64,000 nt of DNA from Takakia lepidozioides (taxonomy: Eukaryota > Plantae > Bryophyta): positions 6,944,001-7,008,000 of the forward strand of contig CM060734.1 of assembly GCA_030704615.1 (NCBI GenBank). The letters run 5' to 3'. The notes below the pieces were generated by a model. It saw nothing but the letters and a program-made list of their open reading frames with translations, was not told the origin of the DNA and did not search any database. This document shows, piece by piece, positions 1 to 64,000 of this stretch (within the stretch, counting starts at the first letter, position 1; every line of letters starts with the position of its first letter). A program made the position numbers and the translations under genes.

Positions 1-2319
1 AGGCTCCATATCCGCCTCCATGAGGCCCAAACCTGCGATAGCAGCTCTGTCCAACATCAATGGCTGAGCTCCCGAGTCCAACAAGACCCGAAGTGGCTGG
101 TACTTCTTGCCTGCCGGTCCACTCAATGAGAAAATGCCCTCATGGTTGTCTAACAATACAACTCCAGGTGTCACCATGGCGCGCTCAAAGGCTGGCCTAG
201 CTGGTAGCTCCGTCAATCTGACAGCTGCAGCTTGCTAGGGCGCAGCTGTGGCAGTCTTGACCCTCAAATCCGAGGATCCCTCTGCCACTACACCTTCCAC
301 TAACTCCACAGAAGATGAAGTGACCTCCCCACTCTCACAGAGTGTTGCTGCTAGTCTGAACACTGCAGCTGGTCTTACCCCCGGCGTTGCAATCATGGTT
401 GCCGAGAATAGTGGGGCTTGACACACAGAGGTGGCTGCCCCCAATAACACACTGGCTGCACTAGCCTTGGTAGCAGGTGTTAGTGATGCACGTGTAGCTC
501 TCCCTAATGGCATAGTAACCTCCACCTCGGTAACAGTCGGGCGAGAACTAGGTGCCATGGATGGCGTCGACACTGTCTCCGCCAATGTGAATGACTGAGG
601 AAGCCTCGCCTGACGGCTTGCCTCCCCACGCTGTGGATCCAATTCCACCTCAGCACCTCGTGGCTCAGGAACTCGTGTTGCTTCTCGAGTCACGGCTGCA
701 GCAGACTCCACCTGCTCTAGTGGTAGTGCTGCTCCGCACATGAATCCCATGCCTCCCATATCTCCTCCCTCAGGAGCAGGAGGTGGACCATCCCGCCTTG
801 GAGCTGGTACCACCTGAGCTATAACCATGGCAGCGAGCCTCTGCTCTACCTGCTGAAGCCGGTTGGCCATGCCTTGGTCAACACCCTGACCTCCGCGTCC
901 TTGGCCATGTTGCGCTTGCCCTTGGCCTGCGCCTCGTGCCCGGCCACCTCGTCCTCTCTAGGCTGGTCCACCTCGCCCCCGGCCACCATTGCTCCCTTGG
1001 AACTGGCCTGGGCGCAACTCAGGGTGCAAGTCATAACACTGGGCATCTCCATGCCCATATTTGCCACAATGCCCACACTGCAATTGTGCAGGCTGTGCTT
1101 GTGCTGGCTTTCTGCCACTCTCTGGGCAATCTCTCTTGACATGGGGTCCTCCACATGTCCAACATATCACCCCTGGTTGCTGTTGGCCTGCAAAAGATGC
1201 CACGGGCCTCTACACCTGAGGTCCCCTGTAAGCTCCATGGAACTTGGGTTGGGAAACCTTGCCCCCCTGACCACGCTGTTGGGCAGTCCCTTGTGCCTGT
1301 GGGCTGGCAGCTGCGCTTTGTGCAGGCATGTCCTTGCCAAATCCAATGGTAACAACTCGCTCCTCCACCATGTTGAGCTCAATCCGCTCAGCGAGCAGAA
1401 ACACATCTGTTAATGTGGGTTGGGCTGTTTGTAACAGGGTTGCATCCCGCACTCTTCTCCTGAGCTCCTTGTCCAAAATTCCATACCAGAACTGGATTGC
1501 CTGAGCTTTAGTAACCCCTTGGGTCATACTTATCAAGCGCCTCATACGAGTGTAGGCCTCTCGCAAGCTCTCACTAGGTTTGCGCTGGAAGTCTTGCAAA
1601 CTTCGCAACTTCTCTGTCCGTACACCTTGGTAGTTCATCCGCAACTCCTGGAAGAACTCCACCACCGGGTTGAATCTAGGCACATGTGTTGTAGTCGTGG
1701 CAGGAGGAGTAGTAGCACCTTTTGAACTGGTACCACCTGCAGAAGTACCGGCACTACTTGTTCCACTACTAGTGCTGGCAGTGGGAGATATTGGTACTGA
1801 TGCAGCTACTGGTCGCATCGTGCCTCGAGTAATGGAGACGTAGTCAGGTGACCAATACATCCTCCACTCCTCAATCTCTGCTTCATGTCCTCGCCTGAAC
1901 TCGTGGTAATCGTCCATAGGCGGGCCTTCCAAATGCTGGAACAGTCCCTTCCGCGCCATGAATGGGGTGAACAGCTGTGGATTGCACATCTGCTGCAAAT
2001 CACACCAGTTGTCGAACTCCTGGATAAAGTCATCCAGCTCAATTGTGCCCACAGCTCCAGAGTACCTACGAGGCCCCTTGGTAGCTCCATACATCTCCTC
2101 CATGTCGTCCCACAACAATGGCGAATGAAACTGCACACTTGTTGATGAAGCCTCCGAGTCTGTGTCTGACTCTGCACTAGTTGAGGGTGGAGGTGAAGGT
2201 GGTCTGAAATGAACACCTCGTCTGGTGAACCCACTCTCACTGCTACTGCCTGTAGCCGTACTCCCCTCAGAACCCCTAGGTAACTCCGTGATGACACTCA
2301 CAATGTGCACCTCCCCCAC
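1..2319 (-). pseudogene. gag: Gypsy gag-protease, disrupted
   Basis: ORF 1210-2319 (capsid-like, ESLREAYTRMRRL), knuckles CWTCGGPHVKRDC and CGHCGKYGHGDAQC (958-1203), linker 235-870, then KKYQPLRVLLDSGAQP. Stops at 1210 and 235 and a frameshift near 950. Confidence 0.9.
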
Positions 2320-2839
2320 GTGACACTATAAGGCTCTAGTACTAATTCAAATAGTGACACGGGTAGGCACCTATTGCAGTTTAAGGGTCATATCCCAGTG
2401 GCTCAAAGCACCTGCACCTGCATCCACCGCAAGAACTCCTATGGTTGGCTGGTCATCAACCCAGTCTCACCATAGAAGAAACACTGGTGGTCTTGCTGGT
2501 CATCACTTCAGCCTCACCACCGAAAGCATACTCTAGGATTGATCGGTGATCAAATCCGGCCTAATCCCTATGAAAGCAAGCGCCCACACAAAACCAACAT
2601 GGCGCACAGTCAAGCATGCAGGTGTTGGGAGGGATCCAAACACAAGAAATCAAAACATCAACACCCCCACACCAAAATCCATCTGCAATGCTGATCCTGC
2701 AGAATATCCCAGCCCAAAACCCCGGACTGACTGGCCTCCACAAAGAGAGGCTTTGGCAACTACAAGTACAAAGTAATGAAAATAGTAAAGAGATGGAGGG
2801 GAAGAATAGAAGCCCGACCAAGCAAGATCTAATCCTGAT

Positions 2840-3571
2840 CTATGCTATCAACTGCCAGACTTCTCTCAAAGTGCCTCGCTCTGCATGATGGTAAGGTGTA
2901 GGCGGTATATCTATGTCCAAAAACCTGCCACTAACCTTGTCCCAAGCTACAGTAGCTCGCTCTAACCAACCCTCCTCCTCAAAGTAGTACTCCCCTATCT
3001 CCCGCTCACTGAACACTAAAGAAAATAAAGGTAGGGTATGACAGTCTCTCACCTCGAAAGCTTTGAGACGGTTGCGGGTGTCCTCATTGCGAATGACTGC
3101 ATCTCCTTCAAGCAAAACAAACTTGTCATTGCCAATGAACCCCCGCTCGTGGTTGCCTTGTGCAGAGCGTGTCCGGCTGTAACCATGTCTGATTGCACAA
3201 ACTTGTGTAGCTCCTGCTCCTCTGCTCCAGTACACCACGACCTTGTGGCTGAACACCTTGGTCCCCGGGGCTGTCTTTGGCTGTGTTCCAAGCCTAGCTT
3301 TCACCCACTTTGGTATTTCACCTACAGCTGCAGAACTGCTGGCTCCAACAGAGTTCTGACTGTCCAAAGCAATATTGAGGCCCTCATCGCCAACTACAGC
3401 AGTTTGTTGTCTACTGCTAATGCCTGACTCCCAGTATGCAATCAACTCGTCCAACTGTTCTCCACTCAAATCAGTCTGAGTTCCTTGGGAAACATAAATC
3501 CTGTCCCCTTGTGTGCACAGGCTAAGAGAAGAGACCTGCCCTTCAATGACGTCCTCATTCTCCCCAGCCAT
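2840..3571 (-). CDS. Uninterrupted 243-aa ORF of unknown function in the Gypsy leader, upstream of gag
   Basis: ATG start, no stops, globular-looking composition, same strand as gag; no motif recognised. Confidence 0.5.
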   Translation of the reverse strand: MAGENEDVIEGQVSSLSLCTQGDRIYVSQGTQTDLSGEQLDELIAYWESGISSRQQTAVVGDEGLNIALDSQNSVGASSSAAVGEIPKWVKARLGTQPKTAPGTKVFSHKVVVYWSRGAGATQVCAIRHGYSRTRSAQGNHERGFIGNDKFVLLEGDAVIRNEDTRNRLKAFEVRDCHTLPLFSLVFSEREIGEYYFEEEGWLERATVAWDKVSGRFLDIDIPPTPYHHAERGTLREVWQLIA

Positions 3572-5903
3572 ACAAGGAGTACATCCCCAGATTTATCTCT
3601 CATGTAGACCAGAACAGGTTCTAGAAACAGAATTGTGGATCTTTCATGGCACACTCACACTCTAAAAATTCCATAGATTTTTAGCAGAGTCCCAAAAACT
3701 AAAAGGTAGATTTCCCCTTTCTGCAGCTATCCCCTCAAAAACTGAGTCAAACAGAGTCCATTTGACAAAGATATGACCAATTTGGCTCTAAATCATTTAA
3801 TTTAGATCAAAAGGGTTTTCTTTTTTTTTTTTTTTTTTTTATTTTTTTAAGGTTTTCAAATTTTAAATTTTAAAGTTACACCCAAAATATCTGGTAACTG
3901 GTTCCCGGTTCCCTAAGTTCTATATGGTTTCCTAGGTTCCCTGGCCACGTGCCTGCTGTTCCCCTCCATTTCATTTGAGTTCAACAGCTCACCATGCTTT
4001 GGAATCCCAACCGTCTTCTACCACAAACCGTGGTGACGATGGAGGTCGTGGAGCTCATTTCCCCTTAGCAACACTTCACCTTGGCACCCTCACAAGTTTC
4101 ATTGAAGTAAAGCTGGCAAGCAAGTTCCTGCAAAGCCTGCCCCACACACCAGCTTAGCAGTGTCCAAATTGAGTGATCCCCAGCTGGAACCTTTCTTCAA
4201 GCCCGTCGGCTATGTGGAAACCCAGCTGCAGTGCACGGAAGTACGAGTGCCTCGACCACTCTGCAATGTGCCTGGCTTTGTGGCAGATCTGCCCTCTGAT
4301 CCTTGCTTACTGGCAGGGGCTCTCAAAACCCAAAAGAACTGTTGTCCACTGGCTTCGAGTCCGAGAGCTAGCTGATCAATCTGTGTGGCAGTGAGTAGTG
4401 CTATGGTTCCAAAGGCAATATAGAGGACCGATGACGGAGGATGGTTGTTTAACCATTCTAAGCACCTTGCCAGCTACAAGGGAAAAAACCCCGAATTTCC
4501 TCCTTCCCTGCCCTGCTTAGAAAGAGCAACCTAAGCTGCTGACAGTAAGAGCCTCTTTCCGAGGAAAAACCAAGACTCTTACGTCATTCAACCACTAGGG
4601 GTACAATCCAGTTCACAATAACAGAGTCAGTAAATATCCTTCCTGACAGACTCCTTCACGTTCTACATAAAGCATATTGCCAAAGCTGCAGTCGCACCAT
4701 TGTGAAGGATCTTTAAAGAACTCCAGTCAGCGCTGTTCCATGCTCCAGTGCTGACCTACATGCCAGATATTCAAAAGGGCAATTCTTCCCATTATAGGCC
4801 CCTTCTTCGACCAGATTACTAGGTGTTGGTCAAGCCAAAAGACAGTTCACGGTGCATAGAATACCCGCATACAGAAACAGCGAAGTGTTATGACCTAATC
4901 TTGTTGGGATCCCTGAAGGCTTCGTAGGAGGCGTAGCTACCACTTGGAAGGGACTCCGTACTTGGGCCTTGACAAGTAGGATCCCGCTTTCAGCTCCATA
5001 ACCCAGTCCTTAATCTGGTCAGCAAGCAAGCACTCAGCAAGCAAGCATCACGCATCAGTGAAAACCATAATCTGCTGCTCCATTTGAGTACATCTCTCAA
5101 TCCCTCTCTACAATCCCCCAACATTACCAATCACATTCTGCTCTTCCGCTGCCTCCCCAGCACCACAAGATGTGAAAGGCTTGTTCTGCACCCTCGGTTC
5201 TTGATCCAAAAAAACTGATGAGCAAAGTGTTTCCATAAAAACAGCGGAACAAAGGATGGGAGAGATGGTGCATCCCTGCGCCCCGCCATCCAGCGCGCTC
5301 TGCTTCTCGTTCGACCTTCACTACTCGCACACCATACACGAGCGCGCAACGCCGAGACTCATCGACAGCACGTCTGGAGACTCCGCACAGGGACAAGCAG
5401 CAACACAGGTGCAGGCAGACAGTTCAGTGGTCACTGCAAGACTCCATCACCAAGAGCTTGGGGCCAACTTGGCCAATTTCTACACTCATGCCAACCTGGT
5501 TCTTGGCAAGCTACCGCTCCCGCCAAGTAAAATCATCAGCTCTACAGGTCACGGTGAATCCAGCAATATGCCTGCAAACCAGAATGGGCTACAAGCCAAT
5601 GGCCCTTCTTGAACTGCAACACAACGGACCACACAAGTTGGGCACGACTGGCCTATTGGTGCTCAGCCTGCCCCAGCGCTCAGGCAGCAGGGCTGCCAGG
5701 GCCCCCGTGCGCACCCGCCACCACAAACAGGGATAACTACACCCTGATCACCACCAACGCCAATGTGTAAACAACAAGCGCATACCCATGGCAACAGCAG
5801 GGCCAGATGGACTCCTGCCCCAAGATATATATTATAATAGTGCTAAAACAAACATTGTATCTAGCTTAGCACTAGAAAACTAGATAGCGTCATCTCTCTC
5901 GAG

Positions 5904-6257
5904 TGATAAGAAAGCTAAGAACACACTGTTCACACAAGAAACAACATGAATCCAGCAGCATCACTCTTTAAAATAATAGTCGAGCAAGGGGCACCCCAAG
6001 CTATGGGGACTCCACCCCACAACAACCTATACTCCCTACATAAACACACTCAGATTCTAAAGCGTGAAGGAGCTCGGTCGCGCAGGCTCAACTCGAGAGA
6101 GATGAGCTGCGCGACTGATGCTCTCATGAAGATAAGACGGTTCAGATGTCAAACTAAACTTGACACCTGATTTAACACTTGACCTAAATCCAAGTGTTAA
6201 ATACAAATAACTAGCTTTATTCTAGTTAGTTTCACACTGTGCTTATTTAACTTGACA
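5904..6257 (-). repeat. Terminal repeat unit B (TG...CA), lone copy at the 5' end of Gypsy copy 1
   Basis: Minus strand TGTCAAGTTA...CTTATCA. Shares blocks (gcacccca..catgggga.tccac, ggctca.ctcgaga, gaagataa, ctagttagtttcacact, taacttgaca) with 10777-11093 and 20580-20906. Confidence 0.8.
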
Positions 6258-7009
6258 CCATTGATTCCGGTATGTGAGTATACTTTAAGAAATTGAATGG
6301 TTGGTTGAGTGAGATGGCTAAAGTGATGATTGCTGAGATAAGATTACGATCTGGGTAGTGATGGTGGGAGGATGGGCTGGCTATGTGGTTTCAGAGGAGA
6401 AAGAGCGAAGTTAAGCTGTATGTAATAATGTAGTATGGTGAGGGGAATGCATGTAGCTGGGAGAGGGCTTCGTAGATGGCCATAAGATGGTTGCGGGGCC
6501 CGGAAGTTGGTGGGTTGTACCAGTGTTAGTGGCCGCGTGGTAGACTCCATATCCGGCGCAGGAGCCAGCTTGGGAGCCATATGTGTAGTGTGCATGTGCT
6601 GAGGGGTATTTTAAAGAGGTAGGGCCTAGATGAATTGGAGGTGCTCCAACATGGGTGATATTGAGTGACGGGATGGGGCGGGGAGGGGTCGGAATCCATG
6701 TTTTGTTTGTTTTTGGTCTGTAGGGGGATCGAGATGGGGCGTGTAAAGGTGGCGTTGGAAAGGATGTGATAGCCATGCTGTGAGTGTCGGACAGTTTAAG
6801 GTGGGTAGAGAAGTCTACAGGTATATGGGTGTGGGAAACGTTGTGGACTAACAGGATTAAGGTTAGAGTGGGTTCTTTGTGCCGTAGGTATTTACGGAAA
6901 GGTGGGTTGCATATGTATCGAAGTTGTTTGGGTTCAATGGCTACCAAAGGAGTAACGTCAGGAGGGAATTGTAGAAGGGGGTGGTGATGGGCCAGGCATT
7001 TTTTATTGA

Positions 7010-7480
7010 GTTAGGATGAGGATGGTTGAGGTGGAAGGGGAGGAGTATGTAGCCTGGCGGGCCCATTGAAGGGCCTCGTGTGCAAGTGGCCCTGCGGGCG
7101 GGTGAGCGAGGCCTCCTCCTGTCCATGTGTGCTGGGTAGCGGTTCCTAAAGCACCGAATATACTGTCACGTGGATGTGGGTTGTTTTATGTGGAGAGCTC
7201 CATGGGGCAGGTTAGTGGGCTGGAGTAATATGAGTGAGTCAACTGAAATGAGGCGATGAGGAGTTTGAGGATGTCTGAGGGGAGGGTAGTATGGGAGTAG
7301 GCTTGCGCCAGTTTGTTGAGGTTACGGGGCTTCTTAGTGGGGGTATCGCCTAGGTATCGGTTAAGAAGCCAGCTGACCTCTGCGGCAAAGTCTTGTTTTG
7401 GAGGCTGTAGCTGGCTATTCTGTGTGTCAGAGGTGGAATATTTATACCAAAGCCAGGCAAGCCGAACATTGGGAATGGAT
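7010..7480 (-). other. PCIF1/CAPAM-like N6-adenosine methyltransferase-fold domain within LINE copy 1 ORF
   Basis: LAWLWYKY...FAAEVSWLLNRY...TLPSDILKLLIASFQLTHSYYSSPLTC...DSIFGALG...GGGLAHPPA...TILIL is colinear with PCIF1 as recalled (KLWLLY...VWCLLRRY...[27 protein letters not shown]...DGYFGSRG...FEANPPF...FIVFIP). One stop at 7186. Confidence 0.65.
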
Positions 7481-7754
7481 CTGGCAAAACTACCGTTCAT
7501 TGTGTAAATGTTGGATTGTGAGGTGCTGGGGCATCTTAATGGGTGGCCGGGCATAATATCTTTGTTTGGGTTGCATTCGGTGATGTATATTTGTATATTA
7601 GGAGTGGCTAGTGGTTGGCTGATGTAGCGGGTGTCAGTGGGTTGGGTTTGCGAGACATGATATTGGTGGGTGTGTCTTAGATAGGTGGTGTTTGTGGTTT
7701 TGTGGAATTTGATGAGGAGAGTGCGGTTATGAACTGGGTCGCAGTCGTCATGTG

Positions 7755-7905
7755 ATCCAAAGAGGCCGTCTTCAATTTGCCATGTGTTATCTTCTGCTGG
7801 GAATCCCTCCCATTTACACAAATAGTATGTATCAACACATATCGCTCCGAAGGCGTCAAGTGATGATTGGGTTTTGATGCCGAGGATAGCTTCAATGACG
7901 AAGGC
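7755..7905 (-). other. Chromodomain within LINE copy 1 ORF
   Basis: FVIEAIL...YYLCKWEGFPAEDNTWQIEDGL fits the chromo consensus (F/Y)xVExIL...YLxKWxG...NTWExxxxL. Confidence 0.85.
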
Positions 7906-10393
7906 CTCGGGGTGGTCTGGGTCTGGTAGGTGGGGGTACGGTGGTGGAGTGGGCGACAATTGGGATAAAAGGGATGATTGTTGGTGTGTGTTAGGTGATG
8001 TCGGTGACATCCAGGGAGGTGCGGTGAGGGGGGTGGGAAGGGGGGAGGGTTGGGGAGAGGGGGGGGATATAGACTGGGGGTTTTGAGATGCTTTAAGTAG
8101 TTGTAGTATTGATGGGGCTGGTGCTGTTCTGAATTCCGGGAGGAGGTCTTGGATATTGTGCGGGTAGAGCTTGCATGGCATATCACATTGTAAGGTGCAT
8201 GAGGCAGATGGGTGGCAAAAGAGGAGACGCAGATGGAGGAGGTAGCGGCGTGTCTTGATCGTGGCCCGTGAGTGTTTTAAGGTGAATTGACTTGAGGTTA
8301 GGAGCCGGTGTCCATCCGCAGTGGTGAGTTGGGCAAGGTTAGTGATATGTCGAGCTTTGAAGTAGGCAAGGATGTGTTTTTTTTGTTTAGGATATGAGTT
8401 TTCAAATTGTGCAGAAGAGGGGCTATTGTTCCATGCGCGTTCAAGTGGTGATATGGAGGTGGGATAGCCAGGAAGATCAGTTTGGATGCTTATTTTCCTT
8501 TGGCGTAGGAGAAAGAGGGTGCGGGCGGTGGGTGAGTGGAGGCAAGATTGGGGGTGGAGGGTGGGGAGGGAGTATAGCCCGTTGTGTTTGGAGGCAAGGT
8601 GCTTGAGTGGTCCTTGGAAAATGAGCCCTAGACGACCCGGGTCGTTGAGGGCTTCTAGGAGTTGTGTACCAAGTGTGCGGGCATATGAGATAATAAGGGG
8701 AGTGGATCCTATGCCATAATTGTCTTGGGGGAGTTGAGTGAGGACGCTGGGGGTACTGGTAGGTAATCCACATATACGTTTGGTGAGTTGGATAATATTT
8801 TTGTCCAGCTGTCTAATGTCAGGCAGGGAAAAGGGGGCTGCATGAAAGGCATATTGGATTTGTGGATGGAGGACTTGTCGGATGATAGCTAGTTTGGGAC
8901 GAATGGAAATGGGGGATTTGAGAAGGGCTAGGCTCTTGTTGTTTAGTTTAGAGAGAGTTATTTGCTTTTGGATGTTCCAGGTAAGCGATGGGACTAGTTG
9001 GATGCCTAGGTATGTGTAGGGTTCATCTGGACCTAAAAAAAGAAAATGTTTTTGTTGGTAACGGATGTGGAGCTTGCAGTGGGAGGCGATCGTAGATTTA
9101 GTGAATTTGCTATTATGTGTGGCTGTAGTGACCGCACATTTGTGAAGACTCGGTTTCGTGCTTGACCATTGGTTAAAGCGGGAGAGTTTATCGACCTGGC
9201 GGTTGAGATGTTGTGGCTTGTGTGCTAGGATAGCGAGGTCGTCTGCGAAGCGGCTGCGGATATTTCGTTAGTAGAGGTTTTGTATTGGTAGCCTAAGTTG
9301 CCTCGGGCGAGCTATCTTAGTAATGGTTCAAGGAAGATAATGAAGAGATAGGGGCTCAGCGTGTCCCCTTGGATGTTGCCGCGTAGGATGGGAATTGGGG
9401 GGGTGGAGCCATAGTAGGAACCAAAATATTCTGTGGTGTTGTTGGTGTAGATGTTACCGATGAGTTGGATGGCGTCGGTGGGGTAGCCTAGATCTGACAT
9501 GATGGCCAATAATCTAGGGTGGTCCAGAGAGCCGAAGGCATTTTTGAAGTCGATATAGAGGAGGTAGATGTCGTGTTTGGTAAGCTTAGCGTCTTCTAGG
9601 GCGGAGGTAACGAATTGTATCTGACGGATTGTGCTTCGTGTGGCCCGGAACCCTTCTTGGGGGTCGCTTAAAATCTGGTGTTGTTCTCCGTAATTAGACA
9701 ACATCCTTGTTGGGGTACTGGTGAATAATTTATAGATAGTGTTGGCGAGGGCTATTGGTCTGTAATTACTTAGATCTGTTGGGTCATCTTTTTTGAATAA
9801 TAGAATGGTTTGGCTATGTTTCCAGGAGAGTGGGAAACATTGAAGTAGATCGCAATGTTGAAAATTTTTAAAGATGAGAGAATGGAACTGGGGGTCAAGT
9901 GCTTGTAGGATGGCGTTGGGGATTAGACCTGGGCCCGGGGCTTTTGATTTAGAAAGAGCTTTTAGCATGAGTTGAATAGGTCCTGGGTAAAGAAGTTAAT
10001 GATGTGGTCTTCGGGTCGGCCTCGCTTTTCAAGTGAGAAGCCATCAAGATCGTGCCATGGGTAGTGTTTTACTTTACATAAACAGTTGTGATGGTGTAGG
10101 TTAGGGTGCAAGCAGTTATTGACCGTGGGTGTGTATGAGTCAGAAGCTTGTAGCCAGATTTCATGTCTAATATCCTCAGGGTGGGTTAACATATGTCCAC
10201 GTCTATGTTTGATGCAGTCGATAGGTGGGTTGATTGCGGGGTTGAAGATGGCTTTGTGAGCTCTTTTGGGGTGGTCGTGTAGTAGCTTTCCAAAGGAAAT
10301 GATGAATTTTTTGTGGTTTTCGGTGGCTTTATGCTTTGTGATGGCATATGCAGCGTTTTTGGCATCTCTTCCAATCTTGGAAAGAGATGCGGT

Positions 10394-11468
10394 TGTCGTG
10401 CGCATACATATCGCTACACAACTACATCGCTGTCCACAACCACACAATACATGTGCACACCAAACACTAGTCTATCACTAGTCCACCACTAGTGCACCAC
10501 TAGGCTGTCATTAGACAACCACTAGTCACCGCTAGTGTAGCCACTAGTCCACCACTAGGTTGTCACTAGCCACCACTAGTGCAGCCACTAGGCTGCCACT
10601 AGTCTACCACTAGGCTGCCACTAGCCACCACTAGGTTGTCACTAGCCACCACTAGTGCAGCCACTAGGCTGCCACTAGGCTGCCACTAGCCACCACTAGT
10701 GCAGCCACTAGTCCAACCACTAGGCTACCACTAGCCACCACTAGTCCATCACTAGGCCGTCACTAGTCCATCACAATGATAAGGAAAGAAATGATACAAG
10801 CATACAAACTCTCTCAAACTCGCACACTTGCACATGAAAACATCACTCATATATTAAGTCGAGCCAAGTGCACCCCACGCCATGGGGAATCCACACTACG
10901 GCGCCATAGCTAGACGCGGTGAGGCTCAGCTCGAGAAAGATAAGCCCACTGCGATCTGCCGTGAAGATAACAACGCCAGGTGCCCAAACATATATTGGCC
11001 CCTGGATTGATACTTGGGTCAATCCCAAATGTCAATATATCAAAACTAACTATTTCCTAGTTAGTTTCACACTAGTGGTAAAATAACTTGACAGCTGTCG
11101 TGCGCATACATATCGCTACACAACTACATCGTTGTCCACAACCACACAACACATGTGCACACCAAACACTAGTCTATCACTAGTGCACCACTAGGCTGTC
11201 ACTAGACAACCAATAGTCACCACTAGTGCAGCCACTAGTCCACCACTAGGCTGCCACTAGCCACCACTAGTGCAGCCACTAGTCCAACTACTAGGTTGCC
11301 ACTAGCCACCACTAGTGCAGCCACTAATCCACCACTAGGCTGCCACTAGCCATCACTAGTGCAGCCACTAGTCCAACCACTAGGTTGCCACTAGCCACCA
11401 CTAGTCCACCACTAGTCCATCACTAGGCTGCCACTAGCCACCACTAGTGCAGCCACTAGTCCATCACA
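10394..11468 (-). repeat. 3' terminal A-B-A repeat of Gypsy copy 2 (A 10394-10775, B 10777-11093, A 11096-11468)
   Basis: Two near-identical A units (TG...CA, filled with CCACTAG-type tandem repeats) flank B. The PPT-like AAGGGGGCGAT adjoins 11468 on the minus strand. Confidence 0.9.
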
Positions 11469-11985
11469 ATCGCCCCCTTAGCTGGCGCTTAGGTCCCTCT
11501 AAGTCCAGGTAGCCACAAGATGTTATAATGGCCATAGCCTTACTAAGTCCTCCACCACTGTCCATACTACACTCAATGAGTGACTCAATGAGTGGGGTAT
11601 CTGATACATATGGGTGGACAGATTGAGCAACAAGGTACAACATCGAGGGAGAGAGTTATATGGTGAAGTCAGACAGAGACGGATCATCCACACATGAAGC
11701 CCATATTAATCTGGTCTTCCCTAGGCATAGGAGGTTGTGCAGGTGGGGCTTGAACCTCAGGCCTTGGAGCTGGCGCAACATGAGTAGTGGCCATGGCAGC
11801 AAGACGTTGCTCTAGCTGGGCAAGCCTATTCGCCATGCCAGCTTGGTCATGACCTTGACCCTGACCCTGTGCTCCTTGGTTTTGGTTACGACCTCCACCA
11901 CGATCTCTGCCTCCTCTTCCTCTCTGAACTACATTGCCGCGACCTCGGCCATCATTGTTCCCTTGGAACTAGTTAGTTCGCAGCT

Positions 11986-12066
11986 CCCGGGGAAGTCACT
12001 TCCTATCACAAGTCACTCCCTATCACTGGTATAAAGCACGCGAGATAAATGGGTATTTTGTAAGGG

Positions 12067-12102
<36 letters not shown>

Positions 12103-12970
12103 AAAGTCCATTTTTTTTTTTTTACCTCTTATAACAGGAAGGTAGACACCTTCATGACACACCAGATGGTGGTTTGAACCCACAACCACATCCAACGTGG
12201 TATGTGCCCATTACCACTGGGCTACATGCTGGTTGTCGAGGGTATTACTTTTATTTTGGGTATTTTTTAGTATCCTATAATTACATAATTTTATAATATG
12301 GTGAATTTTTGGCATGCTATTTTAATTATAATTTTTTGTTTCAAACAAATATTAGACACCCCATATTAATAATACAATAAAAGATTTTTTCTTACAAGAC
12401 AAATGAATTTATTATTTGGTTGAAATAAATTCATTTAAAGCATTCACATCATCAGCATTCAAAGTATAAACGTTTTGCGCTCTATCGAAAGTCATAGTGA
12501 CTGAACTAATAATTGAGTTTACATCTATTCACTTGTTGTCGGTATGATCATATTTGAATTTAAATTGTCCTCTAGATTTCGAGAAGTAGTTTAATAACAC
12601 CATAACTGGTGTGGTTGGTCTATTTAGGAGATCAATAGGCTGTCGCAATATTCCTCACCTTCTCATTTTTTGAATCCTACCTAACCACCATTTTACCAGT
12701 AAGCTACATACAAATATCTATATCATTCCCTTAAGAACATGTATATATTTTTGGAATTTTTCATAGGTATTATCTCAACCCTATAATAATTTTAATTTTT
12801 TTTAATGAATCATTATTTTAGACCCTATATTAATTTAGATTCCCTGATCACAATATAATGTACCATTTATTTTTTTTATTTTTTAAAAAAAAAATTATCT
12901 TTTCTGAATAAATTGCACCTTATATTTTTTTGCACGTCGGTTAGAAATTTTTGGAAGTGACTTCCCTGGG
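11986..12970. mobile_element. Non-autonomous TIR DNA transposon (MITE-like), 985 bp, AT-rich, inserted in gag
   Basis: 18-bp TIR CCC(G/A)GGGAAGTCACTTCC; TSD TCGCAGCT at 11978-11985 and 12971-12978 (8 bp, or 9 with the next C); gag is continuous once it is removed. Confidence 0.9.
12161..12233 (-). pseudogene. tRNA-derived sequence inside the MITE
   Basis: 73 nt; A-box TAGCCCAGTGG, B-box GGTTCAAACC, D stem GCCC/GGGC, T stem GTGG/CCAC, ends ACCAG/CTGGT; anticodon arm irregular. Confidence 0.55.
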
Positions 12971-14929
12971 TCGCAGCTCAGGATGCAAGTCATAACAATG
13001 GGCCTCCTCATGCCCATACTTGTTACAATGCCCACACTGTAGTTGTGTAGGCTGTGCCTGTGCCGACCCTTTGCCTCTCTCTAGGCAATCTCTCTTAACA
13101 TGTGGCCTTCCACAATCCCAACATGACACACCCGTCTATTGTTGACCTGAGAATGAAGGAAGAGACCTCTGCACCTGAGATCCTCTCTGACCTTCCTTGG
13201 GCTTCGTCTGAGCCCCCTTGTTGCCTTGAGCACGTTGGGGGGTTTGTTGTTGTTGGCTAGGAACCCCACTTCTTTGTGTCTCCTTGCCAAATCCCACCAT
13301 AACTACTCGCTCCTCCACCATGTTGAGCTCTATTCGCTCTGCTAGCAAAAACACATTTGCTAGGGTGGGTTGGGCCACTTGTAGGAGAGTTGCATCCCGC
13401 ACCATTCTCCTTAACTCATTGTCTAATATCCCATACCAGAATTGGACTGCCTGAGCTTCTGTAACCCCTTGGGTTACATTTATCAATCGTCTCATGCGCG
13501 TGTAAGCCTCACTCAAACTCTTGGTAGGCTTTCGTTGGAACTCTTGCAAGCTCCGCAACTTCTCTGTCCTTATCCCCTGGTAGTTTTTCCTCAACTCCCC
13601 GAAGAACTCCACAACTGGGTTAAAGGCAGGCACGGGTGCTGGTGCTGCAGCATGAGCTTGAGTGAATTTCCCAGCTCATGTACCACTTGTCCCACTACTA
13701 GTGCTTGCAGTTGGGGATGTTGGTATAGCTGCTGGTGTCGCCGTTGCTCTTGTGCCTCTGGTAATGGAGATATAGTCAGGTAATCAATACTCCTGCCATT
13801 CCTCAATCTTCACCTTATGTCCCCGCCTAAATTCATGGTAATCGTCCATGGGTGGCCCCTCGAGGTGCTGAAACAGCCCCTTCCACGTCATAAAAGGCGT
13901 AAACAGTTGTGGATTGCGCATCTGCTGCAAATCACACCAACTATCAAACTTATGTATGAAATCATCAAGCTCAATGGTGCCCACAGCTCCAGAGTACCGA
14001 CGTGGCCCCTTGGTAGCTCCATACATTTCCTCCATCGTGTCCCACAACAATGGCAAGGAAATAGCTTGCACCTGCGGCGTGGATCTCTCAGAGTCTGAAT
14101 CAGAACCTTCCTCATAAGACACTGAAGGTGAAGGTGGCCTACACTGCACACCTCGTCTTGTGTACCCACTAGTATTGCTGGTGTTCGTACCGGCACTCCC
14201 CTCAGCAACTGGTGGCACCTCCGTGATGAAAACTCACAACCCAACCGGTTGTCAACCTGTCTCTAATCCCCACTTTCCACAAGGTAACCGGGTAGAGAAT
14301 CTGTTGCGGCTGGTGGTTCAAGCAGGAATACTAGGTTTCTAACGTAGACCTGTACTTGCACCTGCATCCATCGCAAGAACTCATATGGTCTGCTGGTCAT
14401 CAACCCAGCCTCACCATAAGAGAAACAATGATGGTATAACTGCTCATCACCCTAGCCTCACCACTGACAGCACGTTATAGGATTGACCGGTGATCAAATC
14501 CGGACCAACCTCCTATGAAAACAAGCGCCCACACAAAACTAACATGGCGCACAGTCAAGCATGCAGGTGTGGAGGGGATCCAAACACAAGAAAATCAAGA
14601 TAGCAACTCCCCCACACCAAAAACACTCCACAATGTCGCTCCTGCAAGGACACCCAGCCCAACCTGGACTGACTCTTACCTCCACCTACGGAAAGGTTTT
14701 GGCCTACAGAGAAGGTGAAAGACTACAAGGGAGAGAGACTAAAGCAACTCCTAATCCCAGCATGCTCTCATCCCACTACCCTATCTCCACACTCTTTTGC
14801 TAGTCTCTCAAATAACTCTCTAGAAGCCCTCAATATGTCTCTCAAACAATCTCACTAAAGCTCCCAATCCTTGCACAATGGGACTCCAAAACAGTACACC
14901 AAGGCCCCAAGAGCCTGCCAAAACATAGC

Positions 14930-15185
14930 CCTCGAGGACCCCAAATAGTCCCTCACACAAGTCGCCAAAGACTCCTCAAGCTTGCCAAATATTGGCCTCC
15001 AAGGAGCCCAAATAGTCCTCCAAATGGTCCTCCAAGGACCCCAAACAGTCCTCCAATGACTCCCAATGGTCCTCCAAACAGTCCTCCAAGAACTCCCGAT
15101 GGTCCTCCAAATAGTCCTCCAAGGACTTCCAATGGTCCTCCAAATGGTCCTCCAAGGACCCCAAACAGTCCTCCAGGGACTCTTC
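14930..15185. repeat. Degenerate tandem repeat (GTCCTCCAA / GGACCCCAAA units of 12-21 bp)
   Basis: Repeated gtcctccaa cores at the junction of the two oppositely oriented Gypsy pieces. Confidence 0.85.
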
Positions 15186-15742
15186 CTATGTCACTATGTT
15201 CCCAATGTGTTCCCAATGGCTCAGTGATGCGAGCCAAGGCCATTGTGTTAGATGCGATCTCGTACGATGTCATGGTTGGTGGGGCAGTGTAGGTTCCCAT
15301 GGGCTTCACCTTGGATTTTTGGGAGGAGTCAGCTTCTTATAGGCCTGGATGGCAGTCAGGGGAGGGCCGGCGTGTGCAGCTCCTTGTGACGTTCATAAGA
15401 GGAGTTGCGGTTGCCCAGCGGGGCAAGATGTTGACACTAGTAGCATTCACAGCTGCAGTGACTTGGCCTGGAGAGTTGCTAGAGGGCAACGCTCATTCAG
15501 AGGATGACACACCTCCGGGAGAGCAGGATGACATGTATGGTATGGCGAAGTTGCCTGCCATGATTGCTTAGACTCCATTGTGGGACACGAGCAAGGATTT
15601 GCAGCAGGTTGCTGATCGACGGGTGCAACAAGCCTGGGTAGAGGCTTTTGTACCATCAGGAGAGGAGGAGAGTGCGGGGATTGCACCAGGATCACCTCAG
15701 TTGTCACCATTGGATACCACACCTATTATGTGGCAGTATCCG

Positions 15743-16700
15743 GATGAAGGCATTTGTCTTCTGGACTTGTTTGGCGGGATCAGCACCGGATTGGCTGCTG
15801 TGTTACAGGCAGGTGTATGAGTTCGGCGTTACCTGTATGTGGAGAGGGATGAGACTGCACGACGTGTTTCACTTTGCCATGTTGCTCAGTTGGTGCAGCA
15901 GTACCTTGAGTTGTTGCCGGTGTCTGCAATTCGTGGATATCATCAGGCCTTGCCAACAGACATTTCGTTGTTGGGGGCGCGGGATTTGGAGCGGGTTGGC
16001 TCCATTGATATGGTAGTGGCAGGTTGGCCCTGCCAAGGGCATTCATCAGCCAGGCATGGCAATGGATTGCGAGACTCGAGGTCGGGTCTGTTTTGGGAGA
16101 TGGTGCGGGTTTTGCGCAACTTGCAGCTTCATCAAGCTGTATCTCCAGCATACATCTTGGAGAATGTGCCACTGATGGGTGATTCTCGGGCCAGGGTGAT
16201 GGCCAGTGTGCATCAAGCCCAATCGTGGCTTGGGTCAGCAGTGTTGCTAGATGCAGCTGTAGTGGGTTCACGGGCTCATCGTCCCCGGCTATGGTGAACT
16301 AACTTAATGCCACTCGCACTGCTCAAGCGTGCATTTGATGGGGTGCAGCGACCAGCACACCTCACAGTGGATAGCATTTTGGACAAAGGGAGACAGTGTC
16401 AGCGTGTGAGACACGATGACCGTTCGCCTTTGGCAGTGGTCAACAAGGTGGGTCAACCACGAGTAGTACTACCTACACTGCTCAGCTACCCAGGATCGCA
16501 TGCTTTCCGAGATAGTGGATCTGGCCTCCTGTGGGATGTTCAGTTGCAACAGTTAGTGGAGCCTAATGCTGACGAGCGTGAGCGGGCAATGGGTTTTAGC
16601 ACTCGTATCACGGAGGTGCTGTCTCTTTCTGAGGCATCACGTCGTCAGGTGTTGGGGCAAGCAATGGATCTCAATTGCTTGACCTGGATTATCAGCTTGG
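15743..16700 (+). pseudogene. DNMT3-like C5 cytosine DNA methyltransferase domain in Gypsy pol
   Basis: Motif I LDLFGGISTG, II YVERD, IV VVAGWPCQGHS, V SGLFWEMVRVL, VI YILENV, VIII SRAHRPRLW*TN, IX ERERAMGF, X RRQVLGQAM; canonical order, intronless; stops at 15818 and 16295. Confidence 0.93.
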
Positions 16701-17158
16701 CTATGGCTGAACAACGCAGAGTGCGAAATACACTTCCCTCGCTGGTCTCTCTGCCTACCGAGACGGTACAGACAGTGAGTGGGGGCGAGCATGTGAGGAC
16801 CATGGGGTGTAGGCATCCATGGCACACGTGGGAGGTGCTCGAGGTTCAGAAGGAATTGGCAGCCAAGGTGGCGGTGATGGACGAGGTTGGGGATTTTTCT
16901 CGGGTTGAGGAAGTCCTCGAGGATGAGATGATGGGGCGGGATGAGGCCTTGTCATTGACTAAGCAGGTAGGGAGTACTCCTCAAGAGGTTGCAACATAGC
17001 AACCACTGGACGCGTCCTCTATCTCTAAGCCCACTAGACTTCAGGTTGCAGTTACGGAGGACAATTGGGAGCCTGACATCGGACCCATTGTCACCGGAGG
17101 AAAGAGACAACGTATACGGCGGTTCCTGAGGGCTTACAAGAATTGCTTTGCCTTCAGT

Positions 17159-18568
17159 TTGAAGGACTTGGGAACATTGAAGGGTCAAGAGATCTGTATT
17201 GAGTTGGCCACTGACACGCCAATCTTTCGGAGACCCTATAGATACAGTGACATGGAGAGGTATTTGATTCAGATGAGGACTCAAGATCTCTGGGAGGCAG
17301 GTTTGGTGGAGCTCTCTGGTGGAGGGTATGCTTCAGCCACAGTGATGCCAGCCAAGAAGGATGTTTATGGCAATTGGACGGAGAGACGTATGTGCGGTGA
17401 TTACCGGCCTGTAAATCATCAGACCAAGTCCGATAAGTATGCCATGCCAACATCAGAGGAGATCTTTGATGCCATCGGGCATGCTGAGGTCTTTAGCACT
17501 TTGGATTTATGATCTGGATATCACCAGTTGCCGATCAAGGAGGCGGACAAGCAGAAGACGACATTCTGGGGGATCAATGAGCACGGCAAGGATTGCCTAT
17601 ATCAGTGGCGGTTCTTACCATTTGGGCTTAAGAACGCTCCTGCAGAGTTTCAGAGAGTCATGGATAGGATTCTAGCAGGGGTGGACTTTGCTCGGTGCTA
17701 CATAGATGACATCATCATCTTTAGTGCTACGGTGGAGGAGCATGAGAGACACCTTCAGGTGCTATTGGAGCGCTTGAGAGCGCACAGATTGAAGTTGCAT
17801 CCGGGGAAGTGCAAGTTTTTCCACAACCAGATTGAGTATCTGGGTCACATGATATATCCTGGAGGATTGGGGGTACAGTAGACTAAGGTAGAGGCCATTG
17901 CATAAATTCCACGCCCCACGGATGTGAGCCGAGTTCGAGCTTTCATGGGGTTGACAAACTATTATAGACGGTTTGTCAAGGGATTTAGTGCCATTGCAAA
18001 GGCTCTAACCAAGCTGACCAAGGTGGACCAGGAGTGGCAGTAGGAAGATGAGCAGGAACGAGCTTTTCAAGAGCTCAAGACGAGGTTGACTTCGGCGCCT
18101 ATCCTGAGACGACCTATCAGGGGGCGTCATTTTCAGCTGCATACGGATTGGAGCATGCTGGGACTTGGAGCGGTGCTCACACAAGTGGATGATGAGGGGA
18201 GAGAGTTCGTAGTGGCTTATGCTAGCCGCTCGAACAACGCTGCAGAGGCTAAGTATAGCTCATATGAGGGAGAGTGCTTAGCTGCAGTGTGGGCCGTGGC
18301 ACACTTCAGGTGCTATCTATATGGCAATCTCTTCACCCTTGTCACGGATCACCAGCCACTCAAGTGGTTGATGAAGTCAGATAAGCTTATAGGGAAGCTT
18401 GCACGGTGGGCACTCATACTCCACGAGTATGACTTTCAGGTTGTTCATCGACTGGGTTTGGCCAATCGGGATGCGGATGGATTGAGTCGCAATCCATGCA
18501 CGAGCCAGCAGGATGACACTGGAGTTCGGTGGCATGGTGAGACGGACGAGGAGATGGTGCCGCGATGA
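17159..18568 (+). pseudogene. pol: Gypsy reverse transcriptase and RNase H (in-frame stops)
   Basis: RMCGDYRPVN, LDL*SGYHQ, PFGLKNAPAEFQR, YIDDIIIF, EYLGH; HTDWS, EGECLA, TDHQPL. Confidence 0.95.
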
Positions 18569-18841
18569 CACACATCTGCATTTTTGTGTATCTTGGAATC
18601 GGGAGGTCAGGTTGGACCCACAACAGGGATGATTGTAGACGGAGTGTCTGAGGACCCTAAGGCTAGTGATGAGCCAGATGGTACCAGAGATATACATGAG
18701 GATTTGGCTGTGTTGGACTACCTCTTTACTGGAGACACGGCAGCCACTGTGACTGCCAAGGAGATGGATCGGATCCTGCAACGAGCCAAGAGGTTCAAGT
18801 GGGAGGGGATACACCTGCTCCGAGTATAGGAGGATGGTCGG

Positions 18842-20134
18842 GTGAGGATTGTACCTCACCCCACACAGCGTGCACGGTTAGTGCGGCATGCCCATGAGGA
18901 ATTGGGGCATTTTGGAGTGCGACACACTCACAGTTTACTGCAGGGGCAGTATTGGTGGCGTGATATACATACAGAGGTACAACAGTTCGTGGCTAGGTGC
19001 ATGGTGTGTGACAGGGTGTGTGCTTCATTCAATGCCCCTACACCACAGTTGTATCATTTACCAATCATGGGATTGGGCTACAGGTGGAATCTTGACTTTG
19101 CAGGACCGTTGCCACTGACTATGCGCCAGCACAGATATGTGTTGGTGATGGTGGAGCACTTCTCCAAGTGGATTGAGTTGGTTCCATTGCCTGACAAGAC
19201 TAGTGAGGGGGTTGCGTATGCATTCTTGGATCGTGTGCTTAGCCGATTCGGTGCTCCAGCTGAGGTACTCACGGACCAAGGGAGAGAGTTCTTGGGGGAG
19301 TTTCAGGCTTTGTGTGATAAAGCATTGATAGACTACCGCACCACTTCTCGGGATCATCCTGAGGCCGATGGCTTGACAAAGAGAGTTGTTCAAACGGTGA
19401 AGAGGGGTTTGCGCAAGTATGGCTTGCAAAAGGGAGACCTAGGAGATTGGGATCTTCAGGTGCCTTGGTTAGCCATGGGCTACAGGTTCAGCAAACAAGT
19501 ATCATTTGCCTCCTTCTCACCATATTTCCTTCTCTTTGGCCGAGAGCCGGATTTGCCTGCAGCCATTCGTAGGGACACTGCTCAAGTCCTTAACCTTGAC
19601 GATCCGGACGTGTGGGTACGTGCATGTGATGAGCGTGCAGAGTTGTTCAAGAAAGTCATGCCCATGGCTTTTGAGAACCTTGCCATTGCACAGTACCGTG
19701 ATACGTTGAGGTATGCCACTATACGTGGTGGAGGATATCGTCCTGGGGTTCGGCGGTTTAGCCCGGGTGACTATGTTTATTTGCAGCAGACTGCTCCTAC
19801 GACCCTGGATGTCACTGCAGGGCGTGTTATTCTGAGGGTTCGAGAGGTGTTGCCCTCAGGACTCATGATCTTGGAGGGTCGAGATGGCATGACTTGGAAA
19901 GACCATGTGCGTAATTGTGCGCCATGTCACCTTCCCAATGTCAATGGCAGAGTTGACCCAAACTTGGCAGTGGTACCTGCAGGTTTGAGGTGCATGCTCT
20001 GTGGGTCTGTCAAAGGGGCAGCCACCATGCTGGTGTGTAATCGATGCTCAAGAGGTTGGCATATGGGATGTTTGACACCACCTCTTGAGAGGGTTCCTGA
20101 TGGAGATTGGTTATGTCCACACTGCTTGGGATAA
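18842..20134 (+). CDS. Integrase with C-terminal PHD finger (PHD about 19990-20128)
   Basis: HHCC zinc domain, DDE core, then the C4HC3 pattern CMLC...VCNRC...WHMGC...WLCPHC. Confidence 0.92.
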   Translation: MRIVPHPTQRARLVRHAHEELGHFGVRHTHSLLQGQYWWRDIHTEVQQFVARCMVCDRVCASFNAPTPQLYHLPIMGLGYRWNLDFAGPLPLTMRQHRYVLVMVEHFSKWIELVPLPDKTSEGVAYAFLDRVLSRFGAPAEVLTDQGREFLGEFQALCDKALIDYRTTSRDHPEADGLTKRVVQTVKRGLRKYGLQKGDLGDWDLQVPWLAMGYRFSKQVSFASFSPYFLLFGREPDLPAAIRRDTAQVLNLDDPDVWVRACDERAELFKKVMPMAFENLAIAQYRDTLRYATIRGGGYRPGVRRFSPGDYVYLQQTAPTTLDVTAGRVILRVREVLPSGLMILEGRDGMTWKDHVRNCAPCHLPNVNGRVDPNLAVVPAGLRCMLCGSVKGAATMLVCNRCSRGWHMGCLTPPLERVPDGDWLCPHCLG

Positions 20135-20389
20135 TGGCAGTGGACATGACTAGAGGCAGCTAACAGGACATGGGAGGCCAAGCTCATAGGAGTCAATACA
20201 CGAGATCCCGGGCTCAAGTTCACAGGTTGCAAGACGACGACTAACGATGGGGCAACTCTTGCACCCGACCTCTTGATCTATCGAGTTTGAGTGTAGTAGG
20301 GACAGTGGTGGAGGACTTAGTGAGGCTATAGTCACTATCACATCTTGTGGCTACCTGGACTTAGAGGGACCTAAGCACCAGCGGGCGAT

Positions 20390-21095
20390 TGTGTGGACTA
20401 GTGACTGCCATAGTGGGCAACATAGTGGCAGCTTAGTGACTGACTAGTTGTAGCCTAGTGGTTGGACTAGTGGCTGGACTAGTGGTGGACTAGTGGTATA
20501 CTAGTGTGTGGCGTGCACATGCGTTGTGTGGTTTTGGACATCGATGTAGTTGTGTAGTGATATGTATGCGCACGACAGCTGTCAAGTTATTTTACCACTA
20601 GTGTGAAACTAGCTAGAAAATAGCTAGCTTTCACATATTGACATTTGGGATTGGCCCAAGTGTCAATCCAGGGGTCAAGGCAGATTTAGGCCCTGGAGTG
20701 GTTATCTTCACGGCAAGCGCAGAAGGCTCATCTTTCTCAAGTTGAGCCTCACCGCGCCTAGCTATGGCGCCGTAGTGTGGATTCCCCATGGCGTGGGGTG
20801 CACTTGGCTTGACTTGTATTTGAGTGATGAGGTTATATATGCATGAGTTTATGCTTCAGCTTTGTGAGCTCGCATGAGCTTGTGCTTGTATTCTTCTTCT
20901 TTATCATTGTGTGGACTAATGACTGCCATAGTGGGCAGCATAGTGGCAGCCTAATGACTGACTAGTTGTAGCCTAGTGGTTGGACTAGTGGCTGGACTAG
21001 TGGTGGACTAGTAGTATACTAGTGTGTGGCGTGCACATGTGTTGTGTGGTTTTGGACAACGATGTAGTTGTGTAGCGATATGTATGTGCACGACA
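20390..21095 (+). repeat. 3' terminal A-B-A repeat of Gypsy copy 3 (A 20390-20577, B 20580-20906, A 20908-21095)
   Basis: Two 188-bp near-identical A units TGTGTGGACTA...CACGACA flank B TGTCAAG...TTATCA; same GC and T spacers as copy 2. Confidence 0.9.
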
Positions 21096-21429
21096 TCCCC
21101 TATCAGTGGAGATCATAGCTCCTGCCGTTGCAACCTTTACCAGCGCTACCCCAAAACAAGAACTATTGAAGCCACATCGCATGACTCCCCTTCCCCGCTT
21201 CAGCAAGCCCATCCTCTAGCGAGCCGAGTCCAGGGATCATCAACACAAAACGGCACCGCAACTCTCTTTGGCAGCAGCACAGATTACCAAGTTTTCCCTT
21301 GATTATATACCTTATCCCTTATATTACTGCTATCTAATTCAGGCCCTAAGACAAAATCAATGAGTCAGCATGAGCAGATCAGCACCCAAAACTTCCAACT
21401 TTGCCCACTCCCTCTCCCGCAATCTCAGC

Positions 21430-21900
21430 CAAAGAAGGGATTGCACTATCTTACAGTCAATGTGCCATAGTGCCATTGGCTTGGTCACATTGTATTGACC
21501 ACTGACAAGTCCACATGCGCTACGCCTCCGCTCAAAGTGGTAGCCAAATATGATCCTCAAGCGTGTGCAATCTTGATGCGGGAGACTCGGATGTCCCTTC
21601 TTGCCAAGGCACTCTTCACCTGGATGATTCCCCAATTGACTCCATTCTCCTCCGTTGGGACAATTTCTCGACTTGCTTGACATAGTTCTTCTTCTGTCAA
21701 CTGGTGATAGACTATGAAAGGGACACCTAGGATTTTGGACAACATCCTCTTGAGCTGTCTGACATCTTGAAGACCTAGTGCAGTAGCAATGACTTGCAAG
21801 GACACTCCCTCTCGAACTCATACTGCCATTTTTCCTACCTATCTCTGCTGCCGCGTTGTCGAGGACACCGGAAATAACACTACTCACATTCTCGGTCACT
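21430..21900 (-). pseudogene. Possible remnant of an IS3/IS481-type eukaryotic DDE transposase
   Basis: SALARRDIRVSRIKIAHA, then (frameshifted) QYNVTKPMALWHID followed by a GTAAG donor; resembles the RGIRV..R / YxVxxPNxLWHxDG signature. Confidence 0.4.
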
Positions 21901-22077
21901 GACAGTTCGAGGTAGAATTGTTTTTTGTTGTGTAAGCTGGTTTGTTGGTCCTCACGAGCTTGCCTATCCTGCTGCTATGTGCAGAAGCACCGCAACCACC
22001 ACATCCCTGCTGCCACTCCTAAAACTCGCAATTTTTGTGCTTCGTGGGAATGCAAAACATTCCCGTCGAGAACCGGT

Positions 22078-22195
22078 CCAGATTCCTTGTGGACGGTAAA
22101 GATGCCTTGTGGGGACGTTTCAGATTCCCTGCGAGCGGTAAAGATTCCTTTCCGGGGGTTTAAGATTCCCTTGGGGCGATAAAGATTCCTTGCGG
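22078..22195. repeat. About six copies of a 20-21-bp unit with an AAGATTCC core
   Basis: agattcc recurs at about 20-bp spacing upstream of the transposase remnant; possibly subterminal repeats. Confidence 0.7.
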
Positions 22196-22780
22196 GTAGG
22201 GTATAAAAGAGGCAATTTTAAAATTCTTACCGGCGGTCCTCAGAGGCGAGCACGGCCTAAATTGCATTCCCTAGCGGGGCGGGCGGCTTGGGGCCGGGAG
22301 AGGGCGAGGTGGGGCGAGGGGGTGGGGCACGCGCACGGGGCTCGCGCGTGCGAAAGAAGGACGCATTACCGTAGATTTTTTTTATATTATTTTTTTCATA
22401 GACAATGTCACTGAACACTGAACCCTGCAGGCTGCTACCCCATTTTGTTTTCTTGCCTGTGTTCATCTACATGCTGTTTTCTCACTGTTCGGTCCTTTCT
22501 CCTCTCCTACCATATACTCATCTGGTCGAGAAATCCGTCTGCTGCCTCCCCTCGCGTCGGAAGCTTACTTGTAAGCCATGCTGTGATACACATACTGTGG
22601 TACCCATCTTCTCTTAAGTGGGTTTTGTTTCCTTGTACTTTGCTACTGCTGGGTCCCTTTCCCCTCAGTGGTCAGCGGTCCGTCCGGCTGCCTTCCCTGA
22701 CAGCGGAGGCTTTCTCTTTCCAGCATTTGGTGATACCTAGACGCACTGCCGTGCTCAGTTGGAAGGACTTGGGCGAAGAT

Positions 22781-25700
22781 ATGTTGGACAAGAAGCCTGT
22801 GCTTTTTGGGCAAGTTAGGAGTCACCCCACTGTTGTGTCGTTGCCGAATACGTATGCATCGAAACACATGAACCGGCCCGGGCCAGAGCTTGACGAAGAT
22901 CCGGAGGAAAGAGTTCTTCTGGAGCTTCTGGCAGCTTTCCCAGGGTTCTCTCTACAAGTCATTGCCTCTGCTTATACAGAAGCCGACTGTGATCCAAATG
23001 GAGCTGCGGAAATCCTTACCACACAGCATTCTACAAGTGGACAAGGAGATTGGGAGAGTCAGTTCACGCAATTGAACAGGACGCCGAACGGTTATATAAG
23101 AGACACAGGCGGGAGTAATTATAATGTGAACACAGTTGGAAGGGGTGGTCAATCTGCGGATCTGCTTTTGCAGAAATATGGTAGTGGAGTAAGTGACCGT
23201 GTCGCAAGAGATTCCCAGGGAGAAAACGCTTTTCAAATGCCTTTGTTACAGGAGACACTCAGGGCACCTGATCAAAACGCCGTGGCTTATCCGCATTTAT
23301 ATGCTGGTTATGGGTCACAGCACTTATTCCATAATCAAGTAAACCCTAGCAAACGTCCTCCACCTACAATCAGCTCTGAGAAAGGAAGCACATATGAAAT
23401 TCTTGAAACTGGGAAGTTCCTAAGCGGACCAGCTGGGATTGAATCAAGCACTTCTAATCTGCTCAAGGAAAATGCATGGACGCCATCACCTCAAGATGTC
23501 GTGAGGCACACTGGTGACATTTACACTCGTACTCTGTCGGATGCTTCTCACAGCAAAGTCTCAGCCGTGTCGGGTACAGTTTCAAATATGATTGGGAGAA
23601 GTGGCCGTGCTGACCGCCTCCATGAGAGCAAGGGGACAAGAACAGTTGACAACGACAGCGGCCGATATACAATTGAAGGGCAGGTTGAAGGAGTCAAAGG
23701 GAGTTCCTTGCAGGCGGGGAGGAACAAGAAGAAGAAAAAGAAGGGTGAAGGCCTTGATTTCGAAGAATTGGAGCCTAAAGATGCTGCACAGCGTAGGGCA
23801 GTGGAGGATTTCCTGTACTCAATGCTTGGCGATGGTTTTCAGCTTGGCATCTATGTCGTTAGGGACGTTTTGCGTACGTACAGTTGCTTTCTCCTTCCCT
23901 TACCATCTGGTTGCCATTTCTGAGTAGTTTCTGTTTAATGGCCACTCTTCATTTTCAATGACTAGCCAGTCTCTTGTGTGCCATGGCTTCAGTCTACTCT
24001 GGGTAGTTGGTACCTCTTTTTGTTGTACCCCTAGGGAAGAAGTTATAGTTGGGGGAGTTCTAGAACAGGTTTAGATCACAGTCAAGTAAGATGACATTGG
24101 TGCCTTGTTTCTCAGGTGATTGTCAAGGTGACACACAAAAGGTATGTGGTGTCTTGCATTTTTTGCTTCTCAGTGTCTTCCAAGTGATGCGCAGTATTGA
24201 GCAGCTGTTGGACACAGTAGCTTTAGCTTACTTTTTTCCTGTTGTTTTTAGGTGTGGCAACTGAACTCGATGCTGTCTTGGTCTTATGAAGTGAAGTTGA
24301 ACAAGTGCAGTTGGTCGCGGAAGTGGAGGTTTACAATACTAGGTTTAGCAAGTCTGAGAATTTGTGATGGGTGACATAATTCTGTAGAGGTTGAGCCAGT
24401 TCAAGTGCAGGTTTGTTCACAGTGAAGGACACTTTGTGAAGTAAGCCTTGAAAATGAAGTGAGTGTCCTATTGATTGCAAAGCAGGGTCTGACGGAAACT
24501 GAACACTTTTTTCTCTCATCATTTCTCCCTTGGTTGCGTTTTAGCATTTTATGATGGGATCTTCTGAGCAGGCCATGGGATTGGGTGTACTACCCAGGAA
24601 GCCTGTGGGTTGTCACCCCACAAGTGTCCTGACTAATCTCAGTGGTGATTGCAGGGAACTACCAGCAGCCAGTGTTCCAGCACTTGACCTTAAATCAAGT
24701 CCTATGGGTGTATTGTGCATTTTTTAATAGGTTCATGATCTCAACTCATATTGCTCCCCCATGGAATGATTTTAAATTGATGGGAAATGGGATTGCAGAG
24801 TCTTGATGCACTGCTGCAAATGGCTTCATCTTCTTCAGGATTCAGCAATGAGAATGACAATGCATGCAATGGGAAAGCATCTCTAATTGGTGACAACAAA
24901 CTGGCTGAGCGGGTAGATCCATTGCAAGCCCTGATTGAGGCCTTTCCAGACATTGACCCTGCACAAGTGGTTATGGCTTTCCAGGTAATTGCAGACATGG
25001 GTTCATGCATTGCTGTGTCCTGTAACAGCTTTGATGTTTCAAATCAGAACTGATAATGGTGAGTATATTACCTTGGGATGATGGTACGATGGGTCTATGC
25101 AGCTGTAAAGTGAGTAGATACTGGAAGTTCTTTTATTCTCATCCCTGGCTATCAGATTTCTTGGTTCACCTGTGATCATGTTGCAACAGGGTTGTTTATC
25201 CTTCTTCCACAGTGTTGTTAAGAATTGACCTGTAGTAAGATGGGATAAGAGCAGGTGCATTGGGTCCATAATGCGTTCTATATTTGAACTTGTGACTTCG
25301 CTCCCTATATTTTTGTTGTTAGGAGCATGAGGGAAATGTGGAGCTGGTTTCAAATGCACTGATCAAGACTGGTATGAGGGTAAGCACAATTAGAAAATAT
25401 ATATTTCAAGTATTTGTAACTTCATAGGCTTGGAAGAAAGTAGTTGGGGAGAGAATAGGCTAAATGCAGGTTATTGCCATGCAGATTCTGCTTGATCGGC
25501 TGAAGGGAACCTTTCCATCTGTTGACAATACCACCTTGTTTGAAGTCCTGCAATCCAACAACTTCTCCTACAGGTATCTCCTCCTGATGTTGTTTACATC
25601 CTTTCCTTTTATTGAGTCTTTGGTCAGAATCTTCTTCGCAGGTTGAATCTGCAATGGACATTTCAGCTTGGGGTTAGATGAAATTTGCTCCCTCTCACTC

Positions 25701-28700
25701 ATTTATTCTGTTGTCTCTTCCATGGAACAGAGGAGGTTGTGTTGAAGTGATGGTTAGAAATGAGCCCAGAAGCCTCACCTATAAGGCTGTCGGAATCAAC
25801 CCAGGAACCCTCAAAAGTTCTTAGAGGACTGATCGCAGTTCTGAGGGCTGCAGGGATTCAGTGGAGTTCCTGATGGAAGCAGGCTTACCACCTGTTCATG
25901 AAAGGGCTGCCAACCAAATGGACCCAACGGATCGCCCACGCACAGTTCTGCAGAATCTGTACAGTTGTAATGGGGAGGCAGAAGCCCCTGGTCAGCCCCC
26001 ACCCCTGCAAGCGGTATGGTCTAACAAGGAACCAGCAGATGCATCTTCTCAACACGACTGGACAGTTTGCACTTCGAAAGACATCCGTACAGATGGCTCT
26101 GCTGTAGACAAGAAGAAAGCATTATATCACTTCAAGTCTTATGGTATGTTTGTACAGCATGCTCATTCTCGCTGCTTGTCTGTATAAGCAATGGTCACTC
26201 TGGGGTTTTCTTCCTGTCATATGTCTATCTTGTGCCTGCCTCGTTTTTATGGCATCCCAGCTTCCTATTGGTGTTTCTCTTAAGCCCTTCCCCCAGTTGT
26301 ATCCTACTATTGCAAGCGGAGAATCAGAACTAGTGAAGTGATGATGAAGTGCGGATTGGCTTCGATTGAGAAATGGCATGGATGGTTTTTGGGCAGGTGA
26401 CTGGGATGACTATGACCGCCATCGTTGTAGTGCAAATGAGCATTGGCGGACCATGCAGTACTATTTTAGAGAGGTATGGCATCCACACACAGACTCAACT
26501 CTCTGCACTCTAAACTTGAAAACAACCCCCCTGCCTCGCCGAAAACCGGTCTACCCTCTACCTTATAGAGCCCATCCTCGAAAGGGGGCAGTAGCCGCAA
26601 GGTGAAGTGGCTCTTACTTACGCAGGCTTCAGCGGGAATCCTCTCTCTCTCTTTTGAGAGGTTCTGGCATTGTAAAAGTTCCCAGTTTGAGAAATTTGGT
26701 GTATGTGCATGTTTGTGTTTCTGTATTAGTACATCCACATTTTCTGGGACCAGTATGGAGGCGGAACATCAGATACTTGGGACACCTCATGTTCATGCAT
26801 CCTGTCGTCAAAGTATTTAATCCCCAACTTACTGCAACAGAAAGGGTTGACCACTTGTCAGTTTGAAAAATTGTGCTTATACCCTTAGAAAATTTTACCA
26901 GGATGACTCGCACATAATGGCCATACTACCTGTCTAATTTGCATGTCACCACCAATACAATGCTGTGCACTCCCAAACGGGATCTCCTCAGTTCTTGATG
27001 GAATATTTGCTCAAACTTAACCATTGTGACGCTGCGCCCTTGGCCTGGGATCCAAAACCTAGGGTAACTCAAGTTGGAGAGCTATGTGATGGGTGACCAG
27101 GGTAAGCTATTAGGTGACTTCCTTCAAAAGGTTGTCTACTTTTGCAGATGTCCGTTACCTGGACTGACAAATTGTTGATAGTGTCTTGGGTTGGTGGGAC
27201 TGCTTTCTGTGTTGGGCATTTTGTGGTATTGTTCATTGTTATGTCTTTTTCCTTGCTATTTCAGGCTGCAGATGCTTATGGAAGAGGAGAACATTGTCGA
27301 GCTGCTACTTTATCCGAAAGGGTATTAGATTTCACCTCTATCCACCTATTATGGTTGTTTTGGGCAGTAGAACTCCCCCTGGGAACTGTGATCATGATTG
27401 TGAATTGCTCCAGTCTGCATTTGTACTACTGTTTCAAAGTCCGTAGATTGTTAAGGGTATGTCCATCAGATCTCCTGCTCTTCCTATGTCTGGGTGACAT
27501 TCTTCAGTGCTGAAGGCCATCTAGCTGTGTTTCTGTAAGCAGGCTGGTCTTATGGAACAGTGCTGTAAGTTATGTTTGCACATGTGAGTTCTTCAATCTG
27601 TACGAAGGGTCTGCCACACAATGTCTGTGGAGATGTTAGTTGATTTCCAGGACATGACTACTGGGCACCCTCTGACCTTCAGTATTGACCAATACGCTGG
27701 GGAAAAAGACCCAGTCTTCTCTAAGTCAGTACTTAATAGTTATAGCGTTTCACGGAATAGGAATTCTTTGTTGTTTCAATTTTTCAGTTACATATTATTG
27801 GACTCTTTGGAAGGAAGGAAATTTTACAGGACGAAGGGCTGACAGATCTGTTGAACAAGAAATGTATTGGAGCCATGGGTGTTCCCTGGAGTTTTCATGT
27901 AGCAAAAATCTCCTGTAAGAAACAAAAATTGCAACATCTGAGTAATTAATGTGCTGGAGCTGTGTTGGAACAGGGGAAGGAATACAAGCAGTTGGCCCGG
28001 GAAGCAAGTGAAAGAGCTAGCCACCGCATCTTCAATGTCAAGTAGGTGCAGTCAAATAAACAGAGGATTTGGGTGGGAAGAGGTAGTCTAGACTGCATGT
28101 AGAGGGGGTAAGAGAGATTTGAAATGCAGCATTTGCAGTTCTGGCTAGTTCCACTCTTGTCATTCCACCTCATCTAGCACTGGTCTGCCTAGCCTTCTGA
28201 CTTCGCAACATTCTGTATTTCTGAGACTTGTTTTGTGGTTCATTGCAGGAACAAAGACATAGTGAACAACATCACCATTGACTTGCATGCCCAACATGTG
28301 AGAGAAGCAATTCAAGTGCTAAAGCTTCACCTTCAAACTCTGTCATCCATTCCCTGTAAGTACACTACAGTTCTGCCACTATTGTTGTACCTTGCTGCCA
28401 TGCATAGCACCTCAACTGTGACCCCTTATATCCCTTATATGAAGCTTCACCCACCTATATGTTAGTGTGACCTCAAGCTAAGAGCCAGTCTTTCGATACC
28501 AGTTTTCTTCTCAGTTCGCTGTGCTGGATTATATCTTGATATTGAGATTTCAGCCCACAAGGGAAATGTGGACTTCCTGTTTGCCAAGTGAGTTACATTA
28601 CCTTAGTCAAGCACAATCTTTGTCTGTGCAGTGTCCGTCCAATATTTTATATTTGGGGTTTCGCGAGCACATCCTTCTGTATTAAGGTGGTGGGAGGGAA

Positions 28701-29460
28701 ACAGAAACTGTGTTGGTGTAGTCCAGCTGGTATGTTTCATGCCTGAACAGTCCTTGGACTTGAGAAAGTTCAGAGTTCCAGGTGGCATGTGGTTCTTTGT
28801 GTGAGCAAGCCTGCGCTTTCGTGCAGCGGTGCAGACTCTGACAGTCATTACGGGACATGGTTCTCACAGTAGCGATGGACGTGCAAGGATCAAGCCTACT
28901 GTAAGGTCCCTATATAACTCTTGATATTTCCAGGCTTGTATGTTTGGAGTCCAAAGAAGTTACTATTGAAGTGCCTGCTCCACTAAGGAGTACTGACAGT
29001 CTGATGTAGAGCCTTCCTGTTGGGAAAGACCACCCGGTGGGTATCTTTGTTTTGTGTCTAGTGAGCCTGGATTAAATTATCCTACGACGATAGCAAACTC
29101 GCCATTGGTTTGGACTTAAATCAGCTGCAGTCCAACAGCTCTCAGATCTTCAGTCTATTCAATTGAGGGATCGATCCAATGCTTATGTAAGCCATAGCTT
29201 TAAAAACAGTTGAGCAGAGTTGGGATTGTGTTGCATAGTTCCTCATAAGGCTGAGAGAGAGAGAGAGAGATTGTTTCAATGTTAACCATGAGTCTCCTTG
29301 TGCATATGGGCATCTTGCTTTGCAGGTGACTAAGTTTCTTTTGAAGCGGGAAATACCATGGAGAGAAGCCAATGCAGGCTGTCTTGTCATTAAGATGAGA
29401 GATGTTCGGACTAAGGAGCTGGAGTCAGGAGGGTATGGAAGTGCAGGGGATTCTGGATGA
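22781..29460 (+). CDS. Host gene: SDE5/At5g58720-like protein (CUE/UBA-like repeats, DUF1771, Smr). Predicted exons 22781-23873, 24116-24141, 24799-24984, 25323-25379, about 25470/25485-25573, 25854-26143, 26397-26473, 27265-27321, 27974-28041, 28249-28355, 28827-28900, 29326-29460
   Basis: EERVLLELLAAFPGFSLQVIASAY, EDFLYSMLGDGFQL, AADAYGRGEH..A..LSERGK, TIDLHAQHVREA, VITGHGSHS, NAGCL. GT-AG junctions keep frame to the TGA at 29458-29460. Start codon and exon 4/5 borders are less certain. Confidence 0.88.
26500..26651 (+). mobile_element. 5'-truncated LINE 3' end in an intron of the host gene
   Basis: 26565-26651 matches the reverse complement of 41324-41420, including the (CT)n tail. Confidence 0.85.
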
Positions 29461-30658
29461 CAAAGGAGAGAATATTTTTGGCAACCACCATTGGTGTTTA
29501 GTGCATGCATCTTGTTTGCGGAAAGGGGCCTACTTTGAAATTACTTCATATTACTTTTGAAGTTTCGTATCTAGTGTTCTATCTGTAGTTTTTGCTGGAT
29601 TTAAGACTTACCCTTCAGTGCTGAGGTGCGCCTCACATACTTGTCTAGCTTTGTGAAGTACAAGCACATCTGGTACTACATTTTTAGTTGTGGAGAAGTC
29701 AGAAGGGAGTGTAAGTTAGAAGATGGCCTAAAATGAAAATTGTGGCTCAAATCGTTGTTTGAGAGAGGGCAATGTTTACCGATGCATGAACGTTTCTCGC
29801 TTATATGCCCTTGTCTAAATATACAAGAATTGGTTCATTTTGCACAACCTCGGACTGAGTAGATGAGAAACAAGAGCTATAAGAGCTCCTAATCCCTTTG
29901 TCGCTGTAGCTCATGAGACTCGGGTTTAGGGGTTCTCATTTTGGAGATTGTGCCTCAAAGTTGGGTACAATGATATCATTTGGTGGACTGACTAGTTAGA
30001 TATACGGATTGGACTTTATGGTAACCGTCAAGTTCCTTGAAACACTAAATGCAGAGTCCACATCCTGATGCTTTTGCCCATGCCTGGATCTGGACACTTG
30101 CTTGTGAATCTTTAGGGGAACTGTGTACTGTGGAGCAGGTGGTTGTATGTAACAGCTATGGTGTGCAGAATGACAGTGGGCAGATGTCAAATAACTCAAA
30201 AGTGTATGATGTCAACAACGGAAGGCAGCTCACGGGGTGAGTATACAGATTGCATCCATGATGAGCACATACTTGACTGCACCTCCAAAAGAACTCCTAA
30301 GAGTGTCAAGATAAGAGGCATCTTAGGTTCACAGATCCACATTAGTCCCATGTTGGAGAGTGCTTTGTATGGTCTTGTCAGACAGGGTTGTGAGTTATGA
30401 TGCCAGAGACTCTGCTACACCAAACATCAACATCTGAGCAGCTGTCCTGGCTGTTCAGCAGTTTGTGCACAAGGTTAAGTAGTGAGATGTAGTTCTGTTG
30501 GGAAGAAAGGTGTACAAGGTGTTCTTGAATGCGTACAAGTGCTCCAGAAGTGAATGAAGGCAGTTCCTGAGTTCCTGTTACAAGCCCTTTGTCATCAACT
30601 CTTGTCTGGAAACTTCGTTTGGCACCAAAGCTTCTCTAAACATAATATATGAAGTGAG

Positions 30659-32727
30659 TCCATGAGCCTCTCTCACCTCCATAGCTTTAGGTATTGAGAG
30701 GGAATGTGTTGATGGCTTTGTAGGGTAGATTCCTTTAGCAAAGGTGCCATTGGCTTGACTTAGTTTATGTAATAGAGTGGATTTCACTTGGAAGAACTAG
30801 GGCTTGTTCTTAGTGTGATTGCTTCATGCTTTGAGAGTTTCCGTTCTCTTCCACTTCTCTCATTTCTCATCTCTTATCACTACAAGAAGATCTCCTTATG
30901 CTTGGGAGTGCGGAGTGTAAGGATTAGTTTTGCACTTGTATGTCAAGGAAATTGAGAGCTAGGAGAATTTAGCTCTTGTATCACAAGGCTTGCAAGGGGT
31001 TGCAAGGAAAGGTGCTTGGGTGTTGCATGCACCAAGGAATTGGAGAGCTTGAGAAGGAAGCTCTTGAGTCACAAGATTTTGCAAGGATTGCAAGGAGTAA
31101 GTCTTGTGTGTGTGGAAGCAAGGATTCTAGGGTTTGAGAATCCTTTGTATGCATTGTGGAGTCGATGGTGGGTGCCATGGCTTGTGGAGAGCGACTAAAG
31201 GATTGTTAGTGTTCATTTCACTAGCAATCTAGGGTTAAGCAAGTTCAAAGTGTGGATGTTGTGGAAGAGAAGCCAAGGAACTACATAGGCTTAGGCTTGA
31301 AGACAACAAGGGCAAGCACTTGGAGAGCATTAAGAAAGTCGAGAGGTTTTGAAAGGGAGCATGTGAAGAAATCTTCCAATCATGGTGGTGTGCAGCCAAG
31401 CTTAGGGCGCCATTGGAAGGGCTTGGAGAACATATGGTGGGAAATCCTTGAAGGGAGATCATCATTCAATGTATGTATAGTTTCACCCTAACTATGTAAT
31501 GTGACAAGAGGGGGAGGCAATACTTGGGTATTCATGCTCTTGGTAGTGTGAGCTTTGTGGTGGATTCAACTACCATATCTCCATTGCCGAGCAATCAGGC
31601 TGTCATGGTTTTAGTCATGGTTAACCAAAATTACATACTTCTAATTAACTAGAATATTTTAGATATTTATATTTGTATTTTGTGTGTTGGGACTTCATTT
31701 GGTCTCATATGTCAAGTGAGGTGTCAAACCTCACTTGGGACATGGGGATGGGTTTTCCCCTTGTGAGTGTTGAGGAGGGCTCATCTTCTTGTAGTTGAGC
31801 CTCCATGAGCCTCTCTCACCTCCATAGCTCTAGGTATTGAGTGGGAGTGTGGTGAGGGCTTTGTAGGGTGGATTCCTTTAGCAAAGGTGCCCTTGGCTTG
31901 ACTTAGTTTATGTGATTGAGTTGATTCATGAGTGAAGTGTTTCAATTGTGTTCACTTTCATATCACTACAAGAAGATGATATTATGTTTGTGAGTGCGAA
32001 GTATAATGATTAGTTTAGCACTTGTGTTGGAGTACACCAAGGAGTGAGAGAGCTAGGAAAAGCTCAAGTATCTCACAAGGCTTGCAAGGTATTGCAAGGA
32101 AAGGTGCTATGTACCAAGGAATTAGAGATCTAGGAGAATTTAGCTCTTGTATCACAAGGGTTGCAAGGGTTGCAAGGAAAGAAACTTGTGGTGTTACACC
32201 AAGGTGTTGGAGAGCTCAAGAAGGAGCTTGTTTGCCACAAGATTTGCAAGGATTGCAAGAGGGAAATCTTGTGGTTGGTGGAAGCATGGATTCTAGGGTT
32301 TGAGAATCATTTCTATGCATTATGGAGTCAATGGTGTGTGCCATGGCTTGTGAAGAGCAACTAAAGGATTGTTAGTGCTCATTTCACTATCAATCTAGGG
32401 TTAAGTAAGCTCAATTGTGGATGTTGTGGAAGAGAAGCCAATGAGCTACATAGGCTTGGGTTTGAAGACAACAAGGGCAAGCACTTGGAGAGCATTAGGA
32501 AGCTCAAGAGGTTTGAAGGGGAACATGTGAAGAAGTCTTCCAATCGTGGTGGTGTGGAGCCAAGCTTAGGGCATTGGAAGGGCTTGGAGAACAACTTGTG
32601 GGAAGTCCTTGAAGAGAGATCATCATTCAAGGTATTCATAGCTTCACCTTCACTATATAATGTGACAAGAGGGGGAGGCAATGCCCGGCTATTCATGCTC
32701 CAAGTAGTGTGAGCTTTGTGGTGGATT
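30659..32727. repeat. Diverged direct duplication of about 0.9 kb (30659-31566 and 31803-32727), probably decayed TE
   Basis: Colinear from ccatgagcctctctcacctccatagct to gagctttgtggtggatt; almost no CG dinucleotides. Confidence 0.85.
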
Positions 32728-33109
32728 GCTCTTGGTGAAGCAAGTGGTTGATCAAGCAAGTGGTGCATGTGTGGAGAATGCTTCCCAAGTATGGCTTCCA
32801 ATTTCAAACTTGAGGAGAACTAGAAGGTGAAGGGAGCAAGTTGATTCCCTTGTGTATGAGGTGATGCATGTGTGGAGCATGCTTTTGGCTTGAGCTTTGC
32901 AATTTCAAGCTTGAGAGGAGTGGCTCTTGAGCTAGCAAGTGAAGGGAGCTTGAATGACCAAGGCTTGAGAGGAGACAAGGCTTGGTGGCTTGCCAAATGC
33001 CTTGGTACCCCATAGAATTCATGGATGCTTGAGGGGATTAAGCATAGAACCCCAAGGAGCACAAACCCTAGCTTGGTAAGGCTAAACCTCAAGGAAATAG
33101 AAGGGGAAG

Positions 33110-33290
33110 CGGCTAAAGCTTAGGGGGAAATGGCTAAACCCTAGGAGGAAATGAACTACTCTATGAGGGGGAAAAGACTATTGCCAGGGGGAAATGACTA
33201 TTCCAAGGGGGAAATGGTTATTCCTAAGGAGAATACAAGGGGAATACAAGGAAAATACGTATAGGCCCAGGGAAATACTGGAGGAATACT
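33110..33290. repeat. Degenerate repeats of about 20 bp (GGGGGAAATG core)
   Basis: Repeated gggggaaatg.cta motifs. Confidence 0.7.
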
Positions 33291-36200
33291 ATGGCATATT
33301 CTCAAGAATATTCACATGGAACTTTGAGAACCTATTGGGAACTTGGGGTGGACGAGCACAGGGCAAGATTGCAAGTAGGGGATCTTTACCAAGAAACGAG
33401 TTTCTTCAGGAACCAGGGATTCACTTGCACCAAAGCCGAGTATCCAGGGTTGAGGGAAATTGGCCAGATATTAAACATTCTGTTTGCCATGAAACAGAAC
33501 CAACAGTATCTTAGCAGATCTTTTACGGAGGAGGTTCTGAAAGCTTTGAGAGGAGAGGATGTAGCTTGGGCGGAGATGATGCACAGTGGTCTGGTGGAGG
33601 AGATGAAACGATTACAGAATACTACTGCCAAGTCCCCAATTATTGTGTCTGGCCCAATTATTGCACAGATCATCTTTGATTCTTGCTTGCTTGATGCGCA
33701 TGAACGCAAAGTAATGGGGGTATTTGAGGCAGCCACAACTGCAGTTGAGGAGCAAGGCTCTTCACAAGGTGAAAGAGGATTAGAGAGGCAGCACCAGTCC
33801 AAGAGACAGAAGAGGGACACAACTGTAATGGCAGATCCACTGACCACGAGGAACCCTCACGATGATGTTTCCATAGCTCCTGCACAGGATGGGGTGCAGC
33901 AGCACAATGGGCTGTTATTACTGGAAGCACGGCCATTAGAGAGGGAGACAGAAGTCACTTCATACCACGGCCAGCACAACAAGCTGACCAAGTTGCCCCA
34001 GTGGTAACTCAGACTGGACTTGCTATTACACCGGAACCTCTTACTGTGGAGAGAGAGGGATTGGACATCCCCACTACAGAGCAAGTAGTGGCAGAAATTG
34101 AGAGGGGCAACCTTCTCTATGAAAACTCTGGCATGGTCGGAGACCCTATGGTACCAAAGATGCAGAATCTGCCCAATGAAATCCCTGTTGTGCAGGTTAT
34201 GCCCAAACCTGTGGCGGAGGTTGAAGGGGTAAAGGGCAAGGGTATTGCAGCACCTTGTGGAAGATGAGGTTGTTTAGGAAGAAGATCTTGTGGGATCATG
34301 GCCTGATTGGTTTGTGAAACATCAAACGGTAGAGAAACAGGAAGAACAGCAGCAGGTTTTCCATGAAGACCCACAGCAGGCCATGCTTATGAGTTCCATA
34401 AGCAGGACTCTCAATCTATTGGGCACCTATGTCAAGACTCATGTTCCTTCCACTCAATTGGTAGCTTTGTGGGAGGAGCTCAAGCAAGAGCTTGAGGCAA
34501 GAATTGCCATTGAGTGTACAAACAAGGTGGATGTGGAAGCCAACCTCAAGTTGCAGAAAGAGTGACACTAAAGCTGCCCTATAGCTTGCAAAGGAAATTT
34601 TAATTGAAGCAGGTCTTGAGCAGGAGAAGTTGCATGAAGTGCATAAGTAGCAACTATACCAGATGCAGGTTCAGCATGAGAGCAAGTTGCATGAAGTGAA
34701 ATTGCTTCATACAGAATTGGAAGCAGTCCATCAAAAAATGATCATACAGTGTGCCACACTAACGACTGATCTGGAGATGGTTGCACAAGAAGTCAAGAAC
34801 CAAGCTGAGAGATGTATAACGGCGGAGACAGAGGCACTAGAGCAGGGGAAATTCATTGCAGACATGAAGGATACTATCTGTCACAATGAATATACACTTC
34901 AGCAGTTGCACCAGGTTGATGTCCAGAAGGACAGGTACATCTTTGAGTTGCAGCAAACCATCACAGTACGGGACAATGAACTTTCTGTGAGTGAAAAAGC
35001 TTGGAAAGAAGCCAATAATTTGTCAGCTACCTATGTAGCTCTGGTTGAGCCTCATGCAAAGCACATGGAGAATTTGCAAGCATACAGGCTCAAGGAGGAG
35101 CATGATCTCCGTGGTGTTACACAGGACTTGGTAGATAATCATCTTTTGCAAGAGTGGTTAATACAAGGGCCGGTGGAAGGGAAAGCACCAAGAAAGCTCA
35201 CCCAAGACGAGATGAATGATCTCAGGCTACGGGTGCAGAACATTGCCACAACCACTATAGACAATGTCTATAGTCGGATAGCTGAGTTACAGGAGGATGT
35301 AGAAGGGCTGCAGACTCAAGTGGATGACTTGAGCTCCAACATTGACAAAAGGGCCTTTGTTCCTGAGGAACAGCTCATGGCTACTTATTTGCACGCAAGG
35401 ACTTTGATTTTCCAATTTTCAGCACAGGAAGTGCAGGACTTGCCAACACCATGAGGGACTATGGCAACAACATCACAGCAACCACACCAGGTCCATAGTG
35501 TTGATACCATGGCACTGCAGCAATTACTGTCTGAGGTTTGGGGTGATGCTTCTTTTAACCCACCTACTACTCCTGCTGCACTTGAATACAATTAGGCTAT
35601 AATTCTACCCTTCAACCAAATTCCCATTGTTATGAATTTGGCTTGGAAAGAATTCAGTCCTCCAAAGTCTTTGGCACACTATTACCAGATTATGCGCATT
35701 TGGTTGCCAGTGGCAACTTCTTCCAACTGACAGACCCATTGAAAATCATCATTTCGCGCGGTATTGGTTTGAGGCAGGAACCATGCTGAAGTAGTTAATT
35801 GCCTTCTAGATTGTTCATGCATTCATTTACACCAAGACCAAGGAGGTACCTAGTTTGGTCGTGGGTTGTGGACTGTATTATGTTGCTTGTTTCACGCTAT
35901 CACATTGAGCAGCAAAAGATACAGATGAGATTTCAGACTTATTCCGGTGGGGAGCATTGGATGTTACCTTCAGTTCCACCACATACATATATGTATGATG
36001 TAAGGATCATGCTTCAAAAGGATCCCCAACTTTGTTCTTGGTTTACTTTTGCTCTGGAGAACTTGGGTCTTGACCACATTTTTCCCAAGGGGCATGAAGC
36101 CAGGAAGTGGCTACACTTCTCCAAAGTCATTGGCACACCACTCAGCTATACAGATGATGAGCTACGGGCATACACTAATCTTGCCCGCAAGAGGTTGACA

Positions 36201-36566
36201 CAAGTCTTACAATATAAGCTTCCAGACATGGTGGGCATACACTGTATGCCAGTCAGGATTCCTGCAAAGCCACCGAAGGACAGGAAACAGTACGGCCAAC
36301 GGGGGGAAGATGATTCGGATACTACTGGTTCAGTGGACGGGAATTTTGACATGGCTGAGGATTATGCGATACAAATGGCGGAGAAGAAACGACGGGGATC
36401 TCCTATGCCTGAAAAGTTACCTCCATATCAGCCTAAGGCCGGACAGTCAAATCCATCTAGTCGACAATCATCCCCACCCAGCCAGCGATATGGCTCGGGC
36501 TCACACATAGAGCCCTCCGAGGGACTCTCACCGGCAGAAGGGTGCTCGTTCACAAAGGTTTGCTGA
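33291..36566 (+). pseudogene. Large fragmented extra ORF (coiled-coil rich) upstream of the PPT of an LTR element
   Basis: Five consecutive + ORF pieces, intronless, heptad-rich middle, ending about 40 bp before the PPT; no gag/pol motifs. Confidence 0.55.
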
Positions 36567-36617
36567 TCCTAAGCAGTAAACCATGAGGACACGTTTTTTT
36601 GAGATGGGGAGGGATAA

Positions 36618-37441
36618 TGTTAGAGGGCTGTCTGGGACTTAGACAGTTTTACGGGTTCTGTGGGGTACCCTTAATTTTGCGCAGACCTACGGTGGTAGAC
36701 TCACCAATACAAACCTTATGGGTGACAGACACAGGCCTTAGGGGTGGTAGACAGGCTTACACAATCAGTGACAGTCTTACACAGTTAGACACAGCTTGAC
36801 ACAACCTGTCACAGCCTGACACAGCCTAACACGGTCAGTCACAGCCTTACACAGCCTATCACAGCCTATCACAGTCTATCACAACCTGACACAGCCAGTC
36901 ACAGTCTGACACGGCCAGTCACAGCTCGGCACAGTCATAGCCCGACACAGCTTGGCACAGCCCGTCACAGCGTTCACAGGGAACGATTATCATTGGCAGG
37001 GAATGATTGTGTGGGAACGACATCTGCAGAGGGAACGTGCATTCTGTCTTGGATGACAGTTAGTTAGTTAGGTGGTTAGAACAGCTTGCAGGTAGAATAG
37101 GCAGAGTAGCAACATGGAGGGGGTCACTTCTGAGATCGCTTCTTGGACATCACTTGAGGAGATCAGGCGGAGAGCACAGGGTTGGAGATTACACAGAGGA
37201 GGAGATACGACGAGATGATGCTTGATTCATGCAAGCTGTAGAGATGCACTGTAGAGAAGATTAGAGACACCATGGCTTCGGCCTGATACATGATAGATAT
37301 TAATATGATTCCTATTTCATATTCACACCGTGTAGAGAGATATGAGTGAAGCTGTGGAATGAATGCTTGAGTAGTTGGAACATGGTAGATTGCAGAAGCA
37401 ATCTGATACTTAATCATAGACAGTGAGGTAAATTGTTAACA
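36618..37441 (+). repeat. 3' LTR (about 824 bp) with internal 10-bp ACAGCCTGAC-type repeats
   Basis: PPT GGGGAGGGATAA, then TGTTA...TAACA inverted termini; partner LTR not found in the window. Confidence 0.7.
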
Positions 37442-38158
37442 TGAATGCAAGAAGGAATACAAATAGGAAGCACCCCCATGATACACTAGTTGTAGGTCAT
37501 GACTGATTGTTCTGAGCGGGCTGAGTACTTAGAGATTTCCAACTCTTCTATCTTGGAGTTTCCACCTCGGATAGCTAAGGGATGGGTGAGTAAAAGCCGC
37601 TCGACAAGGCAGTACACTGAAATGCAAACTTCATAATGTTGTTGCCAGTGGACACATACTTCTTGGTTTATCAAAATTCAAATCTCAGTTCTCTTGCTTT
37701 TTTCTCCGCTTCTTAAATATGAAAACAGCAGCAGGTTCAATCTGGGGTTTGCATTTTTTTATTGGGGCGAATGTCACACATTTTCTGTACCTACGCTACT
37801 TTATAATCCCATGGCTTCATAGGAAAGTGAGTTCGTGGTAATCTAGTAGTAGGATAGTATAGAATTTTGCTGGTTCTATATTTGTTAATCATGGTTGCCC
37901 GATTGTTGGAGGTTAATGCATAGTTTATGGCTTGTATGCATTGACCACAATCTTCTCCAAGCAATGACTTGTTCTTTGGAGTCTGGCTTTCACATCATTC
38001 TAGAAAGTTGCATGAGCAAAGTTTACATGCATGCTCAGCCTCATATGTACACAGACGAGCAGATTGCAGGTCACTCGCTAGGCAATTAGGTGGCATTGTC
38101 AGTACCGGTCGTGCCAATTAGGAACCCAAACTATCATTGGGGATGATGTGTGTTGCAG

Positions 38159-38246
38159 GAAATATAGTGTTGAAATTGCTCACAATGTGTCGACACTGAA
38201 GAGGAAAGCGAAAGTGGAGCGTGCTACACAGTGGAATGTTGCAGTG
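38159..38246 (+). pseudogene. RPL32: Fragment of 60S ribosomal protein L32 C-terminal exon
   Basis: KYSVEIAHNVSTLKRKAKVERATQWNVAV versus plant YCAEIAHNVSTKKRKxIVERAxQLDVVV; preceded by a TTGCAG acceptor. Confidence 0.8.
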
Positions 38247-40685
38247 CGAGCAAATCAAAGAGTCAAAGACCTGTCTCACAACTGTTGTGTTGTCTTATTC
38301 TACGATTGCTCTGATCAGTCTACCTTTCCCAAATGGCAAACATTGATTAAATCTTATCATGTGCTTCATGGGGGATTTTTCCCAAATTGTGACGTTTGTG
38401 CAAACGACATTGATCGTTGTGCTTGGTTCACATAAATGTTTGAATGACACCCTAGATGCCCGAGAGGCTGATTCCGGAAAACAGCCAGACCATGTTGTGT
38501 CATTATAGTACATCCTTCCTTTTTTACTCCATGTAAGCATTACTCAATTACATGGATCTTCAATGGCAATGTCTTCTCATTGCACTGGGCTCGGTGAGAT
38601 CTCGGCTTTGGTGTGGAAGGAAGGTAATGGGGTTCGGGTGCTATTGGAAGAAGGGTTGGGTATTATATCTTCTACTTATGAACCATGGTGAAAAGGTGCG
38701 CGCTCCTTCTTATCCACAATTTGTCGTCCAGCATTCAGCCATTATCATTCATTTGCAAGATTTCATCCACATTCATCCATATTCTGAGCGTGTCATCCAC
38801 ATTGATTCTCCTTCATTCAAATTCTTAGTCTTGTTGTCTTTTTTAGATCTCCAGGTAACCGTGTCGCTACTTTACCCAGATCTCCACACTTAGCCATGGC
38901 CGCCGCCATGGATTCTGCTCCCGAACTTGGTGCTCTTGGCACGAGGTGGTCTCGCCGCCTCAGTCTCCTCCTTCTCTAGCAATACCTCTTACTGCTGCTC
39001 CACTACGCTTCTTTTAAGCTCTATCATGGTTCTTTTAGAATGGAATTCACCAACCTATACCCATCGAAAGGTGCTCCGGGATGTCTTCTAGGTACTCCAA
39101 CTTGAGCTTTCCACAAGAGCGTCGGCTTCTACCGAAGCAGGCTCTCACGGAGCATCCGCGATACCCTCCCATTCAGGCTAGTTGGTTCATGTTTGTTAAA
39201 AATCTTCTTATGTGGTTTCTTATGACCTTCAAGCATGGCTACGGAATGCTCTGCTGCGGCTCCCTTATGAGACTCTGGAACCCGTTTCACGTTCTATGCT
39301 GGAACTTCATCAAGACCTACGTTATTCCTTCACACCAAGGCCCTATCCCCTCCTGCTCGGAGGGGCTGCGGATCTAGGGTGGCTTGCCCTACAGGCTTAC
39401 TCAACGTGCTGAGAGGATTGGCCTCATCATCGTTCTCACTCTAATGTTGACTTCTACTGCAACCCCTGTGCACACTGAGCTGCTGCTCAAGACGTGCAAC
39501 CACATTGTTTTTAGCTCATGGCTTAACCATTCAACCCTTCATCAAGTGGATTGCATCTAGTACAACGAGCGCCCCTTCACTTGCTACTCTGCACCAACAT
39601 ACTCGTCTACTCATAATCTCGACATCTTGCTAAAGACCATTCTCCAGCTTCAAGGCCTACTCAACAAAGACCGATGGTAGCAGACTACCCACGTGCACTT
39701 CTACTCAAGCCTCCCTAGGGAATGGCTGCAGTCTGTGGATTCCAAGCCTATTATACTCCACAATCCACTTCCATCATCAAGGAGAGATTCAATTCCCAGA
39801 TAATCCACTCTGAATGATTTGGATGCAACGACACCGGTGCAACTGGCAACATTCTCGCTTACAGATGTGCAGCGGAATAAGTATGCAGTAAGGCCGCTCA
39901 ATTTCCAGCACCTCCGTTGTTGTCTTGTGACTGGCTGAAGGGTGATCCAGCAGCTGAAAGGGATGCAACTCACAGCTCAAATTTGCTACTTCCCTGCGAT
40001 GAAATCACCTATCCTGTCTGTTTTGGCAAGGGAGACCCTCATTTTCAACACTATCGTTACTACCGTCAACCCCCTGGAGTAGTTCCCCCAACGCCAGCCC
40101 GTGACCAGCCAACCAGCTAAGTCCCAGCTTCCCCCAACTCTCTGTGAAGACCCATGTGGTGGTGTGGTGTGGCAAACAACAGGAGATCCTACTTGGTGTA
40201 TGCCGGAGAACCTTGTTTCATTTCAAAACAGGGACTGGTTGCAGTATGTGGATTCCAAGCCCATTATGCTTTACAATCCACTCCTAGCACCAAATTTGTC
40301 CAGGAGTGATTCAATATTCAGATATGCCAGCATTGCAGCTCCTAGTTACTACCACCACTTCAACTCTTTCAATATGTCATCGCAGATGAAGACATTGGCA
40401 GATTATGTGTACACAACATCAGCTATCACAACTGAAGTTTGAAATGTGCCATGTTCCCAAATCTCTTCAAGGACAGATACCTACCGTGGGCCTTAAGTTT
40501 GACGAAGCTACTTTACAACTCATTGCTGGACAATGGCTGGATGCTGAGCCTTTTTGGCAAGGTACCCAGTCCAAAAATCCTTGTTTCAAGCTGGCCCCTT
40601 TGGCTTCAGGGCTTCCCATGGGGCGGATCTCCCTCGCAGTCGCCCTCTCATTCAATACCTTAAGTGTGTTGTCATCCTTCAAAGG

Positions 40686-40880
40686 TATGGCTGTCAGGTC
40701 ATTCAGAAGGCATTGGAGGTGGCAGATGTGGATCAATAGACACGGGTTTCAGAGCTGGATGGACATGTCATGCGTTATGTTCAAGGCCAAAATGGAAACC
40801 ATCTGATCCAGAAATGCATTGATTGTGTATCCCCGGACATAATCCATTTTATAATTTCTTCCTGCGTCTATGGGCAGGTT
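40686..40880 (+). pseudogene. Pumilio (PUF) repeat fragment
   Basis: YGCQVIQKALEV...[26 protein letters not shown] versus [39 protein letters not shown]; contains a stop. Confidence 0.85.
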
Positions 40881-41315
40881 ATCCACTACAGGGGTTACCA
40901 CACTCACAGCTACACTCGGTCCGGCTTCCATATTTCCTACTTCCGCCTCATGCTTGATTCGTAACTGGCATTCATGTTTCCAGTGTCCCTCTTTCTTGCA
41001 GTAGTGGCATCTCGTGATTTCTTTGTTTCTGGGTTGATGTTCTCTATCATGTGGTGGATAGTCATCTCGTGGCCTCTGATAACGATTACCCATATTGTAT
41101 CGTCTTGGTCCATCCGATCCTCCCTGTCGGATTTGGATTTGGTGTACCCCCACCTCTCGTGTGTACCCACTCTTCTTGGCCCGTTGATTGTATATACAAT
41201 GGCTGGTATTATGATTGTTCATATGACAAATATCACAGTATTTGTCTTTCACGTGGCATTCCGTTGCCAAGTGCCCTGCAGTCCCACATTTGTAGCTCTC
41301 CATCTGCCCTCTCAA
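40881..41315 (-). pseudogene. gag fragment with three zinc knuckles
   Basis: YKCGTAGHLATEC, CDICHMNNHNTSHC, CHYCKKEGHWKHEC. Confidence 0.75.
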
Positions 41316-41323
41316 CTACTCCA

Positions 41324-43282
41324 AGAGAGAGAGAGAGAGAGAAGACTCCGGCCAAAGCCGGCGTAACTAAGAGCCACTTCGCCTTACGGCTACTGCCCCC
41401 TTTCGGGGGTGGGCCCTATAAAGAGAACAAGTGTCCAGGGGAGGTAGTAAATATGGTAGCGGTGCCTAGGATACCCGGGGATGCCGCAGAGGGGTTGGAC
41501 TCGAGGTGTCGCTTATTGGTGAAGATGGCAGTGAGGGAGCGGAGCGCTGTGAGGTGGAGGGCTTTAAAGCATTTGTGGATCGAGGGGATAGGGATTTGAA
41601 GATTGTCGTGTAGCGCGTTTATACTGGCGATATGAATCCCACCTCTAGTACTAGCTGTGATAATTGATAGGGGGCCGGTGCGCCACCCACGCTGGCAGAT
41701 GGCGAGGAGGAGGGAGGCATATTTTTGTCGTTTCTCTAGGGTGGAGGGGGCTGGGTAGCGGTCATTACAGTATGTGAATTCAACGAAGTGAATGGTTAAT
41801 TCTGGGGAAGGGGAATTGGGTAGGGGGGCATTGATGGGTAAGCCTTGGACAAGTAGGATATCCGGGCAGAGCCGAGAGGGACAGGTACAGGGTGAGTGAT
41901 GACAAATACATGGAAGTATCCAGTGAGGGGCAGTGTGGTCAGGGGGTCGGCCTTGGTAGGTACCAGCATTGATGAGTGAGAACCATCTGTTTTATGATCT
42001 GGACATGAGAAGTTTATGGATGTGCCAAACTGCGTGATTATGGCGGTGATGCGGAGACCATGTATAACGGGGTGAATACACTGACTAAGGAGGTGGGGCC
42101 GGGTGTCACGTACTGTATGTGTATGTGAGCATAACGGGCAGTTGGGGGATGGGAATAGGCGTGGCCAAAAGATGTGCTTGCGTTGGTGTCCCATGTATTG
42201 GGCGTAACGAAATTTGAGCGTTTGTTGGATTTGCTCGTCGGTGACAGTCTTGGTGTGCCATAAGTAGTTTGACAATTTGTGGTGAAGAACTGTAGATTGT
42301 GTCCATTTTTGGATATGGGCTTTGGTATGGCTGATAGAGGCTGAGGCTTGTTTATGTGCTTCGCGTGTGAGAGTGGATTTTAGGTTACGTATGGGTAGTA
42401 GGGGGTCCTGGTACTGGGTGAATTAGCCAGAATGGGTGAGTGTGAGCAATATGGATGGGGTCGGCCGTGGGATCCAATGGGGGTTGGGCGGCCCCTGCCT
42501 GGGCGAGGAGGTCTGCGTTTTCGTTACCGGTGATACCAGTGTGGGAGCGAACTTTGAGAAAGTGTATGGGGGTGATTAATGGAAGCCGCACGGTTAATGA
42601 TAGCTGCAATGAGGTTCCGGTCTGGGTGGTGGAGGTGGCAGGAGGGGCTGGAGAGGTGGTTGCAGAGAAGAAATAGTGAGGTAAGGCTGTCTGTGAAAAT
42701 GTAGTATGGGGGGAGAAGGAGAGTGCTTCAAAGATTGCCATAAGCTCAACGCATAATATAGTGGCTGGGCCTGGAAGTCTAAGAGCTACCCCACGATTAT
42801 TAGCAGCGTGAAAAACACCGTAGCCAGCGTTAGAGCCGGATTGGGAGCCATCTGTATAGTGGGAGTGTGAGGGAGAAAATTTGAGCGGCAGACGTAGATG
42901 TGAGACCGGTGGGTCAGTAGGGGGTGGGAGAGGGGCAGGAGGAGGGCGCGGTAGCGCCCTTATCCAGGCCTTGCTTGGGTTGACTCTGGGAAATAGGGTG
43001 GGTAAAGAGCAAGATGTAGAGGGAAGATGATGTGTGTTGGGGGTAATGGAGACTTTCATCCCCCATGTGCATACGAGTCAGTAGTGTAAGGTAGAGGGGA
43101 GGGTAATGGGCGTGGAGGTGGGATGGGTGTGTTGGATAAGTAGAAGTGACGTAGTGGTGGATTCTAAGCGTCGGAGGTATTTAGGGGAGGGGAGGTTGTG
43201 TTTGTATAGTAGCTAGTTTGGTTCAAAGGTGGCTAGAAGGGTGACGCCATGGGGGAGTTGAAGAAGGGGGTGGGGGTTGTCT
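41324..43282 (-). mobile_element. LINE copy 2, 3' part: RNase H, CCHC, restriction-like endonuclease, structured 3' UTR, (CT)n tail
   Basis: HYTDGS...KVRSHTGITGNENAD; CPLC..H...C; RHN; PDILL...FVEFTY...KRQKY (PD-(D/E)xK-type RLE). Confidence 0.9.
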
Positions 43283-46200
43283 CACTACAACAAATGGGGG
43301 GGGTTTGCGACGCCAGGCCGTCGCAGCCAAACCCCGCGGGTCGCCACCTGGCCATCGCACGGGTTGATGAAGGGCAAATGGCAGCCCTTCCATGCGACAC
43401 CCAAGCGTCACCCCCCAGCGAAGGGCAGAAGGCAGCCATTTCTGGCGACGGCCGGTTGTCGCACGCCGAAAAAAAAAACTCTTTCTTGCCCTTTCTTTCA
43501 TCGCAGCCCTTTCTTGCGACGCCAGGCCGTCGCATGGTGGCATGAATGGAAAAAGGCCCCTGCGATGGCCGGGCGTCGCAAACTACCCGGTTGCCCTATT
43601 CTTGGAAAACCAAAAAATAGGTCACAGTTTGCGACGGCTGGCCATCGCCGTTTGCGACCCCAGGCCTCATAAATCCATTCAAAAAAATCGCAGTTGGCGA
43701 CGGTTGGCCGTCGCCATTTGCGACCCCTGGCCTCATAGATCCTAAAAACCGCGTCGCAAGTGGCGACGTGTGGGGGTCGCAGGAAGCGATGGCACGACTT
43801 TCTAGGTTTAGGTTTAGGGCCTTTGGGGGTTCTTAGTTTTTTTTTTTTTTTTTTTTTTTTTTCATATGGTACTGGGGTAGGGTGTTTGTTTTTCTTTATG
43901 GTTTAGCTTGTTGCTGTGGACCTTCTTGTAGATTGTGACATTCATTTTGATAATTCTCTTGATACCACATCTGTATGTGTTGCTCCAACATACTCATTGT
44001 CTCTGCCTTCTTTCTTGAAAGACTACTAGCCACAGCCATATTTGATCAATCATAGAAATAAAGTACAATATGCATGTACATGTACAATCAATCGAAGGGA
44101 TGGGTTCAATTCGGTGCGAGAATTGTTATGTAGCTTTGATTTTGTGTCTAATCAACTTGAACATCATCATCCGGAGCTTCTTCATCTTCATCAAGCTGCA
44201 AGTCTTCTTGGTCATCAGAGTAATCGACATAAATGGCCCGGCCCTCAAAAGGCACCTCCGAATCATCCTCCACCTCATTGTCAATGGCCGTGTCTTCGTC
44301 TCTTTCTCCAACATCCGTATCTTCTAGAGCTTCATCATATAGGGTCCATGATGCATTGTCTGGGGCGTCATCATCCTCTTCTACCCCCTCTACCCAACCT
44401 CCATCATTAGCATCATTATGACCAGTCTCTCCATCCACCGCAATTGTCTCACCCCATGGAGATCCGAGACCATGATAGATACGTCTTCCTCTTGGCTGAA
44501 CATGCAAAACCACCTTCCAATTCCCCCCTCTTGTTTTGTCATCGGAGAAGAAAACTTGCTCCATGTTTGAAGGCCGTGAAAAAGGCTCATCGGAGGGACG
44601 ATGAGTAGGGTTGAGCCTATCTGCATTGACGCGCATGAAACCACAATCATCTTGCACTAGTGTTGCGGAGGGCCCCACAAGATGTGGCTGGAACCACCTT
44701 CCCTTGAAGAGAAGAGGCCGGTACCTTGTATACTGAAGTTGGAGTATGCTCTCAAGCTCTCCAATGTACTCAAGTTTGCTCATAGCAGGTCGTGTATCTC
44801 CCTTGCCCCACACGGAGTCTTGCCAATATGTTGCACACAAGCCAGAATCAAAGGTTGTTTTGCACTTCATGTCAAGAGCACGAATGCGGAAATGACGACC
44901 GTGAACCCAAACCGCCGTGTATGAGGTCGCGAATTGAGAGGGGCCCCTTGCAATGTCTTGCACCAAATCTGAAACCACCTCTCCTTGAGCAACGGCATCA
45001 TAAACTGAAGTTCGGAGCCACTGTTGGAATGAACTTAGAGGCTGCAATTCCATGGGCAAATTTTGTGAAGGAACATTCCGGCGGCCCATTGCTCGTCCTG
45101 GGCGTCTAGTAACCGGCCTTGGATGGTTCCGCCTCCATGCAAACGTCTCCTCCTCTCGTTGCTGAACAAGATTATTGTATCTTGCCTCCCACTCATGTAT
45201 GGATGGGGTGTTCTTCAATATGAAGTCATGCGCTTGCTCAATCACCAAGGTCGGCAATTTTACCCTCTTCGATTTTTTGGGCAAAACAATGTCATTGGTT
45301 CGTGCATCCTCCTCTTCCTTCCACATCCGAGGGGCTTCCTCATCCACCCTTGCCATGTACTACGTGCAATAGAACATAGCTTCTTGCAATGTATACCCCT
45401 CTGCCATGCTACCCTCCGGGTGTGCCATTTGTCTTACAAATCCTTTCAAAGTCTTCATATAACGCTCAAAGAAGTACATCCACCGAGAATGAACGGGGCC
45501 GACAATCGAAGCCTCTTCCACTAAGTGCACTACCAAGTGCACTTGGATGTCAAAGAAGGAGGGAGGAAGGTGCATCTCCAACATACACATTACCTCCGCC
45601 GCCTCATTCTTCATGCGTGGAAAATCTACTTCTTCCAACTCTTTGGAGCAAATCCACCGGAACAAGCCTCCCATCTATAGATTGTCTCACAAACCTCGGG
45701 AGTCAATGTCCCACGTCCTGCAATGGGAAAGATGTCTTGCAATAGATTGTGGTAGTCATGAGACTTCAAACCATGGACCCCGTCTTCTTCGTTGAACTTC
45801 GTACGGAGGGATGACCCATAACCAGTTGGTGTTTGGACATCACTTATGGTGGCTATCACTTTATTGTATTCCTCCTTTGTCCATTGCCAAGGTGCGCGCC
45901 TATACTTCCACCGTACAACACCCTTTGGGTCCACACCATTTTGTTCAGTCCATAGATGGCGCATGCAACCCTGCTCCTCAAGCTCCTTTCTAACACCAAG
46001 AGAATCAGCCACTCCCTTCTTTGCCGGCGTGCCATGAAGAACCCGATAAAGGGACGAGCAGACATTCTTCTCAATATGCATGGGATCTAGAAGATGGCAA
46101 ATCTTCAGGTCCTACATATATCCCCACCCACAAAGACTTACACAATTTTTTTTACGTGAAAGTGACAATGCAACGCATACCAAATGTGCAATATCACATG

Positions 46201-48668
46201 CATGCATAGGGATATTGACGGTGTTTTTGTGGAATATGTACCGCCCAATATGGCAACTCGTAGAAGATTGAAAGTCGTTTCATGCCGGGGACGTCCACTT
46301 CACCGTCCGTGCCCGCATGGGCCTCCTTCCATCGGTCCTCCCAAAACTGCCCGGACGGTGTCATAGGGGGGGGACGTACTTCCTCTTTGCCATCAAACAA
46401 GTGTTTCTCTCTTCTTCTCCATCGATGGCTCATAGGAAGAAATTTGCGGTAGTTGGGATACACCATTTTGTGAAGATGGCGGGAGCTATGTGCATCAAGA
46501 TCATTGCCACAATGCAAGCATGCATGGTACCCTTTGGTGCTTAGCCCCGAGCAAACAGTTAGTCATGTACTACACATCCCGCCACATTAGCAAAAACAAA
46601 AAGTTGTCATGTGCATGGCCCATAATGCCATCTACCCCACTACGGTGCACAAGACTGTCGCCGCTACTTCAATCAATCCCAATCCTCATCGATATTATCC
46701 GGCATTGACAAGTGAATGTACGCGGGTTGTTCATGGGGAATATAATATACCTAGATAATCATGCATTGTCCAAAGCAAGATGTCTTTCATCTGAAAAGAT
46801 TGTCCAGCTATAGGGTCAAGTGAAGCATCCAATGCCGGGACCCCCCTCCATAGCTCCTTAAGTTCATCAACAAGAGGTCGCAAGTACGTGTCCATGTTTG
46901 CCACTTGTTTTTTAGGTTTACTATTTCATGAGCAGAAACCATGAGCCATGAGCCATGAGCCACATGAGCGGTGAGCCGAAGTCTAAGACACGCGGATTTC
47001 ATGAGCGGACTCCTCCAAATTTGGAAATGCAGCAGATTAAACAAGTATTAAAATAATAGTTTTTTATTTGACCTTGCTGTTTTTGGAAGTTCCAGATCCT
47101 GTAATGCGTCAAAGATACGTCGTCAGTAACAAGTCCGCTCATGGAAATGAGTGACCGTGCAACGAGAAATCCAATATACCACGGCAAAAGGACGTCGCAT
47201 ACTGGCCTTTATAGAGTATTCCGCGGTTTTACATGCCTTAACATTGGAATGAAGCTGACCCTTTTGCCGCGATTGAACCAATAGAGTCTGCACTAATAGA
47301 GTCTGCAGTACTTCACAATTCTGTCATCTTCGGGTATTCGGCGGGAAAGGTTTGCGACTCAACTGGGAAATGTGGTGTCGCATTAGGGTTCGCACGTGCG
47401 AAATTTCTGGGGGGTTTGGTGTTGGCGACGGTCGGCTCCCTGAAGGCTGGGTGCGACTATCTTGCTATGACGAAGGCCGCATCTACCAGTACCCACGACG
47501 TTACTTGGAAATGCGGCGCCGCATTTCCTTGCCGGGGGTCGAATGAGGAAAGGAAAGTTTGGGAGAGCAGAAAAACAGGAACCCTCCAACAAACAAAAAT
47601 ACAAGCACGTCGAAACAGAAGTGAATGACATAGTATTATCTTAGTTCGAGCAAAACAGGTTACTGGTAGGCAAGACATAAGTCGGACCTTTCTGTGGCCA
47701 GAGTCGGAGGTACTTACAGCAGTACAGTTCTACTATCCGAAAAGAATGGGCGTACCATTGTGTGGGGACCGCAAGCCAAGCTCATTCGTCCCCTGGATCC
47801 ATATTCATAAGAGTGTGCACCTCTTGGGGGCTCAACCCTGGTGCATGTAGGGTTTTCCGACCGGCACTTCTTTGCCTACGAGGAGGACACATCCGTCTGG
47901 GGATCCCATCTGGAAGGGCTTCAACGGAATGTGAAGGCTCCCATCGAAGCCAAAGATTCCTCGGATTCGTCGGAGTCGGAGGAAGAGACAGTGGACATTG
48001 ATGCCGAGGAGAACCCGGAATACGAGTGAGTGCAAACATTGTAAGTTTGCAAAGCCTTCTGGGTGATTTTTTGTCAAACGCATTTCCGGACTGTGGTTCT
48101 CATTGGTCTCGTGGGTGATTGTTATGTGCAGGATTCCAGGATCTGGGTCGAAACATGTAGGGCCTACACTTCCTGCCAGGAAGAATGTCCCGTTCTTTGC
48201 GAGGGCCGACTTCATGACGACCCCGGTGAAGGACTACTCCCTTCCTAGTTATGCAGCTAAACTCGCAAATACAGCGATTAGACGATGTGAGAATCCCAGT
48301 AAAGTAGAGCAGATTTTGGGGAGGACTAGGGAGGACAAAAGGATAGAGCGATGCAGACAGGGAGGACGACGACCCAACGGATGTGAGATGGTCGGTTCCG
48401 CAAAGGGAAGATGGGATTTTCGAAAGCCTGGCCAACGAGCAGTCCGCTGGACATGAGAAAAGCAATGACGGGGTGGAGGCGGAGCAGAACAGTCAAGGAC
48501 AGGACGACGATAGTGATGATTTTCAAGATTAGTAGAATTTTAATGAACTCTCTGTACATTTAAATTCTCTTCCAGATTATATAAAGGAAATTCTCTCCGT
48601 CCTTGATGTCCCCTCTCCCATGTGCTTCTCAACGACACCATCGTCCAAACCACGTCCCTCCCAAAATC

Positions 48669-49398
48669 GGAAATGCGGCACCGCATTTCCAAAACCGGGG
48701 CAAGAACAATTTTCCGTTTCATGGTTTGGACATCAGAAATTGTTCGGCCGAACGGAAATGCAGTGCCGCATTTTCGTTTTCGACATGGCAGTTTTGCCGA
48801 TTGCCAGCTCCTTCCATGGAGGTAAATGGAAATGCCACCCCGCATGCGGAGGTCGAACACGTTATTTAAATGGTGGACATGGAAATGCGGTGCCGCATTT
48901 CCATTTTGGAGATGGACGTTTTTCCAACTCCAGACCCATCGACGAAATTGCAGCTCCACATTCCATGATTCTAGACGGGAATGCGGCACCGCATTCCATT
49001 GTCCAATAAGAAATTTTGATGACGTACATGGAAATGCGGCGCCGCATTTCCAGAACGGACATCGTTGTTTGTCCAATTCCAGACCCTTGGACGGAAATGC
49101 GGCACCGCATTCCATTGTCCAATAAAAACTTTCGATTGCCAAACATGGAAATGCGGCGCCGCATTTCCAAAACAGACATCGTTGATTGTCCAATTCCAGA
49201 CCCTTCGACGGAAATGCGGCACCGCATTCCATTGTCCAATAAGAAAATTTGATGACGGACATGGAAATGCGGTGCCGCATTTCCAATTCATGTCAAGAAA
49301 TGAAATGCGGTACAACATATCCGTTACGACCACAACGGAGGAAAGGGAGCTGCCAGAAATCGCTACATGGAGAAAATGAAATGCGGTCCCGAATTTCC
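48669..49398. repeat. Array of about 13 copies of palindrome GGAAATGCGGCGCCGCATTTCC, core arranged as 116-117-bp dimers
   Basis: Copies at about 48669, 48754, 48881, 48977, 49030, 49093, 49147, 49210, 49263 and others; outliers at 47507 and about 50537. Confidence 0.92.
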
Positions 49399-49673
49399 GA
49401 GCTTCAGCATGTACATGTTTCCTTTTACTCATACATGGATTTCCTTCACCTCGGGACTCTGATATTGCTGACTTTGGTATATTCATGTGGACAGACACAT
49501 TGTAGAAATGAGACCACAAATTGTAAACAGTGGGCCAATTACGACAGTTCTTGAACACATTGAAACAGAGCACACAGAAGTGAGGTACGATGGGTTGTTT
49601 TATTGATCGAACACGGTGTCTCACATTTAGCAACTCCAGACAAATCTAAGCCCTTCCTCCTTCTACATGGGCG

Positions 49674-50252
49674 TCACCAAGTCGACGGAACTTCGATAGC
49701 CCTCAAAACAAGCTCATTACTGATGCGGCACCTGGAGGTAAACTGCAATGCGGTCGTTCTGGTGCCCTTGGTGGAGCTGATGACAATGTCATGCCCATCA
49801 ATGATACCACCATCATACATTGACAAGGTCATTGTGGGCCTCATGCGCCCGTGCGATTCGTCTTCGCAACTCGGCCGAATGTCTCCATACACTGGAAGAG
49901 CGGAGTGAACTCCACAAATATAGTTTTCCCCGGTGCCGTCCTCCCTGGTCCACTGGCAGCAGTTCCAGCGCCAATGCGAGGCCGTGCGTGATCTGTCCGG
50001 CATCCCATTCCAGCTTGGTATATCGAGGTCAACAATTTTCAGGACCCACGGACCGCATTGACCCTCGCCCTCACCTCGCTCAAAGCGGAAATAGCCCTCC
50101 AAATACTCCATTGTGCGCAAAGACTCCCGCTTGATTCCAGAAGCGTCAGTGAAAACAGAGAGCCAGACAATGATGTCTCCTGATTCTGGTTTGAACATAG
50201 CATAATCGTGGCCATGATAAGGGCAGTCATCAGGATTTCGGCGGCACGACAT
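49674..50252 (-). CDS. Unknown 192-aa protein, paralogue A
   Basis: Intact ORF, homologous along its length to 50811-51374; AATAAA downstream. Confidence 0.75.
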   Translation of the reverse strand: MSCRRNPDDCPYHGHDYAMFKPESGDIIVWLSVFTDASGIKRESLRTMEYLEGYFRFERGEGEGQCGPWVLKIVDLDIPSWNGMPDRSRTASHWRWNCCQWTREDGTGENYICGVHSALPVYGDIRPSCEDESHGRMRPTMTLSMYDGGIIDGHDIVISSTKGTRTTALQFTSRCRISNELVLRAIEVPSTW

Positions 50253-50810
50253 CCTTGAAAAAGATTAGCGGAGTACGCTCAATGACAGCAGCTCCCGGAT
50301 GGAGGAGGCAGCAACGTGGTGGCTGGAAGAAGTTCAAGCAAACGCTGCAATTCCTCACAAACACTCCAGGGCACATTTAAATCCCCCCCCCCTACAGGAA
50401 CCTGCACGGATGAAGATTGGCTGCTCCATGAATGTAGCCGTTTCAGTTTCCTTCCTTGCCATGCAAACTATGGGCAGTAAGTGTCAGGTGGGCCTATAGC
50501 CACTCGAGACGACGAAGTCCATCCCCCCTTCGATGTAAATGCGGCGCCAAATTTCCATCCGGGGGATGGACTTCGGTGGCAGATTTCAAACTATACCCCG
50601 TGGATGAGAAAGAGGTATCGGTTCATCCACCGCTGGCGTGATGAACACGTTACACGATGATTTGTGGGTACGTGGGACCCAGATGCTCCATTATTGGAGC
50701 CCGCACTGCTCGTCCGCTTCTCATCATTTCAAAAATCTAAGGGCTTCGTTGCTGTCCGCAAGGTCATTGTCATCGGCATCAAAGACGTCCTCAGGTCCTC
50801 ATTTGCAAGG

Positions 50811-51374
50811 ATGTCGTGCTTCCGGAACCGGGACGACTGTCCTTATGGAGGCTTCGATTATGCAATGTATTCGGCCACATCGGGAGACATCATTATCTGG
50901 TACACAGTTTACACAGAAGATACTGGTTTGAATGTGGAAACATTGTCCGCTTTTGAGTATATCCCAGGCCACTATGCCTTTGAGTGGGGTGACGATCTTG
51001 GTCTGAGGAGTCCGTGGCTCCTGCGCATCCTTGATTTCGATTTTCCCAGCTACGACGGGCACCCATGCAGAAGAATGCGCACTGCTATGCTGTTGCGGTG
51101 GAACTACTGCCAGTGGACGTGGGTGGACTCCATCGGACAGACGTATACTCCTGAAGGAGTGCGCTCTTCTTCTCCATTGTATGGGGACATTTGCATTGGT
51201 GTGGATGACGAAAACGTGAAGCTTTCCATATTCGATGGTGGTAGGATTGAAGGGCACGACATTGTGGTGAACATCAACAGGGGTGGTACAACGGCTGCAA
51301 TCCAGTTTACCTGGAGGAGCCCGATGACTCATGAGCTAGTTTTCAGAGCAGTCGAAGTCCCATTGACAACGTGA
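50811..51374 (+). CDS. Unknown 187-aa protein, paralogue B
   Basis: Intact ORF with the same start context caaggATGTCGTGC. Shared DDCPY, SGDII.W, PW.L.I.D, RWN.CQWT, YGDI, DGG.I.GHDIV, ELV.RA.EVP. Confidence 0.75.
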   Translation: MSCFRNRDDCPYGGFDYAMYSATSGDIIIWYTVYTEDTGLNVETLSAFEYIPGHYAFEWGDDLGLRSPWLLRILDFDFPSYDGHPCRRMRTAMLLRWNYCQWTWVDSIGQTYTPEGVRSSSPLYGDICIGVDDENVKLSIFDGGRIEGHDIVVNINRGGTTAAIQFTWRSPMTHELVFRAVEVPLTT

Positions 51375-53642
51375 CTTGTATTCAGAAGGCACAGGGCTAA
51401 AGATTTGCTTGCACAATCAGCATAGTAGACGTGCTTCAAATGCAATTCATGTGGATCAATAAAAACCTCATTGTGCCCTCTTTTGTTCTATTCTGTATCC
51501 ATCGTTCCTAGAATGCATCATTCCTCATTTCGTTTGGGATTGGGAGTGTGGGTGGATTTTGCAAGTGGCTGGTAGGCTGAAATGGGCCCTCATTCTACAT
51601 AGCAGTACCACCCTACCATTCGCGAAACATTGCCTTTCAATATGTAATTCTAGAAAACATTGCCGAACCTCCTTCATCGGGAGGTTCTTCTCCCCCTATG
51701 ACCGTGACACCCTCAACCCTATTCCCGCGGACACTCATTTCCGGAAAATAGTCCTGCTCATGTTTTTTTCGACACTTACGACTTTGCTCATGGCTCATGC
51801 CGCTCATGGCTCATGGCTCATGAAATAGAAGCCCCCCTTGTCTTTTCCCTATGAGACATTCACATCATTGTTTCAATGCTCCACCAATATGCAAATTATA
51901 CTACAAAATGAATTACACGTCTTACTCCATGATTATGTCACTCATCAATCTTGCATCCGAATTGCGTCAGAGATCAGAAGTTTAATGTAAAGTCTAAGGC
52001 AATAATAAACATGAAATGAGTACACTCATCTAGCACAATGGCAGCCAATATGATAAGGCCTTTTTTAATTGAAATATATGGAGGGATGTTGTAATTCACC
52101 ATGGTCACCGGCCAAGTGAAATGACTACATGACTGGACAGAGAATGGGTTGACCCCATCCAAGGAGAAGCCGAGGTGGTCATGTCGTGGGTCCTCCAAGA
52201 GAAAAGGCCACATCTCTTCATTATGCCTCCATGCTTGTGAATCTTGTGGCCCGCACACCTTTCCCGGGGGGCTCCGATGCGAGGCGTGCCATCTCATGAG
52301 TCTGGCCAATTCGGGGCTTCGGTACTGTGCCCTCAATCGCGGGATGATCGGAAAGTAATGCATTTTCTAGGATGAAATACCCCACGCCCCCCACATGTAA
52401 TCATCCCATTAGCACACATAATACAACACCCTTATGCCTTTCCCTTTATGCAGCCTCTCCCTCATTTGGGTGTGAATGGTCAAAACCGAACGTCGCTCCT
52501 TCCACTCCTCACTCAATCCTTCCAAAACCACAATCAGAGCTTGCATGAGTACTACTCTCTAAACCCTAAACTTTGTGGAATACACTTTACATACATTGAG
52601 AAGATTAAATAAAGTAATCTCCATGCGAGGGGGAATGGCGCTTATACCTTGCGTGGTACTTTTTTCCCTTGGACATCATCCCGATATCGGTCTTTCTTGC
52701 ACTTTGGGCACTTGGTGAGATGCGAATCCTCTCCGTAGTATAGGGTTTTATCACATGGACATGCATGAAAAATCTTACAGCCCATCCCCACAGAGTCCAA
52801 GACTTCACGCGTCTCTTTCCGCGACCGTGGCATCTTGGGTTTCAAGTGTGGAGCAAAGATATAGTCTGCAATAGTTTGCATTATGGCAGATATCCCAACA
52901 TTACTTATGCCAAATCGAATTTGAAGATTGAGCAAAAGTAAGATTGTTGAAAGTCGACTCACTTTCGCCCCTTCGTACAAGGGAGTTCTCGCCTCCCTCT
53001 CCATGTCATTTGAGGGGGCCATTTCAGGATCATCGATTGGCCGGGTTCCCTCTTCATGGGATGCATCAGCGCCCACATGATGCATTAAGAGATCCTCCAT
53101 GGCTTCCACATCCTCCTGGTTAATTCCATGCTCATTGTTGTTGTCACTGTCACTGTCACTGTCACTGTCATCGTCATCATCGTCCGGTACCATGGGGGCG
53201 GCGTCTCGCCCACGGCTCCCGCCTGATGTACTTGGGTTGTTTTCAGATGGGGTGCCAAGAGAAAAGACCGGGAAGGATGGACAAAGTCCTGATACGAACA
53301 AATGAACATAGGGACATATATTATAATGTGTCATTGCAACCATACACTTCATTATAAGCGAAATGCAAACAACAACCTTCAATGCCGTTTGTTGGGTGCA
53401 ATGGCACGAGAGGATTTTCTTTCACTAATAAACAAAAATTGGTTGATAGGGTGAATGCGTCATTGGGGGGGCAAATGATTTTGTTTGGGTTTGAAACTTT
53501 GCATGCACGTACGTTGCGCACATACATGTAATTATTGAATGACATATTTGATGCACACATGGCTCAAGCTTCATTTTTTCCTACATGTGCTTAAACATGT
53601 GTGCAACACCTGTACAAAGATCCAGCAGAAAACCGAGAGAAA

Positions 53643-53645
53643 AAG

Positions 53646-53704
<59 letters not shown>
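53643..53704. repeat. Poly(A) run of about 60 bp
   Basis: Direct observation. Confidence 0.95.
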
Positions 53705-53708
<4 letters not shown>

Positions 53709-54393
53709 CCCAACGACGCACTCACCCTTGCACCAATTTTGAATTAAATCGAATTTAAATGAATTTAAAATAAATATTTGCATTTAGAAAATATATGATT
53801 GCGGTTTTGAGGGGCATAATGATTTTATTTTTAGCTCTATTTTGTTCTGTGACAATTAGCTTTGCACCACTACATCCATGCAAAAAATGGGACAAAATAA
53901 AAATGGAAAATATATATATATGTTTCTAGGGTCACTTTTGCAGAACTCTCTATGAAGAGTGCATAAAGTTGAAGATAACTCAACTTTGGAGTGCAAATGA
54001 GAGAAGAAAATCTGGTTATGGGTCCAAATGACTTTTGTTTACTCCCAAATTTTGCACGCACATTGCATATGCTATCATTAAGCATATGGCTTGAAAATGG
54101 AATTAAAAATAAAACATCGGCAGACGAAACACAATTTTCCGTCTCTATGAGACGTAGTTGCGTTCAACACTAGAATGACCCATTGAATCAACTTGGTTCA
54201 AGCTCATATTTGGTCCACATGTGCATAAGTATGTTTAGATCACATATGCAAAGTTGCAACCCACACGAACAACAAGAATTTTCTTTACATCAATCGATTA
54301 ATCGGATGTATACAAAGTACATCATGAGAATATCTACAATGCCCCTCTACGCGATCCCTGTCTCAAAGGAACCCTATTTCTATCATACACATC

Positions 54394-55285
54394 CTACTCA
54401 CGCTGTAATCGGAGGTCCCAATCATCCCGGGAGAACTCGTATGATGCAAATAGTTCGCTGTCAGCCCTAATAGTCCTACTAGCACATGTCATCACAAACA
54501 TGTGCATCCCCTCACAGTATACTGACGTATGACCACAAAAGCTCTCATGCCCATTGCTTCGCTCGTCCCATACTACATTGGTTCTCCTAGGATGACCAAA
54601 AGAACTATTGACCAGCCCAGCAACATTGCCGAAGATGTCGGGGTCACCATCACAAAATCTGATCTCAATGGGAGATGTAGGGTAGGATGTATGGGGCTTC
54701 GAGGCGTAATGTACGGAACTCCGCGGAGGTGTAGTATGGACCGTAGTAGGGAAACAAGTCCACCATGTTGTTTCTCCGAGGAGGAACCACAATATCATTG
54801 ACCGTGAATAAACCCCGACCCATAGCAGGGTCTGTAGCGGCTCTCACAACATACCGTCTCCCCCAATACTCGAACTCCACATTTTCTCGGATGGGGGTGG
54901 GAGGGTCGAGATGATTCCCCCAACAACGAGGCTGGACGGTCCCCAGTAATATAGTCCTATGCTCTGCCATGCCAGGGAATTGGCTGGTGGGTCCCTCTCT
55001 CTCCCATTGGGGGCGAGGATCCGGCTCAGGCCGCCCAAGCCGAAGGGGAGGAAACCTAGGGCGAAGCCGACCCTCCTAGGGGTTCGGGGGGCACATGCAC
55101 GTGGAGGTGGAGGTGGAGGTGGTACTGCTGGCGGAGGAGATGAAAGTGGAGGTGGTTGAGGATGTAATGTCGGAGGTGCAGCCGGGGGTACAACGTCCGG
55201 ATCAGGTACTACGGAGGTGGATCAGGCAAAGAAACAGACCGGGGGGGGGGGGAGGCCACAATCAGGGGGACCGCCTGAGGAAACT

Positions 55286-55318
<33 letters not shown>

Positions 55319-56056
55319 TGCTCGTCGCCGGCCATAACGCCTACGACACCTACGATACCCCTCGACCCTCCGCATCTCATCTACGTGCCACTGGGGGAAC
55401 CAACTGGTCACATCGGGCACATGCTCTGGCGCAAATTCTGCAAGTAGACCGGCGCGAAATGCCTCCTATGCAATGTGATTGCGAGCTTGGGCATCAAGTC
55501 GTGGTTGCAATGTGTGTAGTGAACGACGCATCAATACTTATGTTGTAATTTTGATTCATGTATGCTTACCAATCATACTATATTATTAGATAAACCTAAA
55601 TGTACCTTAAATGAATGTTAATGAGAGGGGTGGGAAAAACACTCACCTTTGCCGCATCCGCAATCTTGTTCTTCTTGTAATGTTTTTCGACAACATGCGG
55701 TCGCCGCCTCGGTGGTCTGGTGCCGCCCAGCGGTATCTGTTCCCAACACTTAGTGCACCAACACTCAATCCTGTCGGGAGGGGGGGGGGGGGGGGGGTCA
55801 AAGGTGGACGTGGTTGGACGGGTGGCCCGCGAGGGGGCAACCCGCGGCGCGCCCGACTCAATCCCGGAGTGTCAACATCCTCCGCATCACCTGAAATTTG
55901 GCCCCGGTCCCTTCTACGATTGTGCCCGGCAGCCTGTATTGGATCAGGTGCAATGGGTGGCTCCTCGCCACGAAAAATGGTCGCTCTAGGGCCACAATCG
56001 ATATGTGGTACTACCTCCCCATCCTCGAGGGAGACGGGTCGATGTTTCCTCACCAT
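54394..56056 (-). pseudogene. SET-domain gene inside the CACTA (Pro/Arg-rich N-term, intron about 55467-55646, SET about 54420-54860; frameshift near 54680)
   Basis: MGRGLF..NDI, PYYG, GNVAGLVNSS...TN and ASRTIRADSELFASY match SET motifs GxGL, YxG, xxNHSxxPN and ELxxDY in order. Confidence 0.75.
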
Positions 56057-57334
56057 CGCATCCTAATTAACACACATCATCAACACTTTCATTTCTCAAA
56101 AACCGTTGGCAAAAAAACCCTATGCCTCAGCCTCAGGGCTTTCAAAATTGGCAACCAAAGGCGGAGCATCCCTATGGTGCTAGAGCCCAAGACAATAAAT
56201 CCTTCCTCTTGTTCTATCTTCAGGATGCCTACACCATGGAAAAATTTGTTGAGACCCAGCGCTTTGCGATTATCAGATTGAACCACATTTTGGGTATGTG
56301 AATCCTTATTACACCGTTTATCTAACCCCAAGACCCACAACCAAAACCGCCAATCCAAAACCCAGCACCATAAAAAAAATCAAACACCCTAACCCAGTAC
56401 CATATGAAAAAGAAAAAGAAAAAGAAAAACTAAGAAACCCAAAAGGCCCTAAACCCTAAACCCAGATAGGCCGGCCGTCGCCTCCTGCGACACCCTCGCG
56501 TCGCATTTGACGACGAGTTTTTTTCATTTTTTTTACCTGGGGGTCGTAACCCACGACGGACAGCCGTCGTGGGGGGCGACGTGTTTTTATTTATTTATGG
56601 GGCCGGGGGTCGCAAGCAACAACGGCCGGCCGTCGCAAATATCATTTTTACATTTTAAAAAAAAGGCGGGGCGCAGGCGTGCGACGGCCGGGCGTCGCAC
56701 GTAGGCGCCGCGCCTTTTTTTTTCCCTAAGTGCTTGAAGCATCTCTTTCCCCTCCCGTTTTCGTTTGTTCTTTGGGAGAGAGGTAGTTCAGAGAGTGGGG
56801 TTTAGGGTGGAGGAGAAACGCACCTGCTGCTGAGCCCGAGGTGATTGCAAGGCCCCAAGGAGTTTGCCCCAACGCCGCTCCAACGCCCAAGGTAAGCACC
56901 GCCTCCTCCCTCTCTTTTTGTCTTGCTTTCTTGCCCTAAGCACGGGCTGATGTCTCTCTCCCCTGTGTGGTAGGAATGCCGCGCAGAGGCGCGACCTAAC
57001 GAGCTGAAGAGAGAGAGAGCCGTGGTGAGCGGGGGAGAGATGCCCTACAGTGCGGGGACCCATGCAGCTGGCAGCCGCGACAGCACCGCAGCAGCTCGCT
57101 TCAAGCTCCAGCAGCAGCAGAGGTACGTCAGGGAAATTGCACTCTCCCTTTCCTCTCTGCTTCTGTTTACTGCTCAAAGGTAGTCTTCCTGCTTTGAGTT
57201 TAAATTTAGGTCTGGTGCCAAGAGTAGGATAGACCCTTGAGCGCATCCATGATGTCCTCCCCCATGTCACAGACTGGAAACAGGTTCAGGGAAGTTTTCT
57301 TCCTAACTTCCTTTTCATCGGACAATTTTCTGAT

Positions 57335-58253
57335 AACAGACATGGCTTTGGACACTACACTCTCTAAGTCAGGTTTATCCAGCAAGGTCAAGACTTGCGG
57401 GTCCAGATTCAGATCCTTGAGTATCTCTTCTACTCTCTTCTCCTAGGGCTTACCCTGTTTGACAGGGCGGTCTTGTTTCCAAGATATATAGTCGATTAAC
57501 TTAGGATATCTGGTGTTGGACATATGTTGCAACTGAACCCACCATCTGACCTTGAATTTATCTCGAAGAGAGGGACAGAGAGAGGGAGTGAGAGGGAGAC
57601 ATCAGGGGGCAACAAAGAAAAGAAAAGAAGGTGGGGGGGGGAGTGATTGAGCAGTTGCTGCTGCTCAGTCACTCCCCCCCCCACATTTTTTTTTTTTCTT
57701 TGTTGCCCCCTCTCTTGGGGAAACAAAAGGGACAGATCCTACCTCTGTCAGGGGCTGACGTTGGTAGTAAGACTTACCTTCACATATAGAATTAATCCGG
57801 GTTTTCCAGATATCCTCTACAAATCCCTTCACACAAGCATCAATCTGTTGTGTGTGAGTTGCCCAAAAACTAGGCCTCGGAAGGGGCTGGGCTTTTGGCT
57901 CAGCCTCGACTTTTTCAAAATTAATAAACAGAGGTACATGCACAATTCCCTTGATAGATTTGAAGAGAGCGTCTCTTTGGTGAGAGAACCCCGGATAGTA
58001 TATCAGAAAATGAATAATGTCTTTAGTTGCCCACAGACATGGTTGGACACTACAACCTCTAAGTCAGATTTATCTAGCAGGGTGAAGACTTACAGTTCCA
58101 GGTCCAGGTCCTTGAGAATCTCTTCTACTGTCTTCTGCCAGGAGTTAGCCTGTTTGACAAGTCGGTGGGCGGTCCTGTTTCCAATATATAAAGTCGATTA
58201 ACTTGGGATATCTGGTGTTGGACATATGCTGCAGCTGACCCCACCATCTGACC
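57335..58253. repeat. Diverged direct repeat of about 220 bp (57335-57552 and 58033-58253) in CACTA cargo
   Basis: Colinear from acagacatgg..ggacactaca to cccaccatctgacct. Confidence 0.85.
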
Positions 58254-58369
58254 TCCCCCCCCCCCCAACCCTTTTTTTTTCATTGTTGCCCCCTCTCTCC
58301 CTCTGTCTCCCTCTCTACTGGGAATTGGCAGTTTGCTGTTGATTTCTTGTTTTCTCATCCTCTATCAGG

Positions 58370-58890
58370 CTTTTTTATCCATACCGGATGAGCCACCAAG
58401 ATGGACACTGAATTACCTCTAGGATGGATCTTTTGGCTTTTTCATTCCTCCTTTATTGACTCTCATCCATACAGGATAAGTCACCATGGAAGAAAAAAAT
58501 TACCTCTATGGAGGTTGCCAACAGCATCCTGTTTTTCCATCCGTACCGGTTGAAAAACTACCAGGATGATAATTTTTCATTCCTCTTTTATTGACTCTTT
58601 TTATCCATACCGGATGGTCTGGTGAGGAATGATAGAATTACCTAGATGGAGGTAAGACGCTGCCACGGATGATATTCCCTACTTTTTCATCCTGACACAA
58701 GTGATATGTCTATGGATGATGTGATTATGGCCTGGAATTGATCTTTACTACCCCTAATTATGATTAATTACGGTGGAAACCCTAACCCCTACCCCAAAAC
58801 CTATTTTTAACCTTGCTGCGGATGAAATCCGTTAGGGTATACGGATGTGTCCTACTGTTTTCATCCACGGATGAATAATCGGGGGACAAA
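58370..58890. repeat. Degenerate tandem repeats with ATCC..GGAT quasi-palindromes and AATTACCT
   Basis: atccataccggatg at about 58377, 58465 and 58603; catccacggatg at 58862. Confidence 0.65.
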
Positions 58891-61517
58891 AAACCCTATG
58901 TCGTCTCTCCCGTTGTCAGAAGCACGCGATGTGCTTCTAAGCTTGCGAGGAGAGTGTTATGGCGGACGTGCTTCGGTGGCTGCCCCGTTTGTGGTGTCGT
59001 ACCCATGCTGGACGAGCGCCTGGGGGGCCGCGAAGGCGGCGCCTTGTCTCTCTTGCAGCGGGGAACACCGCTATGAATGCAGTGGCATCTTCCCTCCTCT
59101 GGCTTTTTCTGTGCTTAGCAAGGATGCTTATGATGGGGAAGTTTTCTCCCTCCTTTCTAGTGCCTTGCGATTGTGCCTGCTTTGCTTCATTGCTTATGTG
59201 CTTTGTGGAGGTGGCTTGCTGCGGGTGGTGATGGCGCATAACCCTCTTCCCCAATCGCTTAAGGTGCCTTTGGAGTTTAGGGATTCTCATGTTCTTATCT
59301 CTTTCTCTTGCTTTTGAGTTTCCTAGTTGACATCGATGACAAGTGTGAGGGTATGTGATTCACCTGGGGTTCCACAATCCTCACTAACCTGTTGGTTTTT
59401 TTGGGGGCTTGTGATGGGACCAGGTGAGGATCCTCACCTACTCTGAAGTTTCTTGAGCATGCAGATTGGGATATGGGCTGAGGAGACCTAGGGGTTTGTG
59501 CGCTGTGAGGTGGCTGCTACCTGCAGCCCCAATTTCAACCCGACTGCCCCTAGCATGACATGCTACAGCCTGCGTTTTGGCCTTTGTCGTTCTGCCGCCG
59601 ATGCGCAGCCCGGCCTGACTGGCCTGTTTCCTGAGGCTTGCATACAAACCATACCCTACCTTTTGATCTTTGACAGTAAAGCCTGTGGATTATTAAGCTA
59701 GGTTGTAAGTTCTTTTGGCCAAAGAGGATCTAGTTTTTGGTGGTATGTTTTTGGCGGTTTGGGTATCTATGGACCTAGTGGCCTTGAAGTTTAAGGCGGC
59801 AGCCTGGTAGGGTACTGCCCTCCTCCTTTTCAGGCCTACTTCTGATGTGTACTGGATCGTAGTAAGGTGTTCTTTACATGTCTTAGCATGGAACTCTTGA
59901 AGGATGAGGATGGTAAGCTGCAATGGGATCCTACCTATAGTTTTGGATCTGTCATGACATCAGGCCTATGACCTGCAATCTGGTTTTTTATATACAAAAG
60001 AGGCTGGATCTCGGCTGTTCATACTGCTTGTTGGTAGAAGTCTTGAACCTGCAATTTGACAAGCTGCATTCACATTCCCTTGATACCTTGTATGATGCCT
60101 TGACAAACACGAATCCACACACAAGTGGGGCGCCGGCGGATCCAAGGGTTTTATCTTGCGATTTGTAAGTCGTACTTCCCTATGGATTTTATTATGTCTT
60201 CTTTCTGGCTCCATCATCGCGAAGAACTGACTTTAATTTGTGGCATGTGTAGCAACGCGCGTTTGAGAGGAAGCCATCTCCGGTAGAGTACAACTACACC
60301 AAGGAGCATGGTTGGCAATCCCTCATGAAGAACATGGCCAACACGGAGGGGATGAGTGCACTACAGGGCACTAGTATGGATGAGGTCGGGGGTCATGGCC
60401 AGGGATTGGATGAGAGCTCTGTGGGACTTAGGGGAACGCCGCCTCATTTAGGTGCTTTGGCAAAGGGCGCGGAGTCATCAGGCTCATCGGATAGCTCTTA
60501 GTCCTCCACTGAGGATAAGGATGAGGATGACTAGTCCTAGTCCATGTAGGTCCCAAGGTCAGCCTACTGAACCCTTGTGAGCTTTTCAGCTCATTTCCTG
60601 TAAATATATTTCCATCTTTCCATCTTCCATCTTATTCATGTGTCGCACCGTCCTCACCCTCAATTCATGCTTGCTCAATTGTGTACCTGCTAAATTAGAG
60701 AAATGGAACTGTAAGGTCTCCCATCCCCAAATACAAAACCAGGCAAAAAACAAAAAACCACCCCCAATTCATCCCCAAAATCAACCCCCAACCCCCCCCC
60801 TCCACCAGGCTGCCCTCGCGACTGCAGGACGTCGCCAATGGCGACGTGTTTTTTGGGCGAGGGTCGCACGCCGCGACAGTCGAGCGACGCCAATCCCATT
60901 TGCGGGCGGCAACCCCCGACACCCCCTGCGACGTGTTTTTTTGGTCCGGGGGTCAAAAACCGCGGTGGGGGCACCGGTGCGGCGTCGCATCCATTTTTTT
61001 TTTCTAACCTGCCCGGGAGTCCCATCATAAAACCCAAAAACACATGGCGTAAGCCGGGTGGTACGCCAAGCGACTATTGGGCGTGGCAAAAAAAAATAGC
61101 AGGAGCAGGAGTCAGGCTCCGCCACGCCCGGGCGTGGGTTTTGGCGACGCTCTGGCGTCGTTTTTTTTAATATATAATATTTATAAAAAAACATGGCGCA
61201 GGCAGGGTGGCGGGCTACGCGACGCCAGGAACGCCGTCGGCTAGAGGGCCACGATGGCAAGACGTCGCTCGACGGAGGCCCCTGCCATCGGCGTGGACGG
61301 CCTGAAAAGCAACGTCCGGCAGTCGCGGGAGTTGGGGGCGGGGGCTCGCGACCCCCATACGTCGCATTTTTGCGACGTCATTTTGGCGATGCCCATGCAA
61401 CTGCCGGGCGACGGCCGAGCATTGCAAATTATGCGCTTGCCGCGTGCCCGAAAAGGGCATTTTCCCGACGCTGCGGCGTGGCTCGGGCATCGCAAAGGCC
61501 CCCCTTTTCCTGTAGTG

Positions 61518-64000
61518 TCTAGAGGCCTTTGCTGTGTAAGTAGGAGAATAGTACAGGCAGAGGGGGAGGAGTGGGCAGCAGTACGAGCCCATTGGAGGGC
61601 TTCTTGTATTTGGGAGTCAGGAGGATGAGCAAAGCCGCGACCGGACCACCTGTGTTGGGTGGCAAGACATGTGGCGCCAAAGATTATGGTGTGGGCTGGC
61701 ATATGAGGTAAGTTCCATGGGGCACGTGAGTGGGCTAGAGTAGTAGGAGTGAGTAAGTTGGAAGGAGGAGATTAAGAGGCTAGACAGTTCTCTGGGGATA
61801 GTACTGTGAGTGTGTGCTTGTATTAGTTTGGATTGGACGCGGGGTTTTTTGGAGGGGATGTCCTTAAGGTATCGGTCCAATAGCCAGCAGATTTCAGTAG
61901 CGAAATCCTGTCTGGGTGGCAGTATCTGATATGCCTGTGGGTTAGGAGTAGAGTATTTATGCCAGAGCCACGCTAGCCAATCATTGGGGATGAGGCCAAT
62001 GTATCGGCCGCTGTGGGCGTAGATTTTTGACCGTTGAGGGCCCTGACAGATTAAGGGGGAGTCGTGGGAAATGTCTTTATCAGGGTTACGTTCGATAGTG
62101 TTGATGTGAATGTGAGGAATGGCGAGCGGGTAGGGAATGTTGTGGGCATCTGTGAGTTGTGCCTGGGAGACATGTTGCTGGTGAGTGTGTGTCAGGTAGT
62201 TAATGTTGGTACGTTTATGGAACGCAGTAAGGAGGGCGAGGTTGTGGATGGGGTCACAGTCGTCATGTGAACCAAAGAGGTCGTCCTCAATTTGCCAAGT
62301 GTTGTCATCTGAGGAAAAACCGGCCCATTTGCATAGGTAGTACGTATCCAGACATGTAGCGCCAAACGCGTCAGTTGATGTCTGGGTTCTGACCCCGAGA
62401 ATGTCTTCAATAATAAAGGCGGTGGAATTGTTAGGATCGGCACCAAAAGTAGGAGAACACGGCGGGGGGGAGGGGGGGATTATGTCTACCTCGGTGCTGT
62501 AAGAAGTAGCGGAGAGGGTGGGGGAGGTTTGAGTGTGCGAGTGAAGGGGTGGTGGGCTGGCAAGGTCATGACTACGGGTCTGGGTATGCGGTGAGGAGTA
62601 GGAGGGGGAGGGGGCTGTGGCGCAGGGGAGAGTGTCAATGGTACCAGTATCCTCGGCATGAGAGGATTTAAGCATTTGTAGGATAGAGGGGGCAGGGGCG
62701 GTACGAAAAGCGGGGAGTAGATCCTGCGGACTGTGGGGGAAAAGAAGACAGGGTAGGTCGCATTCAAGGGTACATGAGGCCGATGGGTGGCAAAATAGGG
62801 TACGGAGGTGGTTAAGGAATCTGCAGGTTTTGGGAGTGGCTCTGGAGTGTTTAAGGGTGAATTCTATGAGGGTCAAGAGGCAGTTGCCGGTGGCGGTGGT
62901 GAGCTTGGTGAGGGTCGTGATGTGTCGTCCTCTGAAATATTTGATGATAAGTATCTTTTGGCGGGGGAACTTGCGTTCGAATTGGGAGAGGAAAGGGCTC
63001 GTATGCCAGGCCTGTTCGAGGGGAGATATGGATTTAGGATAATCAGGGAGATCGGTTTGCACACTCGTTTTCATCTGGCGGAGTATGAATAGGGAGCGGG
63101 CAGTAGGGGAATGGAGACAAGACTGTGAGTGGAGGAAAGGTAGTGAGTGAAGTCCATTATACTTGGAGGCCAGGTGTTTGAGTAGCCCGCAGTAGATGAG
63201 ACCTAGACGGCCCGGGTCGTTGAGGGCTTCGAGTAGTTGGGAGCCAAGAGTGCGCGAGTATGATATTATTAAGAGACTAGTACCGATGCCATAGCTGTCC
63301 GTGGGGAGTTGAGTGAAAGCATTGGGAGTGCTAGTTGGGAGACCACAAATGCGCTTAGTGAGTTGGATAATTTGTCTGTCGATCTGGGTGATGTCAGGGA
63401 GGGAGAAGGGAGCCGCATCGAAGGAGTATTGGACCTGTGGTCTTAGGACGGATTCTATGAGGGAGAGTTTGGGCCTGATGGCTATGGGGGCTTTGAGGAG
63501 AGCCAGGCTTTTATTAGTTAGTTTGGTGAGTGTGGCGATTTTTTGTACATGCCATGTGAGCGAGGGGACAAGTTGAATACCTAAGTATGTGTAGGGTTCA
63601 TCAAGGCCTAGGAAGGGAAATGGTTTGTTCTGGTATTGGATGTATAGTTTGCAGTGTGACGCAATAGAAGATTTGGTAAGCTTACTGCGGTGGGTAGCCG
63701 CGGTGATGGGCGCATTTATGAAGACTTAGTTCCATTCCAGACCATTGGTTAAAGCGTGATAGTTTTTCAACTTGCCGGTTGAGGTGTTGGGGTTTGTGCG
63801 CAAGGATGGCAAGGTCATCCGCGTAAGCGGCAGCATAAATTTTGTTTGAGGAAGTTTTGTATTGGTATCCAAGTTTGCCACGTGCGATCCATCTGAGCAA
63901 GGGTTCAAGGAAGATGATAAAGAGGTAAGGACTAAGGGGGTCGCCTTGGATAGTGCCGCGTAGAATCGGGATGGGAGGGGTGGAACCATAATATGAGCTT
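61518..64000 (-). mobile_element. LINE copy 2, middle part: RT C-term, chromodomain (about 62270-62420), PCIF1-like domain (about 61535-62000); continues off the right edge
   Basis: QGDPLSPYLF, YADDL, YTYLG; FIIEDIL..YYLCKWAGFSSDDNTWQIEDDL; FATEICWLLDRY..YYSSPLTC..IFGA..GFAHPPD. Confidence 0.9.

What the first reader, a model, noticed from the sequence alone, without database searches (positions are those of the whole stretch)
7010..7905. LINE carrying a chromodomain plus a PCIF1/CAPAM-like m6A methyltransferase-fold domain between RT and RNase H
Seen in both diverged copies (also 61535-62420): a clear chromodomain, then about 150 aa colinear with the PCIF1 catalytic region as I recall it (WLLxRY, LPxxI..L...F, YSSPLTC for FASPLNC, IFGA for YFGS, AHPP for ANPP). 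Known: PCIF1 makes cap-adjacent m6Am through an NPPF motif. Here the motif reads HPPA/HPPD in both copies, so the domain may be inactive or changed in specificity. Inference: a chromatin reader plus an RNA-cap or adenine-handling module in an RNase H + RLE LINE. I do not know of this architecture being described.
Basis: partly seen in the sequence, partly recalled or inferred. Interest (0 to 1): 0.9.

Follow-up and report, generated by a model that had tools for sequence, protein, structure and literature searches.

The report
Dualen LINE carrying PCIF1-derived pseudo-methyltransferase
This jumping gene from a plant-lineage genome carries a histone-mark reader and a domain related to the enzyme that methylates mRNA caps (PCIF1); that second domain is shared across Dualen-like retrotransposons, looks disabled here and possibly active in some relatives, and I found no paper describing it.

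Summary
Observation confirmed and extended. Two decayed copies of one LINE (A, B) encode RT, a chromodomain and a PCIF1/CAPAM-like domain. RNase H follows in A, and a third fragment supplies RNase H and RLE. The chromodomain passes Pfam's cutoff and keeps its aromatic cage. The second domain is a real PCIF1 homologue: the family profile hits CAPAM crystal structures (E 4e-8), and a model of an intact relative matches CAPAM (Foldseek 2e-11; Z 17.7, next 7.7). Both domains are under purifying selection. The domain is not special to this genome: 506 protein clusters match it, including full-length Dualen/RandI-type polyproteins (APE-RT-PHD-PCIF1-like-RNase H-RLE). This family lacks the catalytic aromatic residue, the WW domain, most of the helical domain and apparently the cap-stacking Trp. 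A dead, RNA-binding pseudo-enzyme is therefore likelier than a cap methyltransferase. A few relatives keep NPEY plus that Trp and may be active. The precedent is the inactive PCIF1-clade domain of DIRS elements. I found no description in LINEs, but could not read Repbase or the founding Dualen paper. This scan already holds 27 similar first-reader notes, those shown from this genome.

The parts
9243..9995 (-). Copy A reverse transcriptase core (stop at ~9313, frameshift near 9250-9270)
   Evidence: Pfam RVT_1 1e-17; 66% identical to the RT of an APE-bearing relative in L004; 47% to full-length P0118
8090..9267 (-). Copy A end of RT, thumb and C-terminal helical region
   Evidence: 73% identical to copy B, pN/pS 0.25
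7910..8089 (-). Copy A Pro/Ser-rich linker
   Evidence: 33% identical to B, pN/pS 0.78, close to neutral
7750..7905 (-). Copy A chromodomain with all three cage aromatics (F in AFVIEAIL; W and F in CKWEGF)
   Evidence: Pfam Chromo above cutoff; model pLDDT >90 over most of this part; all 50 Foldseek rows are chromodomains, E only 0.006-0.07; pN/pS 0.21
7290..7650 (-). Copy A ECNP..DI beta hairpin and helices; the helices and adjoining strands align to the end of the CAPAM helical domain
   Evidence: Most conserved block of the plant-type clade; model residues from 40 align to 6IRX from residue 422; pN/pS 0.37
6840..7289 (-). Copy A PCIF1/CAPAM-like Rossmann core: motif I YYSSPLTC, FG, motif IV HPPA; stop at 7188-7186, frameshift near 6991
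   Evidence: breaks look private to this copy
6300..6620 (-). Copy A RNase H, decayed and cut at its C-terminal end
   Evidence: tblastn with relative P0013, E 4e-11; 43% to the copy C region
62650..64000 (-). Copy B RT end and thumb (runs off the window)
62260..62420 (-). Copy B chromodomain, cage complete (AFIIEDIL, CKWAGF)
   Evidence: Pfam Chromo 4e-7
61535..62150 (-). Copy B PCIF1-like domain; frameshift near 61690; motif IV HPPD; truncated after strand 5
41420..43272 (-). Copy C, 3' fragment of a related element: last strands of the PCIF1-like domain, RNase H (42861-42490), CCHC finger, RLE (PD 41868, E 41784, KxxKY 41733)
   Evidence: Pfam RNase_H 4e-9; tblastn to P0013 RNase H-RLE 8e-85

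Best explanation
These are decayed copies of a multi-copy Dualen/RandI-type LINE family of a streptophyte (plant-lineage) host. SHOWN: the polyprotein runs RT - chromodomain - PCIF1-like domain - RNase H - CCHC - RLE when the three copies are taken together; a close relative has APE upstream; both accessory domains are kept by selection; the PCIF1-like domain is shared across Dualen-like elements. INFERRED: the domain came from a cellular PCIF1/CAPAM early in Dualen history, keeping the Rossmann core and the end of the helical domain but not the WW domain. In this lineage it has lost methyl transfer (motif IV HPPA/HPPD has no aromatic residue to stack the adenine) and acts as a nucleic-acid-binding pseudo-enzyme. 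It most likely holds the element's own RNA in the ribonucleoprotein or at the RNA/DNA hybrid next to RNase H. INFERRED: the chromodomain binds methyl-lysine histone tails (H3K9me most likely) and draws insertion toward silent, repeat-rich chromatin, as chromovirus integrase chromodomains do; a PHD finger fills the same slot in some other Dualen-like elements.
For: Fold and closest relative: profile to CAPAM 6IRX/6IRV E 4e-8/1e-6, colinear over all motifs; 48 of 62 members hit PCIF1_WW; model pLDDT 85.7; Foldseek 2e-11; Z 17.7 against 7.7 next; Atlas TM 0.67 PCIF1 against 0.44 Dam. Selection: pN/pS 0.21-0.37 in these domains against 0.78 in the linker. Spread: 506 clusters; full-length P0118 and P0159. 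Catalysis likely lost: only 10 of 68 aligned rows fit [DNSH]-P-x-[YFW]; the aromatic is needed for base stacking (PMC4738411); NPPF mutants inactivate CAPAM (PMC8287941). Precedent: the DIRS1 PCIF1-clade domain is judged inactive and proposed to bind template RNA. Chromodomain targeting precedent: PMC12477314.
Against: No binding or activity data. No RNA run holds this stretch, so expression is not shown. His is an allowed first residue of the motif, and H (69%) and P (82%) are conserved, which could mean a retained enzyme role. Many database rows are decayed copies, so motif counts understate what active elements carry. In most plant-type relatives the chromodomain cage is degenerate, so histone reading may not be essential. 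The repeat-rich neighbourhood fits heterochromatin targeting but also mere survival there. The folded model is of a relative (P0004); the window's own piece folded poorly in its MTase half.
Confidence: 0.5

Rival explanations
1. The domain is an active N6-adenine methyltransferase in this family too, marking the element's own RNA or new cDNA. His replaces Asn, and the stacking aromatic comes from another loop.
For: [DNSH] is allowed at position 1; the motif I region and the FG motif are strongly conserved (F 96%, G 88%); HPPY occurs in 5 rows; four relatives keep NPEY with P-x-W, three of them shown beside RT and/or RNase H; other retrotransposons carry cytosine MTases kept by selection (PMC5890265).
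Against: Position 4 is A or D in the window and mostly N/D/T/H in the clade. An NPPF string in copy A near 6910 lies in the loop after strand 6 and is absent from copy C and relatives, so it is a chance match.
Confidence: 0.15
2. The domain is a cap reader or a decoy of host PCIF1: it binds the m7G cap of the element's transcript to select full-length templates or shield them.
For: PCIF1 is by far the nearest structure, and the match extends into the end of the helical domain; the NPEY relatives keep a Trp at the W588 position, three of four also an acidic residue right after the motif.
Against: In CAPAM the cap sits between the helical and MTase domains and contacts R235, E558 and W588. The window family lacks most of the helical domain, has no Glu at the E558 position and shows no P-x-W after strand 5 (both copies are broken close to this point). 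There is no WW domain for Pol II mimicry.
Confidence: 0.17
3. The domain binds SAM/SAH or serves only as a rigid scaffold between RT and RNase H, with no nucleic-acid contact.
For: The cofactor-side motifs are the best conserved part; selection is a little weaker than on the RT end (0.37 against 0.25, intervals overlap).
Against: The conserved H-P at the adenine site would be unexplained; many LINE clades work without such a spacer (own knowledge).
Confidence: 0.13
4. The domain is a vestige with no current role.
For: All three window copies are broken; motif IV is variable across the family.
Against: pN/pS well under 1 with synonymous sites near saturation; kept in frame across deeply split lineages.
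Confidence: 0.05

Closest known systems
Dualen/RandI LINEs (Kojima and Fujiwara 2005; described in PMC5029228, PMC4640811, PMC9977147)
   Same: RT similarity; RNase H, CCHC finger and RLE at the end; APE in a close relative (L004, RT 66% identical); full-length relatives also show a Josephin-like protease motif (P0159, by eye).
   Different: The domain lists I could read (SET, C48 peptidase, APE, RT, RNase H, CCHC, RLE) name no PCIF1-like domain and no chromodomain. APE and protease are not in the window's truncated copies.
PCIF1/CAPAM cap-specific m6Am methyltransferase (PDB 6IRV-6IS0)
   Same: Rossmann core, motif order and the end of the helical domain; best match by profile, Foldseek, VIA-align and Atlas.
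   Different: No WW domain; most of the helical domain absent; NPPF replaced by HPPA/HPPD; E558 and apparently W588 equivalents missing in this family; fused inside a LINE polyprotein.
MTase domain of DIRS1-type retrotransposons (PMC4738411)
   Same: A PCIF1-clade domain inside a retrotransposon polyprotein, probably inactive, proposed to bind template RNA.
   Different: Different order of element (tyrosine recombinase, not target-primed). From my own knowledge the DIRS domain follows RNase H, whereas here it precedes it. An Atlas cluster with RT_RNaseH members, possibly DIRS, scores lower (TM 0.52) than PCIF1 (0.67), which hints at a separate capture; not tested by a tree.
Chromoviruses (Ty3/Gypsy with an integrase chromodomain)
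   Same: A chromodomain with the aromatic cage in a retrotransposon protein, known there to steer insertion to H3K9me chromatin (PMC12477314).
   Different: Here it is in a non-LTR element, between RT and the MTase-like domain; there is no integrase.
DNMT-carrying retrotransposons, including SymbioLINE-Dnmt (PMC5890265)
   Same: A methyltransferase fold carried by a LINE and kept by selection.
   Different: Those are C5-cytosine MTases in ORF1; this is an N6-adenine, PCIF1-type fold inside the RT polyprotein.

Membership tests
Dualen/RandI LINE | C-terminal CCHC finger and restriction-like endonuclease | tested here: met
   Copy C: CPLCS..H..C, PD..E..KxxKY; tblastn to P0013 E 8e-85. Lost by truncation in A and B.
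Dualen/RandI LINE | APE endonuclease upstream of RT in the same element | tested here: inconclusive
   No APE in the window, where copy A is cut at 10393 and B runs off the edge. APE is present in the L004 element with a 66% identical RT, and in P0118 and P0159.
Dualen/RandI LINE | RNase H between RT and RLE | tested here: met
   Pfam RNase_H in copy C; decayed in copy A.
Dualen/RandI LINE | N-terminal cysteine protease | tested here: inconclusive
   5' part absent from the window; a Josephin-like motif seen by eye in P0159, no Pfam hit.
Dualen/RandI LINE | RT groups with named Dualen references in a tree | not testable with these tools
   No Repbase sequences or outgroup at hand. The unrooted RT tree separates the plant-type rows from the rest with bootstrap 100.
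PCIF1/CAPAM fold family | CAPAM-type Rossmann MTase core, by profile and structure | tested here: met
   (structure from intact relative P0004, 43-59% identical to the window pieces).
PCIF1/CAPAM enzyme | Catalytic NPPF or [DNSH]PP[YFW] motif | tested here: not met
   HPPA and HPPD in the window; canonical-like in 10 of 68 relatives.
PCIF1/CAPAM enzyme | WW domain and full helical domain forming the cap pocket | tested here: not met
   The match starts at zebrafish residue 422; no WW hit.
PCIF1/CAPAM enzyme | Cap-dependent m6Am activity | not testable with these tools
   Needs an assay.
Canonical methyl-lysine-binding chromodomain | Chromo fold with three cage aromatics | tested here: met
   cage positions read by eye against HP1-type sequences.
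Canonical methyl-lysine-binding chromodomain | Binding to H3K9me or H3K27me peptides | not testable with these tools
   Needs a peptide pull-down.

The most novel reading that the evidence does not exclude
An ancestral Dualen LINE captured cellular PCIF1. Some present-day Dualen-like elements (the NPEY + P-x-W type) still encode a working cap or adenine N6-methyltransferase that marks their own RNA, while others, including this chromodomain-bearing plant family, kept it as a reader. This would be the first mRNA-cap-modifying enzyme encoded by a LINE, coupled to a swappable histone reader.
Probability: 0.25. Interest if true: 0.88.

Novelty: new variant of a known kind. Interest (0 to 1): 0.66.

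Why it matters
Dualen sits at the switch from RLE to APE in LINE evolution, and active copies are known in Chlamydomonas (PMC9977147). A conserved PCIF1-derived domain in the middle of its polyprotein adds an apparently unannotated part to that clade. It also makes testable a question left open for DIRS elements: what a retrotransposon does with a PCIF1-type fold. Natural NPEY and HPPx versions give a ready pair for comparing an active-looking and a dead-looking form. A chromodomain or PHD finger in the same slot suggests chromatin-guided insertion by a non-LTR element, which is much less studied than in Gypsy elements.

Tried and rejected
Single-sequence searches of the window piece or P0140 against PDB sequences did not find CAPAM, nor did a 6-row profile; only the 62-row profile did. 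WD40 hits come from summing many weak repeat matches and were dismissed. The Atlas feature search gave only unnamed clusters. 'Dam-like' was rejected as the nearest family. The NPPF string near 6910 was rejected as the catalytic motif (wrong place in the fold, not conserved). An opposite-strand or alternative-frame reading was not needed: Pfam, selection and relatives all support the minus-strand frame. Host identity was not determined; the nearest named hit of a host-like ORF (22415-23920) is a moss protein at 42% over a fifth of its length. No RNA run holds the stretch. Kojima and Fujiwara 2005, a Kojima review and Boulias 2019 are not held, and Repbase could not be checked. Ten paper searches found no PCIF1-like domain in LINEs. 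The domain tree is only the quick one, has no PCIF1 or DIRS rows and no root, and left out rows under 200 aa. Database searches used the pieces either side of each break, by reference; for the two trees the pieces were joined with X in scripts.

Full report
What is in the window. Three pieces of one LINE group lie on the minus strand. Copy A (about 10393 to 6258) has RT (Pfam 1e-17), a 693-codon stretch ending in a stop at 7188-7186, a further 59 codons in the same frame, a frameshift near 6991, and a decayed RNase H. Copy B (window end to about 61535) has a 702-codon stretch, 63% identical to A, a frameshift near 61690 and a truncation. Copy C (43272-41420) holds the last strands of the domain in question, RNase H (4e-9), a CCHC finger and an RLE. 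Contigs of four public runs, three of them labelled as one organism, show many diverged copies along all of A. They read a sense codon at A's stop, and many lack the extra base at the frameshift, so these breaks look private to this copy.

Chromodomain. It passes the Pfam cutoff in both copies, aligns with HP1/CBX-type chromodomains and folds with high confidence from the window's own sequence. The 50 Foldseek rows are all chromodomains, though with weak E-values. All three cage aromatics are present in A and B. The plant-type relatives keep the fold, but most have a degenerate cage. P0004 keeps the two cage residues its sequence covers.

The PCIF1-like domain. The window piece alone scores faintly (PCIF1_WW E 0.058). 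Two metagenomic relatives have the same domain in frame with RNase H and score better. A profile search found 506 clusters at E under 0.001. Of 62 aligned members, 48 hit PCIF1_WW, the best at 3e-18. Their profile hits zebrafish and human CAPAM at 4e-8 and 1e-6, with all motifs colinear. A model of the intact relative P0004 (pLDDT 85.7) matches CAPAM at Foldseek E 2e-11, while the next family scores 4e-3. It gives Z 17.7 over 230 residues, next 7.7, and Atlas TM 0.67 against 0.44 for Dam.

Selection. Between A and B, pN/pS is 0.21 for the chromodomain, 0.37 for the subdomain before the core, 0.37 for the N-half of the core and about 0.27 for the motif IV piece. It is 0.25 for the RT end and 0.78 for the linker. 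Synonymous sites are near saturation, so the ratios are rough, and decay after insertion would push them upward.

How widespread. Full-length relatives P0118 (3459 aa) and P0159 (3467 aa) read APE, RT, PHD, PCIF1-like, RNase H, CCHC, RLE; P0159 also has a Josephin-like motif by eye. Two endonucleases in one element define Dualen/RandI (PMC5029228). An element in L004 with APE has an RT 66% identical to copy A. The domain tree puts the window in a well-supported YYSSPLTC clade, apart from an RFASPL(N/D) group that holds the PHD forms; the RT tree splits the same way. The hosts of these metagenomic rows are unknown.

Is it active? N6-MTases need [DNSH]PP[YFW], with the aromatic residue stacking the base (PMC4738411). 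CAPAM binds the cap between its helical and MTase domains, with R235, E558 and W588. The window has HPPA and HPPD, no WW domain, only the end of the helical domain, and no P-x-W after strand 5. Across relatives the first two motif positions are mostly H and P, while the fourth is rarely aromatic (10 of 68 canonical-like). Four relatives keep NPEY and P-x-W, three of them shown next to RT and/or RNase H. They are mixed with H-type rows in the tree, which suggests repeated change from an active-like ancestor; without a root the direction is not shown.

Mechanism. Most likely (0.5) this family's domain is a dead enzyme that binds nucleic acid, probably the element's own RNA next to RNase H, while the chromodomain reads methylated histones and biases insertion. 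Rivals are a cap reader (0.17), an active enzyme (0.15), a cofactor-binding scaffold (0.13) and a vestige (0.05). The fold, position, spread and selection are shown; every functional step is inference.

Novelty. A PCIF1-clade domain in DIRS retrotransposons is known, with the same inactive-binder idea. I found no description in LINEs in ten searches, and the Dualen domain lists I could read omit it. The founding paper and Repbase were out of reach, and Pfam already marks many of these proteins, so an annotation may exist. Other first readers left 27 notes holding the same words, the eight shown all from this genome; those notes are unchecked and were not counted as support. Verdict: a new variant of a known kind, interest 0.66.

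Noticed in passing
window 15821-20131 (+): Ty3/Gypsy pol with a C5 cytosine methyltransferase (Pfam 5e-13) before RT, and a PHD finger after the integrase; like the KnitGypsy-Dnmt3 elements of PMC5890265.
   Followed up: partly
window ~6126-6257, 10394-10763 and 10960-11467: Copy A is bracketed by high-copy repeats whose two parts are joined directly at ~11095 and in many contigs (joint 6257 to 10394). With the gag-like copies at 1007-2764 and 12965-14708, this looks like the split direct repeats of a DIRS/PAT-type element inserted twice into the LINE.
   Followed up: partly
P0071 (L012), P0105 (L013), P0115, P0125 (L011): Dualen-like elements whose PCIF1-like domain keeps NPEY and P-x-W: the best candidates for an active enzyme.
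   Followed up: partly
P0118 ~2410-2545; P0159 ~2240-2395: The PHD finger seems flanked by, or inserted into, chromo-like strands (V-x-W motifs), so a chromo-like fold may be ancestral in this slot; seen by eye only.
   Followed up: no
L004 11220-11915 and 6499-10706 (-): A Dualen-like element with a short upstream ORF before APE-RT, ending where a chromodomain would begin, tail to tail with another Dualen-like element.
   Followed up: partly
window 44151-45359 (-): DUF4216 domain, typical of CACTA transposases.
   Followed up: no
window 22415-23920 (+): Long exon-like ORF with an At5g58720 UBA-like domain, probably a host Smr-domain gene; nearest named hit is Ceratodon purpureus at 42%.
   Followed up: partly
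window 40752-41315 (-): Gag with two zinc knuckles directly after the 3' end of copy C.
   Followed up: no

Follow-up and report, generated by a model that had tools for sequence, protein, structure and literature searches.

Described anti-silencing systems of transposons are few and context-specific (PMC12973397). In one such case, that of the Arabidopsis VANDAL elements, VANC proteins bind their motif and bring about a loss of DNA methylation in trans. The recognized motifs are 8–9 bp long, non-palindromic, and located in non-coding DNA, and the VANC proteins contain DUF1985 or DUF287 domains (PMC5735166); VANC has furthermore been described as MAIN-like in structure and as dicot-specific (PMC13547354). 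Other Mutator elements encode accessory proteins of a different kind, such as MURB of maize MuDR, the product of a small gene beside the transposase gene, which is needed in trans (PMC12973397). Mutator-like elements (MULEs) generally generate target-site duplications (TSDs) of 9–11 bp (PMC4334395), a feature shared by the non-autonomous Pack-MULEs, which carry non-transposase coding cargo that usually consists of recognizable host-gene fragments.

The locus described here lies in the window, i.e., the whole stretch of 64,000 nucleotides of Takakia lepidozioides DNA that was analyzed, and consists of a nested Mutator-like element with two paralogous open reading frames, ORF A and ORF B (Table 1). 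Analogous to VANDAL elements, a family-specific motif is arrayed in the non-coding DNA of the element. However, VANC genes contain introns; A and B stand head-to-head and encode short, acidic proteins that are predicted to be beta-rich and have no VANC domain; moreover, the motif is a 22-bp palindrome, and this copy has no transposase. Like MURB, A and B would be small accessory genes in a Mutator element, but MURB is single and adjacent to the transposase gene, while the element here has two paralogs, probably a third gene, and an array of palindromes in its interior. Contrary to typical Pack-MULE cargo, A and B have no recognizable donor in the protein sets searched, and their frames are kept in the family.

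A and B represent a novel family of proteins, maintained by selection in an element that has spread successfully, and we consider it probable that they are accessory genes selected by the element itself. Such a selected orphan pair, accompanied by a private array of motifs and present in a land plant distant from the sequenced seed plants, offers a test of whether anti-silencing has evolved more than once. Polycomb-type silencing is reported to repress transposons in bryophytes (10.1101/2022.10.24.513474); if A and B read repressive histone marks, they would represent a transposon-borne counter to silencing of this type and possibly a sequence-specific tool for epigenome editing.

Table 1. Positions in the window of the nested element, its genes and motifs, and the outer element.
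Feature	Position	Strand	Basis or remark
Outer CACTA-like element with broken Tnp2	43283..56740, right end approximate	(-)	CACTA at 43283
Left TSD copy, CTTGTTTTTT	46904..46913		Longest direct repeat at the ends with at most 1 mismatch, 10 bp
Nested Mutator-like element, 4,923 bp, transposase-less copy, within the outer CACTA-like Tnp2 gene	46914..51836		TSD, joints
Left end: short imperfect inverted repeat and 6 CATGAGC subterminal repeats	46914..47006
Single perfect palindrome copy, upstream of putative third gene	47507..47528
Putative third gene C	47681..48532, bounds approximate	(+)	Open frames, GT..AG ends by eye
Array of 10 palindrome copies, GGAAATGCGGYRCCGCATTTCC, downstream of ORF A	48669..49398
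Likely poly(A) signal of A, GATCAATAAAA	49598..49608	(-)	DNA comparison of A and B
ORF A, 192 aa from the ATG first chosen; acidic; no known family	49674-50252	(-)	True start may lie upstream
Eight codons upstream of the ATG of A, codon-like match to those of B	50253..50276	(-)	Sequence comparison
63-bp inverted repeat with a palindrome copy at its center	50513..50575
Matching eight codons upstream of the ATG of B	50787..50810	(+)	Sequence comparison
ORF B, 187 aa from the ATG first chosen; paralog of A	50811-51374	(+)	True start may lie upstream
Likely poly(A) signal of B, GATCAATAAAA	51454..51464	(+)	DNA comparison of A and B
Right end: short imperfect inverted repeat and 6 CATGAGC repeats in opposite sense	51756..51836
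Right TSD copy, CTTGTCTTTT	51837..51846		Pairs with the left copy

The nested element, its family, and its surroundings

The preliminary description assigned the element to the Mutator-like class, an assignment that is supported by its inverted ends, a TSD of 10 bp with 9 of 10 positions identical, and an empty site. In X1 and X2, two runs of a single sample that may be the source of the window itself, contigs connect 46909–46911 with 51843; the empty site therefore exists as DNA. The summed contig depth, which is not taken as copy number, rises at the element borders in all three of the three DNA runs, and the step is also present over the left part of the element, a part that was unused in finding the runs. 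X2 contributes 4,875 contigs to 1.9 kb, and 30 of 30 bins are covered by another run that comprises just 1.75 million letters. Such contig abundance fits a high-copy repeat, and the empty site together with thousands of variant contigs shows that the element belongs to a multi-copy mobile family.

The term transposase-less, also taken from the preliminary description, applies to this copy, since none of its 83 frames of at least 40 aa matches a transposase family; however, other copies carry extra sequence at 47849/47851, and this addition at 47850 makes a longer form of the element possible. The CpG observed/expected ratio of the element is 0.86 (0.79 without the array) vs 0.29–0.74 in eight other segments, which fits either protection or merely youth. 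CG sites account for 10 of the 14 C>T/G>A changes examined in this copy, and such CG-methylation damage indicates that this copy has not been lastingly protected; it is decaying.

The ends of the outer CACTA-like element show a 76% inverted match over 277 bp, and its Tnp2 is represented in Pfam by Transposase_21 (51974–52363), DUF4218 (45360–45674), and DUF4216 (within 44148–45356). The outer element also contains a frame-shifted ORF at 54397–55075 (-), neither piece of which has a Pfam or PDB match; by eye, its words resemble those of a SET domain. Elsewhere in the window, 19001–20131 (+) encodes the integrase of a retrotransposon and, behind it, a PHD finger (Pfam rve and PHD); two related LINE-like elements with a chromodomain are located at 7189–8181 (-) and 61620–63074 (-), a reverse transcriptase at 9315–9968, and a piece of RNase H at 42388–43059, while long inverted repeats of 11-bp CACTAG-type units (10391–11576 and 20287–21098) enclose approximately 9 kb of retrotransposon sequence. 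The long ORF run at 33228–36566 (+), partly coiled-coil, with no Pfam family above the cut-off and a CpG ratio of 0.29, is probably an old unclassified element and is followed by a 10-bp tandem array at 36731–36971. A host gene that encodes a UBA-like domain of the At5g58720 type has its first exon at 22781–23923 (+).

Coding frames of the gene pair and their maintenance

ORFs A and B had been described as homologous but well diverged, with 192 and 187 aa, and their proteins indeed share 94 of 193 aligned residues (49%; E 1e-63). They are oriented head-to-head across a spacer of 558 bp, and no third copy of A/B is found elsewhere in the window. The similarity of their DNA begins 25 bp upstream of both ATGs, which agrees with the shared start context noted earlier. 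At the opposite ends, an 11-base word containing AATAAA, GATCAATAAAA, follows the stops of A and B by 70 and 84 bases, respectively, and the score of the A/B 3′ alignment was reached by 5 of 1,000 shuffles. The claim of a shared 3′ signal thus stands for this 11-mer, which is present behind both genes, whereas the 12-mer originally quoted occurs only behind B. Both genes appear to be intronless, as judged by their open frames.

Runs X8 and X9 are guessed to be RNA. In these runs, the pieces that match ORF A are terminal parts of long, otherwise unrelated contigs, a single contig of 477 bases maps to ORF B, and X8 also covers the broken Tnp2; their contigs are counted neither for nor against transcription of A/B. 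A long contig in each of X8 and X9 terminates in part of ORF A, starting at 49981 (49981–50079) and with an identical flank; these contigs represent a truncated copy located elsewhere. Single low-depth contigs of X2 swap strand between ORF A and ORF B at 49759/51293, 49974/51061, and 49988/51054, possibly through rare recombination between the inverted paralogs.

It is conceivable, though short of probable, that the true A/B genes are longer and start upstream of the chosen ATGs. The eight codons preceding the two ATGs match at 6 of 8 residues and differ at 7 bases, with identities of 6/8, 7/8, and 4/8 at the three codon positions; random placement of the 7 differences does as well in 3,822 of 100,000 trials, for a segment that was chosen post hoc. 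In-phase or near-phase ATGs are present at 50604 and 50376. Most of the family lacks the in-frame stop at 50265–50267, which lies five codons before A and reads as Tyr in 95% of the X2 depth, and the stop at 50658 before B is missing from other copies, as seen from loose contig ends. Counting against longer genes are TATA-like words at or just before the ATGs at 50604 and 50376 and one contig that lacks 15 bases at 50600. With real starts upstream, neither gene would be intact in this copy, although the family would keep both open; the description of the pair as intact therefore holds only from the ATGs first chosen.

The open frames were originally set against the broken genes nearby. The frames are open, but the broken Tnp2 pieces belong to the outer element, so this contrast is not like for like. 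Over 185 codons, A and B differ with a pN of 0.31, a pS of 0.45, and a dN/dS of 0.57, and pN reached pS in 3 of 1,000 bootstrap replicates. Neutral simulations, in a model that leaves out indels, left both frames stop-free in 1 of 2,000 and 0 of 2,000 cases. All six family indels listed are located outside the ORFs (chance 0.004), and no stops occur among the 27 ORF variants that are included in the 40 listed of 148 rows of family variants. The changes private to this copy, among those listed, comprise 12 that alter an amino acid and 7 that are silent, a proportion that looks close to neutral, and at 6 of the 12 altered positions the family holds the residue of the paralog. The private changes, together with the pattern of variants, indicate stronger constraint on the family than on this copy, which is drifting.

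The near-neutral private changes are what would be expected if A and B were neutral leftovers that remained open by chance. This reading is scarcely credible for the pair as a whole and is largely refuted by the simulations, by pN being lower than pS, and by the avoidance of the ORFs by indels. The preliminary description had named neutral evolution as the alternative to its reading, and the dN/dS of 0.57 speaks otherwise: A and B are kept open by selection.

Relationships of the A and B proteins

Protein searches with B and with the A/B alignment (lengths 102–336 covered) revealed no homologs at E 0.01. Two HMMER matches in 1.84 billion representatives are sums of weak Ig-type repeat matches without pairwise support and were dismissed as artifacts. 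Pfam yields no family for A or B, PHROGs and NCBIfam yield none of note, the best E-values against PDB sequences are 0.39–0.79, and neither protein searches of viral and metagenome contigs nor a search of phage genomes recovered A or B. The best ESM Atlas scores, 0.85 and 0.78, are leads only; shuffled proteins often reach 0.84–0.85. A relationship to the DUF4216 region of the window was rejected, with a probability of 0.4%. As the preliminary description had supposed, A and B thus fall outside ordinary host families in Pfam, the PDB, and the 1.84 billion representatives. Membership in the VANC family finds no support in the sequences, since neither DUF1985, DUF287, nor any other Pfam family matches A or B. 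Orphan status alone is not rare, given that a recognizable domain is reported in only a third of transposon ORFs (PMC13547354).

An origin as captured host genes, passively carried in the manner of Pack-MULE cargo, would attribute the observed constraint to the host past of A and B or to a benefit for the host. The host gene in the window finds its best match at 41% identity over 27% and another at 30%; one match is labelled Gb_35616, a prefix that we take to denote Ginkgo. The host's own proteins seem to be absent from the searched protein sets, so a lineage-specific host donor is possible. Capture by Pack-MULEs is moreover described as common, with some cargo under selection (PMC13317346). 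However, beyond the two repeat artifacts, no relative exists among the 1.84 billion representatives, which indicates that A and B are no conserved plant family. They are also of whole-domain size, have their own 3′ signals, and are both avoided by the family indels, while captured pieces are usually non-functional fragments (PMC13317346). Capture is therefore rather unlikely, and selection by the element itself remains the preferred explanation.

Foreign or selfish cargo, such as a gene gained through horizontal transfer or a poison-antidote pair favoring its carriers, would be in keeping with intronless frames without plant relatives, and the top ESM Atlas rows are unnamed bacterial and phage clusters, with scores of 0.84–0.85 that lie at the level of shuffled proteins. 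Such an origin is nevertheless highly improbable in view of the lack of matches in PHROGs, NCBIfam, phage genomes, and viral or metagenome contigs, and a poison-antidote pair would presumably gain little in a dispersed multi-copy family.

The proteins are both soluble, with a pI of 5.5 for A and 4.6 for B, and contain more acidic than basic residues and no basic cluster, which argues against direct DNA binding. Their AlphaFold2 models consist mostly of strands but are unreliable (mean pLDDT 36 and 40). Fold searches with these low-confidence models reached best Z-scores of 5.5 and 4.0, which reflect just common strand arrangements; Foldseek returned no match at E 0.001, and no BAH or VANC entry is among the fold matches listed. 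Lipocalin and jelly-roll folds were also considered and are unsupported by the models.

A further lead comes from the order of conserved words in A and B, which resembles that of a BAH domain carrying an insertion behind its first strand. Four loose BAH-type motifs are present in order in both proteins and in none of 200,000 shuffles of each; they were fitted after the sequences had been seen and hence constitute a lead only. The alignment of A/B to BAH domains requires an insertion of about 30 residues. Scans with a short BAH motif gave 2, 0, and 34 matches, all 36 of which look like chance by eye; no BAH match to A/B passed the HMMER filters in Pfam or PDB sequences, and none appeared among the ESM Atlas features.

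BAH readers such as SHL, EBS, and AIPP3 hold histone tails in a cleft of negative charge that contains an aromatic cage (PMC13068663, PMC6013494), which in SHL is formed by Tyr41, Trp63, and Tyr65 (PMC6013494). A and B resemble these readers in being predicted to be beta-rich, in their negative charge, and in aromatic residues at plausible cage positions. They contain invariant Trp/Tyr residues, including two invariant Trp residues 27–28 residues apart in an alignment whose register is unproven; the corresponding spacing in the SHL cage is 22 residues. Contrary to SHL, A and B have no third aromatic, and the putative third cage position is occupied by Cys in A and, for B, in the majority of the family. 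In the literature searched, coverage of which is incomplete, there is no report of a transposon-encoded stand-alone BAH protein or of a paired-gene element like A/B. On these grounds, a BAH-like fold of A and B is doubtful.

The palindromic motif and a proposed role for A and B

The 22-bp palindrome GGAAATGCGGYRCCGCATTTCC occurs in 12 copies in the window at up to 3 mismatches, all 12 of which are inside the nested element, vs none in 100 shuffles. No copy is situated within ORF A or B, and the array is confined to non-coding DNA. The palindrome was not found among viral and metagenome contigs, and the Rfam matches in the array are far under the gathering scores and were set aside as generic hairpins. 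The copy reported earlier in the A/B spacer was located at 50535–50556; it has 3 mismatches and is separated from the ATGs by 294 and 266 bp. Since this copy is the center of an inverted repeat, the pair was probably born by inverted duplication around it and is probably controlled from it; the 63-bp inverted repeat is likely to be the shared control site of a two-way promoter.

A third, broken gene is also likely to be present in the nested element, judging from its reading frames. This putative gene C is acidic, apparently intron-containing, and convergent with A across the array; loose contig ends occur in its region at 47849/47851 and 48403, and it has no match in Pfam or the PDB. It is the best candidate for a palindrome-binding partner of A and B.

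The analogy to VANC proposed in the preliminary description can be retained for the VANDAL-like layout of selected orphan genes and a private non-coding motif array, but not for family membership or direct DNA binding. An A/B heterodimer that binds the palindrome with one half-site for each protein, as direct VANC-like anti-silencing proteins, would suit the presence of two paralogs, the two-fold symmetry of the site, and the position of one site between the starts, and a start at 50604 could provide B with a basic N-terminal extension. This arrangement is nonetheless quite improbable considering the acidity of both proteins, their lack of a basic cluster and of a VANC-type domain, and the short, non-palindromic form of the known VANC motifs (PMC5735166).

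We propose, as a tentative model, that A and B keep the copies of the family expressed and mobile through chromatin at the 22-bp palindromes. Initially, an inverted duplication around a central palindrome would have produced the pair and its two-way promoter. A dimeric sequence-specific protein would then occupy the palindrome, for which a protein encoded by gene C or the transposase of an autonomous partner is likelier than the acidic A and B. A and B would in turn be brought in as adaptors, acidic and rich in beta structure, that oppose silencing, perhaps through a BAH-like methyl-lysine pocket, and copies with working genes would multiply more, resulting in the selection seen. An anti-silencing or activating role of A and B is accordingly put forward as a working assumption that may or may not hold, at a lower level of confidence than their selection by the element. 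The most specific version, in which a co-regulated pair of stand-alone, BAH-like readers of histone marks, encoded by a non-autonomous Mutator-like family and recruited to its 22-bp palindrome, protects the family against H3K27me3/H3K9me2 silencing and forms a second, independent anti-silencing system outside flowering plants, is improbable at present.

The same evidence of selection by the element would be expected if A and B were transposition cofactors similar to MURB, which bind or tether a partner transposase, with the palindromes serving as transposase or promoter sites and playing no role in silencing. MURB binds MURA, MULEs are reported to encode diverse accessory proteins (PMC12973397), and a MULE transposase is itself described as able to activate cognate copies (10.64898/2026.08.24.746577). 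However, A and B have no sequence match to described accessory proteins, and the motif at the center of the A/B promoter is explained no better by a cofactor than by a regulatory role; a cofactor function is unlikely, and the adaptor model is the one we favor.

Beyond this element, contigs end loosely at 50532 and 50568, with 25 contigs each, where the palindrome core is found in other flanks. The core of the spacer palindrome (50532–50569) continues into these flanks, and the motif appears to recur in further element families or regions.
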